A stretch of DNA of 64,000 bases from Podarcis tiliguerta (taxonomy: Eukaryota). The first letter of the stretch is position 1; each line of letters begins with the position of its first letter. The notes under the pieces are model-generated. The model did not search any database. It had not been told where the DNA came from and was given only the letters and a program-made list of their open reading frames with translations. Of this stretch, positions 1 through 64,000 are shown one piece after another. The position numbers and the translations under genes are program-made. The DNA lies in the NCBI GenBank assembly GCA_965153285.1, contig OZ229121.1; one strand, 5' to 3'.

Positions 1-4
1 CTCT

Positions 5-70
<66 letters not shown>
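1..70. repeat. Compound microsatellite (CT)n(GT)n(GA)n
   Basis: Directly visible dinucleotide runs. Confidence 0.95.
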
Positions 71-74
<4 letters not shown>

Positions 75-1530
75 AATGAGTTCCAACAAGGAGACACCCA
101 GGTCAGGAGAAAAGTTACAGGCAAGTTGCAACTTTTCTGCTCCTGTGTCATATATTAAATTGAACCAGTAATGACTCATCCAATCCTTGCTAATCCTCCC
201 TACTGCAAGATAGGTGCATGTAGAAAATTAATGAATAATCTTTTAAATCTTTAGGGCATTTTTGTGTAAGATCAGTTATATAAAAACTCTTTTAGGTTAA
301 TATACCCTTGGTTATAATATATGACGAGTTTTAAAAAGTTCATATTGTACCAAAAGATTTAAACAGTTCTGTGATTCTGTGATTCTGTGATTCTGTGACT
401 TTATTTTTTTAAAAGGCCACCCACCTTTCAGGGGGCTTTTTTGTATGAAAAACCAAAATCACTATCATTATGTGTTAAAGAAATCCATGATGGGAGATGC
501 CAGATGGTTCTTCTTGATGATTGATTTAGTAAGCCTATAATCATCTATTTTTTCCCCATTTTGAAAGATCCTAAGAAGAGATTTCATACATACAACTGTC
601 AGCTGGTAGGGGGAGGGCCCCTGAGTGGCCAAAACCAAGCATACAAAAAGATCAAAGGAAGGATGATTAATCACATGACTTTCCTGTTAATTTTTTTTGT
701 TAGTAAACATTCAAAAGTCTGGCACGGTTTCCATTGCTAGGCACAAGATGATCCTAAGAGTGTTCAACAATAAACACCATTGCTACTTTCAATTCAACTT
801 TTAAGTACTCTTACAGCCATGTTCTACATATTGTTACAGCTCTGGGGTTACAGAGTTTGGGGGCGCAAAGGCACTCATAAGTGCTAGAATTAATGAATGG
901 TATAATTTAGATAATATTTGCAGTATTGAAGGGAAGATACCAGGGCCTCACTTGGGATGGAAGTTGTTAAGAAGGACAAAGGATACTGGAAGCAAGCTAT
1001 TAATTAGCACATCATGATTTGCATATTATGTTTGTGCTTGTAGCTGAAATCTTACATGAGCTTGAAATCCCTTTCCAGTTCCTCTGCAACTTGTTTTCTT
1101 AATACCTTGTGAGATCAAGTGGTTCTCTTCTGTCCATTTACCATTGGTCTGGTCCCAAACCTGGAATAAGAATTAGTACTGCCAACTGAACTTCCTCCTC
1201 TTGCTTTCTCTTAAGGCACTTTCCATATATATTGGGAGCCAAATGCCTGTCCAATTACCAGCTTCCTGACATGTGCATGTTAGTTGCTGTTTATTTTATT
1301 GCATGTATATCTTACATTTCTTCCAAGGAACTCAAGGAAGCATGGAAACTGTTGGCTCTTAAAATCAAAAAGTTGGCAGGACACCTTTTAAAGTGATCCC
1401 AAATGAGAACGAAAAGGAACACAACTTTGGCAAGAGAAGGCAAGCAGACAATAAGGAATTTTTAAAAAGGCTCAGAGAACATACGGATGAAAACAGTACG
1501 ACCAACAATAACAATCCTTTAAATATATTA

Positions 1531-1692
1531 CAGTGGTACCTCGGGGTACATATGCTTCAGGTTATACGTGCTCCAGTGGCGCGGCAGCAGCAGGAGGCCT
1601 CATTAGCTAAAGTGGTGTTTCAGGTTAAGAACAGTTTCAGGTTAAGAATGGACCTCCGGAACGAATTAAGTACTTAACCCGAGGTACTACTG
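1531..1692 (-). mobile_element. Tc1/mariner(Tigger)-type MITE, internally deleted copy of the element at 44701-44942
   Basis: TIR cagtggtacctcgg / ccgaggtactactg, TA target duplications; reverse complement aligns with 44701-44942 minus ~80 bp. Confidence 0.85.
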
Positions 1693-1839
1693 TATTAGTA
1701 GGAGCTCAGCAGCAGAGGCAGTTGGATGACAGTAGAATTAAAAGTGTGCTAAAGGAAGAAAAGGAGATTGCAGAGAAATGAAATTATTTGCATTTGTTTT
1801 CATTGTGGAAAACAGGGCAGAAGCCTGTGCCTCAACTGA

Positions 1840-2330
1840 TGTATCTGGAAGGAAATCTGAAAGACTTAGGCAAATAGTGGTGATGAGAGATGCCTTATTG
1901 ATAACTCAAAACTAAAAATTCACCAGTTCTAGATGGTATCTACCCAACAGTTCTTAAATAACTCAGATGTAAAATTTTCGATCTTCTAACCAATATATAT
2001 ATAACTTGTTCCTGAGATTTACATCCATACTTGAATATTAGAAAGTGGTCAATGTAACACAAATTCTTCAAAAGAGATCTGGGAGACGGGTGGGAATTCA
2101 GGAAATCACAGGCTACTTACATTAACAAGTGTTCTGGGGAAACTGGTTGGAACCATGATTAAATATATAAATTGCCAAGCAAATAGAAGAACAAGTATTG
2201 CCGAAGAACAGTGGAACGTCCTGTGTTCATGTCCTTGTGGGCTTTCAGTAGGGATCTGGTTTGCCTCCATGATAACAGGAGGACTAGATAGGCTGACCCA
2301 ATAGGGTTCTTCTTAGGTTCTTATGCATAT
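1840..2330 (+). mobile_element. Decayed CR1 LINE ORF2 fragment plus 3' end remnant
   Basis: Degenerate RT-region motifs (KSPGPDGIHPRVLKEL-like, WKVANVTPIFKKG-like, GNYRPVSLTSVPGKLVE-like) with stops/frameshifts; boundaries approximate. Confidence 0.6.
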
Positions 2331-2539
2331 GATAATCCCCTCTCTACTTTGTCCTCACACAAACCCTTTGGGTTAGGGTAAGGCTGGGGGATGGTGACAG
2401 GCACAAGGTCACCAGCAAGCTTGATGGCTGAGTGTGAATTTGAACCTTGGTTTCTGCAGCCCTGGTATGACATTGTAACTACTGCATGACTTGTGTGTCT
2501 TCTTGGAGGTTTGCCTTGATCCGTCATTGCCACTGAAGG

Positions 2540-3130
2540 TCCAGGTGGCTTTGGTGGCTAGGAACATCTTCTACCAGCTACTGGTTGATCAGCTACAGCT
2601 GTTCCTGGGCAGGGATAATTTCCCTGCAGTGATTGACATGCTGGTAATCTGAATTGATTAATGAGACAGTTCGATTTCTATGAATATTATGGCAAAGAGG
2701 GTCCAGGAGCCACAACTTGTGCAGAATGCAGCTACTTGGTTACTGAGTGGATTCAATTATCAAGACAGTCCTGAAAGTGCTGCATTGGCTGCCAGTGTTC
2801 CACTAGGTATTTGTGATGGCTTATAAAGCTAGAAATAGCTTGCATCTATAGGTACTTAGAGACCTTCTTCCATACCAACCAGCCTCTTGAGTTAAGATAA
2901 TGAGGAAGGCTTGTTAGTGGCTCCATATGGGAATGGCATCTGTTGTGCAGTAACCAGTGAAAGGGTCTTCTCTGCCATGGTACCCCAATTGTAGAATACC
3001 ACCCTATTCCAACAGGTTTGACATCTACACTGTTAGGCTTCCCCCAGCAGCCTGAAACATAACTCTTAACCCAGGCACTCTGTATTTGGTTTTCTGTGGA
3101 TTTGTTATTTGCTATGCTAGTTTCTACAAT
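2540..3130 (+). mobile_element. Decayed L2/CR1-clade LINE 3' region
   Basis: Degenerate 'VARSAFYQL..QL.PFL', 'LQLVQNAAA', 'LHWLPV' like coding remnants; boundaries approximate. Confidence 0.5.
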
Positions 3131-4099
3131 TTCTACCCTGTGTGCATTTGTATTGTGGCAAAATATGCATACATATACACACACACATACATATATGTGT
3201 GTGTTTCATTGTGTCCCATCCCAAAATATTTGGGAAGAAGGGTATGTTAGAAACACAAATGGATTGCTTGTAATTGACCAGTAAGGGTCAATTTAAGAAA
3301 TCTCTGATCAGTCTCTTTCCTTCAATGATTTGTCTTCAGATTTTTCCTAGAGAGTTGCTGGCATGGTTAAAATGACACACAGTGTATTCCAAGTCTTCTT
3401 GAACCTTAACAGTTTCAGATGTTGAACAAGTCATATGTGCTAGATACCCTCATGCCATCAAGCTGAAATGGAATGAGTGGACAATATAGCTTTCGTTATC
3501 AAAGTGCCAACAACCATAAATCTGCATGCAGTTATAAAACAATTGTATGAGGATGGTGTGTGCAGTCCATAACTTGATATGATAGTGCTGAGCTCTTGCA
3601 TTTCAGAAATGAAAGAACAAGCCTTTGAGAAATATAATTTACATTGGGGATTGCCTTTCCCACACATTTCAGACAACATGTCTTCACAGAATCATAGAAT
3701 TGTAGAGATGGAGGGGATGAGGGTCATCTACTCTGCTCCCCTGCATTGCAAGAATCTTTTGACCAAATGTGGAGCTCGAACCCACAACCCTGAGATTAAG
3801 AGTCTACAGGCTTGCCTGTATCTTTGGGGTGACACTGCTTCTTTACCAAATAGCTGTATGTTGAAATCTGAAATTGTATTTACCCTTTTTGCTACCTGTT
3901 TGGGAAAGTGTGGTGTAGTGATCACTGGGGTTGAAAGCTCATTTCTTTGCCCATCGCATGGTGGCTGGGCTGGCAAATTGCTCTCTACATGTCGTGGAGT
4001 TAGGCGGTGCCGAATTTGTATAAAGTAGGGACATTGTTTCTGTTGCTGGGTCCCTGGAATTATCCGATGTATTCCAGTAATCCGGACTGAGCCTCATTA

Positions 4100-5560
4100 T
4101 TCTGTGAAACGTGGGGCTGCGGACAGGGCACGGATGAGATTCGTCACTTGCATAGGCGTCCCGACCGACGGGCACAAAGCAGCAGGCGATCGAAAGGACG
4201 GAGACCTTCACCTCCTCTGACCTCCGAGGAACTCGATTGTAGTCTTTATTGTCAATCAGTCGATGACGGCACCAACGAAATCCCGCCCCTCGAGCTTTAT
4301 CTCGGACCGCGCGCCTGTCATCTCACACCTCAGCTCTCTTCGGCGCGGGGTTGCGCCACCCCTTTGGGAAAGGACTAAAAAGGCGGGACTTGTTGCATTC
4401 CCCGCCCTCCCGAAGAGCGTCTATTGGCGTCGTAGATGGCTGCGGCGTCGCGATTGGTTTTGCTTGTCGAGCCACTCAGAAATCGGATTCGCTGGGCGGT
4501 GCGGGCATCTGCCGTGCTCTGTGCCCCCCTCCGCGTCAAGGCAGCCAGCTAGTCAGTCAGTCAGTCAGTCTTTCTTTCTCCTTCCTGCACTTTTGATGGT
4601 CCTCCAAAGCGAGTAGCGTTTTGAGCGGCGAAGCGGGGCATCGCTCCCGCGAGGGGTGAGCGGCGTCGGAGAGGCGCTTGAGGGTGGACGACGGGTGAGC
4701 CTGGGCAGCGGGCGCTCGCTCGCGCTGAGGGAACTTTTGGTTTCCCCTCTTTCTTTCTTTCCTTCCTTTCCTCCCTTGTCCCCCGCCCCCGCCCCGAAAA
4801 GAGAAAAGGAAAGAATTTGAACGTCGACTGGTTCTTTTTCCGTTGGAAAAAGGAGCGTTGGAACGGTTGGAAGGAGCGGGCAGTTCAGTTAACGGCTCGT
4901 CGGCATGGAGTGCGGGGGGCTTCCTTTCTCCTCGCGAGGTCGCAGGTTTGAACCACTCCCCCTCCTCCTCGAGGCAGACCCCCGAACGCCCCCTTCTTCT
5001 CCTCTCCTTCCCCCTTTCTTTTTTTGGGAAAGGCGGGCAGGAGCGGGAGAGAGGAGCGCGAGGGAGCCGGCCGCCGCCCTCTGGTCTCGACCTGAGGGGA
5101 CAACGGGGGAAGCGCCGGCAACGGAGTGGGCGGCGGCGGGTCGCTGTGAGAAACGAGGGGGAGGCCGCTTGGCATCTGGCGCCCCTCGATCTTGCTCGGG
5201 ACTGTGGGAGGCGGCGGGTATCCGTCCCGTGGCGGGGCGCGACGCCCGCTGGCTGCGGTCAAGGAGGGGGGGGGGTCGGCTGGGGATAGTTGGCTCTTCG
5301 CGCCTCCAGGACTGTCCTCGGAGCTCTGCCTGCAATCCGCTCCTTTAATGACTCGAGAGGGAGCCCTATTAATATCAACGGGGCTGATCTCCGCGTAAAC
5401 AAGCCGAGGATGGCGGGGCATGCCAGGGTCAACGTGCAGCTCCGCCGCCGCCGCCTCCTTTTGCCCTGCACATTCCAGAGGGTGTTAGCTGTGCTCGAGC
5501 GAGAACAAAAAGGATTCTCGTGGCGCCTTGGAAGGCTGCCGGATAAAGTGGGGCTTTAAG
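4100..5560 (+). promoter_or_regulatory. FAM126A: CpG island / promoter and non-coding exon 1 of FAM126A
   Basis: Dense CpG; GC boxes (~4282, 4382, 4401), ATTGG boxes (~4423, 4453); candidate donors G|GTGAGC at 4656 and 4695; no coding exon until 16447. Confidence 0.8.
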
Positions 5561-8500
5561 ACCACGAGCACTTTGCACCGAAACACACCCTTTAAGGTGC
5601 CAGCCACAATACTGTACTCTTTTGTTGCTGCTGCTGTCTTTTTTTTGCCGTTTCCACGCAGAGGCAACTGGGGGGGGGGGACCAGTGTCCTCAGAACTTC
5701 CAGAGCGGGTGGCTGAGTTAGTCTGTTGCAGCAAAAACAATAACCCCAATCCCAACAGTCTTGTGGCACTTTGAAGACGGGCACGTTTATTGTAGAATAA
5801 GCTTTTGCGGAAGAGAGCCCACTTCCTCTACTGCTTGAAGGGTTATCCTTAGCTGGCATATCTAAATGGGGTTGCAGAAGAAGAAGGGTGTGATCATCGA
5901 GGTAGTTTTACAGTGCTTTGCCCTCACAGAATCCATGCAGCCCCAAAGTAGTGAGGTGGGTGTAGATTTGGTTGATGGTATATTTGGTTATTAAGGAAAA
6001 AAATGAAAGAGTTTTAGTATATAGGCAGTGAAAGCTAGCTGGCACTGAGGACATCTTCATTCGAAAGTTAAATTGTCTGCAACTTGCTGTTTTGCCAAGG
6101 AGGCTTAACAAAAACTGTGGAAATAACCACAAGGGTATTTTTCAAAGGCCAATTATTAATAAAGTGGATAACTGTATATGCATGCTGTAGAAATACGTTC
6201 TATCTACCTTGTAATGGGACAGCATTCAGTAACAGTAAGACACAAGTTGCACTGCTGCCATACCATCTATTTCATCACCATTAACAGACATTCTTGCTCT
6301 GACTGTCCCTATAGTTTTCACTAATATATTTGCTTTCATCTTACTTTGCTTTTAGGGGTCACTGCCATGCATCTCAAAATCTTGCTATAAAAAGGAAAGT
6401 GTTTCTTTCCTGTCAGAACTTGACTTCTCAAATAATATTGGAAATTGTGCTCAATAACTCTTATTTTTATTTAAGTACTTAAAACTTTACATGCTTTTTG
6501 AAGATCTTAACTTAAAATCTGATGTTGCTGTCTTCTGATTAGATAGGCTACCTTTCTGTAATCCTTTTATTACATTTAAATCTGCTTAAGTCTGTTGTGA
6601 TTGAAGGTAGCTGCGGAGTTGAAATCATTTGTCTCCATAGATTTTTTTTCAATCTGCTTAACAGGTTCAGGCACATATTTAGTGTTGCAATTTTTAAACC
6701 TCTAACACAAACCTTTAAACCTCTGATGCAGAAATTAGTGTGTTTTGTGTCTCCTTGTGCAATCTTGAAAATATGAATGCTTGCCCTGTGAATGCATTGT
6801 AGGGAATTTACACATCAAAAATGCAAATTGTTAATGCAGGCATGGGGATTTCTGCATTAAAATTTATATTGACTATGCAGATGAAATATATTTTGACACT
6901 CATTAAAAGGGTAGAGTGGACAGACAGAATATAGTTATTTTAATGGCTGCTTGTTTTGGCACTCAAACTGCATATTCACTTGACACGCAGTCCAGACACA
7001 CACAGAAAATGAAACAGCATTTATTGAGTACATTTCATTGAAGTAGATTTCACTATGATGTTGGCTATTTGCCTAATAGTAACTGATCATGGTAGCCCTC
7101 TTACATACAAGGGGTTACTATAAATGGACCCTTTGAAGTTATTATTTTTTTCAAAGTCAGTGCAGTATTCCTTACAGAGAATAAGCTTATGTAGAATAAG
7201 CTTGACTATATTTTAGAGTTACATGGGTAGCTCCTGCTTATCTGTTGCCTCTGGTACATATATTCCCACTGTGCAGTGGAGGAATTACTAATTACATTTT
7301 CATTCCACCTTTTTTCCAAAGTGCTCGGGAGTGATGTGCATCAGGGATTGCCAGCATGGTGCCCACAGGCACCAATATGCCTATCCATCAGTGCCCCCCA
7401 ATATACATAGTTATCCCTCTCCCATTTTGTCCAACAAGTTCAGTGGGAGAGAATTATTTCTTGTAGCTTTGTAGATGAGTCATCGTTTAAAGCTGGGTCT
7501 CCCTGTCCTTACCATGGCACCCACATTATTGTACCATGCAATTTAAAAATAATTTAAAAAAAAACTTGAGGGAATGCCCTCAGAGTCTTTGGGAATGGAA
7601 TGCCTTTACAGTCCTCATAGTAACCAAGTATGTTTTTAAAGATCATGGCACAATGTAAGGTAGGTCATATGAGACACCCCAGGGAATAAATATCCACCAA
7701 TCCTGATGTAATTACCATATTTGAATACTAAAATTAATGCCTTTTTTTTTTAGTGGCAAAAGGACCTATACAGTCTCCGATTGCCACCAGCTGCAAAGTC
7801 AAAAGCACCAAAACTACTCTAGAAACAAAATATTGTATAGATGCATCTACAAATGTGCCCATAGTATCACTGGAAACTCCAACACCACCACTTATTATCA
7901 CATAATTGCACAGATGTAATGCCCAACATTAGTAGCACCCATCAGCATAGGGTGCTTGTTGTACAAATGCTATTATAATTGTGCCTTGCCAAGTCCACTT
8001 GGTCTCATGCACAGCGCACAAACATACTGTCTGGAAGTGTCCAGATTGCCTCCCTTGTCAGAAGCCACCATGGTTTAATGGGCAGGTGGGCAGCAACTGA
8101 CCTTTGTAGTTACCAAGTCCTAGAAATTTAATAAATAATACTAACAACAACTGACATTTGTAGTCAACAAGCTTTCTGAGTCATTCGCTCAAACGGGTTG
8201 AAATTGTCAAATGGAGCCAGCAACAGGAAAGGGTTGCAGCAGCTAAAAACAACACCTTTGCCATGGAAAAAGCCACAGCCAGAGAGAAGGAAGGAGCTCC
8301 TAACTGCAAGAGATAGTTAGATATGTAGGTCAGTGGGTAGGTGGAGATATGAAAGCTATAGTTCCCTTTCAGAATTCTGCTGTGGGACCACTGATCACAA
8401 AGAATGTTGAGACCATTGCATATGAAAAATCATTTGGAGTGTATTCAGTTGGAAGGAATAGTATTTTATTGGCTAAATTTTTTAAAAAACTTTTTTCCTG

Positions 8501-9651
8501 ACTATGGCTTGGCAGGGAAAAGTGTGAGAAGAAATTCATAGGCTTTTGCATTGTGTGTGTGTGGCACACTTTCACTTTTTTCTAGAACTGTAGCCCTATG
8601 GGTTTGTGGTACTAAAAGAAATTATTTTCTGTATACAGTACTTATTTGAAAGTCATCCCATGAAACCCAGTAGGGTTTAGTCCTGAATAGACCTGCATAG
8701 GACTAGAAATTCTGTCTCCGGCTCCACCCACCACTATCCCTGCCAACAGATTTTCCTAAGGGAATGTTGCTTTTTAAAGAAAAAAATTGCCCACACCTGT
8801 GAAACACCATCAAGGGCTGGTGCTAAAGAAGAATCCCTAGGGAACTTAGCATCCCTCTTAAAATTTATGTTCCCCTACCAGTGTGTCCCTGTTCTGCCTT
8901 CTCTTTCCCCTCTATCTCTTGTCTGTCCCCAGCAGTCTCTTCCAGAGCAAGGATGTTGCTACTGTAGTGGTTATTTTGATTCTTCTACTTGGTTTAGGAT
9001 TTGAGAGTGATCCTATCTTTGCCCAATAGGCATAATGCAGTCCTGTAATCTCTTTATTCACTGTAGTATGTGAAGACAGTTCTTAATGCATCCCCAAAAC
9101 CCATTGTGTCCTATGTATTTCACTGGAGTGTGTTTAAATAGTTTGTAATGTTTATTGCTGCAAACTTTATGATGCCACACAAGAGACCCAAGTTAAACAA
9201 TATTTGTACAACTCTTGCAACTCTTACTATAGCTGATCTTGAAATAGCTACTGTCCTACTGTTTCTGTTCTCTGTTCTCCAGAGTTACCTTCCTACTGAC
9301 ACCAGCTCACGGAGGATGGGGCCTGCTATCATTTTACTGCTTGTAAAACTAACAGTATACGTTAAAGCAGTGACTTTGGCTGTATTTATACAGATTATTT
9401 TGTTTGTTTTGAACACTGTTTAATTTCTTTTATTGGTCCTGAAAGTTGACTCTTTAAAAGAAACATTTGACAATGGCGTATATAATATATGTGGTTTATT
9501 TTCCTTCTCTGTCTTTTTGTGGATTAAAACAAAATAAAATTGCTTTCAGGAAGACTCACCAGGGAGGTTTAAATACCGCACAGGAGAACTTTGCAGGGTT
9601 GCTTTTGGAAAACAGACCATAATGTTGCTGTAATTAGTTTGCTTGGCTCTA

Positions 9652-9895
9652 CATTCATACCTCGGGTTGAAGTAGCTTCAGGTTGAGCCTTTTCGGGTTG
9701 TGCTTTGTGGTGACCCGGAAGTAACGGAACACGTTACTTCCGGGTTTCGCCGCTTGTGCATGCGCAGACGCTCAAAATGACATCACACGCATGCGCAGAA
9801 GCGTCAAATCGTGACCCGCAGACGTGGGTTGCATTCGCTTCAGGATGTGAACAGGGCTCCGGAACGGATCCTGTTCGCATCCAGAAGTTCTACTG
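9652..9895. mobile_element. Tc1/mariner-type MITE with internal palindrome
   Basis: Degenerate TIRs (ca..tacctcggg / ccagaagttctactg) with flanking TA; CpG-rich interior in AT-rich intron. Confidence 0.7.
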
Positions 9896-11172
9896 TATAT
9901 TGCAGTCTTCAGTCATGCTTTGATCCTGCACTGAATTCTTCATGAAAAGGACATACAGGTTTTGCTAATTCAGTATAGTCTTAAATACACAACCAGAATA
10001 TTACATGCAAGTTTTTTCTCTATATTTATTATCTTAAAGCTTTAATCGGCTATTGTATTTAGTATTGTACATGCATGCCACAAATAATCCTTTAGTTATC
10101 AGTGGCATTTTTTTTTCTATGTAAGACTCAAAATGATGTCATTTTTGGAGTTTGTATTCAAGAATTTTATTATGCATAGATCTCATAATTACTACTGGGA
10201 AGAGCAGAATTAAAGGAACAAACTTTCAATATTATAATTAAATTAACACTAAAGTCAGTTGTCAAACATTTGCTCTGCTAGAAGTAATTTACATTCTGTT
10301 CAAAGCAGAAATGTAAATAAAACTATATAAACATTATAAAGCTGTGTAAGAACATTTAATCTCTGTAGTGCAATGCAGCACATTTTATTGATATTTTAAA
10401 TATTTAATGTGGACAAAAACAGATTTGACATACATGATTCTTGTACCATATATTTGTGAGCTTTTGCTTTCACATGATATTGTATTCCTGGTGGCTCAGT
10501 TAAATGCTAGGGTTTGGTTTGCCAATTACATTTGCATAGTTGTTTCTGTACTACTTATCTTAAGTATGTACTAGTAAGGTCTTGTACAAACATACACGTA
10601 TGCGTGAAGGTTTCCTCAATGATGCCAAACTGCACTATGAGCCATGTGTATATATTAATGTAATGTTCACTGGTGTTGGTATACTATCCATAACTCATTT
10701 TAAAATTGTGGACGAAGAGCAGATGTAATAACGATTTCCTTAAGTTCTTGTAATGCATTATAGCTTTCAAAAGCATGTGATGCATATTTTCATTGTTTTT
10801 CTGTAGGAGGCTAATGTTTAATACCCTATTTAAAATTAAAAGTTTCTTTAAAAGTGCCTACGTTGATGCATTTCTATTTGTGGAGGACTGGACCAATCCT
10901 ATTTTCCCCTCCTGTAGCTGTTGAAGCTTAAGTTGGAGTGCATCCTGTGTGGTTGACCTGAGAGAAACTACTCTGCCTGATTACCTTTAAAAGCCAGAAG
11001 CAAGCTTGTTGCATTTTCTAGCTGGCATAGGGCTGTGTTGCAGAAACCTTGAGTATGGCTCAAGCTGATTGCTCTGTCATTTCTTTCCACTTCTTTGCAC
11101 GGTATTCCTGTGTTCTGTATAAGGATTTCCCTCCTGTGTTGAAATAGAAGCACTGATAGCACTAGGACCAAT

Positions 11173-11489
11173 CAGGGCCGGATTTAGGTTTGATGAGGCC
11201 CTAAGCTACTGAAGGTAATGGGGCCTATACGTCCAGCTGTCCTTTGTCAACAACAAATTGTCACTGTTTTTTGTGTTGAATATATGCTATATGGTAATTT
11301 ATGGACCTAGTAGGTAACTAAGGCCATTGGCTCATAACAGAATATGTATTTTATCAAAGTAATTGTTGGACTGAAATACAATTGGAAATGTACATCCAGG
11401 TTGTTTTTTCCTTTAATTTTTTTTTGGGCCCCCAAGAGAGTGGGGCCCTAAGCTATAGCTTGTTTAGCTTATACGTAAATCCAGCACTG
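11173..11489. mobile_element. hAT-family MITE
   Basis: TIR cagggccggattta / taaatccagcactg; 8-bp TSD ggaccaat / ggacgaat. Confidence 0.85.
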
Positions 11490-12914
11490 GGACGAATCTG
11501 AGTGCATGGGGAAATGAGGTATTTGGCCTTATAAATCCTGAGCTCAGTTCTGTTCTGTTATTTCTTCATGACAAGTTTGTAAATGACTGACAAACGTATG
11601 ATGAATGTTATTGTCTTGCAAATGACCAAGTAGAGAATATTTTCATTTTACTTTCAGGTTCACAAATGATGAAAGTTACAATCCGGTACACGTGTATTTG
11701 GATGTAAACCCCATTTAACTCAGTAGGTCTTTTGAGTTGACATGTATAGGATTGCGTTGGAGCACAGCTACATTTGGCCAAGTAGGTTACTAAGACTTTT
11801 TCTGGGTTGAATAAGTTGTGAATCTGGATGGTTCAATTTACTTCTAATATCTCTCATGGATAATTTGCCTTTCCTAAGCCATGTTACTCACAAAATATAG
11901 TTCTGATCTTTGCCTAATTGTCTAATGGAGCTTCAGAGTCCATTAGGAATACAGATAGTTATAGTCATAAGTGAAAATTGAATCAATAGAAGAACCTTTC
12001 AAACTAGATGTATGAGGGGAAATAGGCTTGATAATTCTTGAAAATGTATGCTGTAAATCGTACAAAATGACAGGGTGCTGACCACACCCAACTTCTGCTT
12101 TTTTGTTCTTGAATCAGCATTCTTAGGAGCTGTTTTATAAACAAGCCCTTTGTATGCCTCTGAAATGTGGTAACATTTAGATTATAAGCCTATTTTGCAA
12201 GCATATGAAGCAGTTGGCTTTCATATGTTTTCTTTGACTGTTCGTCACTATTTCAATGACAATAAAATGATAATTCTTGTGTTCTGTGATTGTTTGAGAG
12301 GACTAGAGTATTAAATCAGGGTGGAGTTGGAATAGGTTTTCTGAAACTGTTACAAGTTTGCTCATAGTTCAAGAATGTATGTGGTAAGATTCAAATCTCC
12401 GAAAAATGTCTCTTCAGTTTTGTGTTGCACCCTTTGAAAATTATCAGTTTTTCCTTTTTATACTAGTCATATCGTTTTTCTTACAATATTCAACAGTTGG
12501 TGAGAATCTTTACATAATTTCATAGTAATATTTAATATGTAAAACAGTGCTTCAAGATGAAGGTGAAAAGCTTTTCTCCCCTGCAGTATTTACTTTCCTT
12601 ATTACATTTAGCAAACTTCTAACCTAGTTAGGAGAATTATTGCCTATTTGCCGGCCAGTTTGAAACAACAGAACTGTTTTGGGAACTAAGCAGAGGTTAT
12701 ATGTCTCTTTCTTTTCCTTAAACCCTCCTTTTCCCACTGTTGCACCTCATTATCACCTATGTAGTCTTGTGTAAGACTGTTGGTGATTGACTCCTCCCAA
12801 GAATCATGGAAGACTGCAAGTGGTCTTAAATTTTCAAAATAAACTTTACTATAAAGATTCAAATGACTGAAACATTCACGCAGCGCTTAAACTATAGAAC
12901 TTGCTGCTATAGCA

Positions 12915-13152
12915 GGCAGTGATGGCCACCAACCTAGATAGCTTTAAAAGAGTGTTGAACAGGTTCATGGAGAAGACCATCAATGGCTTCTAGCCATGAT
13001 GGCTATGCTATGCCTCCACAGCTTGAGGTTTCCAAATACCAGGTACTGGAGACTGCAGGAGGGAAGAATACTCTTGTGCTCAGACTCTGCTTGAAAATTC
13101 CCCTTAGGCATCTGGTTGGCAAGTGTGAAAACAGGATGCTGGACTAGATGGA
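12915..13152 (+). mobile_element. CR1 LINE 3' end fragment
   Basis: Typical CR1 3' sequence ending ...aacaggatgctggactagatgg, also seen at ~47480-47655 and ~53640-53848. Confidence 0.6.
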
Positions 13153-16100
13153 ATATTTGGAAATTATTTCCTAAGTGTATAAAGATGTCTGGAATAAACT
13201 CTAGGAGCAGAAAAGCAGTAGTCTCAGTAGACTAAGGCTCCTGTCGTCTTGTTGTTTTTGAATAATAAATGGGTGGTAATTATTACTATAGATTTATTCT
13301 GTGTTAATATGGTATAGCTGTGACAAGTAAACAGATTAACTGTCTACCAGCATATACAGCATAAAGTTGTTTGATATAGGTTTAGGGAGATAAAATAAGG
13401 TATCACATATCACTAGGGTTTTTAAATTTAAAAAGTTGACCTTTTCATTAAAAACATCACTTGGTTTCAAACTGCATGTAGTAGTCTGACTTGAAGCAAC
13501 TAAAACCATGCTGTTTTGTAGCTTCCTGCTGTTGGCACCGAATGGATGTTTGCTTCTGCATTGTATGAACTTCATTTTAATTGTGGATTGTTCATAAATA
13601 ATTCATCTGATAAAATTAATAGTGCAATTTAACATTATAATGAAAGACAAGGCCTTTCACTTTATCTTGTTATATGTCTTGCATCGGTACCAAATTAATG
13701 TAACATTATTTCAAATAAGTAAGTATTTTTTTTAAAAAAATATGTATCTCAGATATTTCAGTGGAGTTATATTGGAGAGTCTCAGCTTGATCTTTCATCA
13801 ATATTTGTTAATCTGTTAACATTTGTTACAGTTTCTACTATTAAGCAAACCAAACTTCTTTGATATAGAATAATCAGTTTGCTATGGTTAGCATTTCTGA
13901 GGAACCAAGAATGTCTGCCTTCAAATTTGGTTGGCTTGTCTTCAGTTTCACAGCAGAGCCTATATTGTGCTGTGGAACTATTTTTTGTGTATGTCTACTT
14001 TATATATTTCAAAAACAGTGCAATGGAGTGGATTTGATTTGGCTTGACTTTATAAGGAAGGATAAATGTGGAAAAGAAAAGTATTTTGGCTGACACACAG
14101 CTGTTACAATTGTAAATTGATAGATGACAAATCATATAATATAAATGAACATGCAAATGATTTTTTTCAGCATGATTCCATGCATGAGATTATATATATC
14201 ATTATTTAACATGGTGCTGCATTGGTCTAGTTTAAATAAATAATAGGAAAAGCTATGGAGTAATTCAGAAAAAATAGTACCATAAATACACTAAAACTTG
14301 AGTATTGCCGAGCATATCAGCAGGGATAAGCAATTTCCTGTTCACATTCAGGACTTCCTATGGAGGTACAGTCTGCGTGACTACCTAATAACATGTACAT
14401 GAAAATTGATTGGTTCTATTTTTCTCTCCTAATTGCTATAGATCTGAACTTGTGAAATTGACCAAAAGTAGTATGTTGACATCACAATTGCACAACAAAA
14501 GCATTCTGCTTTAAATAATACTCTGTTATTTTCTTGAAAAGGTCTTGGTTGGATGACTCATACTCTTTATAAACCACATTATAATGAGCTACTTGGAGAG
14601 ACACATTTTCTCTTTCCTTCATCTTTTGACAAAGGGATGTGCATTATGGCTTTTTAAGTTGCTTTGAGCCTTTGTAACTATATACCAGAAGAAGAGTAGG
14701 GAATGTATAGAACATTCCAAGAAGCTACTAGATAAGGTTGAAATAGTTTCAGTTCTCATATTTATTAAACACAGTTTTCCATAATAGAAAAAGCATTCTA
14801 AAGAGTATTTAGTGTTCCTGAATGAGTCACATTTCTCTGCAGTTATAAATATACTTCAGACAAGAGTTCTTGGTTTCTTGTGCTTTCCTGAACAACTCAG
14901 AGCTAATGCATCTTAGGCTTCTGGAAATACATGCTGTCATTTCTCCTTTCCCCCCTCCCTCCCCCGACTCTGCAACTAGAATAATTTGAACAAATGGATC
15001 CCTATTAGTTAGGTACTTTAGTTGTTGCTATTTGGTGCTATGAATTTTATATTTTTCATGAACTGGGGTTGGGACTTATGGAAAAAGTTAAGAAAGCAGC
15101 CTGTAAAGTCATCAGGCATGACTTTGGGGGTCAGCTGATGTCCATGTCCAGATCTACTACAAAGTTGATCCTGAGTCTGGTTTTATTTATTTCTTCAGTA
15201 TTCCTAAAGCTCACATTTTCATTTACTGTCTAAGATATTATCAGTGTTTGTACAAAGTATAAAGGCCTTGATCAAGTGGCCTTCATTACTCTTTATGTGC
15301 GTCTCCACTGAACCAAATAACCTGATGTCAAGGTTTCCTGTGCAACCAAAGACAGCAAAGAGGAAAGTGTTAGGTTGTTTCTCCAGACAAATTCTATTGC
15401 TGTGGCTGTCTTCAGTTCCAAGGGAAACAATTTATGTTCCACCTTCCAGATTTCATTACATGTCTTCATGAAAATAAAGTTAGCCAAGAAGTAGTACTTA
15501 GATTAATGATTTTGCATGTTGAGTGCCCTGGGGCTGCTTATACTCCATACATTTTAAGCGTATTCCCTCACCAAAAAGTCATAAGAACTGTAGTTTACCT
15601 CACAGGGAGCTACAATTCCCAGCACCCATAACAAGCTATAGTTCCCAAGTTTCTTGTGGGGGACAGTGCTTTAAATGTATGGAGTGTGTTGTACCTTAAA
15701 CTCAGGACTAAAATGATTGGTTGAACTGGGTTCCAAAAGCTTTAACAGAGGTAATTGTACTTTACACTACATATCTTCTTCGAATCTTATGGGCTTCCCC
15801 CCACTACCGGTAATTTCTGTTGAGTAATTTCATACATGTGGACATTATATGGCTATAAATCTGTGTTTTTCCCATGTAACCAGTGATACTGAGAATCCTA
15901 GCATGTCCTTTTGTGGATAGAAATAAAAAAATGGTGGCAGTCTTCCCTATCTGTCAACATAATTGAAAATGTATTGTGTTGATACTTGGCTACTCTTGCC
16001 AGTTTGAGGGGCAGAGTTGATGGTGTCTCATGATTCTCCTCCCAAAAAACAGATTCTGGAAAAATATTGAAATGAAAATATTACACCACTAATTCTACTT

Positions 16101-16446
16101 CAGCAGACTGTACGTTTGAGAGGAATATATTCATTTCCATATCTTAGCATATAGAAGTTGAGACATGCTTTCATATACATCTAAAGGTTTCAGAGAATAT
16201 GTGTATAGTCCGAACATCTGCTGGTCTTCAGTAAAATATAGGTTTCGCCCTCTTCTTAACACTCCAGCATTTAAGATAAAAAAAGGAGTTGCATAGCTAT
16301 GGAAATGGGAGTAAGTGGTTGCATCATAAGGCTATATATCTACTCCTTAGTGGTTCCACTTTTGCAGAAAACAAGTGTATTGCATAATAATTAAACTTTT
16401 TGCTCCAAATCTTTAAGGCTGAAGATTTCAGAACAGATGTTGGAAG

Positions 16447-16497
16447 ATGTTGGCGGTGGACAAAGGGATCGTAGAAGAATGGTTATCGGAATACAAG
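16447..16497 (+). CDS. FAM126A: Hyccin (FAM126A/HYCC1) coding exon 1: MLAVDKGIVEEWLSEYK (exon begins 16418)
   Basis: Matches recalled hyccin N-terminus (MFTSEKGVVEEWLSEFK); acceptor ttaag|16418, donor AAG|gtaat. Confidence 0.95.
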
Positions 16498-16689
16498 GTA
16501 ATATATGGTTCCCAAAAATAAATATTCATTTTCAAGAATTAAATGCTAGCAATTATCCATAGTAGTAGAGCCAGTATAGTGTAGAGCAGAGGTCCCGAAC
16601 CTTTTGGATATTGTGGACACATTATCTATTTTGAAAGTCTTATAGAATCCTTCACAGAATGGCATCATGGGGGTCATACCTATCAGAAA

Positions 16690-17250
16690 CCCAAGACCTT
16701 GTCAGCACTTAATACCTATGCTCAGAGATCTTTACAGATTGTCAATCTGGGTACAGGGCCAGGTTCAAGATGTTACTCATAGTACAGTATATAAAGCCCT
16801 TAACAACTTCAGACTAGTTACTTACAATATCATCTTACCCTATGTATGTCCACTCAACTACTTCGACCTGCGGAACTGGCACTGTTATAGGTGCCACATA
16901 ATACCCGTTCTGCATTCATAAGAAATCAATCTTTTAATGAGGCAGCACTTACACTTTGGATCTCCCAGCCTACTGATACCAGGCAGGCACCCTCACTGTA
17001 CTCTTTTTAGCTCCTGCTAAAAATATTTTTTGTTTAGACAAGCCTGCCCAGATAATGTGGCATGTTTATGTGTGGTTTGATTGTTATTACCATAGTTTAT
17101 TGCTGATTTCCCGCCTCCCCCTTTTTTCAAATGTTTATATAATAGTTTTAACTTCTTTCTACCGATACTTTTATTGTTTTATTCTCTTTGTAGACCACTT
17201 TTGTACCTCAATCAAGTGGCATATAAAGTTTCTGAAATAGATAAATAAAA
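16690..17250 (+). mobile_element. Decayed L2-type LINE 3' fragment
   Basis: Same degenerate C-terminal/3'UTR pattern as 2540-3130 with A-rich tail; boundaries approximate. Confidence 0.45.
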
Positions 17251-17803
17251 TCTCTCCTATCTAATTTACGCTTCTTTGCAGCATTACCATTCATACTTTC
17301 TTTTTGTCCCATATCACCACCAAAAGGCATACATGCACCCTTTCTTGCAAGAACATTGTCCTTCAAACTCTCCCTCTATTCCCCATTTTCTACTTTTCCC
17401 TTTTTATATATATATATGGATGGCTAGAATATACCTTTACATAAGTTTAGGTGCCAGGCAAAAACGTTTCTCTTTAACCAGGTCTTTGGTTTGGACTGAT
17501 TAAAATTCTGTGTCCTTTTAAATGAGTTTGTGGGAGGGAGGTTATTGGTCTGTTGTTTTATTACCGGTATATATTTTGCGTCCTCATTTTGTATTTTCAT
17601 GTTGTGAACTGCCCTATGATCTTCAGTTGAAGGGTGGTATACAAATTTAATAAATATTTTTTTTATGAGGAACATTTGGCCACAAGAAAAATACAGCCTG
17701 AAAAAGTAGAATGAATACCTCATATGAAGAAGGGGGAATAAATATCTTAATTGCAAAGATACTTATATATTGGCTTACTGTGTCTTAAAATGTTTTGTGT
17801 TAG

Positions 17804-17905
17804 ACAGTGCCAGAAGCTTCTATACCAAGCTATGCTAAAAATCTGAAAGACAAGAGTTCTCTGGTTTCATCTCTTTATAAAGTTATTCAGGATCCACAAA
17901 GTGAG
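17804..17905 (+). CDS. FAM126A: FAM126A coding exon 2 ([34 protein letters not shown])
   Basis: ag|..|gt boundaries, 102 nt, phase 0, homology to hyccin. Confidence 0.96.
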
Positions 17906-18487
17906 GTAGGTAAATGTGTACAGAATTATAATTGGGTTTGGGAGAACTGTTGAGAATGAATGGTGCATGCTGTTTCACTGCAGCACTAAGTTCTTAAGAA
18001 GTGGGCAGGGTGAGCAGAAGAACAACACAGAGCACTAAACCTTGTTCTCTTCTTTACAAGACCCTGCTTTAGACCTCTTGTTTTGACTTTCTGTAGATAC
18101 TACCTTTGTCTATTTCAACTTTTCTATGGCGCTGCTAAGATTGGAAATCTGATTTTATAGAGTACCCTTTTCAGCTGAATGCCAAACTAGATGTGAAATT
18201 AAATGTATCAATAATTAGATAATTATTGGAATTGTGGGAGAGAGTTTTAACTGTTTTCTTTCCCTGCTGCATTTCTGATCAAAGACAGAAATTCACAATG
18301 TGCATATTTCTCTCTTCTGTGGTGATGAAAGAGCAGCTCTGATTGAGTATGGCATAAGGGGAGAACGGGCCATACTAATTTAACATTTACAATACAATAC
18401 TGTTTCTTTTAAGAATTGATAAATTTTGCTTCTTTAAAAAGTGTAGAAATGCATACTGATGTGTTAATCCACTAACAAAATATTTAA

Positions 18488-18700
<213 letters not shown>

Positions 18701-20369
18701 TGAGAAATTAATTATTCTCTCTTGGGATAAAGTGCAAATTACAGTGTAATGTCCCGGGGGCCTCTTAACCAGTTAGATTTAAATCTCTGTGACATACTGC
18801 TATTAGCAGAAATGTTCGTGTGATTTTGTCAGAAAACAAGCCAAAAATCTGGAATATTAACTTGCTCTGGTTTGGTATTCTCTGTATTGACATTAGTTGG
18901 ATTTAGCAATTGTATTCTGTAGCTTTAGGATAGTGGGATGAAGGAAGCTGTTTTAAAACAGTTGAGCTATGTGGCATTCATCAGTAGGCATTCTTCATAT
19001 CACATGTTTACCTTCTAATCTCATTGTGATAGTAGTAGGATAACTCCTCCCTGGAGCGTCCCTCTGACTAAATATTTGGGAGAGTTGCATGATAAAATGG
19101 GCTGTGTATTATTCTAAAAGGAAAACAGGGTTGGAAGTAGGTTCCCTGCTTCCTTCTATAGTCTCTCTCCACCCACCCCTCAGTATCTCCTGATGTGGTA
19201 TGTGAGATACTGGTGAGAAAATGAGTGGGGGGTTGCTGCAGCAGGAAGCAATCCAAAGTACATCTGATATTGGAGTGGGGGAAGAAAGTATGTGGAGGAT
19301 CTGCTCTTTGCTGTAGAATTCCCAGCACCCTTTTCTTCTGCTTGAAAGTGAGACATTGGGAAGAAGGGCAAAGTGGGTGGGTGAGAGAGACTACAAAGCA
19401 TTGTCTTGTTTTCTATTACAAGATAATGGAGCAATAGATTAACAGTGTGCCTTTCCTAAACTTTCCTTGGCTCTACTCTGTGTCTTTGGAGGGGGTGGGA
19501 GAGACAAACATGGTCTGTATTCTAGGAAGGCATTTCCATTTCTGTACTCTGGTTAATATGCATAAGCATACTAATGAAAAGAATGTGATTAGCTGATACA
19601 GTTAATGGCTATCTACCTGAGTTTATAACCATGGTAATTACTTTTTCTTATTAAGCTCAGAATTGGTGTTTAGCTGCATCAGTGGTGTTTAAATGTGGAA
19701 TGTCTTGATTTTGATGGAGCTTAAAGGAAACTCATTTCTCAGTTTTCTATCTGTACTTAAAGCAGTGGTCTCATATAATAATAAACAGAGTCTACTTTGC
19801 AAAATGCATTGTGTTCATCTTGTGGGTAAGTTTATATGCCTTGAGGACAGAGAGATCAGAATAATCAAGGGTCTGTCAAGGGAGCCCCCAAAGTCAAGCA
19901 ATTTAAGAGATGGCTGAGTCACGGTGCTATGTAAAGCACAAGTGACTTTCAGAACCTATAAAAATGAGTGTGACTATCAGCCATTAATGATAAATAGTTT
20001 TCTTTCTCTGTTCCTTGTGATAGAAATCTCTGCTGGATCAAGAGAACTTTCCATTAACTGGTGTATGTTATTAGATATGACCCATAAGATTTATTCAGGA
20101 CTCTAAAGACGCAAACATATTGAGCAAGATTAGACTTAGTAAATATTTCCACTTGAGTAAAACTTCTAATATGTCAGCTGTCAGATGCTTTTTGATTAGG
20201 ACATCCTAGATGTTAAGAATAAGATGATGCTGGATTTCCACATTCATCATCTTGTAAATTCAAGTGTTCACATGTGCATCCATTTAGTAGCTTTGGGCAT
20301 AATTAAAGAGCTAATGAGGGATGGGAAGTTCATGCCCTACTCTGTTGCAGTTGTTCAAGTGATTTCTAA

Positions 20370-20573
<204 letters not shown>

Positions 20574-21003
20574 TGAATGTCATCTGGCCTTGATTTTGTC
20601 ATCTTAAGGATAAATATTTTTGTTTTAAAAGTCTGCTGGTAGTGCAACTAGTTGCTGTTTCTTACAAAGGCACAAGTGATTAGGGCAAGGATGAACACGA
20701 GAGTACCTGGGTTTTGCATGCTGATTAATTTATTGTCCTATGCCCTCCAGGTGTTTAAATTGTCTCCCATCAGCCCCAGGGGGAAATGGCCAGTGGTCAG
20801 GGATGATGAGAGCTCTACTACGAAGCATTGGGGGTGGGGATCAGTTCGGGAAAGACTGTTCTAAAAGTATCCTTAATGTGAAATATTTGACGTAAAATAT
20901 GATGGGCTTCAGTGTTCTAGAATATATAATGTTGCATTTAAATTATCTGAGAAGTATTGTCATGGCTGAAGTTCTAATGAGTTTCAGGTGTAACTGTGTA
21001 GAA

Positions 21004-21139
21004 TAGGCATAGGCAAACTTGGCCCTTCATATGTTTTGAGACTACAGTTCCCATCATCCCTGACCATTGGTCCTGTTAGCTATGGATGATGGGAGTTGTA
21101 GTCCCAAAACAGCTGGAGGGCTGAGTTTGCCTATGCCTG
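21004..21139. mobile_element. Palindromic hAT-type MITE
   Basis: TIR aggcataggcaaact / agtttgcctatgcct; self-complementary interior; imperfect 8-bp TSD ctgtagaa/atgttgaa. Confidence 0.8.
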
Positions 21140-21840
21140 ATGTTGAACCTAACTTATTTAAAATTATGAAATATTTTACATTAGATTGGTTAGTGGAATA
21201 ATAAAGCTGAAGATAAAATGAGACTAAAATGTCTGTTGTTGGTTAGAGTTTAAGTGGATGAAAACTGGGATAACCAAAAAATTTGATGTGTTTCAGCGAA
21301 ACGTTTAGCACTGAAATATAAGGACACATGATAGCAACAGACCCTCTTGCAAAGTTAGGTCTGTTGCCAAATCCCTAGCTGCAAGGGAAATTGGAAACAT
21401 AGCACAAGTTGGGCTGAAGGCAGGAGCTGAGCCTACCCCACCCCATGTTTTAGCTGGTTTTCTCCTGATGAGGCTCCAATATCAGAGGAAACTCCTGTTA
21501 AGAGGTCATTAGCTCTTTTTAAAAATAGTTTCACTTGGAATTGCACAGGGAAGAGTTCAGCTCCCCTTTCTAACCCACCTGTGCCAGTAAACTGATCTTG
21601 TTACCACTCTTAAGTTACTATTGAAGTGGCACAATGAATCTTCTGTACTATATTTTAGTGGCCTTTCCCCATTTTACTTATGAGTGTACTGCTTACCATG
21701 TAACATTCAGTTAAATTTTATACTTTTATGTTTGTCAACAATCAGCTGTCTATTTTAGTTTCTTTGTGCTTTTTAAAAATAGATATATATATTCAGTACT
21801 GCTGTTCTTAGTGATGTATTCAAGTATCTGTTTTTCTTAG

Positions 21841-21957
<117 letters not shown>

Positions 21958-22171
21958 TAAAAATGCATGCTGTTGCTTTCAGTCTTAGACAAAAAAACCC
22001 ACACTTGGCCACTTATCAATTAGCCTTCCATGTTATCGTCATATCCCACACCTAACAGAACTTTTAATAGTATAGTTTATATGTTAGTGGTATGTTCTTG
22101 ATAACAGTTCATAATGTGTATCAAGCCGTGTGTATTTTTTCAGTGAATCAGAATTCTTTATTTGTTCATAG

Positions 22172-22267
22172 GTTTGAAGTATTGACATTCCTTTTGTTGC
22201 GTTACAATGCTGCCTTAAGCTATATGCCTGCAGTTTCTCTTCAATCTTTATGTCAAATCTGCTCAAG
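22172..22267 (+). CDS. FAM126A: FAM126A coding exon 6 ([32 protein letters not shown])
   Basis: catag| and AG|gtaag, 96 nt. Confidence 0.97.
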
Positions 22268-23037
22268 GTAAGTTTTCTTTCTTGGTTGAACTGAGAATAG
22301 TATTTTTAAATTGTAATCCTATGGTGTCTGTTCCAATCTGTAGAGCTTGGTACAAGTTAAAACTCCAGTGGGTGATTTCTCATTTCTGGAAATGCATAAG
22401 CCAGCTGTTATGCAGGTTTGTCACCATTCTTAGGTGAAACACACAGGTTCCTTGGTACATGGAAAACAGTAATCTAAAAGAGGAGGGCAGGTGCTTCAAA
22501 CAGTACTTTTGGATCCCACCCCTAAACAGGATCACTGTCTCTCCACATTTGGCCAGTGTAAAAGAAGAATGGGTATGCAAGAGAGCTCCCTGTAGGGGAA
22601 GTCATATTCTTGAGAGGTAGGCGACCCTGCTCATCACATTTAGTCCATAAGGCTAATTCTAATAAGGATCTGCCCCATGGAGTCCAAACAATTCCCCACC
22701 CTGAATCAGTCAAATGTACACTCACATTCCTAAGTTTAATTAATTGGTTTGTCAGACTATTGTATCCAAGGCAAAGCTCTTCAGGAATCCTTTTATGAGC
22801 TGGATTGCTAATTAATAGAAATATGACCAGATAAGAGCAATGTTTTGGTTTGTAGGAGACAACTCTGAAAAGATGGAATTGGCTAGTTAGATGCACTCTT
22901 ATTTGACCTAAAAAAAGAACATGCATTCCAGGATTCTTTTATACTTTTCAACATAAACTGCACACTTTATTTCCTCTTTTTAACACACAATCAAGCAATC
23001 TAAAATAACAATACTAATACTAATTATATTCTTTTAG

Positions 23038-23154
23038 GATCTGTGTTTGCGGATATCCTCGTCAACAAGTAAGGAAATACAAAGGCATAAACAGCAGGAT
23101 TCCAATTTCCTCTGAATTCATGGTGCAGATGTTAACTGGGATTTATTATGCTTT
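23038..23154 (+). CDS. FAM126A: FAM126A coding exon 7 ([39 protein letters not shown])
   Basis: ttttag| and |gtaagt, 117 nt. Confidence 0.97.
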
Positions 23155-23777
23155 GTAAGTTCAGGAAATGTTATGTCCTATATTTAAAAACTAATAGTAC
23201 ATCACTGGTTGGACAGTGTACATAGTGCATAATGCTCATTTACATGACAGAGTCCAGTGATCCTACGGGTGCTGTCACAAAAGATTTTGGTTTCTGAAAG
23301 TTGTATCTTACCTTTCTGTAAAACATAATGATTGACTCTATAGGAACCTTAAGACATATGTCATTGTGCCTAGAACTGTCTTCTGACTGGCATCTGATTG
23401 GCCACTGATCTGATCCAGCAGGGCTATTCTGATGTTCTCATGGAGCACCAGCCATGTTTGAGTAAAGTTACCATCTGGGCATCCAGAAGCAGTGGCAGAC
23501 CAAGCAGCACTTTAGATGTGCTCCTTTACACCAGATCTATCCAATTCCAGGTCCTCCCATTATCTCTGACCATTGGCCATGCTGGCTGGGGATCACCAGA
23601 CAGAGTTAATGACTAGAAAATATCATTGTAAATATCAGTGTTTCCAAATAGCTTCTATTATTTATTGAATACATATTGTTGTGCATTTTATTTCTTTTAT
23701 GATAAATGATTCATCCAGATGGATGATGTTGAAATGAATAATCATTATAATCAATTCTGATTTTGTGTCTCTGCTAA

Positions 23778-23888
<111 letters not shown>

Positions 23889-25176
23889 TAAATTCTTCTA
23901 TAGCATTTGTACATTTTATTTAAAACATTTATATCCTCATTTCCCAGCTCATATGAACTTACCAAAGTAATGTAAGCTAAAATATTAAAAACAATCTTCC
24001 GTAACAATTAAAAAGCAAATCATAGGCAATGAGCTAATAAAACCTTCCAGAAAAAGAGACAATATTGGAGAAGAAAACAAATTGGACACTAATCTGGCCA
24101 TGTATTTGCTAAAAACACAGGCAGAGTAGGAGCCAGATGGATATCCTCAGAGAGGGAGCTCCATAACCTGGGAACTACTGTGTTAAAGGCAATCTCCCTC
24201 ATTACCACCCTCCATACCTCTAATAGCAACAGGAGATACCAAAGTATCTTCTCCAGTGATCCAAGTGGATGGGTAGCCTTATGTAGGAGGAGGTTGTTCT
24301 TTAAATAGCCTGGTTCTTGGATATATAGGGTTCAAAAACTTATGAGTAGCTTTTTAAATTAGGACTGGAAATTGTTTAGAAGCTCTAGATGTAAACTAGG
24401 ACATGCATAATCAAGGGCAGACATGCATTCTCCAGGAATATGTACTGTTGGCCTAAGCTATACAAACACACTCCTGGCCATGGCTGCCTAGCCTTCCAAG
24501 GGCAAAGCTGCCTCTAAAACAGGACGGTCCAACTCCATTTCTTTGGGCCTGGGAGTACATTTGGAAATCTAAAACTGTCGTTGGCACCACAAAATTCTCA
24601 TTTCACTAGACAGTCTGGTGATGCTCAGAGCCCTTCCCAATAAAAGCACCTGGACACCCCTCCAAAAATACAATACAGAGACCAAAAAGCAATCACCACC
24701 TCCTACATCAACCAAAAAAGGGCCAAAAACTATGTAAAGAACATTTGCAAATTGAGAGGGACAAGGGGCCTTGGTGGTTGCCACTGAGGTGCTGTAGTGT
24801 CCATGGATACAATATTGGGAACCCAAAGCCTAAGGCATAATAGTCTCTCAATTTTTAAGAGCACACAGTAAATAGTCAGAAACAAGGACTTCTGTATACT
24901 TGGAATGACAGTGGATAGTTAAAAGATAACCAGGAGGGGGAAACATGATTATAAATGGACTTCTGCAACAGCTTTTAAGGCAAGTGTTCTCAGTCTGAAT
25001 TGTTTACTAATCTTCTAAAGCCATAACTGAACAGATGGAAGTCAAACTGTTTTTTGTTTTGACTTTCATCATATCTATATTGATGCTTTCCTTGGTACAT
25101 ATGAAATGTTGTTGCTTTAATTCAAAATCTGGTGTTAATGTTGAAAATTTATCACACTTTTTTGTTGATTTCTTAG

Positions 25177-25336
25177 GTTGCTAATGCAATAAAAGCTTCA
25201 TTGCCTCAGGGTGCCATAAAATCTAATAAAGAAGGTACAAAATGTATTCAGGTTGAAATTACACCTACTGCATCTAGAATATCAAGAAATGCAGTGACCA
25301 GCATGTCTATTCGGGGCCATAGATGGAAAAGGCATG
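25177..25336 (+). CDS. FAM126A: FAM126A coding exon 9 ([12 protein letters not shown]...[10 protein letters not shown])
   Basis: tcttag| and G|gtaaga, 160 nt; cumulative CDS 991 nt (phase 1). Confidence 0.97.
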
Positions 25337-27744
25337 GTAAGAAATGCAGTTAATGAAACTACAATTTATTAACTAAATTCTAGAAGTCAAGGCTTCCAGA
25401 ATGTCATTAAATTGGCTGATGAATTAATTGTGTTATTTAATTTCTTTTATACAAAGAGATACTATGACTTCCTCTATCAGTACTCTGATGCATAAATAAC
25501 TCCATGCTTATTCAGTTTACCATTCATTATTCCAAAATTTTAATATGTACACTGCAAAATTAGTGTGGGTGTGCACCTCAGCTGCCTCTATCCAGAATTT
25601 GATCGTAACTGGAATTTTCATCTCAAGTTGAAAGCTTCTGTATATAATTTCGTTAAGCAGCAAAATAATAGATTGAATTCCCAAGAGTAAATTAAACTGT
25701 GTAAATTAAGATAACTAGAACTTCATTATTTTAAACAGTGAAGTTTATCAAATCAGTGATTTTTATTATAGTTATTTAGCTCTTAAGTGTCCATGTAGGT
25801 TTTGTGTTAAGAATATGTTGCAAAACAGTAGCATCCCCATGTACAAGGCCTTCTACTTTCATTTGTTTATGGGATAGTCACTATGAAATTATTTAATCAC
25901 ACCTTTTGATCGTTAGAATGGATCTTGAATGTCCCCTTCTCCCCAGTTGGGTGATCTGAGGCTTATTTCATCCTGCAGAAAACAACACATTCTATTGAGA
26001 GAGAGAAATTAGGCATACTTTGTATAAAACAAGACAACATCTATAATCTACAACATATTGAGGGGCAGTATCAAGTTTTACTGGGATTTATCACTCACAT
26101 AATGGATTTATATACATTATGGATCAAAAAGTAGATTGATAAGCTTATCCTATCACTTCAACAACCTTTGGACTGGGAACCTTTTTCCAATTTTATCTAC
26201 GGATATAAAGTCACTGGAGAACCTATTAATAGTCCCAGTGATGTTTTCTGACTATCTTGGAGATTGGTAGAGTATTTCACTTCAGTCCTATGGTTTAAAG
26301 CTCAATTTGTACAGGTTAGTGGTATCTGTTGTGATGAATCTGATCTTGCTGTCTTCTAAATGAACTGCAGCAGAATGCTTTTTTTAAAAACAAAAAAACA
26401 AAAATCCTGCTACTAAGAAGTACATTTGATTACTGATTCGGCTAGCTGCTGCTTCTGTTTTGTCTCCTCCTTGTTAAGAAACTGTTAAGAAAGATTTGGA
26501 GTGTTGCCCAAATTTCACTTATTTATTTGTTTAAGGCATTTCTATGCTCTTTAAACCTTAGCATTCCTAAATTCAGTAACTTGTAGAATAATGGTCCAAG
26601 GACATGTAGCACTGCTTCCTTCTAACTAATACAATTTTGTATCTTTTTATGAAACTAAATATATTGATAGTCCAGAAAAGTTAAATACCTTGCACTTTTT
26701 AGAAACCAAACCATTCTTTAATATTGCCTTCCTGCAGGAGTCATACTTGATGATACAGGTGCTGAAGTTCACGAGTCAATGGTTAGGACAAGTGTTTGCT
26801 GCAGCAGATAACAGTAAGGAAAGAGGCTTGATAGTATTAGTAAAGCAACTGACTCCAATAAAGATGAACAGTTACTTTGTTAAGAAGAACAATTATTTGT
26901 CAGGTATGCAAGTGTTGCTGCAGACTCCTAAGAGTTAGTAAATTGCGAGCTTTCAATTCAGGAAGGTGATGTCATGATATTGTGTAAAATGGGGGGAAAG
27001 TTCTTTGTCTCATGAAAAAGAACTTTTATAACTTAACTGTGTTTAAAAATAATCTAGAAGAAAAGATTGGGTATTTCCAGGCATTGACCTTCTTACCACA
27101 AAGGAAAACAGTGTTTTGTTTCAAAGCTTTGATTCAGAGTAGAAAAGAGGCATTTCCCTGTTCCATTGCAGTCATCTCCAATTAACTACCTCCTTTGCTA
27201 CTTTGTGTCATTAACCAGTGTACATGTAGGTGGCATCTACTTGGTCTCACTAAGCCTGCTACACCAACCTATTGCAACTGCCTAGAAGAACATAAACCCT
27301 ACTGCTGCAACCTGACCACTTCACACAGGTGTGGGGCAAAATGATTTAGCAAAACATGTACTGTGGGCATTAAAACAGGAACTCCCAGATTATCAGAGGT
27401 CCAGATCAATGCCATAAACTCTCTATATGGAAAGCATGCCACTAAGTGGGAAAGATTTTCAGTGTTAGTAGAGGCATGGAATTTAGTTCCATGTGTTTCT
27501 GTAGAAACACTTCAGATAGTTTTTAACTCAAAAGATGGTAAACTTAGTTGGTCATTCATCAGGTTGCAATTTTAGAATCTGAAAGATTTGGTCTTGGATT
27601 CTTCTCTTTCTGTGTGTATATTTTACAACAATAGCATTATTATTCTCATTTCCTATTAAGTTAATTTGCATAAGAAAAGTACAGCTCTAGTGAGTTCTTA
27701 ATTTCTTGAGCACTGAGCTTGAGAAGCTATGCTCCATTACTTAA

Positions 27745-28056
27745 TAAAGGTAAAGGTACCCCTCACCATTAGGTCCAGTCGCGGACGACTCTGGGTTTGC
27801 ACGCTCATCTCGCTCTATAGGCCGAGGGAGCTGGCGTTTGTCCGCAGACAGCTTCCGGGTCATGTGGCCAGCATGACTAAGCCACTTCTGGCAAACCAGA
27901 GCAGCACATGGAAACGCCATTTACCTTTCCGCCGGAGCGGTACCTATTTATTTACTTGCACTTGACGTGCTTTCCCATCGCGGGGATTCAAACTGTCGAC
28001 CTTCTGATCGGCAAGCCCTAGGCTCTGTGGTTTAGACCACAGTGCCACCCGCGTCC
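27745..28056 (-). mobile_element. Sauria SINE
   Basis: (ACCTTT)n tail read as taaaggtaaaggt, tRNA-derived head GGACGCGGGTGGCACTGTGGTCTAA on minus, imperfect TSD tacttaata/tacttagta. Confidence 0.85.
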
Positions 28057-31009
28057 ATACTTAGTAGCTTGAGATAAATCAAATCGGATATTGGTGAGAG
28101 CAACATAGAACATGAATGCTTAGAAAAGGTTGTCATTCTTGTAAACGATGGTATGATGACACAAAGTGTATATGTGGATGCCAAAAAGGTGGGTTAATTT
28201 TTAGCCAAGCCAATTTTATTGCTGAATTGCCATGCTTTGGAGATCTCAACTTCTGTATAAGAATGAAGAACTGGTACTTGGAACAAAATATTGGGGGTAT
28301 ATTCCCCAGCCCTAAAAGAACAGCAAGCAGCCTGAAACAGGAGCCTAGTAGTCCTGTTCAGTCCTTGCAGGAGTGGGGCAAAGGAAAAGGACTCCTTTTT
28401 GTGGTTCTTTGCTTCTTTTTCCTCCTTCCCACACCTTTCCCTGCTCTGTTGAGAAGGGGCTTCCAGCCTGCAACCTGAGCATTCTAGAGATATATGGCAA
28501 GGATTTCTGATGAGCAGCAAAATGTATTGTTTTTCCTAAAACATCCCTATGTAGTACCATGGAGGCAGGATTTTTAAAAATCTTTGAGTTCATGTTTCCC
28601 TAAACTAATCCCACTTCATTGTGAGCTGTTAGGGGTTTGAGCAGGATGGTGTCCTCTCGTTCCTTACCTTCCGTGTTCCACACAATCTGCCAGACATCTG
28701 GTTCCTTTTATACCCCCCTTTCTCCCCATGTAAGCTCAATTGTCCTCAACATTTTGGGGAGTTCTGAATCTCCAGTGGTGTGCATTTGGGTTACTCTTGG
28801 AATATTTCAATTTTTCATTTATTTTAATACATGATTCTCCTAGTATATAGAAACCATACATTTATTTTTGATTGCCCTGTTTCGCTTTGAATCTGATAGG
28901 CACTTGATTCCCTGCATTTGCTATAAAATGGAATGATTATAATTTTTATTTTTAATCAATTGACCTCAAAACTACTTGGCTCCCAGCTCTTCCAATATTT
29001 TCAATCCTCTGTCTTCCTAAAAACACTTGCTGACTTGTAATAGTATTCTGTAAGCCAGAAATCATCTGTACAACTCTAACATAAAAATACAGTGTCTTTC
29101 TTTTATATTTATTGTTCTAACTGCTTGATTTTAGAAAAGGAAAAATATATTCTGAGACTGTAAATACATTATGGGTGATTTGGAGAGTAGACTCATTGAA
29201 ATAATGGACTTCACTGGGTCTACTCTGAGTATGACTTAGTGCCATAGGGTGATAGCCAGCTATCTGAATCTCTGAGGTTAAGATTCCAGTTAAGCAGAGT
29301 CAAAATGCTGTAGAAGGACAAAATGTAATTCTGTGTTTCTTTTCTTTAGTGTGCCAGTTCAGCTTTTTAAATGTGTTATTAAAGTAAAAAACCCCTATGA
29401 ATTACTGAATACTGTGACTAATGTTGCAAAGATGTGTTAAGCCTCTGTTTTTCTATATGGTTTTCAGGGTGCTTAACTTGTAAAAATGCAGTTGATGATG
29501 CAGCTCTTTCCAGTGCTGCCCATCTCCCTTCCACTGTTTGAACTTTCAAAATCTGATTGGACAGTGTCTATGTATTTTTGTAGTCTGTTCATTTTCCATT
29601 TAGACTGAGCATTCCATTTTGTTACAAAGCTCATGACCTCCTTATGACCTTTAGATATTCAGGCCCTGTTTTGTTCCAAATTGGTTGGATCTGTTGCCCT
29701 CATTTTTTTTTTCTTTTAATGAAGCTGATTCTATTAGTCACGTTGGCCCCTAATAGTCATTCAACACTTTTTAAAAACTCTTTAGTTTTTGTCTGTCCAA
29801 CAACCAGCAGAACCTCTTAGTTATTTTAAGTTGCTCAGCAACACAAAGGGCCAGTAAGTTTTGCATGCTAATATAGTAAAGTTCAACATTTCAGTTGCGC
29901 TACAAGTGTACTATGGTGCTGGTATTTGTTACTGCTTTCCCCTTAGAAGTGATGTAAATGGCAACAGAAAACTTCCAAAATGTGTGCTAGAAGTTGTGCA
30001 GATCATGTGTTAAATGTGCATAAGGAAGCCTTCATAGATTAAGGCAATCATGACAGCAGTGCATCTAACTGTTTCTTCCTCAGTTTAATACCATATTCTT
30101 CCTATAACAAATCAAGGTTGGCAGCGTGAAGATCCACAACACAAAGGACTTGTAATATTTGGCTGAAATATCACTTATTGGCAATTTTTAGGATTCATTT
30201 TTTACTGATGTTTTATAGTTTTCTTTGTAACATTATTTATCGTTTTGTTAAGCTGCCATGAGTGTTTCATAATAAAGGTGTGATACAAATGTTAGAAATT
30301 ATTTTACTAACATTGGGGAAGATTCACAGCCTTTTTATGATCTTTTATATAGGCTGAATGCTCATGTACCTACCCAGGGCTCAAATAGGGATCAGTCCAC
30401 AGGGTGATGGGCCATATGTTGAAGCCCAGAGGGAGACAGAGGGGAGATGTCACATTTGCCTGGCTTCAGAAAGGTTCAAAATATTTTCTGTAAAAACATT
30501 TAGCATAGTGAATCTCCATATGTAGGATAAATGTCAATTTTATGTAACGTAAAATTAATACAGAAATAATGTTGATTACAATACAACTTTGTCAGTCAGA
30601 TAATTTCCAATATATTACGGTGCAGCCTACAAGGAAATTACTTTATTATGCTGTTTCTGGATTTATTATAGTTTACTTTTACATGATAACTTTAGAGTGA
30701 ATGTATTTATTTACGTATTTACTACAGTAGCAGCAGCTGACAGGTAAGACATGGACTATAATTGAAATGTCTAGAGTTTCATTTTTAAATGTTCTAGTGG
30801 CAGCAGAATCACTTTACTCTCAGAAATAATGTATGCCCTTCTTACTAATATTGCTAAATAATAGGACAGTAAGCAAAACATCTGACTTCATAACATTCAG
30901 CCTTCTAGTTTTGTCAGATTTGTCTTTTTCGTCTTTTTTTTCTTTTGTCTCCATGTTTTTGTTTCAGCCATTTTTGTTTTGTTTTGTCTTATCCATTTTT
31001 TAATTCTAG

Positions 31010-31278
31010 AACAACCAGATAATGCTAATGACACTACTGAATCGGGCAACTTTGTCATACCCGAGATTAGTGTTACAAATGTGACTGGAGAGAGAACCGG
31101 GAATGGGGAAAAAAGCAGAGCACCAACAGAGAATGATGCTCAGCATATACAGGGTGTGCAGGAAGCACCTACAGATCCTAGAGTTGACAGCAAAGGCATG
31201 CCAGAGATCAGGAGGCAAAAATCTGTAAGAAAAATTATGGAGGATGGAATAAGCTCACCTGGCAGAGTGCAGTTTTAG
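31010..31278 (+). CDS. FAM126A: FAM126A alternative C-terminal exon (EQPDNANDTT...GISSPGRVQF*), 419-aa isoform; exon probably continues to donor at 31306
   Basis: Long pyrimidine tract + ttctag|, phase-1 compatible, 991+269=1260 nt; resembles recalled human short hyccin isoform C-terminus. Confidence 0.85.
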
Positions 31279-32174
31279 CAGAGCACTTTGTAGCTACACT
31301 CAGAAGGTATCGATTGAAAGGGTCACTGCTGCATGTTTGGAAGATTACAGTATACAATAAATATATTTGCATGTTACCTTGAATAAAACACAATTGCATG
31401 CTTTGCACATAGAACGGATCTTTGTGCTGAATACATTGTTAGCATGATGGTAGTTCTTAAGTTTTAGCTTGGGAAACCACACTGAGAGACTTCAAATTGG
31501 CGGGCAATTGAGTTATTTTTAGATCAGTACTAATCTTTTAGCTATACAAAGTCACTTAAGGAAAAATTTCTTCGAAATGTACATAAACCATGTCAGTTCA
31601 TCCTATTTTTTATTTTTATCATTTTAAATCTTTGCAGCCATGGGAGCTAATACTCCAGTGTGTAAGGTTTCTAGACTTCTCATTAAACCACTTTGTACTG
31701 CAGAATGTGACCTTTCAGTCCTTGAAATATAAGCACTGTTGGGTTTGCTAAAATTTGAGAACCTGCAGGTGATGCCGTATTGGCTTTTATGGTGCCCTGA
31801 TTATCTAGCGCCATGATTGATTCGCTATGCAGATAGTATGTAGATGCCTTTGCACATATTTGGAATAAATATATTTCTACCTTTCTGTAATATATCTAAC
31901 ATCTTTCTAACCTTTTGCATGAATAATGAGTACTTTTTTAAATTGCTACAAAATGAGATTATAAGCATGCTTCTAATAAATTTACTTTACTATTCTGATA
32001 TAAATTCTACTGTACACTTTTTGTCAATTTGAGATAATTGGTAAGTTTTCTATCTTCTCCTTAATCTTTTGCTTTGTGCTAAGAAATGCCAAAATCTTAA
32101 CAGTACTGGATGCAATCACTTGCAAAACATGGTTGAGTAAATTCATATGTTAATTGTCATCTTTTTCTATGCAG

Positions 32175-32725
32175 GTAATGAACTAGGCATTCCAGAAGAA
32201 GAACTGATAGAGGTGTCTGAAGTTGATGAGGGTTTTTACTCTAGGGCTCCTTCTACCACAAATCATTCTGCTTTCAGCAGCAACACCAGTAACAAGACTC
32301 AGCTAGGCAAGAGTCAGCGGAGGTCTGGAGGAAGCAAGGTTGGAGGAAAAGAAAAAGAAACTGTTGGTGAAGCCTACAAAGATCATCTGTCTCGTAAACA
32401 AAACCAGCGAGCAATGAGTGAGAATTTAGAGCTTCTGTCTTTAAAGAGACTGACCCTGACTAGCAGCCAATCTCTGCCTAAGCCAGGCAGTCATAGTTTG
32501 GCTAGAACTAGCACTACTCTTTTTAGCAAATCCTTTGAGCAGGTCAGTGGTGGTGTAGTCCCAAATAATCACCACAGTGGTACAGAAGCAAACAGATTTT
32601 CAGTCTGTAGTCTGCAAGAGGAGAATCTGATTTTTGGAGCCGACAGAATAGAACTTCCTATTTCAAGCAAACAGCCAAATCAGCAACGACCACCTACCAT
32701 CAGCATAACTTTGTCAGCAGACTAA
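32175..32725 (+). CDS. FAM126A: FAM126A last coding exon ([11 protein letters not shown]...[12 protein letters not shown]), 513-aa isoform
   Basis: atgcag| acceptor; 991+551=1542 nt = 513 aa + stop; matches hyccin C-terminus ([22 protein letters not shown]). Confidence 0.97.
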
Positions 32726-35700
32726 GGAGCACCTGACTAATTTGTCAGTATAAAAGAGATTCAGTTGCTAGTACTATAGCCCTGGTGCCCTTTTTTAAAA
32801 AAAAATCTTTTGAGATATCTTTAAAGATTTTCTTAGTTGAAAATAATGTCTAAATTGCAAGTTTCAAGGATTGCAGTGTTTAAAAAGAATAGGGTAGACA
32901 ATTCTAAGTATTTTATAATAATGATGTCACAGTCTTTGAGATTCTTAATTTGAGGATTGACATTTGTAATGGTACTACAATAAGGTTTGTACTGAAAATC
33001 TAATACATGATGAACCTGTACCAGGGAAATTTTTAAAATATGGGTTGTGCTGCTTGTGCAAGCTTCAGTTACATGTTTTTGGTGAACAATGGGTTGCAAT
33101 CCAGAATATATGTGCCATTTTACTACAAGAGGATGATGCTTTTTTTATATTCATCAAAGCAATTTTAGGAGTCCACTCAATGCAGTAGCTTGTAATGAAA
33201 AAAACATATTTGGAAATAAATCAGAATTCTGGATAGAGGTCATTGTGTTAAGTTTGAAACATTGAAATCTATGTTTTCTGGTCTCTGAAGTCACCTGCAA
33301 CAAACATTTTTCAAAATATAGTGTGTATATCTGATCCATAGAGGCGGAAATGAAGCTTTGTATCTTTTTAGGCATACTAGCCCTATTCTTGTATTTAAAA
33401 CACATACAAAGATCCAAGATTTGTGCTGAGCTGTCCCCTGGTGTGTTTGACCCAGCTGCTGTTCACCTGCTGAATGCCACGTGTGTATGCAGACTTAAAA
33501 TACATGGAGCTCAATTCTTGTATTGTCCTATCTGTACACCTCAATTGTGGTGGTACACAGATCAGTATATTGTGCATGTACATCTCTACGTATGCAGTGC
33601 AGAAGCAAACATGAAGCAGGATGGTGTGACCCTAATTCTTCCCATTTCATGTGCATTTCAATCATCAGCACAGGGCGGCTTTTTTACATCACAGGTGAAT
33701 TCATAAAGCGACAAACTTTCCTTCCCTATTCAGAGCCTGTAAATCAACACAAGAAACATTGGTTTCCAGTTTCTACTGAGTTGTTAGGCTTGAACAAAAT
33801 CATGCACCTTGAAGCTTTCAGAAGCTTTAATATTTCAATTAAACTAAAGTATGGAAGTAGATTAGCAGTTTATATCGTCACTCATTTCTTGCATTAAGCC
33901 CGTCTTATGAGTTGCATCTCATTAAAATGGTGAGCCTTATTTATATGGGTAGTGGGCTTTGTTGGAACAGATGTACCCATTAATATTTTGGAAGGGCAAA
34001 TTAATATTTTTGTTTACCTGAAAATATAAAACGACAAACCTGATATTGGTACAATGATTTTTTTAAATGATCTTGTTACAGACTTCAAGGCCATTTCCAT
34101 GGGCTTCTGTGAAAGGTGTTTCTGTTCATGGGGGTATGCTGCACTCCCCCAAAAACTAGATTCTAATGGACTTTTTGGAGATTGTTGGTTGGATGTGAGA
34201 GTGGGGAGATGGGAGGAATCGATGACACACCACAGTGTAAGCTGGAGTGCCTTGTGTTTGTTTATGGACTCTGGCTCCAAGGTGTAATCTCCAAGTGTAA
34301 CAATAGCTGTATCTATGTGTCCTCCCATCCTCTCTAGTTAGTATTAAATTTCAGCTGAAGTACATTTCAACTCAGAACTGCATAAGAGTATATAATTTGG
34401 TTCTCTTGTGCTTCATTAGCTTTATGCTTTAAGTCACAAGCAGCTGAAAACCTTGTGAACTTAAGGGCTGGATATAAAGTAAGAATATTAGTTAGATCAA
34501 ACTTAAGTAAGTTCCATTGATTTCAATGGGTATCGTCAGAAATTGTACCATCAAATCAAAGGGATTGTCTTCTCTTAATTTCTAGAAATCTAAATTCTCT
34601 AACCAGAATTAGCAGCTTTTATCTAACTGAACTAGACAGTTTCAAAAAAAAATCTTTTCCACCCTCAACTCGTGGGCCTATATTTTGTTTAATCACTGAT
34701 TTACTTATTATAACAGTATTATACTTGACCTTTTACGAGCGAAAGCATCTACAGTTTTCACCATATTTTACTGGCTTTTAATATTTTATCTAGTATAGGC
34801 AGAAGAGAATAACTTTTATACAGGAATATATAGCCATTGTAAATTAAAGTGAGCTAAACTTCTTCCTATGACTATTTAAAATGCTATGATACAATATTAC
34901 GTTTTTAAAAAATGTTTACAGTGATGTAGTTTTGGAACAGTAGTTGATACTTTTGTTTTAATGAAAATGTTTTGGGGTTTTTTTTTGCACATTTAAGTAA
35001 TCTTGTTCTAGAATTACACCATAAACTGCCAGAAAGGTTAAAATAGCATATATCTTCTACATACTTCAGTTAGCAATCAGGCTTGTTGCTCAAAGTAACT
35101 TTGAAATAGGATATATGACAGATTTCATATTTCCTCCACGCATACATCCTGATACAAGAAGAGATTTTCTGTAGATGTGCAGTTATATTTATATATGATA
35201 TAAAGTACAGCTGGAGTGGACAGCTACAGAACTTTCAGGCATACTTAAGTATGGACAAAATCAAAGACAGACAGGCATTTTGATCAAAAACAATTCTTCA
35301 TAAATATTGTTAGCCTTCAAAGGCAACTTGCACTTTTATAAGCCATGAAAGGGTGATTTGTATAATCCTACCTATATGGAATACTGATTTGGAATATTTT
35401 AAATAATTCTCATAAAACTGACTTTCCCCCCCACTCTGGCCTTATGATACAAGTATTTAAATTGCACAATCTGTAAAGTATGATAGAGATATTCTCTTGA
35501 ACTTTGCCCCAGCTTGCTCAAAATGCCTACTATGATCTTGGACCTGGAAAAATTATCACATAACCATGAGGTTTATAATGCCTGGGACCTTTAGACTTGT
35601 ATAACAGAATCTTTAGTGAGTGGCAGTTTCCATTCTGAAATAACACTGTGTTGCTCACTTTCACGTTTCAAACCAGCTCTGGAATATAAAAGCTACTTTT

Positions 35701-36453
35701 GCTTTGTTAAATAATTACATTTTATCAGTACTGAAACATTCTTGTGGTTTGGGCAACTGAAAACTAGGCTTCAAAAAGGTTCGCTAAATAATGTTTTAGG
35801 GAGGTTGCTTCTGTGCCTGGATGAATGTTATCTACTATTTAAATTACAAAATAGAAACATTTCATTACACACACACACAGAGAGAGAGAGAGAGACTGTA
35901 CTTGGTTCATTTATTGACTCATTGCCGAGTTTGAATTCTCATCAAAGTCAGTTGAACTAACACTTGTCCCATAGTGAGACAATTATAACATAGTTGGGTT
36001 GCCTTTGTTAGACTTTGCTGTGGTGGCAAATACTTGTTTTCTTTAAAAGAAATTAACATTCATGAAAAAATTGGAGACCACAACCTGGGAAGAACAAGTA
36101 CTGAAAGATTTTAGCAATCTTATTGAGGGAGCCAGCCTTTGATCAGATACATAAAATTTATGAATGTATCTTTCAGTGATGGGCACATATTTTTCATGTT
36201 TTGGTTTTGAAATGGGCTAGATTTCTTTCTCTGAATCTTTATTGCATCCTTTTGCATAGTTCCACTTTTGAAAACAATTGGCTCTATGTATATTTTTAAT
36301 AACTTGCTTATTACAGGGAAGACTTAACACCAGTTGATACATTGTTCCTTAACAATATGAGAAAGATTAAATTAAGTGTGCCACTTTCTCTTTTGTACTG
36401 TAGTTTGTGAATATTTTCTGTTTTGGTAACAAAATGCTTGTTTTGTATAGTTT

Positions 36454-36463
36454 AATAAATAAA
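36454..36463 (+). terminator. FAM126A: Probable FAM126A polyadenylation signal (overlapping AATAAA x2); 3'UTR ~32726-36480
   Basis: AATAAATAAA followed by GT-rich downstream element (gtctggtgtttgttttt); intervening region largely TE-free. Confidence 0.6.
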
Positions 36464-37408
36464 TTGCTTATCTAGAATTCACATTCCTAAAATAAGGAGT
36501 CTGGTGTTTGTTTTTAATAAACCAACAAGGGTCTTGGTTTCTGAGATTATGTACACTGTGAATACTTACATGTGTATTGAAATTATGCTTCTTGGTTGTG
36601 GTGTGGTTTTTGAAATCGTAGCCAAGAGAGATTCCGATATTCAGTATTTACCACTTTTTAAATGCAATTAAAGTATCACCACAAATACCATACCTTATTT
36701 AAACCATGCCTATTAATACTATTATGTATATATCACATCTTTTGTATTTCTGTTGTCAAAGCCTCACATATATAAAGCAAATACAACCTCCAGTATGCTA
36801 CTGCTGGATCAGAATTTTATAATAATTTGTGAACCCACTAGCAGTGGTGCAGGAGGGAATCAGACTGAAAATAAGAGACACGAGACTAGAGTTTCTATTG
36901 AAATAAGACTACTTTATTTACAGAATACAGAATAGTAAGTTTGGTGCGGCACAGCGCAGGGATCTGATCATTGAGCCCATTTGCTGGTTGATGTGTTCCA
37001 CTCAATGCAGTTGCCAGATCCACTAGGAATTGGGGGTTACAACTTTCAACAGAATTTTACCTCATCAGTTGTTACCACTGCTCTTGTATTAGAATTTTAT
37101 CCTTTGTGGTCAACCCAATTGGGTGGTTCTAAGATGGGTAAATTGTGAGTAAACTTTTGAGCCTTGATCTTTCTGTTCCCTTTCCCCAAAGTTTTTATAT
37201 TCCTGGTAACAACTGTAATTTAGCATTTCCCTCCTGTGCAGCTGCATCCATTTTTCTTAAGTTCATGCAATTGCATAAAGTAAAACCAATGGGTAAAATA
37301 AATTCCAATTTTCATGGTTTGAAGCACAAAAGAGACTAAGATGAATGTAGGATTTCTTCTCAAAAACACTTCCTAATGTGGTAAAAATTGTTCCTTTTTA
37401 CCCCAGTA

Positions 37409-37758
37409 CAGTGGTGCCTCGCAAGACAAAAAGAATCTGTTCCGTGAGTCTCTTCGTCTAGCGGTTTTTTCGTCTTGCGAAGCAAGCCCATTAGCGGATT
37501 AGCGCTATTAGCGCTTATTAGCGGCTATTAAAGGCTTAAGGGATTAGCGGATTAGCTGCTAAAAGGCTATTAGCAGCTTAGTGCCTTAGAAAAAGGGGGT
37601 GGGGAGCGGAAAAAACCCCCCAGGAATCGCAAGACATTTTCGTCTTGCGAAGCAAGCCCATAGAGAAATTTGTCCTGCGAAGCACCTCCAAAACGGAAAA
37701 CCCTTTCGTCTAGCGGGTTTTCTGTCTTGCGAGGCATTCGTCTTGCGGGGCACCACTG
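37409..37758. mobile_element. Tc1/mariner-type MITE with internal (ATTAGCGG)-like tandem repeats
   Basis: TIR cagtggtgcctcgcaagac / gtcttgcggggcaccactg, TA TSD. Confidence 0.85.
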
Positions 37759-40700
37759 TACTTTCTTTGCAGTATTACTAAGCTAAAAAGATTGTATGAT
37801 TAGTGCACATGCTAATGGAGAAATAAAATGTGATGATTACATGAACTTTTTGTTATGTAAACAGCTACTGCCGGGGCTGTGGAGAGAGTTTAATTCTCCC
37901 CCCACCCAGTCAGGATCCCAACTATCTGCAGATTCTTGAGTTGAGTTGCTCCTAGTAAAGTCAGAAGCTCTTGACCCTTTGGGTATTGGATTTAGGTCAT
38001 AGATGTTCAGCCTGTGAAACAGATGGCACAGTTCACTGACAGGAACAAGATGAACTGTAGGCCTGACCATGACATAAGGCTGCACCCTTCTGCATTGTTC
38101 TGAGGCCTGTTCCTTGGCTCAGTAGGCCAAAGGCAAAACCACATCAAGGCACCAAAGGATGCATATTCTAGAAATGATGTCAAATGGATAGCTACTTGTC
38201 AAACGGATGACCAATGTTTTATGTAAACTAGATTAGGAAGAGTTGCTTATTAAAAGGTGGCCTGTAATGGTGGTATTAAATTTATATATTCCAACCAATC
38301 ACAAAGTATGTAAGGCCCCTTAATTTTAAGTGAGAGTTGCCCTAAGGCAGGCACATCCAACTCTCTATAGAGACTGCGCTCTACTCCCAGTATAAAACTG
38401 GCAGTGATCTACTCATTGTCATGTTTTTTTGTGTGTTTTTTTTTTTTAGAGTGGAGGGCCCACAGTTGTTGAGCTTTGTGGGGGGAGGACAGACCAGAGC
38501 TGTTGAGCTTTTTTATGAGGGAAAGCCCAGAGTTGTTCTGGCAAATTTTCTTTGTGTTCTTTCATTTCAATAGGCAGTTTTGGGTAAATAAGGAAAAACA
38601 ACAACTCAAGAGTTTTCCTAATTTCTTAAGGACATAATTGAAAATGCTAATCTATGTGAAGGTGGGTGACTATTGTGTCAGGATTGCAGTGTTTTTACAA
38701 CTGCAAATGTTCTATGTGGATAGCTGTGTGTATGCAGGAAGCGAACATTTGTGCAAATGTCCAGTCTGACAGGATTTGCTGATGTAGTCTGGGTTTCATT
38801 CAGTACAGAGGGTTAGATTCAGACTTGTTGCATTTAAGTTCCCAATGAAATCAAAGGGACAAGTTAACCATCACTCAGATTCCACTAAAATCTATGGGAC
38901 ACAAGTTCAGTTGCTTTAAGTCCGAACCCAAATCAGAGGAACTAAGTTGGTCTAGAAGCTATTGAAAAATGTATTGGCTGAACATGTTCCAGTTGGTCTC
39001 TCCAGGGAAATCATGTGGGAGAAAGAAACCAAGAGCATGCATGCAGTGGGAGGAAAGCCATCCAGCTTCCTGCTCATGTACCCTTTCACCAAATGGTTTC
39101 ATAAATGGGAACAAAACTTGTGTAATTCCATCTCTTAAGAAAGGGCAGGTGCACATGGAAGCCCATTCACATGGATACCTATTTCTAGAACATTTACCTT
39201 GCATGAGAAGTTGCACAGGATGGAGATGAGGGGCATGGGCCAGGCAAACTGCTATACTTACCTGAAAATAGTGTATGAGCTGTCTCTCCAGTGGATTTAA
39301 ACACCAAATGGGAGTCCATTTTGCTGCATCTCAGGTAACAGCACTGATTTCTTAAAGAATGAGATGGGTGATGAACAATCTAAATTCTTTCTTTATAGAT
39401 GAGTAATGTGTCTGATGTTCTGTTTCCTTTTGCAAAAAGCACCCCCCCCCCCAATTTTCCTCTTGCAGAAAGCATCCCAAAACAACAGTGGAATGCTGAG
39501 TAATCAGATGTGATTAGAACTCATCCTATATTTATTTCAAAATGTGTTCCTGTAACATCACAAGGCGCTACTATAACTGATAGAGTATTGGTACTCTACA
39601 GCTCAAATTCCCGGCCTGAACTATGCACTTCTTGAGCACATGCGTTTTGCTTTGTGGTAATCCTGCTTTTGCGTCAAAGCCAGGATTAGAATGCACAAAC
39701 AGGTGAGGAAGAAAGCAAAGCAAAGGGAAATTAAAATTAGAACAAGATCTTCTAATGTGCAAAACATAAGCCATCTGGGGATTTTAACTTGGTTTTAGAT
39801 TCTTAGCTATTGGGGAGCTGCCCAGGATACTAGTGATTGCTAAGGATTGTAGAACACTGTAAATCTCTACACCAAATTGCACTAGAGGGGATTATTTAAA
39901 ATTGCTCTAACAATTTAGATAAAGTTGTCATTAGTGTCTAATTAAACTAATTCTTAGATGTTGTGCAGAATGGACTCCTTTCCATTAGTGCATAAGTAGT
40001 TCAGTATTCATGAAACCTGAGTGTGTACAAGCTAGCCTACTTTACAATGGGGAAATGAATATTCATTGCACTGCTCACTTCGGCCTCACACTCTGCCTAT
40101 AGCTGGCATGTGGCTATCAGAAAGTTGCCATAAGGGAATGTAGGCCTCAAGCTCATAAGGGTCCTCACCTCTGATGCAAACCTCCCATGTTCTAGTCAAA
40201 TTTCACAACACTTCTACTGCTTAGAGCCACTCCAAAACCCGATATGGGAATTTTCCTGTTCCCCCAGTTCAAGCCTCTTCCAGTAGTTAAAATAGTGGTT
40301 GCTACTATTACTGCCCCTTCCATGTTGCTGTTTGTTCTTTTTGTGCTTAATTGCTAATTAGAGCCTATATGCCAATTTATTCCTGTATGTATAGGCACAA
40401 ATACATGAGCCAAAATGCACTGCCCAGTTTCACTGTTGACAATAGGGCCTATAGCAGGCCTGATTACCCTATGGCTGCCCAAATATTGTTGGCCTCCAGC
40501 TCCCATAAGCCCCAGGCAACAAGGCCAATGGTCACAGATGACAGGAATTATACTTCATCTGGAGGGCCTTGATTAGTCACCCTAGCCTACAGAGTTCCTT
40601 ACAGCTGGAGCAGAAAGTGTTGGGTTAGTATGACAAAAACGAGGAGCTACACAGAGCATGTGAGCTTTTTCTGCACTGTTTATAAGCTTTTCATCCAGCT

Positions 40701-42084
40701 GCTTTCTCCTATCTCCCTTCTCCTGGATCCACATCATAACAGCAAGAGACTTCCTTAGTCCAAGGTAGAAAAATTGCTTTTTCCTACAATGCTTTCTGAG
40801 TGATGCATTCCAATGAGGGGTAGGACTTCCAAGACCCCCAGCACTTATGTCCACTTCTAAAGAAAGTGTGCATTAGATTAGCTTTTAAAATATGTATTCA
40901 AAGAGAATACAGCAACCCATCATATATTTTGAAAAACTAAAATAAACATTTGAAATCATCAGATTTGAAATCACTGGATTGAAAGATTCCAAACAGGTGC
41001 TTTCCCTGATTAAAATAGATTTTGTTGTAACCGTCATACAAGGATAGCCTTGCCATTTTGTTTAAAACCATACTGAACGCTGCAGCACAATGTTTTGATG
41101 CCATATGGAAACATCAAAATGCACAGCAGCTGCCAGCTCTTAAGCTGAATAGATGGAAACTTTTCATGTTGGCTTGAGAAGTTTCCCAGTGGATTAATCT
41201 ATGTAGCATCAAATCACCTCACAGTACCAACTCATTGTACTATAGGGGGTCACATGAGACAGAAAATACTTTCTTTTTGACTGCGTGAAACTCACTCATT
41301 GCCAATATTGTCACAAAACTCAGTATGCCACTTCTATATGCATGTTTCAGACACTATTCATTTTGTCCAAAACCATTTTTTTTTTTTTGCAGCACATGAT
41401 GGACTTGAGTCAAACAATGCTGTGTGCAATAAATCCCCCACCCCCATCTTGTATGCCTAGTATATAACGTGTCTCAAGAACACTGGTTATGACTAATTTC
41501 TACGAAACATGATCTGGTAAATAAATGAAACTTGTGTACTTTTTAACACTAATATCCCTTTTAACAAGCAAGGATATTTGCTGCACTATAATTATTTGAA
41601 TCTGGTTATCATAATAATGATATATTAACAGCTAGAGAATCTTTAATTTCTTAAATTACAAAATATGTGGAACAGACAGCACTGGGCTGAAATCTAATCC
41701 ATTTGTATAAACAGAAACCATTGCTTTTTTGTGTGGTGCGAAAACATGTTACAATGGCTAATTATGGTTTGCAATTACTTTTTGAGCACTCTGTAATTTT
41801 GGTCTTAGATAAGGGTATAAAGGGAATTTTCTGCATATTCATATGCTGATGCTAGCTGCATTTCTTATAATATAACCTCAGCTATCTGTAACTTGCTTAT
41901 CTAAATTTTCCCTGTGGGGAAGTGGGGAGGGGGGGATATTCAAAGGAGCCTCTCCCATACCCTTCCTTCCCCAACTGCTGCTCAACAGCCCTGCTGGCAG
42001 TCAGATCTTACTATCTAGTACAGTAGTTGCTGCCACCACCTCTTTTTTTAAAAAGTCACCTACAGCCCTAGAAACAAGAGAAAC

Positions 42085-42261
42085 AATGACTTTTAGAAGA
42101 CATCTGAAGGCAGCCCTGTTTAGGGAAGTTTTTAATGTTTTACTGTGTTTTTAATATCCCGTTGGAAGCCGTCCAAAGTGGCTGGGGAGGCCCGGCCAGA
42201 TGGGCGGGGTATAAGTAATTATTATTATTATTATTATTAGTTCTAGTAGTAGTAGTAGTAA
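42085..42261 (+). mobile_element. LINE (L2-like) 3' end with (TTA)n/(TAG)n tail
   Basis: 3' terminal motif ...ccagatgggcggggtataa followed by trinucleotide tail. Confidence 0.5.
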
Positions 42262-44700
42262 TTGTTAAAGCCAAGAATCCTGGACCAGCACACACCACGA
42301 CTCCAACCAATCCTTTGCAATTTGCACAGAGCATAAAGCCAGCTCTCCAGCCCTCTGTTTCTTCCTGAGAATAAGTCAAATTTCTGGTTTTACCACTCTG
42401 GCCTTCTGGAACCAGAGATCTACACATGTGAGGATTCCCAAAGCCTGAGGGGCAATCACACACAGACTCCACTAGCTCAACCGTGGAACTTTACTTGAAA
42501 TAACAGGTGGGGAAAGCAGGCAACAGGTCAAACAGAATACAAAATAAATTGAGCACTGTGGCTCCACAACTAAACTACTCTTGGTAGGGCCAGCCCACCC
42601 ATGAAATGGGTGGAAGCAGCTGTTTTGGGTGGAGGAATCCTGCTGGGTGGTGCCCCTGCTGCTGCACAACTCTGGTAAGCAAGACTTTGGTGGGGGATCG
42701 GCAGGGGAGGCAGCACCTTCCCATTTCTCCTCAGGCAGCAAAATGGGATGGGCTGCCCCTGAATTCTGACCTGTCCACTTTTGTATACTAGGTCTAGTCT
42801 GAATAGGCCACAAGGATAATCAACATCATGGTAGTTTGGAAGACATGACCTAGATCCCTTGTAATGAGATGGAACAAAGCTGCAAGGGAGCCTTGGCTTT
42901 TAAATGCTCTCTCTGCTGACAATGGTGGGTGTGCCCTCTGGCTCTTTCTAACCAAACAGAGCCAGAGCCGGTCAGTGAGTTAGCTTGGCTTAGAGAACTG
43001 GTGAGCCCAGGAAACCAGAGTCTGTGTCACTTCCCGCTACAAGGAGATAATACTTATGGCTGAAATCCTAGATGTTATGGATTTAAAATGTTTTATTGGA
43101 GGGGGGAACCAAAGTTATTTTAACCACTTTATCTAAAGCCCAGGTGTGTTCTCACTTACAGGGCAGAGGAGTGCTGTAGCTGGGGGAGTTTGCATTTCCC
43201 CACTCCCTTTCTGTCTCACGCTTCTGGTTTACACCAGCCCACCAACTGCTATTTGCCCTTCAAGGCAAAATATACAGGTACACATATGTCTTCCTCCACA
43301 GAGCTAAAAGTGACAGGGATATTTCAACCATGAAAATGCTGTGTGCAGAAGGATTGGCTGTGTCCTGCTATGCATTCTGAAATAGTCGGAAGGCTTGAGA
43401 AAGTACAAATGTTATAGATATGTCTTATTTGACACTTGAAACTTCTGCAGAGGATGTCTGCTTGCACACTGCCAAGAGGAAATGCATCTTCCCCAAAAAG
43501 AGAGGGGACAAATTTGCATACATGGAAATTTAGAAATTACTATTGTTTAAATAGAAATACATAATACGTCTCACCATGTTAGAGAAGACTGATCAGGTCT
43601 GCTGTTCTCCTTTCATTTACAAATTATATATAGTGGCTCTCTCACAGTAAATCTTCAAGCAGATCTTGGACAGTATCTTTTGAGGATGCCCTAGCTCTGA
43701 ATTTCCTTAAGTTGTACAGGGGATTGGACTAGGATAGCCTACTGTCCATACATAAAATGAATGAGGACTCAGAACGAAAGGTGCTCTTTAAAGTGCCGAA
43801 ACTAGTTTGAAACTACAATGAATCCACAGGGAAAACTGCTGTAGTCACTCCATGACTTCTGAAGTGTATGTACCGTGCTGACATGGGCTGGGAAGTTATC
43901 ATCTCAGTGTGGGTAGAGGGGTGGTGAGAAAGCAGTCCTGGCATGCTTGCCTGTAATCAGGACTATCATTCCTAGTGTCAGACTTATAGTAGGAGTAATC
44001 TGTCTTTCTGCCAGACGGTGCGTTTCTAATTAGTCAAGAAGATTTTTGCATTTTGCTTCTGAATTACATTCTTGAACACATGCTTGCTTTTTAGATTTCC
44101 AATATAATAATGCCAGCTTTGTGTCTTTTTAAAAACGTATTAGGCTTGCATCCTACCCCCAACAATCAGGGTAGATGACTCATTTATACTTCAAATAAAA
44201 CACTACAGAAGAGTGCTTCTCTATAAGTTAGGGGTTCTCATTAGGAATACAGTATCATTGTTGCTCATTATTTAATGATCTATATGGTGGTCTACGGAAC
44301 TAGTTTGTTCAATGCTGAATTATCCAGAGTAACGTTTTGTATGTTGTCCTGCTCAACCCTGTTAAATGAATCTTGTACTGTAAAGCAGCAACTGACTTCA
44401 GAGGAAAATTTGTTGTAGAAATAGAATGCATTCTGTCTTCGAACGCCTTTGATTTTCCTTCTACTTCAAACCACATTAACTCACATTTTCCCCACCAGCA
44501 CCATTGCTAGTAGAACATAGTGTTTTTACTGCATTTTTGTCATTGAGTTTATGCTACTAAACAATGGGTAGCCAACTTGGCACCCTCCAGATGTTGGACT
44601 CCATCTCCCACCATCCTTGATCTTTGGACATGCTGTGTGGGGCTGATGAAAGTTAAGAGTCCAACAGCATCTGGACGGCCCAACATTGGCTATCCTTATA

Positions 44701-44942
44701 CAGTGGTACCTCGGGTTAAGTACTTAATTCGTTCTGGAGGTCCGTACTTAACCTGAAACTGTTCTTAACCTGAAGCACCACTTTAGCTAATGGGGCCTCC
44801 TGCTGCAGCCGCGCCGCCAGAGCACGATTTCTGTTCTCATCCTGCAGCAAAGTTCTTAACCTGAAGCACTATTTCTGGGTTAGCGGAGTCTGTAACCTGA
44901 AGCGTACATAACCTGAAGCGTATGTAACCTGTGGTACCACTG
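44701..44942 (+). mobile_element. Tc1/mariner(Tigger)-type MITE, fuller-length copy
   Basis: TIR cagtggtacc / ggtaccactg, TA TSD, repeated aacctgaa units. Confidence 0.85.
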
Positions 44943-45134
44943 TAGTAAGAATGTAATAGATTCTCATACAAGCCTTCCAAGTGGACATTAGATTTAGATC
45001 TTGTTCACCAGGATTTTGACAGCAAGGCAGATTATGTATTATTATTCTTTAGAAGGCCTATATCCCCACCAAACTTTGTATTGTGACTATTTTCCAATAT
45101 ATTAGTGATACAAAGTGGTTCTAGAAGCCAGCAG

Positions 45135-45990
45135 TATCAAGCAATCTCCTGTTGTCCAACTTGCCAACCTCTTCGATGATATTCATCAATACGGCATGCC
45201 AAATGCTGTTGTAACGCCGTGACGGCGTCACTCAACTGCTGGATGGTATGGGTCATGGTCTGGTTGTCCTGAGCCAAGGTCACCAGCGCGGCCACCGGAT
45301 CGGCCATGGCTTCTGAATTACCCAAACACACCCCCAGGAAGGGGGAGTGCGGGTTGTGGTGGGAGCAAACTGTGCTAGGCCCGAGGGTTAATCCAAGCCA
45401 CGCGGTCCAGGTTCGGTCACGAATCCAAGGATTCCATGAGGAGTCAGTCCAACAGGGCCAAGGCAGGAAACCAGGCTAGGTCAGGCACAAGGTCTCAGGC
45501 AGGTTCCAGCAAGCAGCAATGTTGCTCCCGCAACCTGGGGCAGGGTCCGGCAGCCTTTTATCTCTGACGGGATAACGGCCGGTCCTGATCCCCCGGTGAC
45601 TCACCTCCCTGTCTCGCCCGAAGGCGAGCACTTCTCCTGCGAGTACTCAGGTCTCTCCTTCTCTCAGACCTGAGTCTCTGCAGCTCGGGAGATGTCGGTG
45701 GGTTACTAGACCCAGAGGCTGCCTCAGCCTCTCCTGACACAACTGGTAGTGGAGCAGCTGTATGTGATTGCACAGCAGAGGGCAATGAAGTAATCCTCAC
45801 ATCTGGAGCCAGGGCAGGCTCAGGCTCCTGACTCAGCCCTGCTGGTGCTTGTTGCAGGGGAACCTGTGCAGACTGGGGCTCTTCAGAATCAGGCCCCAGA
45901 CTCAGTTCAGATGCCGCCTGAGGCAGAGGATCCGGTGTGGATTGAGACTCCTCCGGCTCTGAGTCTGAGCCCGAGTCCCAGGCCACCACA
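45135..45990 (-). mobile_element. LTR retrotransposon remnant (Gypsy-like): LTR ~45314-45990 plus gag-like start
   Basis: GC-rich block; minus strand starts TGTGG, has TATA-like GATAAAAGG, and ends ..ATTCA just before gaagccATG of coiled-coil-like MADPVAALVTLAQDNQTMTHTIQQLSDAVTALQQ. Confidence 0.55.
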
Positions 45991-48864
45991 CCTTTCTTGA
46001 TTTCAAAGGTGGACAGATGGGGATGTTTTGAAGTGGCTTTCCTAAATGTCAGATAAAGCAACAGGTTGCTCCAGACTGTTAGTTGCACAGAGTTTAAATT
46101 AAAAACAATAGGACTTGTCATGACTAACCACCCCCAGTGATTGGAACTGAAGTATGGTCCAACACAATGTCTTTTCAAGGAAAACATGTTAATAGCTCGT
46201 GCTGTCAGTGCTGTTCTATATAGGATGGCTGGGGGGCGGGTGTACAACAAGCATTGAAATGTTCCTGACATGCCCTCCCCTTAGCCCATAGGGCAAGTAG
46301 AGTAAATGTTATGAAGAATATTGTTCTAAAAGGTAACTCACCAAACTGTTTAATTGGACTGCAGACAATCTATTGCTTTAGAATTCTGTGATGCATTCAG
46401 CTGATCCTCCAGCAGCAAGGCTTAATAAAGCTTCAGTTTGTTCACAATACTGTTTAGAAACTGTTCTAGAATTGGCAGAGGCGCCCTTCATCCTCTGCCC
46501 TGGAAGCTCTTAATGCTTATCCCAGAATTGAGGACAGTTCTGTTTAGTGAATGGTAAAAGAAAAGCAGTTTGTTGTTGCACAAAGGCACTTTCTTCTTAC
46601 ATTGTTTTCCTTCACTTGTTCCTTTCCAAGATCCATCCCTAAAATGTCCTAAGTTACTGTTTTCTTTCTGGAACCACTTAATATGTGTTCTTCTTTCAGT
46701 AATATATGAATTATACATTGTGAAGGAATCCTCCATTTCATAGAATCATAGAATTGTAGAGTTGGAATTGTGCAGAAGCTCTGCAACACCATCATGGTAG
46801 TCAAGATAACCCTACAATTAATTGGCAGTTGTTGTAACAATGACCTCATATATGTTTATATTCACTTGCTTTAAGCTAATTGGACTGTTTTGATGTTATC
46901 TGTGGGACTGGAGTGCTGGGCTCTGAGCCCAGAAAGGGGAACTATCTTTATTTGCCACCTATGCCCTCATAAAGTGATATGAAGTCCTGGGCAAAGTGAC
47001 TTTTGTGTATAAAGAATGTATGAATGTTTGCTTAGCTGGCGACAAGCCATCCATTTGCTGCAGTGCCTGTCCCGTGCCTGTAAAGCCTGGGAGACCTGGT
47101 TGGCTGATTTGCTGTAAGTTTACACCTTTCTTTTAATACAACACTAGAATTTATCACTCCTTTGATATCCCTGCATCCACTCACACAGGTTCTCCTTTGG
47201 CCCTGTGGTTCAGAACAGGAAGGGACCCTGAGGGTCATCTAGTCCAACTCCCTGCAACACAGGAATCTCAACTAGATCAAATTCAACTTAAAGCTAAAGA
47301 ACCACACGTAGGGAGGGCAAGATTGTCCTTCAACAGTTTGTACTTGTACAGCATATCTGGTCACTGTCCTCCCCACTATGGTGTGATGTATTTTATTTCT
47401 ATTACAATAGTCTTCTGGCATTTTAAAAGACTAGCACTTTTATTATGGCACAAGCGTTTATGGATGATGTTCTGTCTCTACTGCCAGATGCCAGAGACAG
47501 TATGCCTTGGTGAATCACAAGTGAGGAGTGCAGTGTTGAACCCAGGTCCTGCTTGCAGACTTCCCATAGGCATTTAGTTGGCCAGTGAGAAGAGGATGCT
47601 GGATTAGATGGGCCTTTTGGGCCAGTGCAGTAGGGCTTTTCTTATGTTCTTATATCTTAAGAATGCTAAATGTTCTATTTGAACTATTGATAACAGGGGC
47701 TATATAAAGTAACTGGAGGACTAGTTACATAGTGGAGGTCACCCTGATAAGGTGGGTGGAGGGAAGTACTCTTAATTGAAAGTCTCGATGTTCACTGTGC
47801 AGAAGTATATTCCATCCATGGGCATATTGACTACATATGTAGTTACTGACATATGTTGCTTGTCCCCGTCACAACTACCAACAATCAGCCACGAGTGGTG
47901 AACCATGTAGATCGGGTACAAGGTGGAGAAACAACATGGGTAAACTTTATGGCAGAGGTGGGGAGCCTGTGGCCCTCCAGATGTTAACACTACAACTCCC
48001 ATTGGCCTACCCCTGCCTTATGGGTAAAAAACAGGAAAAGTCAGCATGAGGTTGCTGTCTAATTCCAACCTTTGTCAACTTTCTGCTCAACGCTAATGTG
48101 CCTGATGTAATTTGTATCTGATACCAAATGTTGTAGTGCCATTCATTTTTGAAATAAATATCATGCTTCACTCCATGGCCAGGATGTGGAGTTCCAAGCT
48201 TACAATGGACATTTTTCCAATCTCGTCTCACACTACAGGCACTTGCACCCCTGTGAAGCTGCTCCTGGAATATTACACAAATGGCTGTTATTGGAAATAC
48301 TGGTTAATAGTCATTCTTCCCCCTCTGCTCACTGTCCTGTCCAAGAAAATAAGTGCTTACAACTCACACAGAACTTTCTGGCTCCTGGACCAACACAAGC
48401 TAATATATGAAATTACTAGTAAAAAGCGACTAGAGGTCACTGTAATAAATGGGAAGTTGCTTCACTGGCTTGAAGCCTGCTGAAAAAGCATTTATATATG
48501 CAGAAGCACAGAAGGTACAACAGTCATTTTGCCAGATTTCTGTATGCTTAAGACTTTGAGTAATACGATTGCAATTGTTTTGCAAATTCTGTTTGCCAGG
48601 TATGCACACTCAAAAGCTTTGATGTTTATTTTTTCATAGTCTATCCTTCACCCTACGGGCTCAGGGCAGAGATTATGTCTATAATAAAATTACAGAAAAT
48701 GATGTAAAATTCGCAATGAAAAGACAATCAGAAATGGAAAACTATTATGCCAGCTGGGGAAAAGCTGTATTATTGTGTCTAAATTCTAAGGGAGGACAAG
48801 TTGTATTTTCCATACGGTAATGATTGCATAGTAAGGTGACTGAGTTTACCCTGAGTGGGCTAGA

Positions 48865-49830
48865 AAGTGCCAGATTTATGTATAGGCTAAGTAGGCTGAA
48901 GCCTAGGGCCTCTAAATCCAGGGGGCCTCCCCAGCCCGCCCACCCCCCAGCGGGCAGCTCCCCTCTCCCCAAATTGCAAACCCAAGACTTCATGCAAGGG
49001 CAGGGCAACTCGGGCCCAGCAACTATGAGACTCAGGGCCAGCCAGTGGGGCCCAATTTTAAACTCGAGGGCCCAACTTGAAATTTTTTTGTGGGGCCCTA
49101 GTTCACAGCCAAAGTCTGCAAAATCTTAGATATAAATCCCTGTGCCAAGTCATTTTCACAAGGTCAGCAAAGCCATTCAGAAATCAGTCCTATTATTGAG
49201 TTCTTGTGCAAGTTTGTACAGTTCACTTCTGGATTTTTTAAAGGAAAATTGGAGAAGATTTTGATGAGCTTGAGAAACAAAGCAAAAGCAACCTTGCCAA
49301 ATGTTAACCACAAAACAAGGAGACAAAGAGTGAGGGAACGACAAAGAAATGACAGAAGTGCACTTGATGCCTTAGATGCACTTTCTTTAAGAGATAAGTT
49401 TAGGATAAAATCATTTATTCCTATATTGGATGCACTTGAAGCCAATTTAAAAAGTACTGTGTACAGTGATATTCCACAATTATTTTCCATTCTTGCTATC
49501 CTGATAGCATCCAAACAAGAAATTCAGCAAGGTGTTGAACTGTTGATGGAAGCATACCCAGAAGCTATTCCTAATGTGGAAGCAATTTTGTGGCTATTTC
49601 TTAGCTTTATGGTCACTAACAGCTCGGGAGAGAGTAGTTTTTCAAGATTCAAAAGAATTAAAAATGAATTAAGGGCCATAATGTCTCAAGAGAGGTTTTC
49701 CGCATTCTGTACATTGAAAGTGACAAACTTAGACAAACAAATTCTTGTTGGGTCTCTGGACCGTAATAAAGATTGATTGATTGATTGATAAACAAATTTT
49801 GATGAAGTTTTCTGATGTCCTTTAGAGGAG
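48865..49830 (+). mobile_element. Decayed hAT DNA transposon with transposase C-terminal dimerisation-domain remnant (49204-49776)
   Basis: IPNVEAILWLFLSFMVTNSSGESSFSRFKRIKNELRAIMSQERFS resembles the hATC motif; left end resembles the TIR/subterminal end of the MITE at 11173-11489; right end uncertain. Confidence 0.8.
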
Positions 49831-49944
49831 AAACTGTGAATTGCAGAATTTTAAATACCCGTCATCATCCTTGGCTTCACTCAAGTGATCTTTTTCAAGA
49901 AATCGGCAGACTGTGGCAGAAGTTAAAGTCTTTTCTGTTAAACA

Positions 49945-49958
49945 CTGCCATCTAGTGG
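49945..49958 (-). promoter_or_regulatory. CTCF core motif CCACTAGATGGCAG
   Basis: Fits the CTCF consensus CCACYAGRKGGCRS. Confidence 0.55.
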
Positions 49959-51373
49959 TGAAAGATAAAACTACCCTTTTAAAACGACAATATTCTACCA
50001 TTTCCTCTGCTTAAGAACATAGAGTTTCGTAAATGTTTATGCATTGTTGTCTTCTGAATTCATTTAAATATTTATGTATTTAATATAAATTTATTATTCA
50101 ATATTTTATTTAAAAATCAGAACTTTTAAAAAATAGCACTTCAAACATTTCTTTAAAATACCATCTTCCCCTAGCTCCTCTTGCTATATTGTGCTGCCTT
50201 AAATCTTATTCCTGAAACTCTTTCCCAGCAAACTCCTTTGGTCTTAAAAACGCTTCAAATTATGGAAATTCCAACTGCTGACACACCTTTGAAAAACTAC
50301 TTCTAGTTTATCCTACATTCCACAATTCTTTTCCACATTTCCATAAATGTCTAACCCTCTTTAGGCTGCAATCCTATACCCTCTTACCTGGTAGGAAGTC
50401 CCATTAAACGATTAGACTTCGTAGAATTGCTCTGTTGGTAACCGAACTCTGAAGAACTTCTCTTTGATATCCTGTTGACTATCTCCTCCGTCTTTCTAAA
50501 ACTCCAGAATAAAATATTTTTGTAAGTTTACTCAAATTATTAGCAACTTAGCAAAACAAAATTTTCTGCTTGATCATTTTTCATGTTGCAACTGTACTCC
50601 TTTTGCTATGAAATACTGACCATCCTCTAGTCTCACACTCCAAATTTATGCTCTGTTTTTATTACCTTTTTTATGTTAACTATTGCCCCTTTCCTTAGCT
50701 CAGAAAGGGCAGAGATTTGCTGGTACTACAGAAGACGGTCCAGAGATAGCTCAAGCAAACTCCATTGAAGACAGGGAGAGGGAAATTATTTCCAGAAACA
50801 GAATAATGTAATAAAGTAGAATAAAGTAGCTAGCCAAACTGCTAAGGAAGGTGTGTCTTTTCAAATCATGTTTGAAATGATTTGAAGGCTTAGTGTCTTA
50901 GAAGGCTTTGTGTCTTTGGGCACAGGGAACATAAAATTGTATTATCTTGAGGAGCAGTTTCTGCAAAGATGCACACTGGCACATAGAACCAGCCAGGTCA
51001 CTATGGAATAAAGTTAGCCCAAAGGAGTTGTGTGACAGAAATTTATTTATTTTATTAAATTTGTATCTCACCCTTCCTTCCAAAGGAACCCAGGAATATA
51101 AAAGCAATAGCAAAACTTAGTATTAGGAGATATTTGTTTCCTTTTAGCTTAAATATATTCTGTAGGTTTTCCTTTTTGAAAGAAAGAGGAAGTGACACAT
51201 GATAAACCTTTCACAGCAGGGGAAGCCGGTATGGTTCCTGGTTGTTAAGAGCTGTAGTCCAACAACATCAGCAGGTCACCACATCAGGTACCTCATTAGT
51301 TACCTCTGCTTTGTACTTTATGAAACTATGATATTGCCCCTAGGTTACTAATAGTTAACCTAGATGTACTTAC

Positions 51374-51406
51374 CTAGGTTTTCTAGAAAGACAAGTGTCT
51401 ATAAAT
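51374..51406 (-). ncRNA. snoRNA host gene small exon downstream of SNORD93 (5' boundary uncertain: 51406, 51398 or 51382)
   Basis: Perfect donor CTAG|GTAAGTA at 51373; AG acceptors 64-88 nt from box D. Confidence 0.6.
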
Positions 51407-51466
51407 CTAGTAAACAGAATTAAAATAACTGTAAAGGTACATTTAAACATACTTTATCTGTCTATC

Positions 51467-51556
51467 TGGCCTCAGAAAATCCTTTGAGCCATCAGATCTG
51501 TGTTTAACACTTTACAGAAGTATCCACAATCAGTTCAGGGTTTTCATCTTTGGCCA
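51467..51556 (-). ncRNA. SNORD93: C/D box snoRNA SNORD93 (HBII-336) orthologue
   Basis: TGGCCAAAGATGA...CTGA...CTGATGG CTCAAAGGATTTT CTGA GGCCA: boxes C (AAGATGA), D', C', D; 9-bp terminal inverted repeat tatctggcc/ggccagata; similar to recalled human SNORD93; same synteny (between FAM126A and TOMM7, opposite strand). Confidence 0.9.
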
Positions 51557-51626
51557 GATATTCTATTCACAATGACATAAGCTGAAAATGAAATACATCA
51601 TACTAGGCAAGAACATTGCAATATAC

Positions 51627-51683
51627 CTTAGATGGAAGTAAAGACATGGCAATGTTGTAAGTCTGCATCTTTTATTACAGAAT
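51627..51683 (-). ncRNA. snoRNA host gene internal exon (57 nt)
   Basis: Strong acceptor TTTCTTTTTTCTTTTTGTAG| and donor TAAG|GTATAT opening the SNORD93 intron. Confidence 0.7.
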
Positions 51684-53509
51684 CTACAAAAAGAAAAAAG
51701 AAATCTAGGATTAACATTTCAAAAGGTATTTTGTTGGTCCACCTTCATGCAACATAATCTTCACATACAATCCTCATTCTTTGAAACTCCAGTGATTAAA
51801 TTCATCTTTTTTTTAGAGTTGAATTCGTATTTATGTCTTAGCTTCAATTACCATTTAAATAAATTATTATCAGCTTCCTGAAAATCCTTGCTATTTTTAA
51901 ATTTTATTTCTTAGACCTTATTTTATACAGCCTCTGTAGCACAACTTGTACAGCACTGACTCGAATAAAAGTTGTAAGCAGTCAAAAATTTGGGCCAACA
52001 TCAAATGTTACACTAAGAACTAAGCAACTGCCACCAACATGAGCTGCTACTACTGTATGTAGTTAGTAACTTGCAATGCTATTTTTCTGGAAATAGAGTT
52101 GCCAGAACTCACCATGAACACTTCCCTTGTTCTCTTAAATGGTAATGGCACCCTCCTGAGACTTGCCAGAACCCACCCAAAAGGTGCCAGAACTGAGTTC
52201 CTCCTGAAAAAGAGCCCTGGTAATTTGACATTTCTACATATACCTTGTCAAGGAAGCAGCTAAGTTAAGACATCACATCCCCCCCTTTCTTTTCCTCCTT
52301 TCCTCCCACTCCAAATTAGTAACTCAGCAATTTATACTGCAAACTCCTTGTGCTAGAATTTGAAGAAGTATAACAAACTGTGCACACCAAGACTACAGTG
52401 CTGTAAATAATAGCTTTCTCTCTCAGCTAAATGTTATCCTCCTAGCACGGCAATTTTTAAGCATTTTGCAATTTGCTGCTTCTTAGAGGATCACACATTT
52501 TTCTAATGCTTCAACTGTCACATTGGAGACTGTTTGAGAAGTTTCCAAATTACCCCAGCTTTGGAATTCAACCGTGCAGAAGGTATGAAAGACAAAAAAC
52601 CAGTTAGCTAAGTGGATGGGCTCTGCTTGGTTTGTGGATGCTCTTTATGCTGCAAATATTTGTTAGTCTGGACACAACTGTTCTGGGTTTATTCAGCCTC
52701 CCAAACCTAAAATGTCCAACTGACAAAATAGGGTAGACTGTGGGTCAACAAGTCACTCTCCCAAGCTGGGTTCTAAACAGTGAGGCACACAAGCCTCTAG
52801 CTTCATACCAAGTGGGCTGCAATAGTATTTTGACATGGAACCCATGGGTCAACCCCCCCCCCCCACCAGCCAGTTAAGCTAATCAAGGTGCCAGGCTCTT
52901 GAAAGGAGGTGCAAGGCTCTGGCAGGGTCTTAAGAGCTCTCTCACCTCCGTCACAAAGCTGGAAAAGTGCTCAATACGCCTTAGGAAGGAGGGACTCTAG
53001 GACCCTGGCAAGAGCCCTTATGCCTCCTGCCCATAGCCTAGCCTAGCACCTCATTTACCCAGCTTTGGGAAGGCAGTGCAAGGACTGCCTCCAAAATTCT
53101 GTATCAGTGTATGTAGAGGAGCAGAATTTAAAATAGTAATCAAATTTCTGAAATGGGCAGGTTAGCTCATTTATATATTTCATAACTTAGATTCAACTGC
53201 ACTTCTTTTTGGTTTATATTCATGCCAAAGCAAAACTGATAAAATGTAACTGTTCTAATCGAGATGTGTATCCGGAAATGCTGATGTGGCACCTGTGGGC
53301 ACACATGCTTTCCCTGGTGCCTCACTTGCTGAAAACCCAAATTCTACTGGAGTTATCAGTACCGGTTTTAGTGCTTGGTTGCAGTGTTTGTGTGATGCCC
53401 AAAAGAGTTTCTCCACTTTGTTAAGTATGGCCCCAAAAGATAGGCAACAGCTCATACTATTTCAGTGAAGGGTAGGCTAAGAAGAAACCCAAGACAGGCA
53501 ATCTCCCTA

Positions 53510-54225
53510 CTGCATCTGAAACGCTCCAGAAAAGTCTCTACAAACTGGGTGAACAGATGATAAAATGGCAAATCAGGTTCAATGCAGGTAAGAGCAAAAT
53601 GACACGTACTGGCCAAATCTATACACTAATGGCATCTGAATTCACTGCAGATTCATGGAAAATGGACAAATTCATGTAGATAAACTCATGGCTACTAGCC
53701 ATAGTGGTTTTATACTACCTCCATGGTTAGAGGCAATGTGTCTCTGAATATGAGTTGTTAAACACGCCAAGTGGGGAGACTGCTGAAGTACTCGTATTCT
53801 GCTTGTAGGGATACCCTTTGGCATTTGGGAACAAGATGCTGGATAGATGTCTTAAGAGGAATGGTTGAATGAATTGGGTATGTTTAGCTTGAAGAGAGAC
53901 CGAGAGGAGATAGGATAGCCATCTTCAAATATCTTAAACACTGTTGCATGGAGCGAGCTTGTTTTCTCCTGCTCCAGAGCCTAGGACCCAAACCAATGGG
54001 TTCAAGTTAACAAGAAAAGTGTCTGACTAAACATCAGGATGAACTTTCTGACAGGAACAGTGGAACTGACTCCCATGAGAGGTGATGGACTCTCCTTCCT
54101 TGGAGGTTTTCAAGCAGAGTTTGGATGTCTATTGCATATATGATCTAGTTGTGATTCCTGGATTGCTGGGGGTTGGAGTAGATGACCCTTAGAATCCCTT
54201 CCAACTCTACAATACTGATTTCATG
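53510..54225 (+). mobile_element. Two adjacent CR1 LINE fragments (junction ~53849)
   Basis: LQKDL.KL.EW..KWQM.FN-like remnant plus CR1 3' end, then a second CR1 3' region ending ...ccttccaactctac. Confidence 0.6.
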
Positions 54226-54644
54226 ATCCATCCAACAAAGGAAGCATGCTTTTTTCTTATTCAATCATTTTCCCATATGCAAATTTAATCAAAACTCATA
54301 GGGCAGATCTACAAGGGTTGGTTGACTTGAACATCAGCCAGGGGGTGGGGATGGGGGGAGAGATGACAAAAGCAGGACATAACAAAGGTTTAAAAAACTG
54401 TGGATAGTGTAGAGAAAATTATTTTTTCAAGGGTTGTTTTTTTTAAAAAAATTCTCTGTTGAAGGTTCAAGATATGTGAATGAAAATATTTCTCCATCCA
54501 AACGTTAATTGGCTACTACACCATTTGGTGAAGGCCAATAGCCAGGAAATGTTTTAAGCAGCAGCAGAAAAATACATGGCAGAACATCCACTTTCAAAGG
54601 CAGCACCTGTCAAGAGTGCTAAATCCAGACAAACAGGGTTAGGC

Positions 54645-54770
54645 TAAGGTTACCAGATTTTTTTCAATGAATCCAGGGTCACTTTTCAACTTCCTACTAA
54701 ATAGATGGATTTTGTCAGGGGACTGATTTGTAAATCCGGGGACTGTCCCCGGGAAAATCTGGTAACCTTA
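54645..54770. mobile_element. Young hAT MITE (126 bp)
   Basis: Perfect 17-bp TIR taaggttaccagatttt / aaaatctggtaacctta, perfect 8-bp TSD ggttaggc. Confidence 0.9.
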
Positions 54771-55131
54771 GGTTAGGCAAGTGGTAGAACACAGAATTTA
54801 CATGCAAAAGGAAATGCTGTTGACTTCCATGAGGGCTTTGGAAGCAAAACTGAATTTCCACTCGACGTCTGCCAGGGAGCCTGCGGAACTCACATCCCCT
54901 GCCTTCTCCCTCTTAACCTCAAGTGTACATAGCCTACCACGAGGGTCGGTCCACGTGCTAACAACTTTTCCACGAAAAAACGTAACGAGCTGGCCCTTAA
55001 AAAACACTTCTGTGATGTTAAAGAGGGGGAAAACTCCGTTTTAGATCATGTGTGAAGAACAAGCGTGTAGCGAGGTGCGTGTGTGTAATGCTCAGATACG
55101 GGGTGGAGGGGGGATATTTGCCACGACTTAC

Positions 55132-55202
55132 TCCGGCGGAGATAGGCAGGCACTACTATTAGCCGGGAAGAGAAACGAAATGGACCCACTGCGACGGAAA
55201 AG
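55132..55202 (-). ncRNA. Exon 1 of divergent snoRNA host lncRNA (SNHG26-like)
   Basis: Begins CTTTTCC (TCT/5'TOP initiator), no ATG, ends at perfect donor GA|GTAAGT. Confidence 0.65.
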
Positions 55203-55536
55203 GTGGGGGAAAAACCGACTCCTGAATGTAGGAATTTCCATCCAATATTGGCGCGTCCTCATCCGCCAGTCATGAAGCGTAGCCGATTTCAACACATTTC
55301 GTTTTCGCTTCGCCCTACGCGGCAAGCTCGGCTCTAGGTTTCCTCAGCAGCGGCTGCCGTTCCCGCCTTTCCCAGCCGGCCTGAGGCGGCGCCGCTGCCC
55401 TACAACACATCCTCGCCGAGTAGGCCTCCCCTCCGCGCGCATGCGCCGTAGCGCCAGGAAGCAAAAGGCAGGCCTTTCTTTACCACCCTCGCCTCTCGCC
55501 CTTCGCTGCCTCCGACACGACGACCCGGCCGCCGCC

Positions 55537-55639
55537 ATGCCGAAGCTGAGCAAAGAGTCCAAGCAGCGCCTGCAGCACTTGTTCAAGGGCGGGCAGTTTG
55601 CCATCCGGTGGGGCTTCATCCCGGTAGTACTCTATCTAG
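55537..55639 (+). CDS. TOMM7: TOMM7 exon 1 (MPKLSKESKQRLQHLFKGGQFAIRWGFIPVVLYLG)
   Basis: Kozak gccgccATG; Tom7 signature AIRWGFIP; donor G|gtcagt. Confidence 0.97.
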
Positions 55640-56145
55640 GTCAGTTCTGAGCTGGGGACAGCAAGTAGGTTGCCGCGGGCAGCTTGGTCACGGAAGACTC
55701 GGTATACTCTGACTTGAGGCAGGCGGCGGGGGCGGGGCGGGGCAGCTTCCCGAACCGTTAACGGTCCGTTAACGGTCTTCCCGTCAACGGCTGGTTCGAG
55801 CGCGCGCGGCGCGTCTTCTTGGAACGCGGCGGCGATAGTGACGCAACCGAGAGGAACTCGCGCGGTGAGGCGAGTCACGTGGCCGATTCCCCATAGCTCC
55901 TCGTGATTAGCGGGGAGAGCGCCCTGTGGGGCAGAAGCGGCTCCTTGCACTTATCCGCTTCCGTTCCCTGAACCAAAATTCTCCGCTTCACAGCTCACTT
56001 TAGCGCTGGTAGTTTCGGATTTAACCTAGAGAAAAGGCAAGCAGGCTGCATCGTGAAAGCCCTCCTGTTTTTTCTTTCCTTGCCTAGTACTCGTTGGAAG
56101 GCGAGCTTGTGTGAATATGGTGATAGAAGGATCTCCTGTGACCGT

Positions 56146-56283
56146 CAGTGTTTTCCAAACTCGGTCTCCAGCTGTTTTTGGACTAGAATTCCCATCACCC
56201 CTGACCTCACTGGTCTTGCCCGCTAGGGATGATGGGAGTTGTAGTCCCAAAAACAGCTGGAGACCCGAGTTTGGGAAACACTG
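56146..56283. mobile_element. Palindromic MITE (same interior family as 21004-21139)
   Basis: cagtgttttccaaactcgg / ccgagtttgggaaacactg inverted ends; self-complementary interior. Confidence 0.8.
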
Positions 56284-56957
56284 CTTCAGACTGTCTGTGG
56301 GCGACACAACTGTTGGATGCTCTTGTGTGCTGAAAGTTATAACACCTTGCAAGAAGAAGTTATTATATCCAGCAGTAAGCTGGGCTACATTTGTCTCTCT
56401 GGTGTGCTAGCTTTCTGCTTGAGTGAGCTGAATGGAGGAATGGGTGAATAATCACCGACAATCTCCCCACCCCAGTTTGCAAGACAGACTGAAGTTGCTT
56501 ATAAATAGTTTTAGTTTTCAGAATTCTGTATTTCACGATTATGTGAACTCCTAAATGTGTTTAAGCATGACACAAAGGTAAACATGGTTAAAATTGCTCA
56601 CAGGTGTGTTATTTCTTTTGTGGTATCAGGAGTTTGTTTAGAAGTCAGCAGATTTCTGAAAACTAGAGGCCAATTTTTAGAATGTTCTTAGAATTGCCCA
56701 GGCCAAGCTCAATTAGTTCAGCAAGGATTCTGTTCTATGAAGTGTCATTGACAACCTCTTTTTCATTTGCTGGGAAATAAATTATTCCATTATCCATGGG
56801 CCTGTTGTGCAGGACATTTCTTACTGAATTCCATTAACAATGCAGTAAAGTCCTATTTATTAGTAAGATCAGAGACTGTCTTTCTCTGTCTGGTGGATTT
56901 GGTGGGCAACATACATCATGCCACAAAATAAGGACTGTTTTAGATGTCAGAGATACT

Positions 56958-56995
56958 TTTAGAAGAGTATTCTTTCTTTAGAAGAGTATTCTTTC
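56958..56995. repeat. Perfect 19-bp tandem duplication (tttagaagagtattctttc x2)
   Basis: Directly visible. Confidence 0.9.
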
Positions 56996-57355
56996 TTCCC
57001 AGGCAGATTATCAGTGCAATTCTAACTTGGAATCTATCTAAATCCTAATACATTTAATGGTGCTTACACTCAGGTAAGTATGGGGTTAGGCTTGCAGCCC
57101 AAGTCACCTGCTGGTGCAGAGGAGTGGGGTTTTCAATGTGTGTTGCTGAGCACGCAATAGAATGGACCCCTTTCTTTGCACTTCTACTTTATGGCATGTT
57201 GGGGTGGGGAGTGCAGGAGACTGTATCAAAGTGCAATGCTATCTATTACATTACTGTGGCTAGTCATGTGTGCATTAATTCTAGAAATATTTATTATATG
57301 TAAAAGCAATAATATATTCATGATATAAACTGACAGATACATTGTTTGTAACTAG

Positions 57356-57404
57356 GATTTAAGAGAGGTGCAGATCCTGGAATGCCTGAGCCAACCGTTT
57401 TGAG
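57356..57404 (+). CDS. TOMM7: TOMM7 exon 2 (FKRGADPGMPEPTVLS)
   Basis: actag| and AG|gtatgt, 49 nt. Confidence 0.97.
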
Positions 57405-58007
57405 GTATGTTTTCACTAGTTAATACCTCAGCAGAAATAATGCCTGCTAAAGGAGAAAATAGAACATGTGCTTTGTGATTAACTTGGGAGGGGAGAGTTT
57501 GAAACTTATGCTACACTCCTACACTCACTTACCTAAGAGTAAGTCCCATTCCATTTATATATTTCTTACGCGTGCACTTACAGAAATATCACACAAATTA
57601 TATTTTAACTGTTGCTATATTCTCATGTAAGGTGTAGGTCAGGATTTGGTGCTACCATTTTTTAATTTAAGGGACACACCATAAGAAGGAAGTGTTATAT
57701 CTTTTGGTTGCTGACTTAAGTATATCATCAAGAGATATGACCTGATTGTGTCAAGTCCTCTTTCTCTTGGAATGAGCTTGCTTCAGTAACATTACAAACC
57801 AAAAACTGGTAACCATCGAATGACTTAAACACCGACAGCTTACCCTGCTTGAAACTGAATTTTTAAAAAGGCAGTGTATGTTGTTTGATCAATGTACAAG
57901 GCATAGGCCTTCTGTTTCATTTTGTTGTTGCCTGATGGCACTAATAAGGCCTCGTGGAAAATATGAGTGGTTACATGTTAAGAGTTGGGATGAAGTGGAG
58001 AGTAGGA

Positions 58008-58130
58008 GCCTAATAAAACTAGACTAATAAAGCCTAATAAAAAGCCTAATAAAACCTAATAAAACTAATCCACTCTGAAGCCTAACAGTTTGTTTTCCAA
58101 ACAGACTGTTAGGCTTCAGAGTGGATTAGT
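58008..58130. repeat. (CTAATAAA)-type tandem array fused to a 32-bp inverted repeat
   Basis: Five AATAAA at 58012-58063; arms 58064-58095 and 58099-58130 with one mismatch. Confidence 0.9.
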
Positions 58131-60689
58131 GGGAGAAACTTTTTTTTTTGCTGTTGCTGAGGCATGAATAAGTATAAAGTTTATGAATGACTACTAATGT
58201 TACTCCTACTGAGAGTAAGTCAATTTAAATCAGTGGACTTAAGTCAATTGATTTCAGTTGGTCTGTTTTGAGTATGATTTAGTTGTATATGACCAGTCAG
58301 AATCTACCTTCCAGGTATTGGTGGACTCCCACCATTCCTGGGGCTGATATGAGTTAAAGTCCAACAACATCTGAAAGGTGACAGGTTCTCCACCTGTGTC
58401 CTATGTGATCTCAGAGGTGGTTTAAAATTTGCTGGGTTTTTTTGTTTTGTTTTTTAAATTCAAAACAAACCAGATTGGCAGAAGGACTTTCCTTTCTTAT
58501 AAAATTCTGGAAGTAATAGAAAAAACCATTGAAGCTTTTCATTAATTTCTCCTTGCATTTATGGCACTTCTGCATGGTGACACTTTATTGTATGGATGCT
58601 ACTGAGAATTGGCATTAATGTAACATTTTATCATTTAATATTCTACACTCTGCTGTCTGACTGCTGTTTAGACTCCTGTAATTAAACTGTCATGTAAAAT
58701 CCCATTGTTTAAAAAATCTGCAGGTGATCAATTTATTCAATTTTATGTCTTGTCATCTGTCTGTGTTTTTGCATTTATGAGATTTAAAAGATAAAATGCA
58801 TCCTCTTCTTAATACAATACTTTCTTGTATTATCCAGTATGTTTAGGATATACAATTAAATGAGACTTGTTCTGTTAAGTGAAGTGAATGATGCCCAAAT
58901 TGGCTTTGTTGGATTGTATGCAGCATACATAGAGACACCCCCAATACACATGTACTCGCCAAGCATCCAGCACACTAACCACACTTGCACTTACATAATG
59001 TTCACATGCGAACACCCCTCCCCACACTCACTGCATATACAGCACACACACACACACCCCGCACTCATACAGCACATACATTCACCAGACACAGATACAC
59101 ACAACTGGTGCATTTCCAGGATTCCCCACTCAAGTGCCTTAGAGCTTCTTCTGACACTTTGGGATCACCGTTTTTGGTGACTGGGACCAAAGTGCTATTA
59201 ATTTCTGCACTAAAACATGGGGTTTCCATTACTGTGGCCTGAACCAACATGTGGTATTAAATCATTCATTCATTCATTCATTCATTTAGATGTGTCACAC
59301 ATATTTGAAATGGTCAACACATTTAAGAAGTCTTTGTAGTAGTAATGAAATGGGTTGGGAAAGGAAGGGAAGAATGTGCTCCCCTTTAACTATTTTATAT
59401 TTTTGTCAGTCCTTGGAATCTTGAAGACCAATGGATGGGCAGAGAGAAAAAATGGATGTGATCATAGTGTTTACTATTTTGGGGGATAGTTTAGTAGCAT
59501 AATTGGGGTGGACTCTGACAGTGAACTCTTATGTTTACTCAAAAACTGGGACTTAATGGGACTTACTCCTAGGTAAAATGGCAGCCTAAATACACAATAT
59601 CATAAATTTGCTCGGGATTAAAGTGAGTGTAAATGAGATGAAGCATTGAGAAGATGCCACTAATTTCTTGTTTGTGGCTTGAACCATATTATTTAGTACC
59701 TAAATAATCTTGCTGACTTTTAAAAGCAAAAACTGTCTTTCTAGCTATTATTTGGCCTTTCCAACCAATCAACTGAGCTGACTTATCATAACTTCAGTCG
59801 CTTATTATGTTACATGTTTCATCTTTGATTTCACCCTGGTATGAGTGATAATAGATAGAATAATATCTAGAATTTTATTTCTAGAGTCCCTGATGGATTG
59901 CCAGGTTCCCTTGAAAATAATGGTTGGGATTGTGAGCATTTTTGGAGAGCAGTGTAATATGGATAAGCCTTAATATTACTTGTCTGTGTCAATATAGGTT
60001 ACTTTCAAGATCAGTCATAATATTACAATTTCTTTAAGCCACCTCAGAATTGCACTGAAAGAATGTGACAGTATACTAAGAAAGCAAGAAAGAGAGAGAG
60101 AGAGAGAGAGCGAAACTAGAAGGCAGATAAAATACCCCCAAATGTATTCTACAGTCACATGAATGTTAATTCCATCTTATATGGTTGGGTGCATTTAGCA
60201 CTTTAAATATGATGGTGTTCCTAATGGCCACATCAGTATCTGTTATGTATTGATGATTGAATTCAAACCTTAATCCAAGCCTAAACCCCACCTCTGTCAC
60301 TGTTGGGTAGCCTAGGCTGACTACCCCTCAGCTGCAGGTGATTATCAGAGTGGAACTGAATAAAGTATCCCTAGTCTCTTCTAATGATTCTACATTTGCT
60401 CTGTTCTGTTAATTAATATGGCTTACTTGCATCTGCACTGGCTGACCTTCCACGGTTATTGAATACGTTATTGAATGTGTAAAGCTGCAGCTCTGTACTC
60501 AATTACATAATAATTACAACAATGCAATCAACAGGACTTGCTTCTCATTAGACATGTATAGAACTGTGCTGTAAGTGACAAAGTTGTACTTTTTAGTATT
60601 TCTTGAAAGAGCTGTTCTGCTGGTAACAGCATCATAAGACTTGTGATCAACATAGTTTTTCCCCCTTTTTCTTCCTCCACCTCTCTTAG

Positions 60690-60705
60690 CCTACTATGGG
60701 GATGA
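60690..60705 (+). CDS. TOMM7: TOMM7 exon 3 (LLWG*), total 55 aa
   Basis: Long pyrimidine tract + ttag|; 103+49+16=168 nt. Confidence 0.95.
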
Positions 60706-60912
60706 AGGAGTTAACCACAGCATTCTGGAAGCCGGCTGCTGCTGAGCAGGAAAAAAAGATGGAGATGCATACATTCCAAAGGCTGGGAAAAACAGCACTG
60801 AGCTATGACACTGGCAAGCAGACTTCCCTGACAACATGGAATATGCTTACAACATAATGGAATTTCCATCTGTCTAATTTATTTGTGTTACACTTTCGTT
60901 TTTTCCCTTTAG

Positions 60913-60918
60913 AATAAA
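60913..60918 (+). terminator. TOMM7: TOMM7 polyadenylation signal AATAAA
   Basis: First AATAAA ~210 nt after the stop codon. Confidence 0.75.
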
Positions 60919-61013
60919 TATTTTGTCTGAAATTCTTTAATGAGGAAATCTAATTTTTGCAGGTCATGACACATGCTAAGACTCATTTCCCTTTACATCC
61001 AACTGCTGGATTT

Positions 61014-61315
61014 CATAGAATTGTTGGAAGGGACCCTAAGGGCCATCTAGTTCAACCCCCCTGCAGAGCAAGATTCACAGCCAAAAAATCCCAGACAGAT
61101 GGCCATCCAACTTCTGTTTTAAAAAATCCCATGAGGGAGAGTCTACTATCTTCCAAGGTACTTTGTTCCACTGTCTTAACATCTCCTACAGTCAGAAAGT
61201 TCTTCCTAGTATTTAGTCAGAATCTCATTTCTTGTAATTTGAATGCATTGGGTTGAGTCCTATCCTCTGGAGCAGGAGAAACAAGCTTGCTCCATCTTAT
61301 GTGTGACAGCCCTCC
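61014..61315 (-). mobile_element. CR1 LINE 3' fragment
   Basis: Reverse complement resembles the 53849-54225 fragment; begins catagaattgttggaaggg. Confidence 0.6.
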
Positions 61316-63845
61316 AGTTTTACTGTGTTCAAGCTAAACATAGCCTTATTATTTCAACCTCATCTTTGTAGTCATCAGACACTGGGTTGTTCGTACATGG
61401 GTTATCTTTGGTGACACTACAGAGGGGAAATGCTGCATATGCATCAATAAGCATTATCTTCAACAATGCCCTCCTTTCCACATACCTACAATAATAGTAC
61501 AGACAGTTTAATCTTGACAAACCTTAGGCATGTCTGGGAGCCAGAGACTGCAGTTATGAAGCTACAGAAACATAGAATGTACTGTTATTATTATTATTTT
61601 TTTACAAACCTAGCTTTCCTGGCAAGAGTGGGGTGGTGATATATCTGTTTGTTAGTTGTGGCTTGGAGAAAACACCGTACTTCCAAAAGAGTTCTGGCTA
61701 GTTGTGAGGAAGTCATTCCTAAGTGGTAAGGAATGTACCAACCAATAAGCCACTGTTTAGTTTCCCATTAGAATGTGTTTGACGTAGTATAGGGGGCACT
61801 CCTGTGTGTTCGTCCTTTGCACGCACAGAGAAAGAAGATCAATAATTGCTTTACCAGTGTCCCAACATTTCGAAAGCTCACTGGGTCAGCCCTTCAGTCT
61901 ACATCAGTGGCTAAGCAAAAGCTTGGAAGGTCAGGAAGATTTGATCAGACCCCTGTTAGTCTTGGCAGTGGCAGAAAATAAGTATACAGTGTTGATGTGA
62001 GTGAAGCCCAGTGCCCTAATGGGGGATGCAGAGCACTGCTCTCCAATCAGTGTACTGACAATTTGTTGAAAAGAGATGGGGCTCAAAAAAACACACCCTG
62101 CCTTTCCCCAAAGAATAAAGGGGGTAACTAGCTGAGGAACCAGTTGTCAGAATCTGCTAAGATTTTGATAAGGTCTGAATATGTACATGCCTATACCTAT
62201 CCACCACTTTGGTGATGACCTCTGGCTGCTGACTTGCCAACAGGCAAGATTCCCTTAGGTCTAGTGTTCCCAGCATAGTGTCTTCAGACACACCCCTTAG
62301 CACTCAACAAGGCCCTCTGCTCCTGGTTTCAGTTTGGGATGGAGGTGGTGGGAGTGCCTTTTTGAGGTGGTGTGTTTCCTGTCTTTTTGTTCTCTGTTTT
62401 ATTTTTGGAGGGATGTAGGTGATTTGCGAGTTGTTTGTGAGAGGATCTAAGCATAAACCATTTGGGATATTTCTTTAGGCCCCACATGACTGCTTCCTAA
62501 ATTTCCAAAAGTGACCCCTGGCCTAAAAAGGTTGGGGACCTTACTACGTCCGGACTCATACTTGACATCCAATAAAGATTGATATGTCAGTACATTTAAC
62601 TCCATGATACATGTTCTTTCAGTTCCCAGAAAAGTCCAGGATGCAGAAGTTAAGAGTTGGTGTACGTAGCCAGATGGCAGTTCTGAGCGAGTCAGACTAT
62701 TTATTTCCTTCTTGCTATGCCTGAAGAGTGCCCAGTAAAGCAGAAAGATGGCGAGAGGAAGCTGCGTCAACTTTGTAGTGCAGTTAAGAGAATGAATTAT
62801 GAAATATTTGGTCCAAGTACTCAGCTGTGGATTTGCTGAGTGGCTTTGGACAAGTAGTTATTTCTTGGCTTCATCTGCCCACCTATAGGTTGGGTATTGT
62901 AATACAGCATTGCCTATCAGGGCTTTCCCAAGGATTACTATGATAATGCATTTGGATTTAAGTATTTAGAAAAAGTACTACATCAAGAGATGTAATGAGG
63001 AAGCAGGACAAAGATGAAAGACTTATTTGGTTCAGTGGTACTTACTCCCAAAAGTGTACAGAGAACTTCAGTCTTAAGTATTATTAATTCACTCGTAACT
63101 GCTAATGTCTGTTAGGTAGGCTTATTACTTATATAACAGAAATATCAATTATCCAAGTGCATACAGGCACTTTCCAACATGCAGCAGCCACCCAAACAAA
63201 ACCCACTGCTGTATTTTAAGAATATCATCTTCCCCCTTTGGGAAAAGAAAATCAGTCTTCCATCATGCCTTTATTGTGGCTATCAGAAAAGGAAACATCA
63301 GCCAGGCTCCTTTCCATTGTTCCTGCATTCAGCTTCTGAGAGCCTGTTACCACCCTCCATCTGCCATTGTGCAGACTACCAGAGGGATGTGGGGAAGCAG
63401 CCACCCCTGAATTGAAGCAATTTGTACAATGGAGCGTAATGAGCTCTAACTCTCTAACCAGTACCTGAATGGGAGTGCTGTTTCAAATCTCAGTAGCAGC
63501 AGCATGAAGGGGGGGCCTGAAAACTGAAACATGCAAAGGAGAAGCAGCATAAGGTAATTTAAACAATTTGCTACTTTTTGTTACTATTTCTTTTGTTGAT
63601 GTAGTTTCCCACCATTGTTATTTGATGACAGGTAAGCTGCCGTAGGATGTGAAAATGCCGAAAAGTGGAATAGAAATCAAAGGCACAAAATTGAGTGTGA
63701 GCAATGTGATATATGTAGTTTCACACACACACACACAAATTCAAATTTAATCTTCCCCAAATAAAAGCAAACATAAAAATATGAAGAGCCCTTGCAGTTT
63801 GAAATGCATCTGGTCTCCAGCATTAATTTTAACCATTATTGTAGT

Positions 63846-63878
63846 TCTCTCTCTCTCTATATATATAGAGAGATAGAA

Positions 63879-63935
<57 letters not shown>
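63846..63935. repeat. (CT)n/(TA)n microsatellite
   Basis: Directly visible. Confidence 0.95.
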
Positions 63936-63937
<2 letters not shown>

Positions 63938-64000
63938 AGCCCATCCCCTTGAAAAACAGCCCACTGAAGATTCTGTATGTTCACTGGCCCCAGAATGTAA

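What the first reader, a model, noticed from the sequence alone, without database searches (positions are those of the whole stretch)
51374..55202. Hidden divergent 5'TOP snoRNA host gene sharing the TOMM7 promoter
Seen on the minus strand: a TCT-type start (CC+1TTTTCC, 55202); a 71-nt ATG-less exon ending at GTAAGT; a 57-nt exon (51683-51627) with strong splice sites; a ~220-nt intron holding SNORD93 at the usual ~65-90 nt from the 3' splice site; then a tiny exon ending CTAG|GTAAGT. Spliced, it encodes only a ~21-aa ORF (MQTYNIAMSLLPSKIYRHLSF if the 33-nt exon is used). Established: this is GAS5/SNHG-type architecture. Recalled: human SNORD93/SNHG26 lies between FAM126A and TOMM7, tens of kb from TOMM7. 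Inference: here the host starts only ~270 bp from the TOMM7 start, coupling snoRNA output to a mitochondrial import gene.
Basis: partly seen in the sequence, partly recalled or inferred. Interest (0 to 1): 0.8.

Follow-up and report, generated by a model that had tools for sequence, protein, structure and literature searches.

The report
SNORD93 host gene beside TOMM7 promoter
A small spliced non-coding gene on the minus strand carries the snoRNA SNORD93 in an intron and starts in the same CpG-island promoter as the mitochondrial import gene TOMM7; the gene is real, of a well-known kind, but its claimed exact "5'TOP" start is not shown.

Summary
Rfam places SNORD93 at 51556-51467 on the minus strand, 61.7 bits against a gathering score of 60.

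The main prediction held. A transcriptome contig of a related species (run X2) joins 55132 directly to 51683. The skipped 3,448 nt end in CT..AC, which is GT..AG on the minus strand. That contig is also spliced at the TOMM7 exon 1/2 junction, so it comes from RNA.

A minus-strand SNORD93 host RNA therefore starts at most about 405 bp from the TOMM7 ATG, inside the CpG island. As in human SNHG26, SNORD93 sits in the second intron.

- **Not shown: the start.** The C start at 55202 is untested. Contigs cannot show starts, the TCT motif is no more frequent here than chance predicts, and RNA contigs reach upstream of 55202.
- **Not shown: the rest of the model.** The 51627>51406 junction and the 3' end were not seen. 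The gene may end at an AATAAA cluster near 51050.

Non-coding snoRNA hosts paired head-to-head with a coding gene are known, so this is a new member of a known kind.

The parts
55132..55202 (-). Host gene exon 1. The 3' end (donor) is shown.
   Evidence: The donor at 55132|GTAAGT is used in the X2 contig joint 55132>51683. The exon has no ATG. RNA contigs continue upstream of 55202 in X1, X2, X5 and X11 (table 8).
51684..55131 (-). Intron 1, 3,448 nt, holding interspersed repeats.
   Evidence: table 5: 'skips 3448', ends CT..AC on the + strand, no ambiguity (both = 0). The repeat at 53948-54205 has other copies in the window. Low-depth unspliced contigs tile the intron in X1, X2 and X5.
51627..51683 (-). 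Host gene exon 2, 57 nt. The acceptor is shown and the donor is predicted. Holds the ATG of the 21-aa ORF at 51668.
   Evidence: The X2 contig enters 30 nt past the acceptor at 51683. Sequence context, translation.
51407..51626 (-). Predicted intron 2, 220 nt, holding SNORD93.
   Evidence: GTATAT...AG by reading. X2 record 17 (181 nt) lies wholly inside it, at 51410-51585, with its low end within about 3 nt of the predicted 3' splice site. The junction itself was not seen.
51467..51556 (-). SNORD93 box C/D snoRNA.
   Evidence: Rfam RF00606, 61.7 bits (gathering score 60), model positions 1-74 of 74. It has a 17-nt insertion and a 1-nt gap before the D box relative to the model. It is the only Rfam hit of note in 40000-58000 at E<=1.
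51374..51406 (-). Predicted exon 3, 33 nt if the GTAAGT donor at 51373 is used. It may instead run on as a terminal exon to about 51010-51030.
   Evidence: Splice-site context. The stop of the 21-aa ORF lies here. No junction was seen.
51042..51056 (-). Three overlapping AATAAA hexamers, a candidate poly(A) signal of the host gene.
   Evidence: hexamers begin at 51056, 51051 and 51047. The unspliced X1 contig 52126->51009 ends 33 nt after the last hexamer, and all four runs have zero depth in 50701-50900.
55203..55473 (.). Spacer between the two proposed pyrimidine starts (272 bp from C to C). It holds a CCAAT/ATTGG palindrome (55242-55251) and the only GCGCATGCGC palindrome (NRF1-type) in the window (55437-55446).
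   Evidence: Motif scan. CpG island 55201-56000. Indels between species cluster in 55209-55316 (table 4).
55474..55639 (+). TOMM7 exon 1. ATG at 55537. Proposed start at C 55474 in CCTTTCTTT.
   Evidence: Sequence. The translation matches squamate TOM7 at 94-97%. The high-depth X5 TOMM7 contig ends at about 55472-55493 (record 30).
57356..57404 (+). TOMM7 exon 2.
   Evidence: The loose end of the X2 contig behind 55641 matches here and nowhere else in the window. AG/GT boundaries.

Best explanation
This is the squamate counterpart of the non-coding snoRNA host gene SNHG26. It is a compact minus-strand transcription unit that begins inside the TOMM7 CpG island, head-to-head with TOMM7.

Shown:
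- The first exon is spliced from 55132 to 51683.
- The SNORD93 sequence lies just downstream of exon 2.

Inferred:
- SNORD93 lies in a 220-nt second intron.
- The snoRNA is released from the excised intron by debranching and exonucleolytic trimming, the usual route for vertebrate intronic box C/D snoRNAs.
- The spliced RNA is a by-product with no ORF longer than 21 aa.
- The unit probably ends at the AATAAA cluster near 51050, which would make the gene about 4.2 kb.
- Both genes draw on one bidirectional promoter, a CpG island with NRF1-type and CCAAT palindromes. Their transcription is therefore likely to rise and fall together.

Open: whether transcription starts exactly at the C of CTTTTCC (55202), which would make it a 5'TOP RNA, or at dispersed or upstream sites.
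For: -, table 5: joint 51683/55132, skips 3448, ends CT..AC, both = 0, in X2 contig record 22 (738 nt).
- The contig stops exactly 30 nt into exon 2. A 31-mer graph would do this where the spliced and unspliced paths merge.
- The same contig is spliced at the TOMM7 exon 1 donor. Its 223-nt loose end matches only TOMM7 exon 2 at 57358-57386, so the run is RNA.
- SNORD93 scores above the Rfam gathering score, on the same strand, 70 nt below the exon 2 donor and 60 nt above the next AG.
- CpG island 55201-56000, and no other island within 9 kb.
- exon 1 has no ATG and the ORF is only 21 aa.
-, table 8: low-depth unspliced contigs tile 55300->51009 in X1, X2 and X5 and stop at 51009, after the AATAAA cluster.
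- human SNORD93 lies in the second intron of SNHG26, between TOMM7 and FAM126A. RNA-seq shows transcription around SNORD93 in lizard, turtle, chicken and platypus.
Against: - The junction is seen in one contig of one run, from a related species (90-96% alike), not the window's own species, for which no RNA run was on offer.
- In X1 and X11 the contigs run on unspliced past 55132.
- The junction 51627>51406 was not among the joints listed, and 19 joints were not shown.
- Contigs carry no strand or end information. Strand rests on splice-site polarity alone.
- Contigs that bridge the whole spacer in X1, X2 and X11 mean some RNA covers 55203-55473, so the two units may overlap or start elsewhere.
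- Holes in coverage prove nothing, because human-like contigs are silently dropped.
Confidence: 0.85

Rival explanations
1. The host gene is real, but it is not a 5'TOP gene starting at 55202. Transcription would start at dispersed or upstream sites in the CpG island (around 55300 or beyond), or from a dual-initiation promoter in which the C start is only one of several. Exon 1 would then be longer and carry upstream ATGs.
For: - X5 record 29 (depth 4.4) covers 54986-55298 with 16 more letters beyond. That puts RNA about 100 nt upstream of 55202, while 55315-55492 is empty in X5.
- X1, X2 and X11 contigs are continuous from host exon 1 to TOMM7.
- The TCT motif is at chance frequency, and a second match has its C at 55172.
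- Dual YC/YR initiation is described for snoRNA hosts (10.1101/2021.02.11.430834).
Against: - Upstream coverage could come from plus-strand TOMM7 upstream starts (a TCT-like CCTTTCC lies at 55366), from unstable promoter transcripts, or from traces of DNA.
- Exon 1 as drawn has no ATG and no indel between species, while indels cluster just upstream in 55209-55316 (table 4).
- Classic non-coding snoRNA hosts are 5'TOP genes (Smith and Steitz 1998, cited in PMC7073466).
Confidence: 0.5
2. The minus-strand RNA is only an incidental divergent transcript of the TOMM7 promoter. SNORD93 would be made mainly from a separate promoter nearer to it, or from a different upstream exon.
For: Only one contig shows the exon 1-exon 2 junction. 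In human the host start is recalled to lie far from TOMM7.
Against: - The junction lands on the exon immediately upstream of the snoRNA intron.
- 51684-55131 holds no CpG island or other promoter-like feature and is AT-rich and repeat-rich.
- A strong U1-type donor (GTAAGT) 71 nt from the proposed start, with no AATAAA before it, is what productive divergent genes show rather than short-lived promoter transcripts (reading).
Confidence: 0.07
3. The joint is an assembly artefact, a chimeric contig, and there is no spliced minus-strand RNA.
For: The contig also fuses two genes (TOMM7 and the host). The side of the joint is only 30 letters, and the tool warns about short sides at likeness under 95.
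Against: - The joint falls exactly at the two positions predicted in advance from the sequence, with canonical GT..AG and no ambiguity.
- A 30-mer with up to 3 mismatches matching by chance in 12 kb has odds of roughly 1e-9 (my own estimate).
- A 30-letter side is what a k=31 graph gives where the spliced and unspliced paths rejoin.
Confidence: 0.03
4. The spliced RNA is a micropeptide mRNA encoding the 21-aa ORF, not a non-coding host.
For: An ATG-initiated 21-codon frame spans exons 2-3.
Against: The ORF depends on an unverified junction and is very short. It was not searched as a joined sequence (step left out by rule), and there is no evidence of conservation. Short ORFs of this kind are typical of SNHG RNAs.
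Confidence: 0.03

Closest known systems
Human SNHG26 / mouse Snhg26 (2700038G22Rik), the host gene of SNORD93
   Same: It hosts SNORD93 and neighbours TOMM7. The snoRNA is in the second intron (human), and the RNA is non-coding and spliced. The compact size of about 4.2 kb is close to the mouse gene (chr5:23,850,597-23,855,038, 4.4 kb, PMC11452505).
   Different: Here exon 1 lies in the TOMM7 CpG island, at most about 405 bp from the TOMM7 ATG. Human SNHG26 starts at chr7:22,854,126, which I recall to be about 30 kb from the TOMM7 start (not checked). Exon sequences could not be compared, and the papers report poor similarity even between human and mouse.
Classic non-coding 5'TOP snoRNA host genes (GAS5, UHG/SNHG1, U17HG; Smith and Steitz 1998)
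   Same: Short exons, no meaningful ORF, the snoRNA in a short intron 60-84 nt from the 3' splice site, and a C followed by a pyrimidine run at the proposed start.
   Different: There is one snoRNA rather than several, and the TOP start is not demonstrated.
Divergent lncRNAs from bidirectional CpG-island promoters (HGNC '-DT' class). From my own knowledge, snoRNA hosts of this kind include ZFAS1/ZNFX1 and GAS5/ZBTB37.
   Same: Head-to-head with a coding gene within the 300-500 nt that HGNC uses (PMC7073466). CpG island, no TATA box, NRF1-type and CCAAT motifs.
   Different: The partner is TOMM7, itself reported as a TOP RNA (10.64898/2026.09.25.754325). Both strands carry a TCT-type motif, 272 bp apart.

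Membership tests
SNORD93 (Rfam RF00606) | Covariance-model score at or above the family's gathering score over the full model | tested here: met
   61.7 bits against 60, model 1-74/74, E = 3e-9. The margin is small because of a 17-nt insertion.
SNORD93 (Rfam RF00606) | C and D boxes with a terminal stem | tested here: met
   GAUGA near the 5' end, CUGA before the 3' end, and a UGGCC/GGCCA terminal stem in the alignment.
SNORD93 (Rfam RF00606) | Guide complementary to the 18S rRNA target in the right register | not tested
   No rRNA reference was on hand. There is a 1-nt gap before the D box. This is the subject of another note (s1-827844).
Non-coding snoRNA host gene (SNHG type) | Spliced RNA polymerase II transcript on the snoRNA's strand | tested here: met
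   Joint 55132>51683 with GT..AG on the minus strand, in an RNA contig of a relative.
Non-coding snoRNA host gene (SNHG type) | snoRNA lies within an intron that is spliced out | tested here: inconclusive
   Splice sites 51626 and 51407 are present. X2 record 17 lies inside the intron and ends at its 3' edge. The junction 51627>51406 was not seen.
Non-coding snoRNA host gene (SNHG type) | No long or conserved ORF in the spliced RNA | tested here: met
   On the three-exon model there is only a 21-aa ORF. The model is incomplete at the 3' end. The joined sequence was not searched.
Non-coding snoRNA host gene (SNHG type) | Box C/D snoRNA about 60-90 nt upstream of the 3' splice site | tested here: met
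   60 nt to the AG at 51407, or 84 nt to the AG at 51383.
5'TOP gene family | Transcripts start at a C followed by 4-15 pyrimidines | tested here: inconclusive
   The motif C TTTTCC is present at 55202 but at chance frequency. Contigs cannot show starts, and RNA is seen upstream of it.
5'TOP gene family | Growth-dependent, LARP1/mTOR-linked control | not testable with these tools
   Needs polysome or CLIP data.
SNHG26 orthologue | Synteny: lies between TOMM7 and FAM126A/HYCC1 and hosts SNORD93 | tested here: inconclusive
   TOMM7 adjacency and SNORD93 are met. HYCC1 was not located in the window: the ten longest ORFs have no Pfam match.
Bidirectional promoter pair | Opposite strands, head-to-head, starts less than 1 kb apart (HGNC: 300-500 nt), CpG island | tested here: met
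   The host donor at 55132 and the TOMM7 ATG at 55537 bound the starts to at most 405 bp apart unless they overlap. CpG island 55201-56000.

The most novel reading that the evidence does not exclude
The head-to-head TOMM7/SNORD93-host promoter would be the ancestral amniote arrangement. It has a TCT/TOP-type start on each strand 272 bp apart, around NRF1-type and CCAAT palindromes. A mitochondrial import subunit and an rRNA-methylation guide would then sit under one growth-regulated promoter. The cis link between SNHG26 and TOMM7 reported in human cells (bioRxiv 10.1101/2021.02.22.432245) would be a relic of that shared promoter, pulled apart by insertions in mammals.
Probability: 0.15. Interest if true: 0.45.

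Novelty: new member of a known kind. Interest (0 to 1): 0.3.

Why it matters
It gives a working gene model for how a reptile makes SNORD93 and shows that the host gene can sit directly on the TOMM7 promoter. That is useful for annotation. It also bears modestly on how snoRNA host genes keep or change promoters while their exons drift, and on the disputed SNHG26-TOMM7 cis relation in mammals: an effect was reported and none was found. It does not reveal a new mechanism.

Tried and rejected
- **The look-up of encoding contigs was closed.** I had TOM7 proteins of snake, turtle, birds and non-human mammals to fetch their loci and measure TOMM7-SNORD93 spacing across amniotes. This could not be done, and no other tool holds eukaryotic genomes.
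- Only one read-laying run and one run search were allowed. No run on record as RNA holds the window's own sequence. All evidence comes from contigs of relatives, and 19 joints and 629 loose ends were not shown.
- **First protein query failed.** The first try was too short (34 aa). I extended the reference by six codons of 5' UTR.
- **Rfam E-value scan of 40000-58000.** It found no second snoRNA in the host introns.
- **Pfam on the ten longest ORFs.** Nothing matched, so HYCC1/FAM126A was not placed.
- **Papers on a TOMM7 bidirectional promoter, or on a chicken or lizard SNORD93 host.** Nothing specific turned up. The human TOMM7 coordinate was not in the papers read.
- **Joined spliced model.** Exons were handled one by one, by reference.
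- **Human sequence.** No contig taken for human was used. I did not look up the mammalian or Logan TOM7 hits.
Full report
**What is in the sequence.** I read 55700-51200 on the minus strand and extracted the boundaries with a script.

- C at 55202 is preceded by C and followed by TTTTCC.
- Exon 1 is a 71-nt stretch without ATG, ending at 55132 before GTAAGT.
- Exon 2 is 51683-51627 (57 nt). It follows tttcttttttctttttgtag and is followed by GTATAT.
- Intron 2 is 51626-51407 (220 nt).
- Exon 3 is 51406-51374 (33 nt), before GTAAGT. An alternative AG at 51383 would give a 9-nt exon.
- Rfam places SNORD93 at 51556-51467 on the minus strand. The score is 61.7 bits against a gathering score of 60, over the full model, with a 17-nt insertion.
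- A permissive scan of 40000-58000 finds no other snoRNA.
- The snoRNA lies 70 nt below the exon 2 donor. It lies 60 nt above the AG at 51407, or 84 nt above the alternative AG.
- Translated exon by exon, the ORF is MQTYNIAMSLLPSK + IYRHLSF*, 21 aa.

The exon 2 donor is middling rather than strong.

**The neighbour.**

- TOMM7 exon 1 is on the + strand, with its ATG at 55537 and its donor after 55639.
- Its translation matches squamate TOM7 at 94-97% (Candoia, Varanus, Gekko), so the genome is probably a squamate reptile.
- Exon 2 is 57356-57404.
- A CpG island spans 55201-56000. The next nearest CpG-rich 200-bp window lies about 9.5 kb away, at 45501-45700.
- Between the two genes lie a CCAAT/ATTGG palindrome (55242-55251) and the window's only GCGCATGCGC, an NRF1-type site (55437-55446). 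There is no TATA box.
- TOMM7 has its own TCT-type motif, CCTTTCTTT, with the C at 55474.
- The high-depth TOMM7 contig of run X5 ends at about 55472-55493 (record 30), which fits a start there.
- TOMM7 is listed among LARP1-bound TOP RNAs in a 2026 preprint.

**Expression evidence.**

- No run on record as RNA holds this exact sequence.
- Seventeen small runs of related organisms hold parts of it. I laid four of them on 49701-55700.
- Run X2 (organism B, 90-96% alike) has a 738-nt contig (record 22) covering 55641-55132. It then jumps to 51683: 'skips 3448', ends CT..AC, both = 0.
- The contig stops 30 letters into exon 2. A 31-mer graph does this where the spliced and unspliced paths merge.
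- The other end of the contig carries 223 letters that do not lie on the window after 55641. Their start matches only TOMM7 exon 2. The contig is therefore spliced there too, and the run is RNA.
- A chance placement of the 30 letters is negligible by my estimate. The joint had also been predicted beforehand.

**What the reads do not show.**

- Contigs show no starts, ends or strand.
- In X1 and X11 the contigs run on unspliced past 55132.
- In X1, X2 and X11 they are continuous across the whole spacer into TOMM7.
- In X5 a low-depth contig covers 54986-55298 and a little beyond, while 55315-55492 is empty. Some RNA therefore lies about 100 nt upstream of the proposed start.
- That RNA could be host RNA from upstream starts, plus-strand RNA from an upstream TOMM7 start (CCTTTCC at 55366), or background.
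- The TCT motif gives no help. It occurs 323 times in the window, and two minus-strand matches in 55100-55560 compare with about 1.2 expected.
- The 5'TOP label is therefore open. I put it near even odds or somewhat below.
- The second junction, 51627>51406, was not among the joints listed.
- The only hint for it is X2 record 17. This 181-nt contig lies wholly inside the predicted intron 2, with its low end within about 3 nt of the predicted 3' splice site.

**The 3' end.**

- Three overlapping AATAAA hexamers lie at 51056-51042 on the minus strand.
- The unspliced X1 contig 52126->51009 ends 33 nt after the last of them.
- All four runs have no depth in 50701-50900.
- Low-depth contigs tile intron 1 in X1, X2 and X5 but do not continue past 51009.
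- This suggests a gene of about 4.2 kb ending near 51010-51030. Exon 3 would then be terminal, or would join a short last exon.
- Holes prove nothing here, because human-like contigs are silently dropped.

**How it most likely works.** RNA polymerase II starts on the minus strand within the TOMM7 island. A strong U1-type donor 71 nt from the proposed start, with no AATAAA before it, would favour productive elongation. Intron 1 is removed (shown). SNORD93 assembles with box C/D proteins in intron 2 and is trimmed out after splicing (inferred from the established pathway). The spliced RNA has no coding role (inferred). Shared promoter DNA makes joint transcriptional control with TOMM7 likely but unproven.

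**Comparison with what is known.**

- Human SNORD93 lies in the second intron of SNHG26, between TOMM7 and FAM126A. RNA-seq shows transcription around SNORD93 in lizard, turtle, chicken and platypus.
- The mouse gene is 4.4 kb.
- One study reports that SNHG26 raises TOMM7 expression. Another finds no effect.
- Non-coding snoRNA hosts with TOP starts (Smith and Steitz 1998, cited), dual-initiation promoters in snoRNA hosts and divergent lncRNAs within 300-500 nt of a coding gene are all known kinds.
- What is particular here is the partner and the spacing.

**Verdict.** The TOP start, the second junction and the coupling remain inference. It is a new member of a known kind, of modest interest.

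By rule, the joined spliced model was not sent to any search. No human contig was used.

Noticed in passing
window 55366-55372 and 55473-55479 (+): TOMM7's side of the promoter carries TCT/TOP-type motifs of its own: CCTTTCC, and CCTTTCTTT with its C at 55474. The high-depth TOMM7 contig of run X5 ends within a few bases of the second, consistent with TOMM7 being a TOP mRNA.
   Followed up: partly
window 56171-56257: A palindromic element in TOMM7 intron 1 gives sub-threshold Rfam hits to mir-5408 on both strands (39 and 34 bits against a gathering score of 90). It has a second copy at 21032-21126, so it looks like a MITE-type repeat rather than a miRNA gene.
   Followed up: partly
window 51467-51556 (-): Relative to the Rfam model, SNORD93 has a 17-nt insertion between the D' and C' regions and a 1-nt gap just before the D box. 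The gap could shift the guide register.
   Followed up: no
window 53948-54205; also 51900-52300 and 54500-54900: These stretches of host intron 1 pile up hundreds to thousands of contig depth in all four RNA runs, so they are interspersed repeats expressed genome-wide. The first has copies at 61023-61295, 47218-47282 and 3696-3756.
   Followed up: partly
window 54613-54769: 157 bp present in the window is replaced by 20 other letters in the organism A contig (X1 record 7). This is a lineage-specific insertion or deletion in host intron 1.
   Followed up: no
window 49204-49776 (+): A 190-aa ORF whose C-terminal part looks, by eye only, like the dimerisation end of a hAT-type transposase. It has no Pfam match at E<=0.01. 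It is probably a decayed transposon fragment just beyond the host gene's likely 3' end.
   Followed up: partly
window 4100-5600: A second, larger CpG island (GC up to 0.73, CpG observed/expected about 1) with overlapping ORFs on both strands and no Pfam match. It is probably the promoter of another gene, not identified.
   Followed up: no
window 45558-46271 (-): A 237-aa ATG ORF, low-complexity (Pro/Ser/Glu/Arg-rich), next to a GC-rich patch at 45501-45700. No Pfam match, nature unknown.
   Followed up: no
window 49883-50662: Low-depth contigs of X1 (and X2 at 50374-50576) cover this block. It is separated from the host gene by an uncovered gap at 50701-50900. It may be a separate transcript or read-through, and its strand is unknown.
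   Followed up: no
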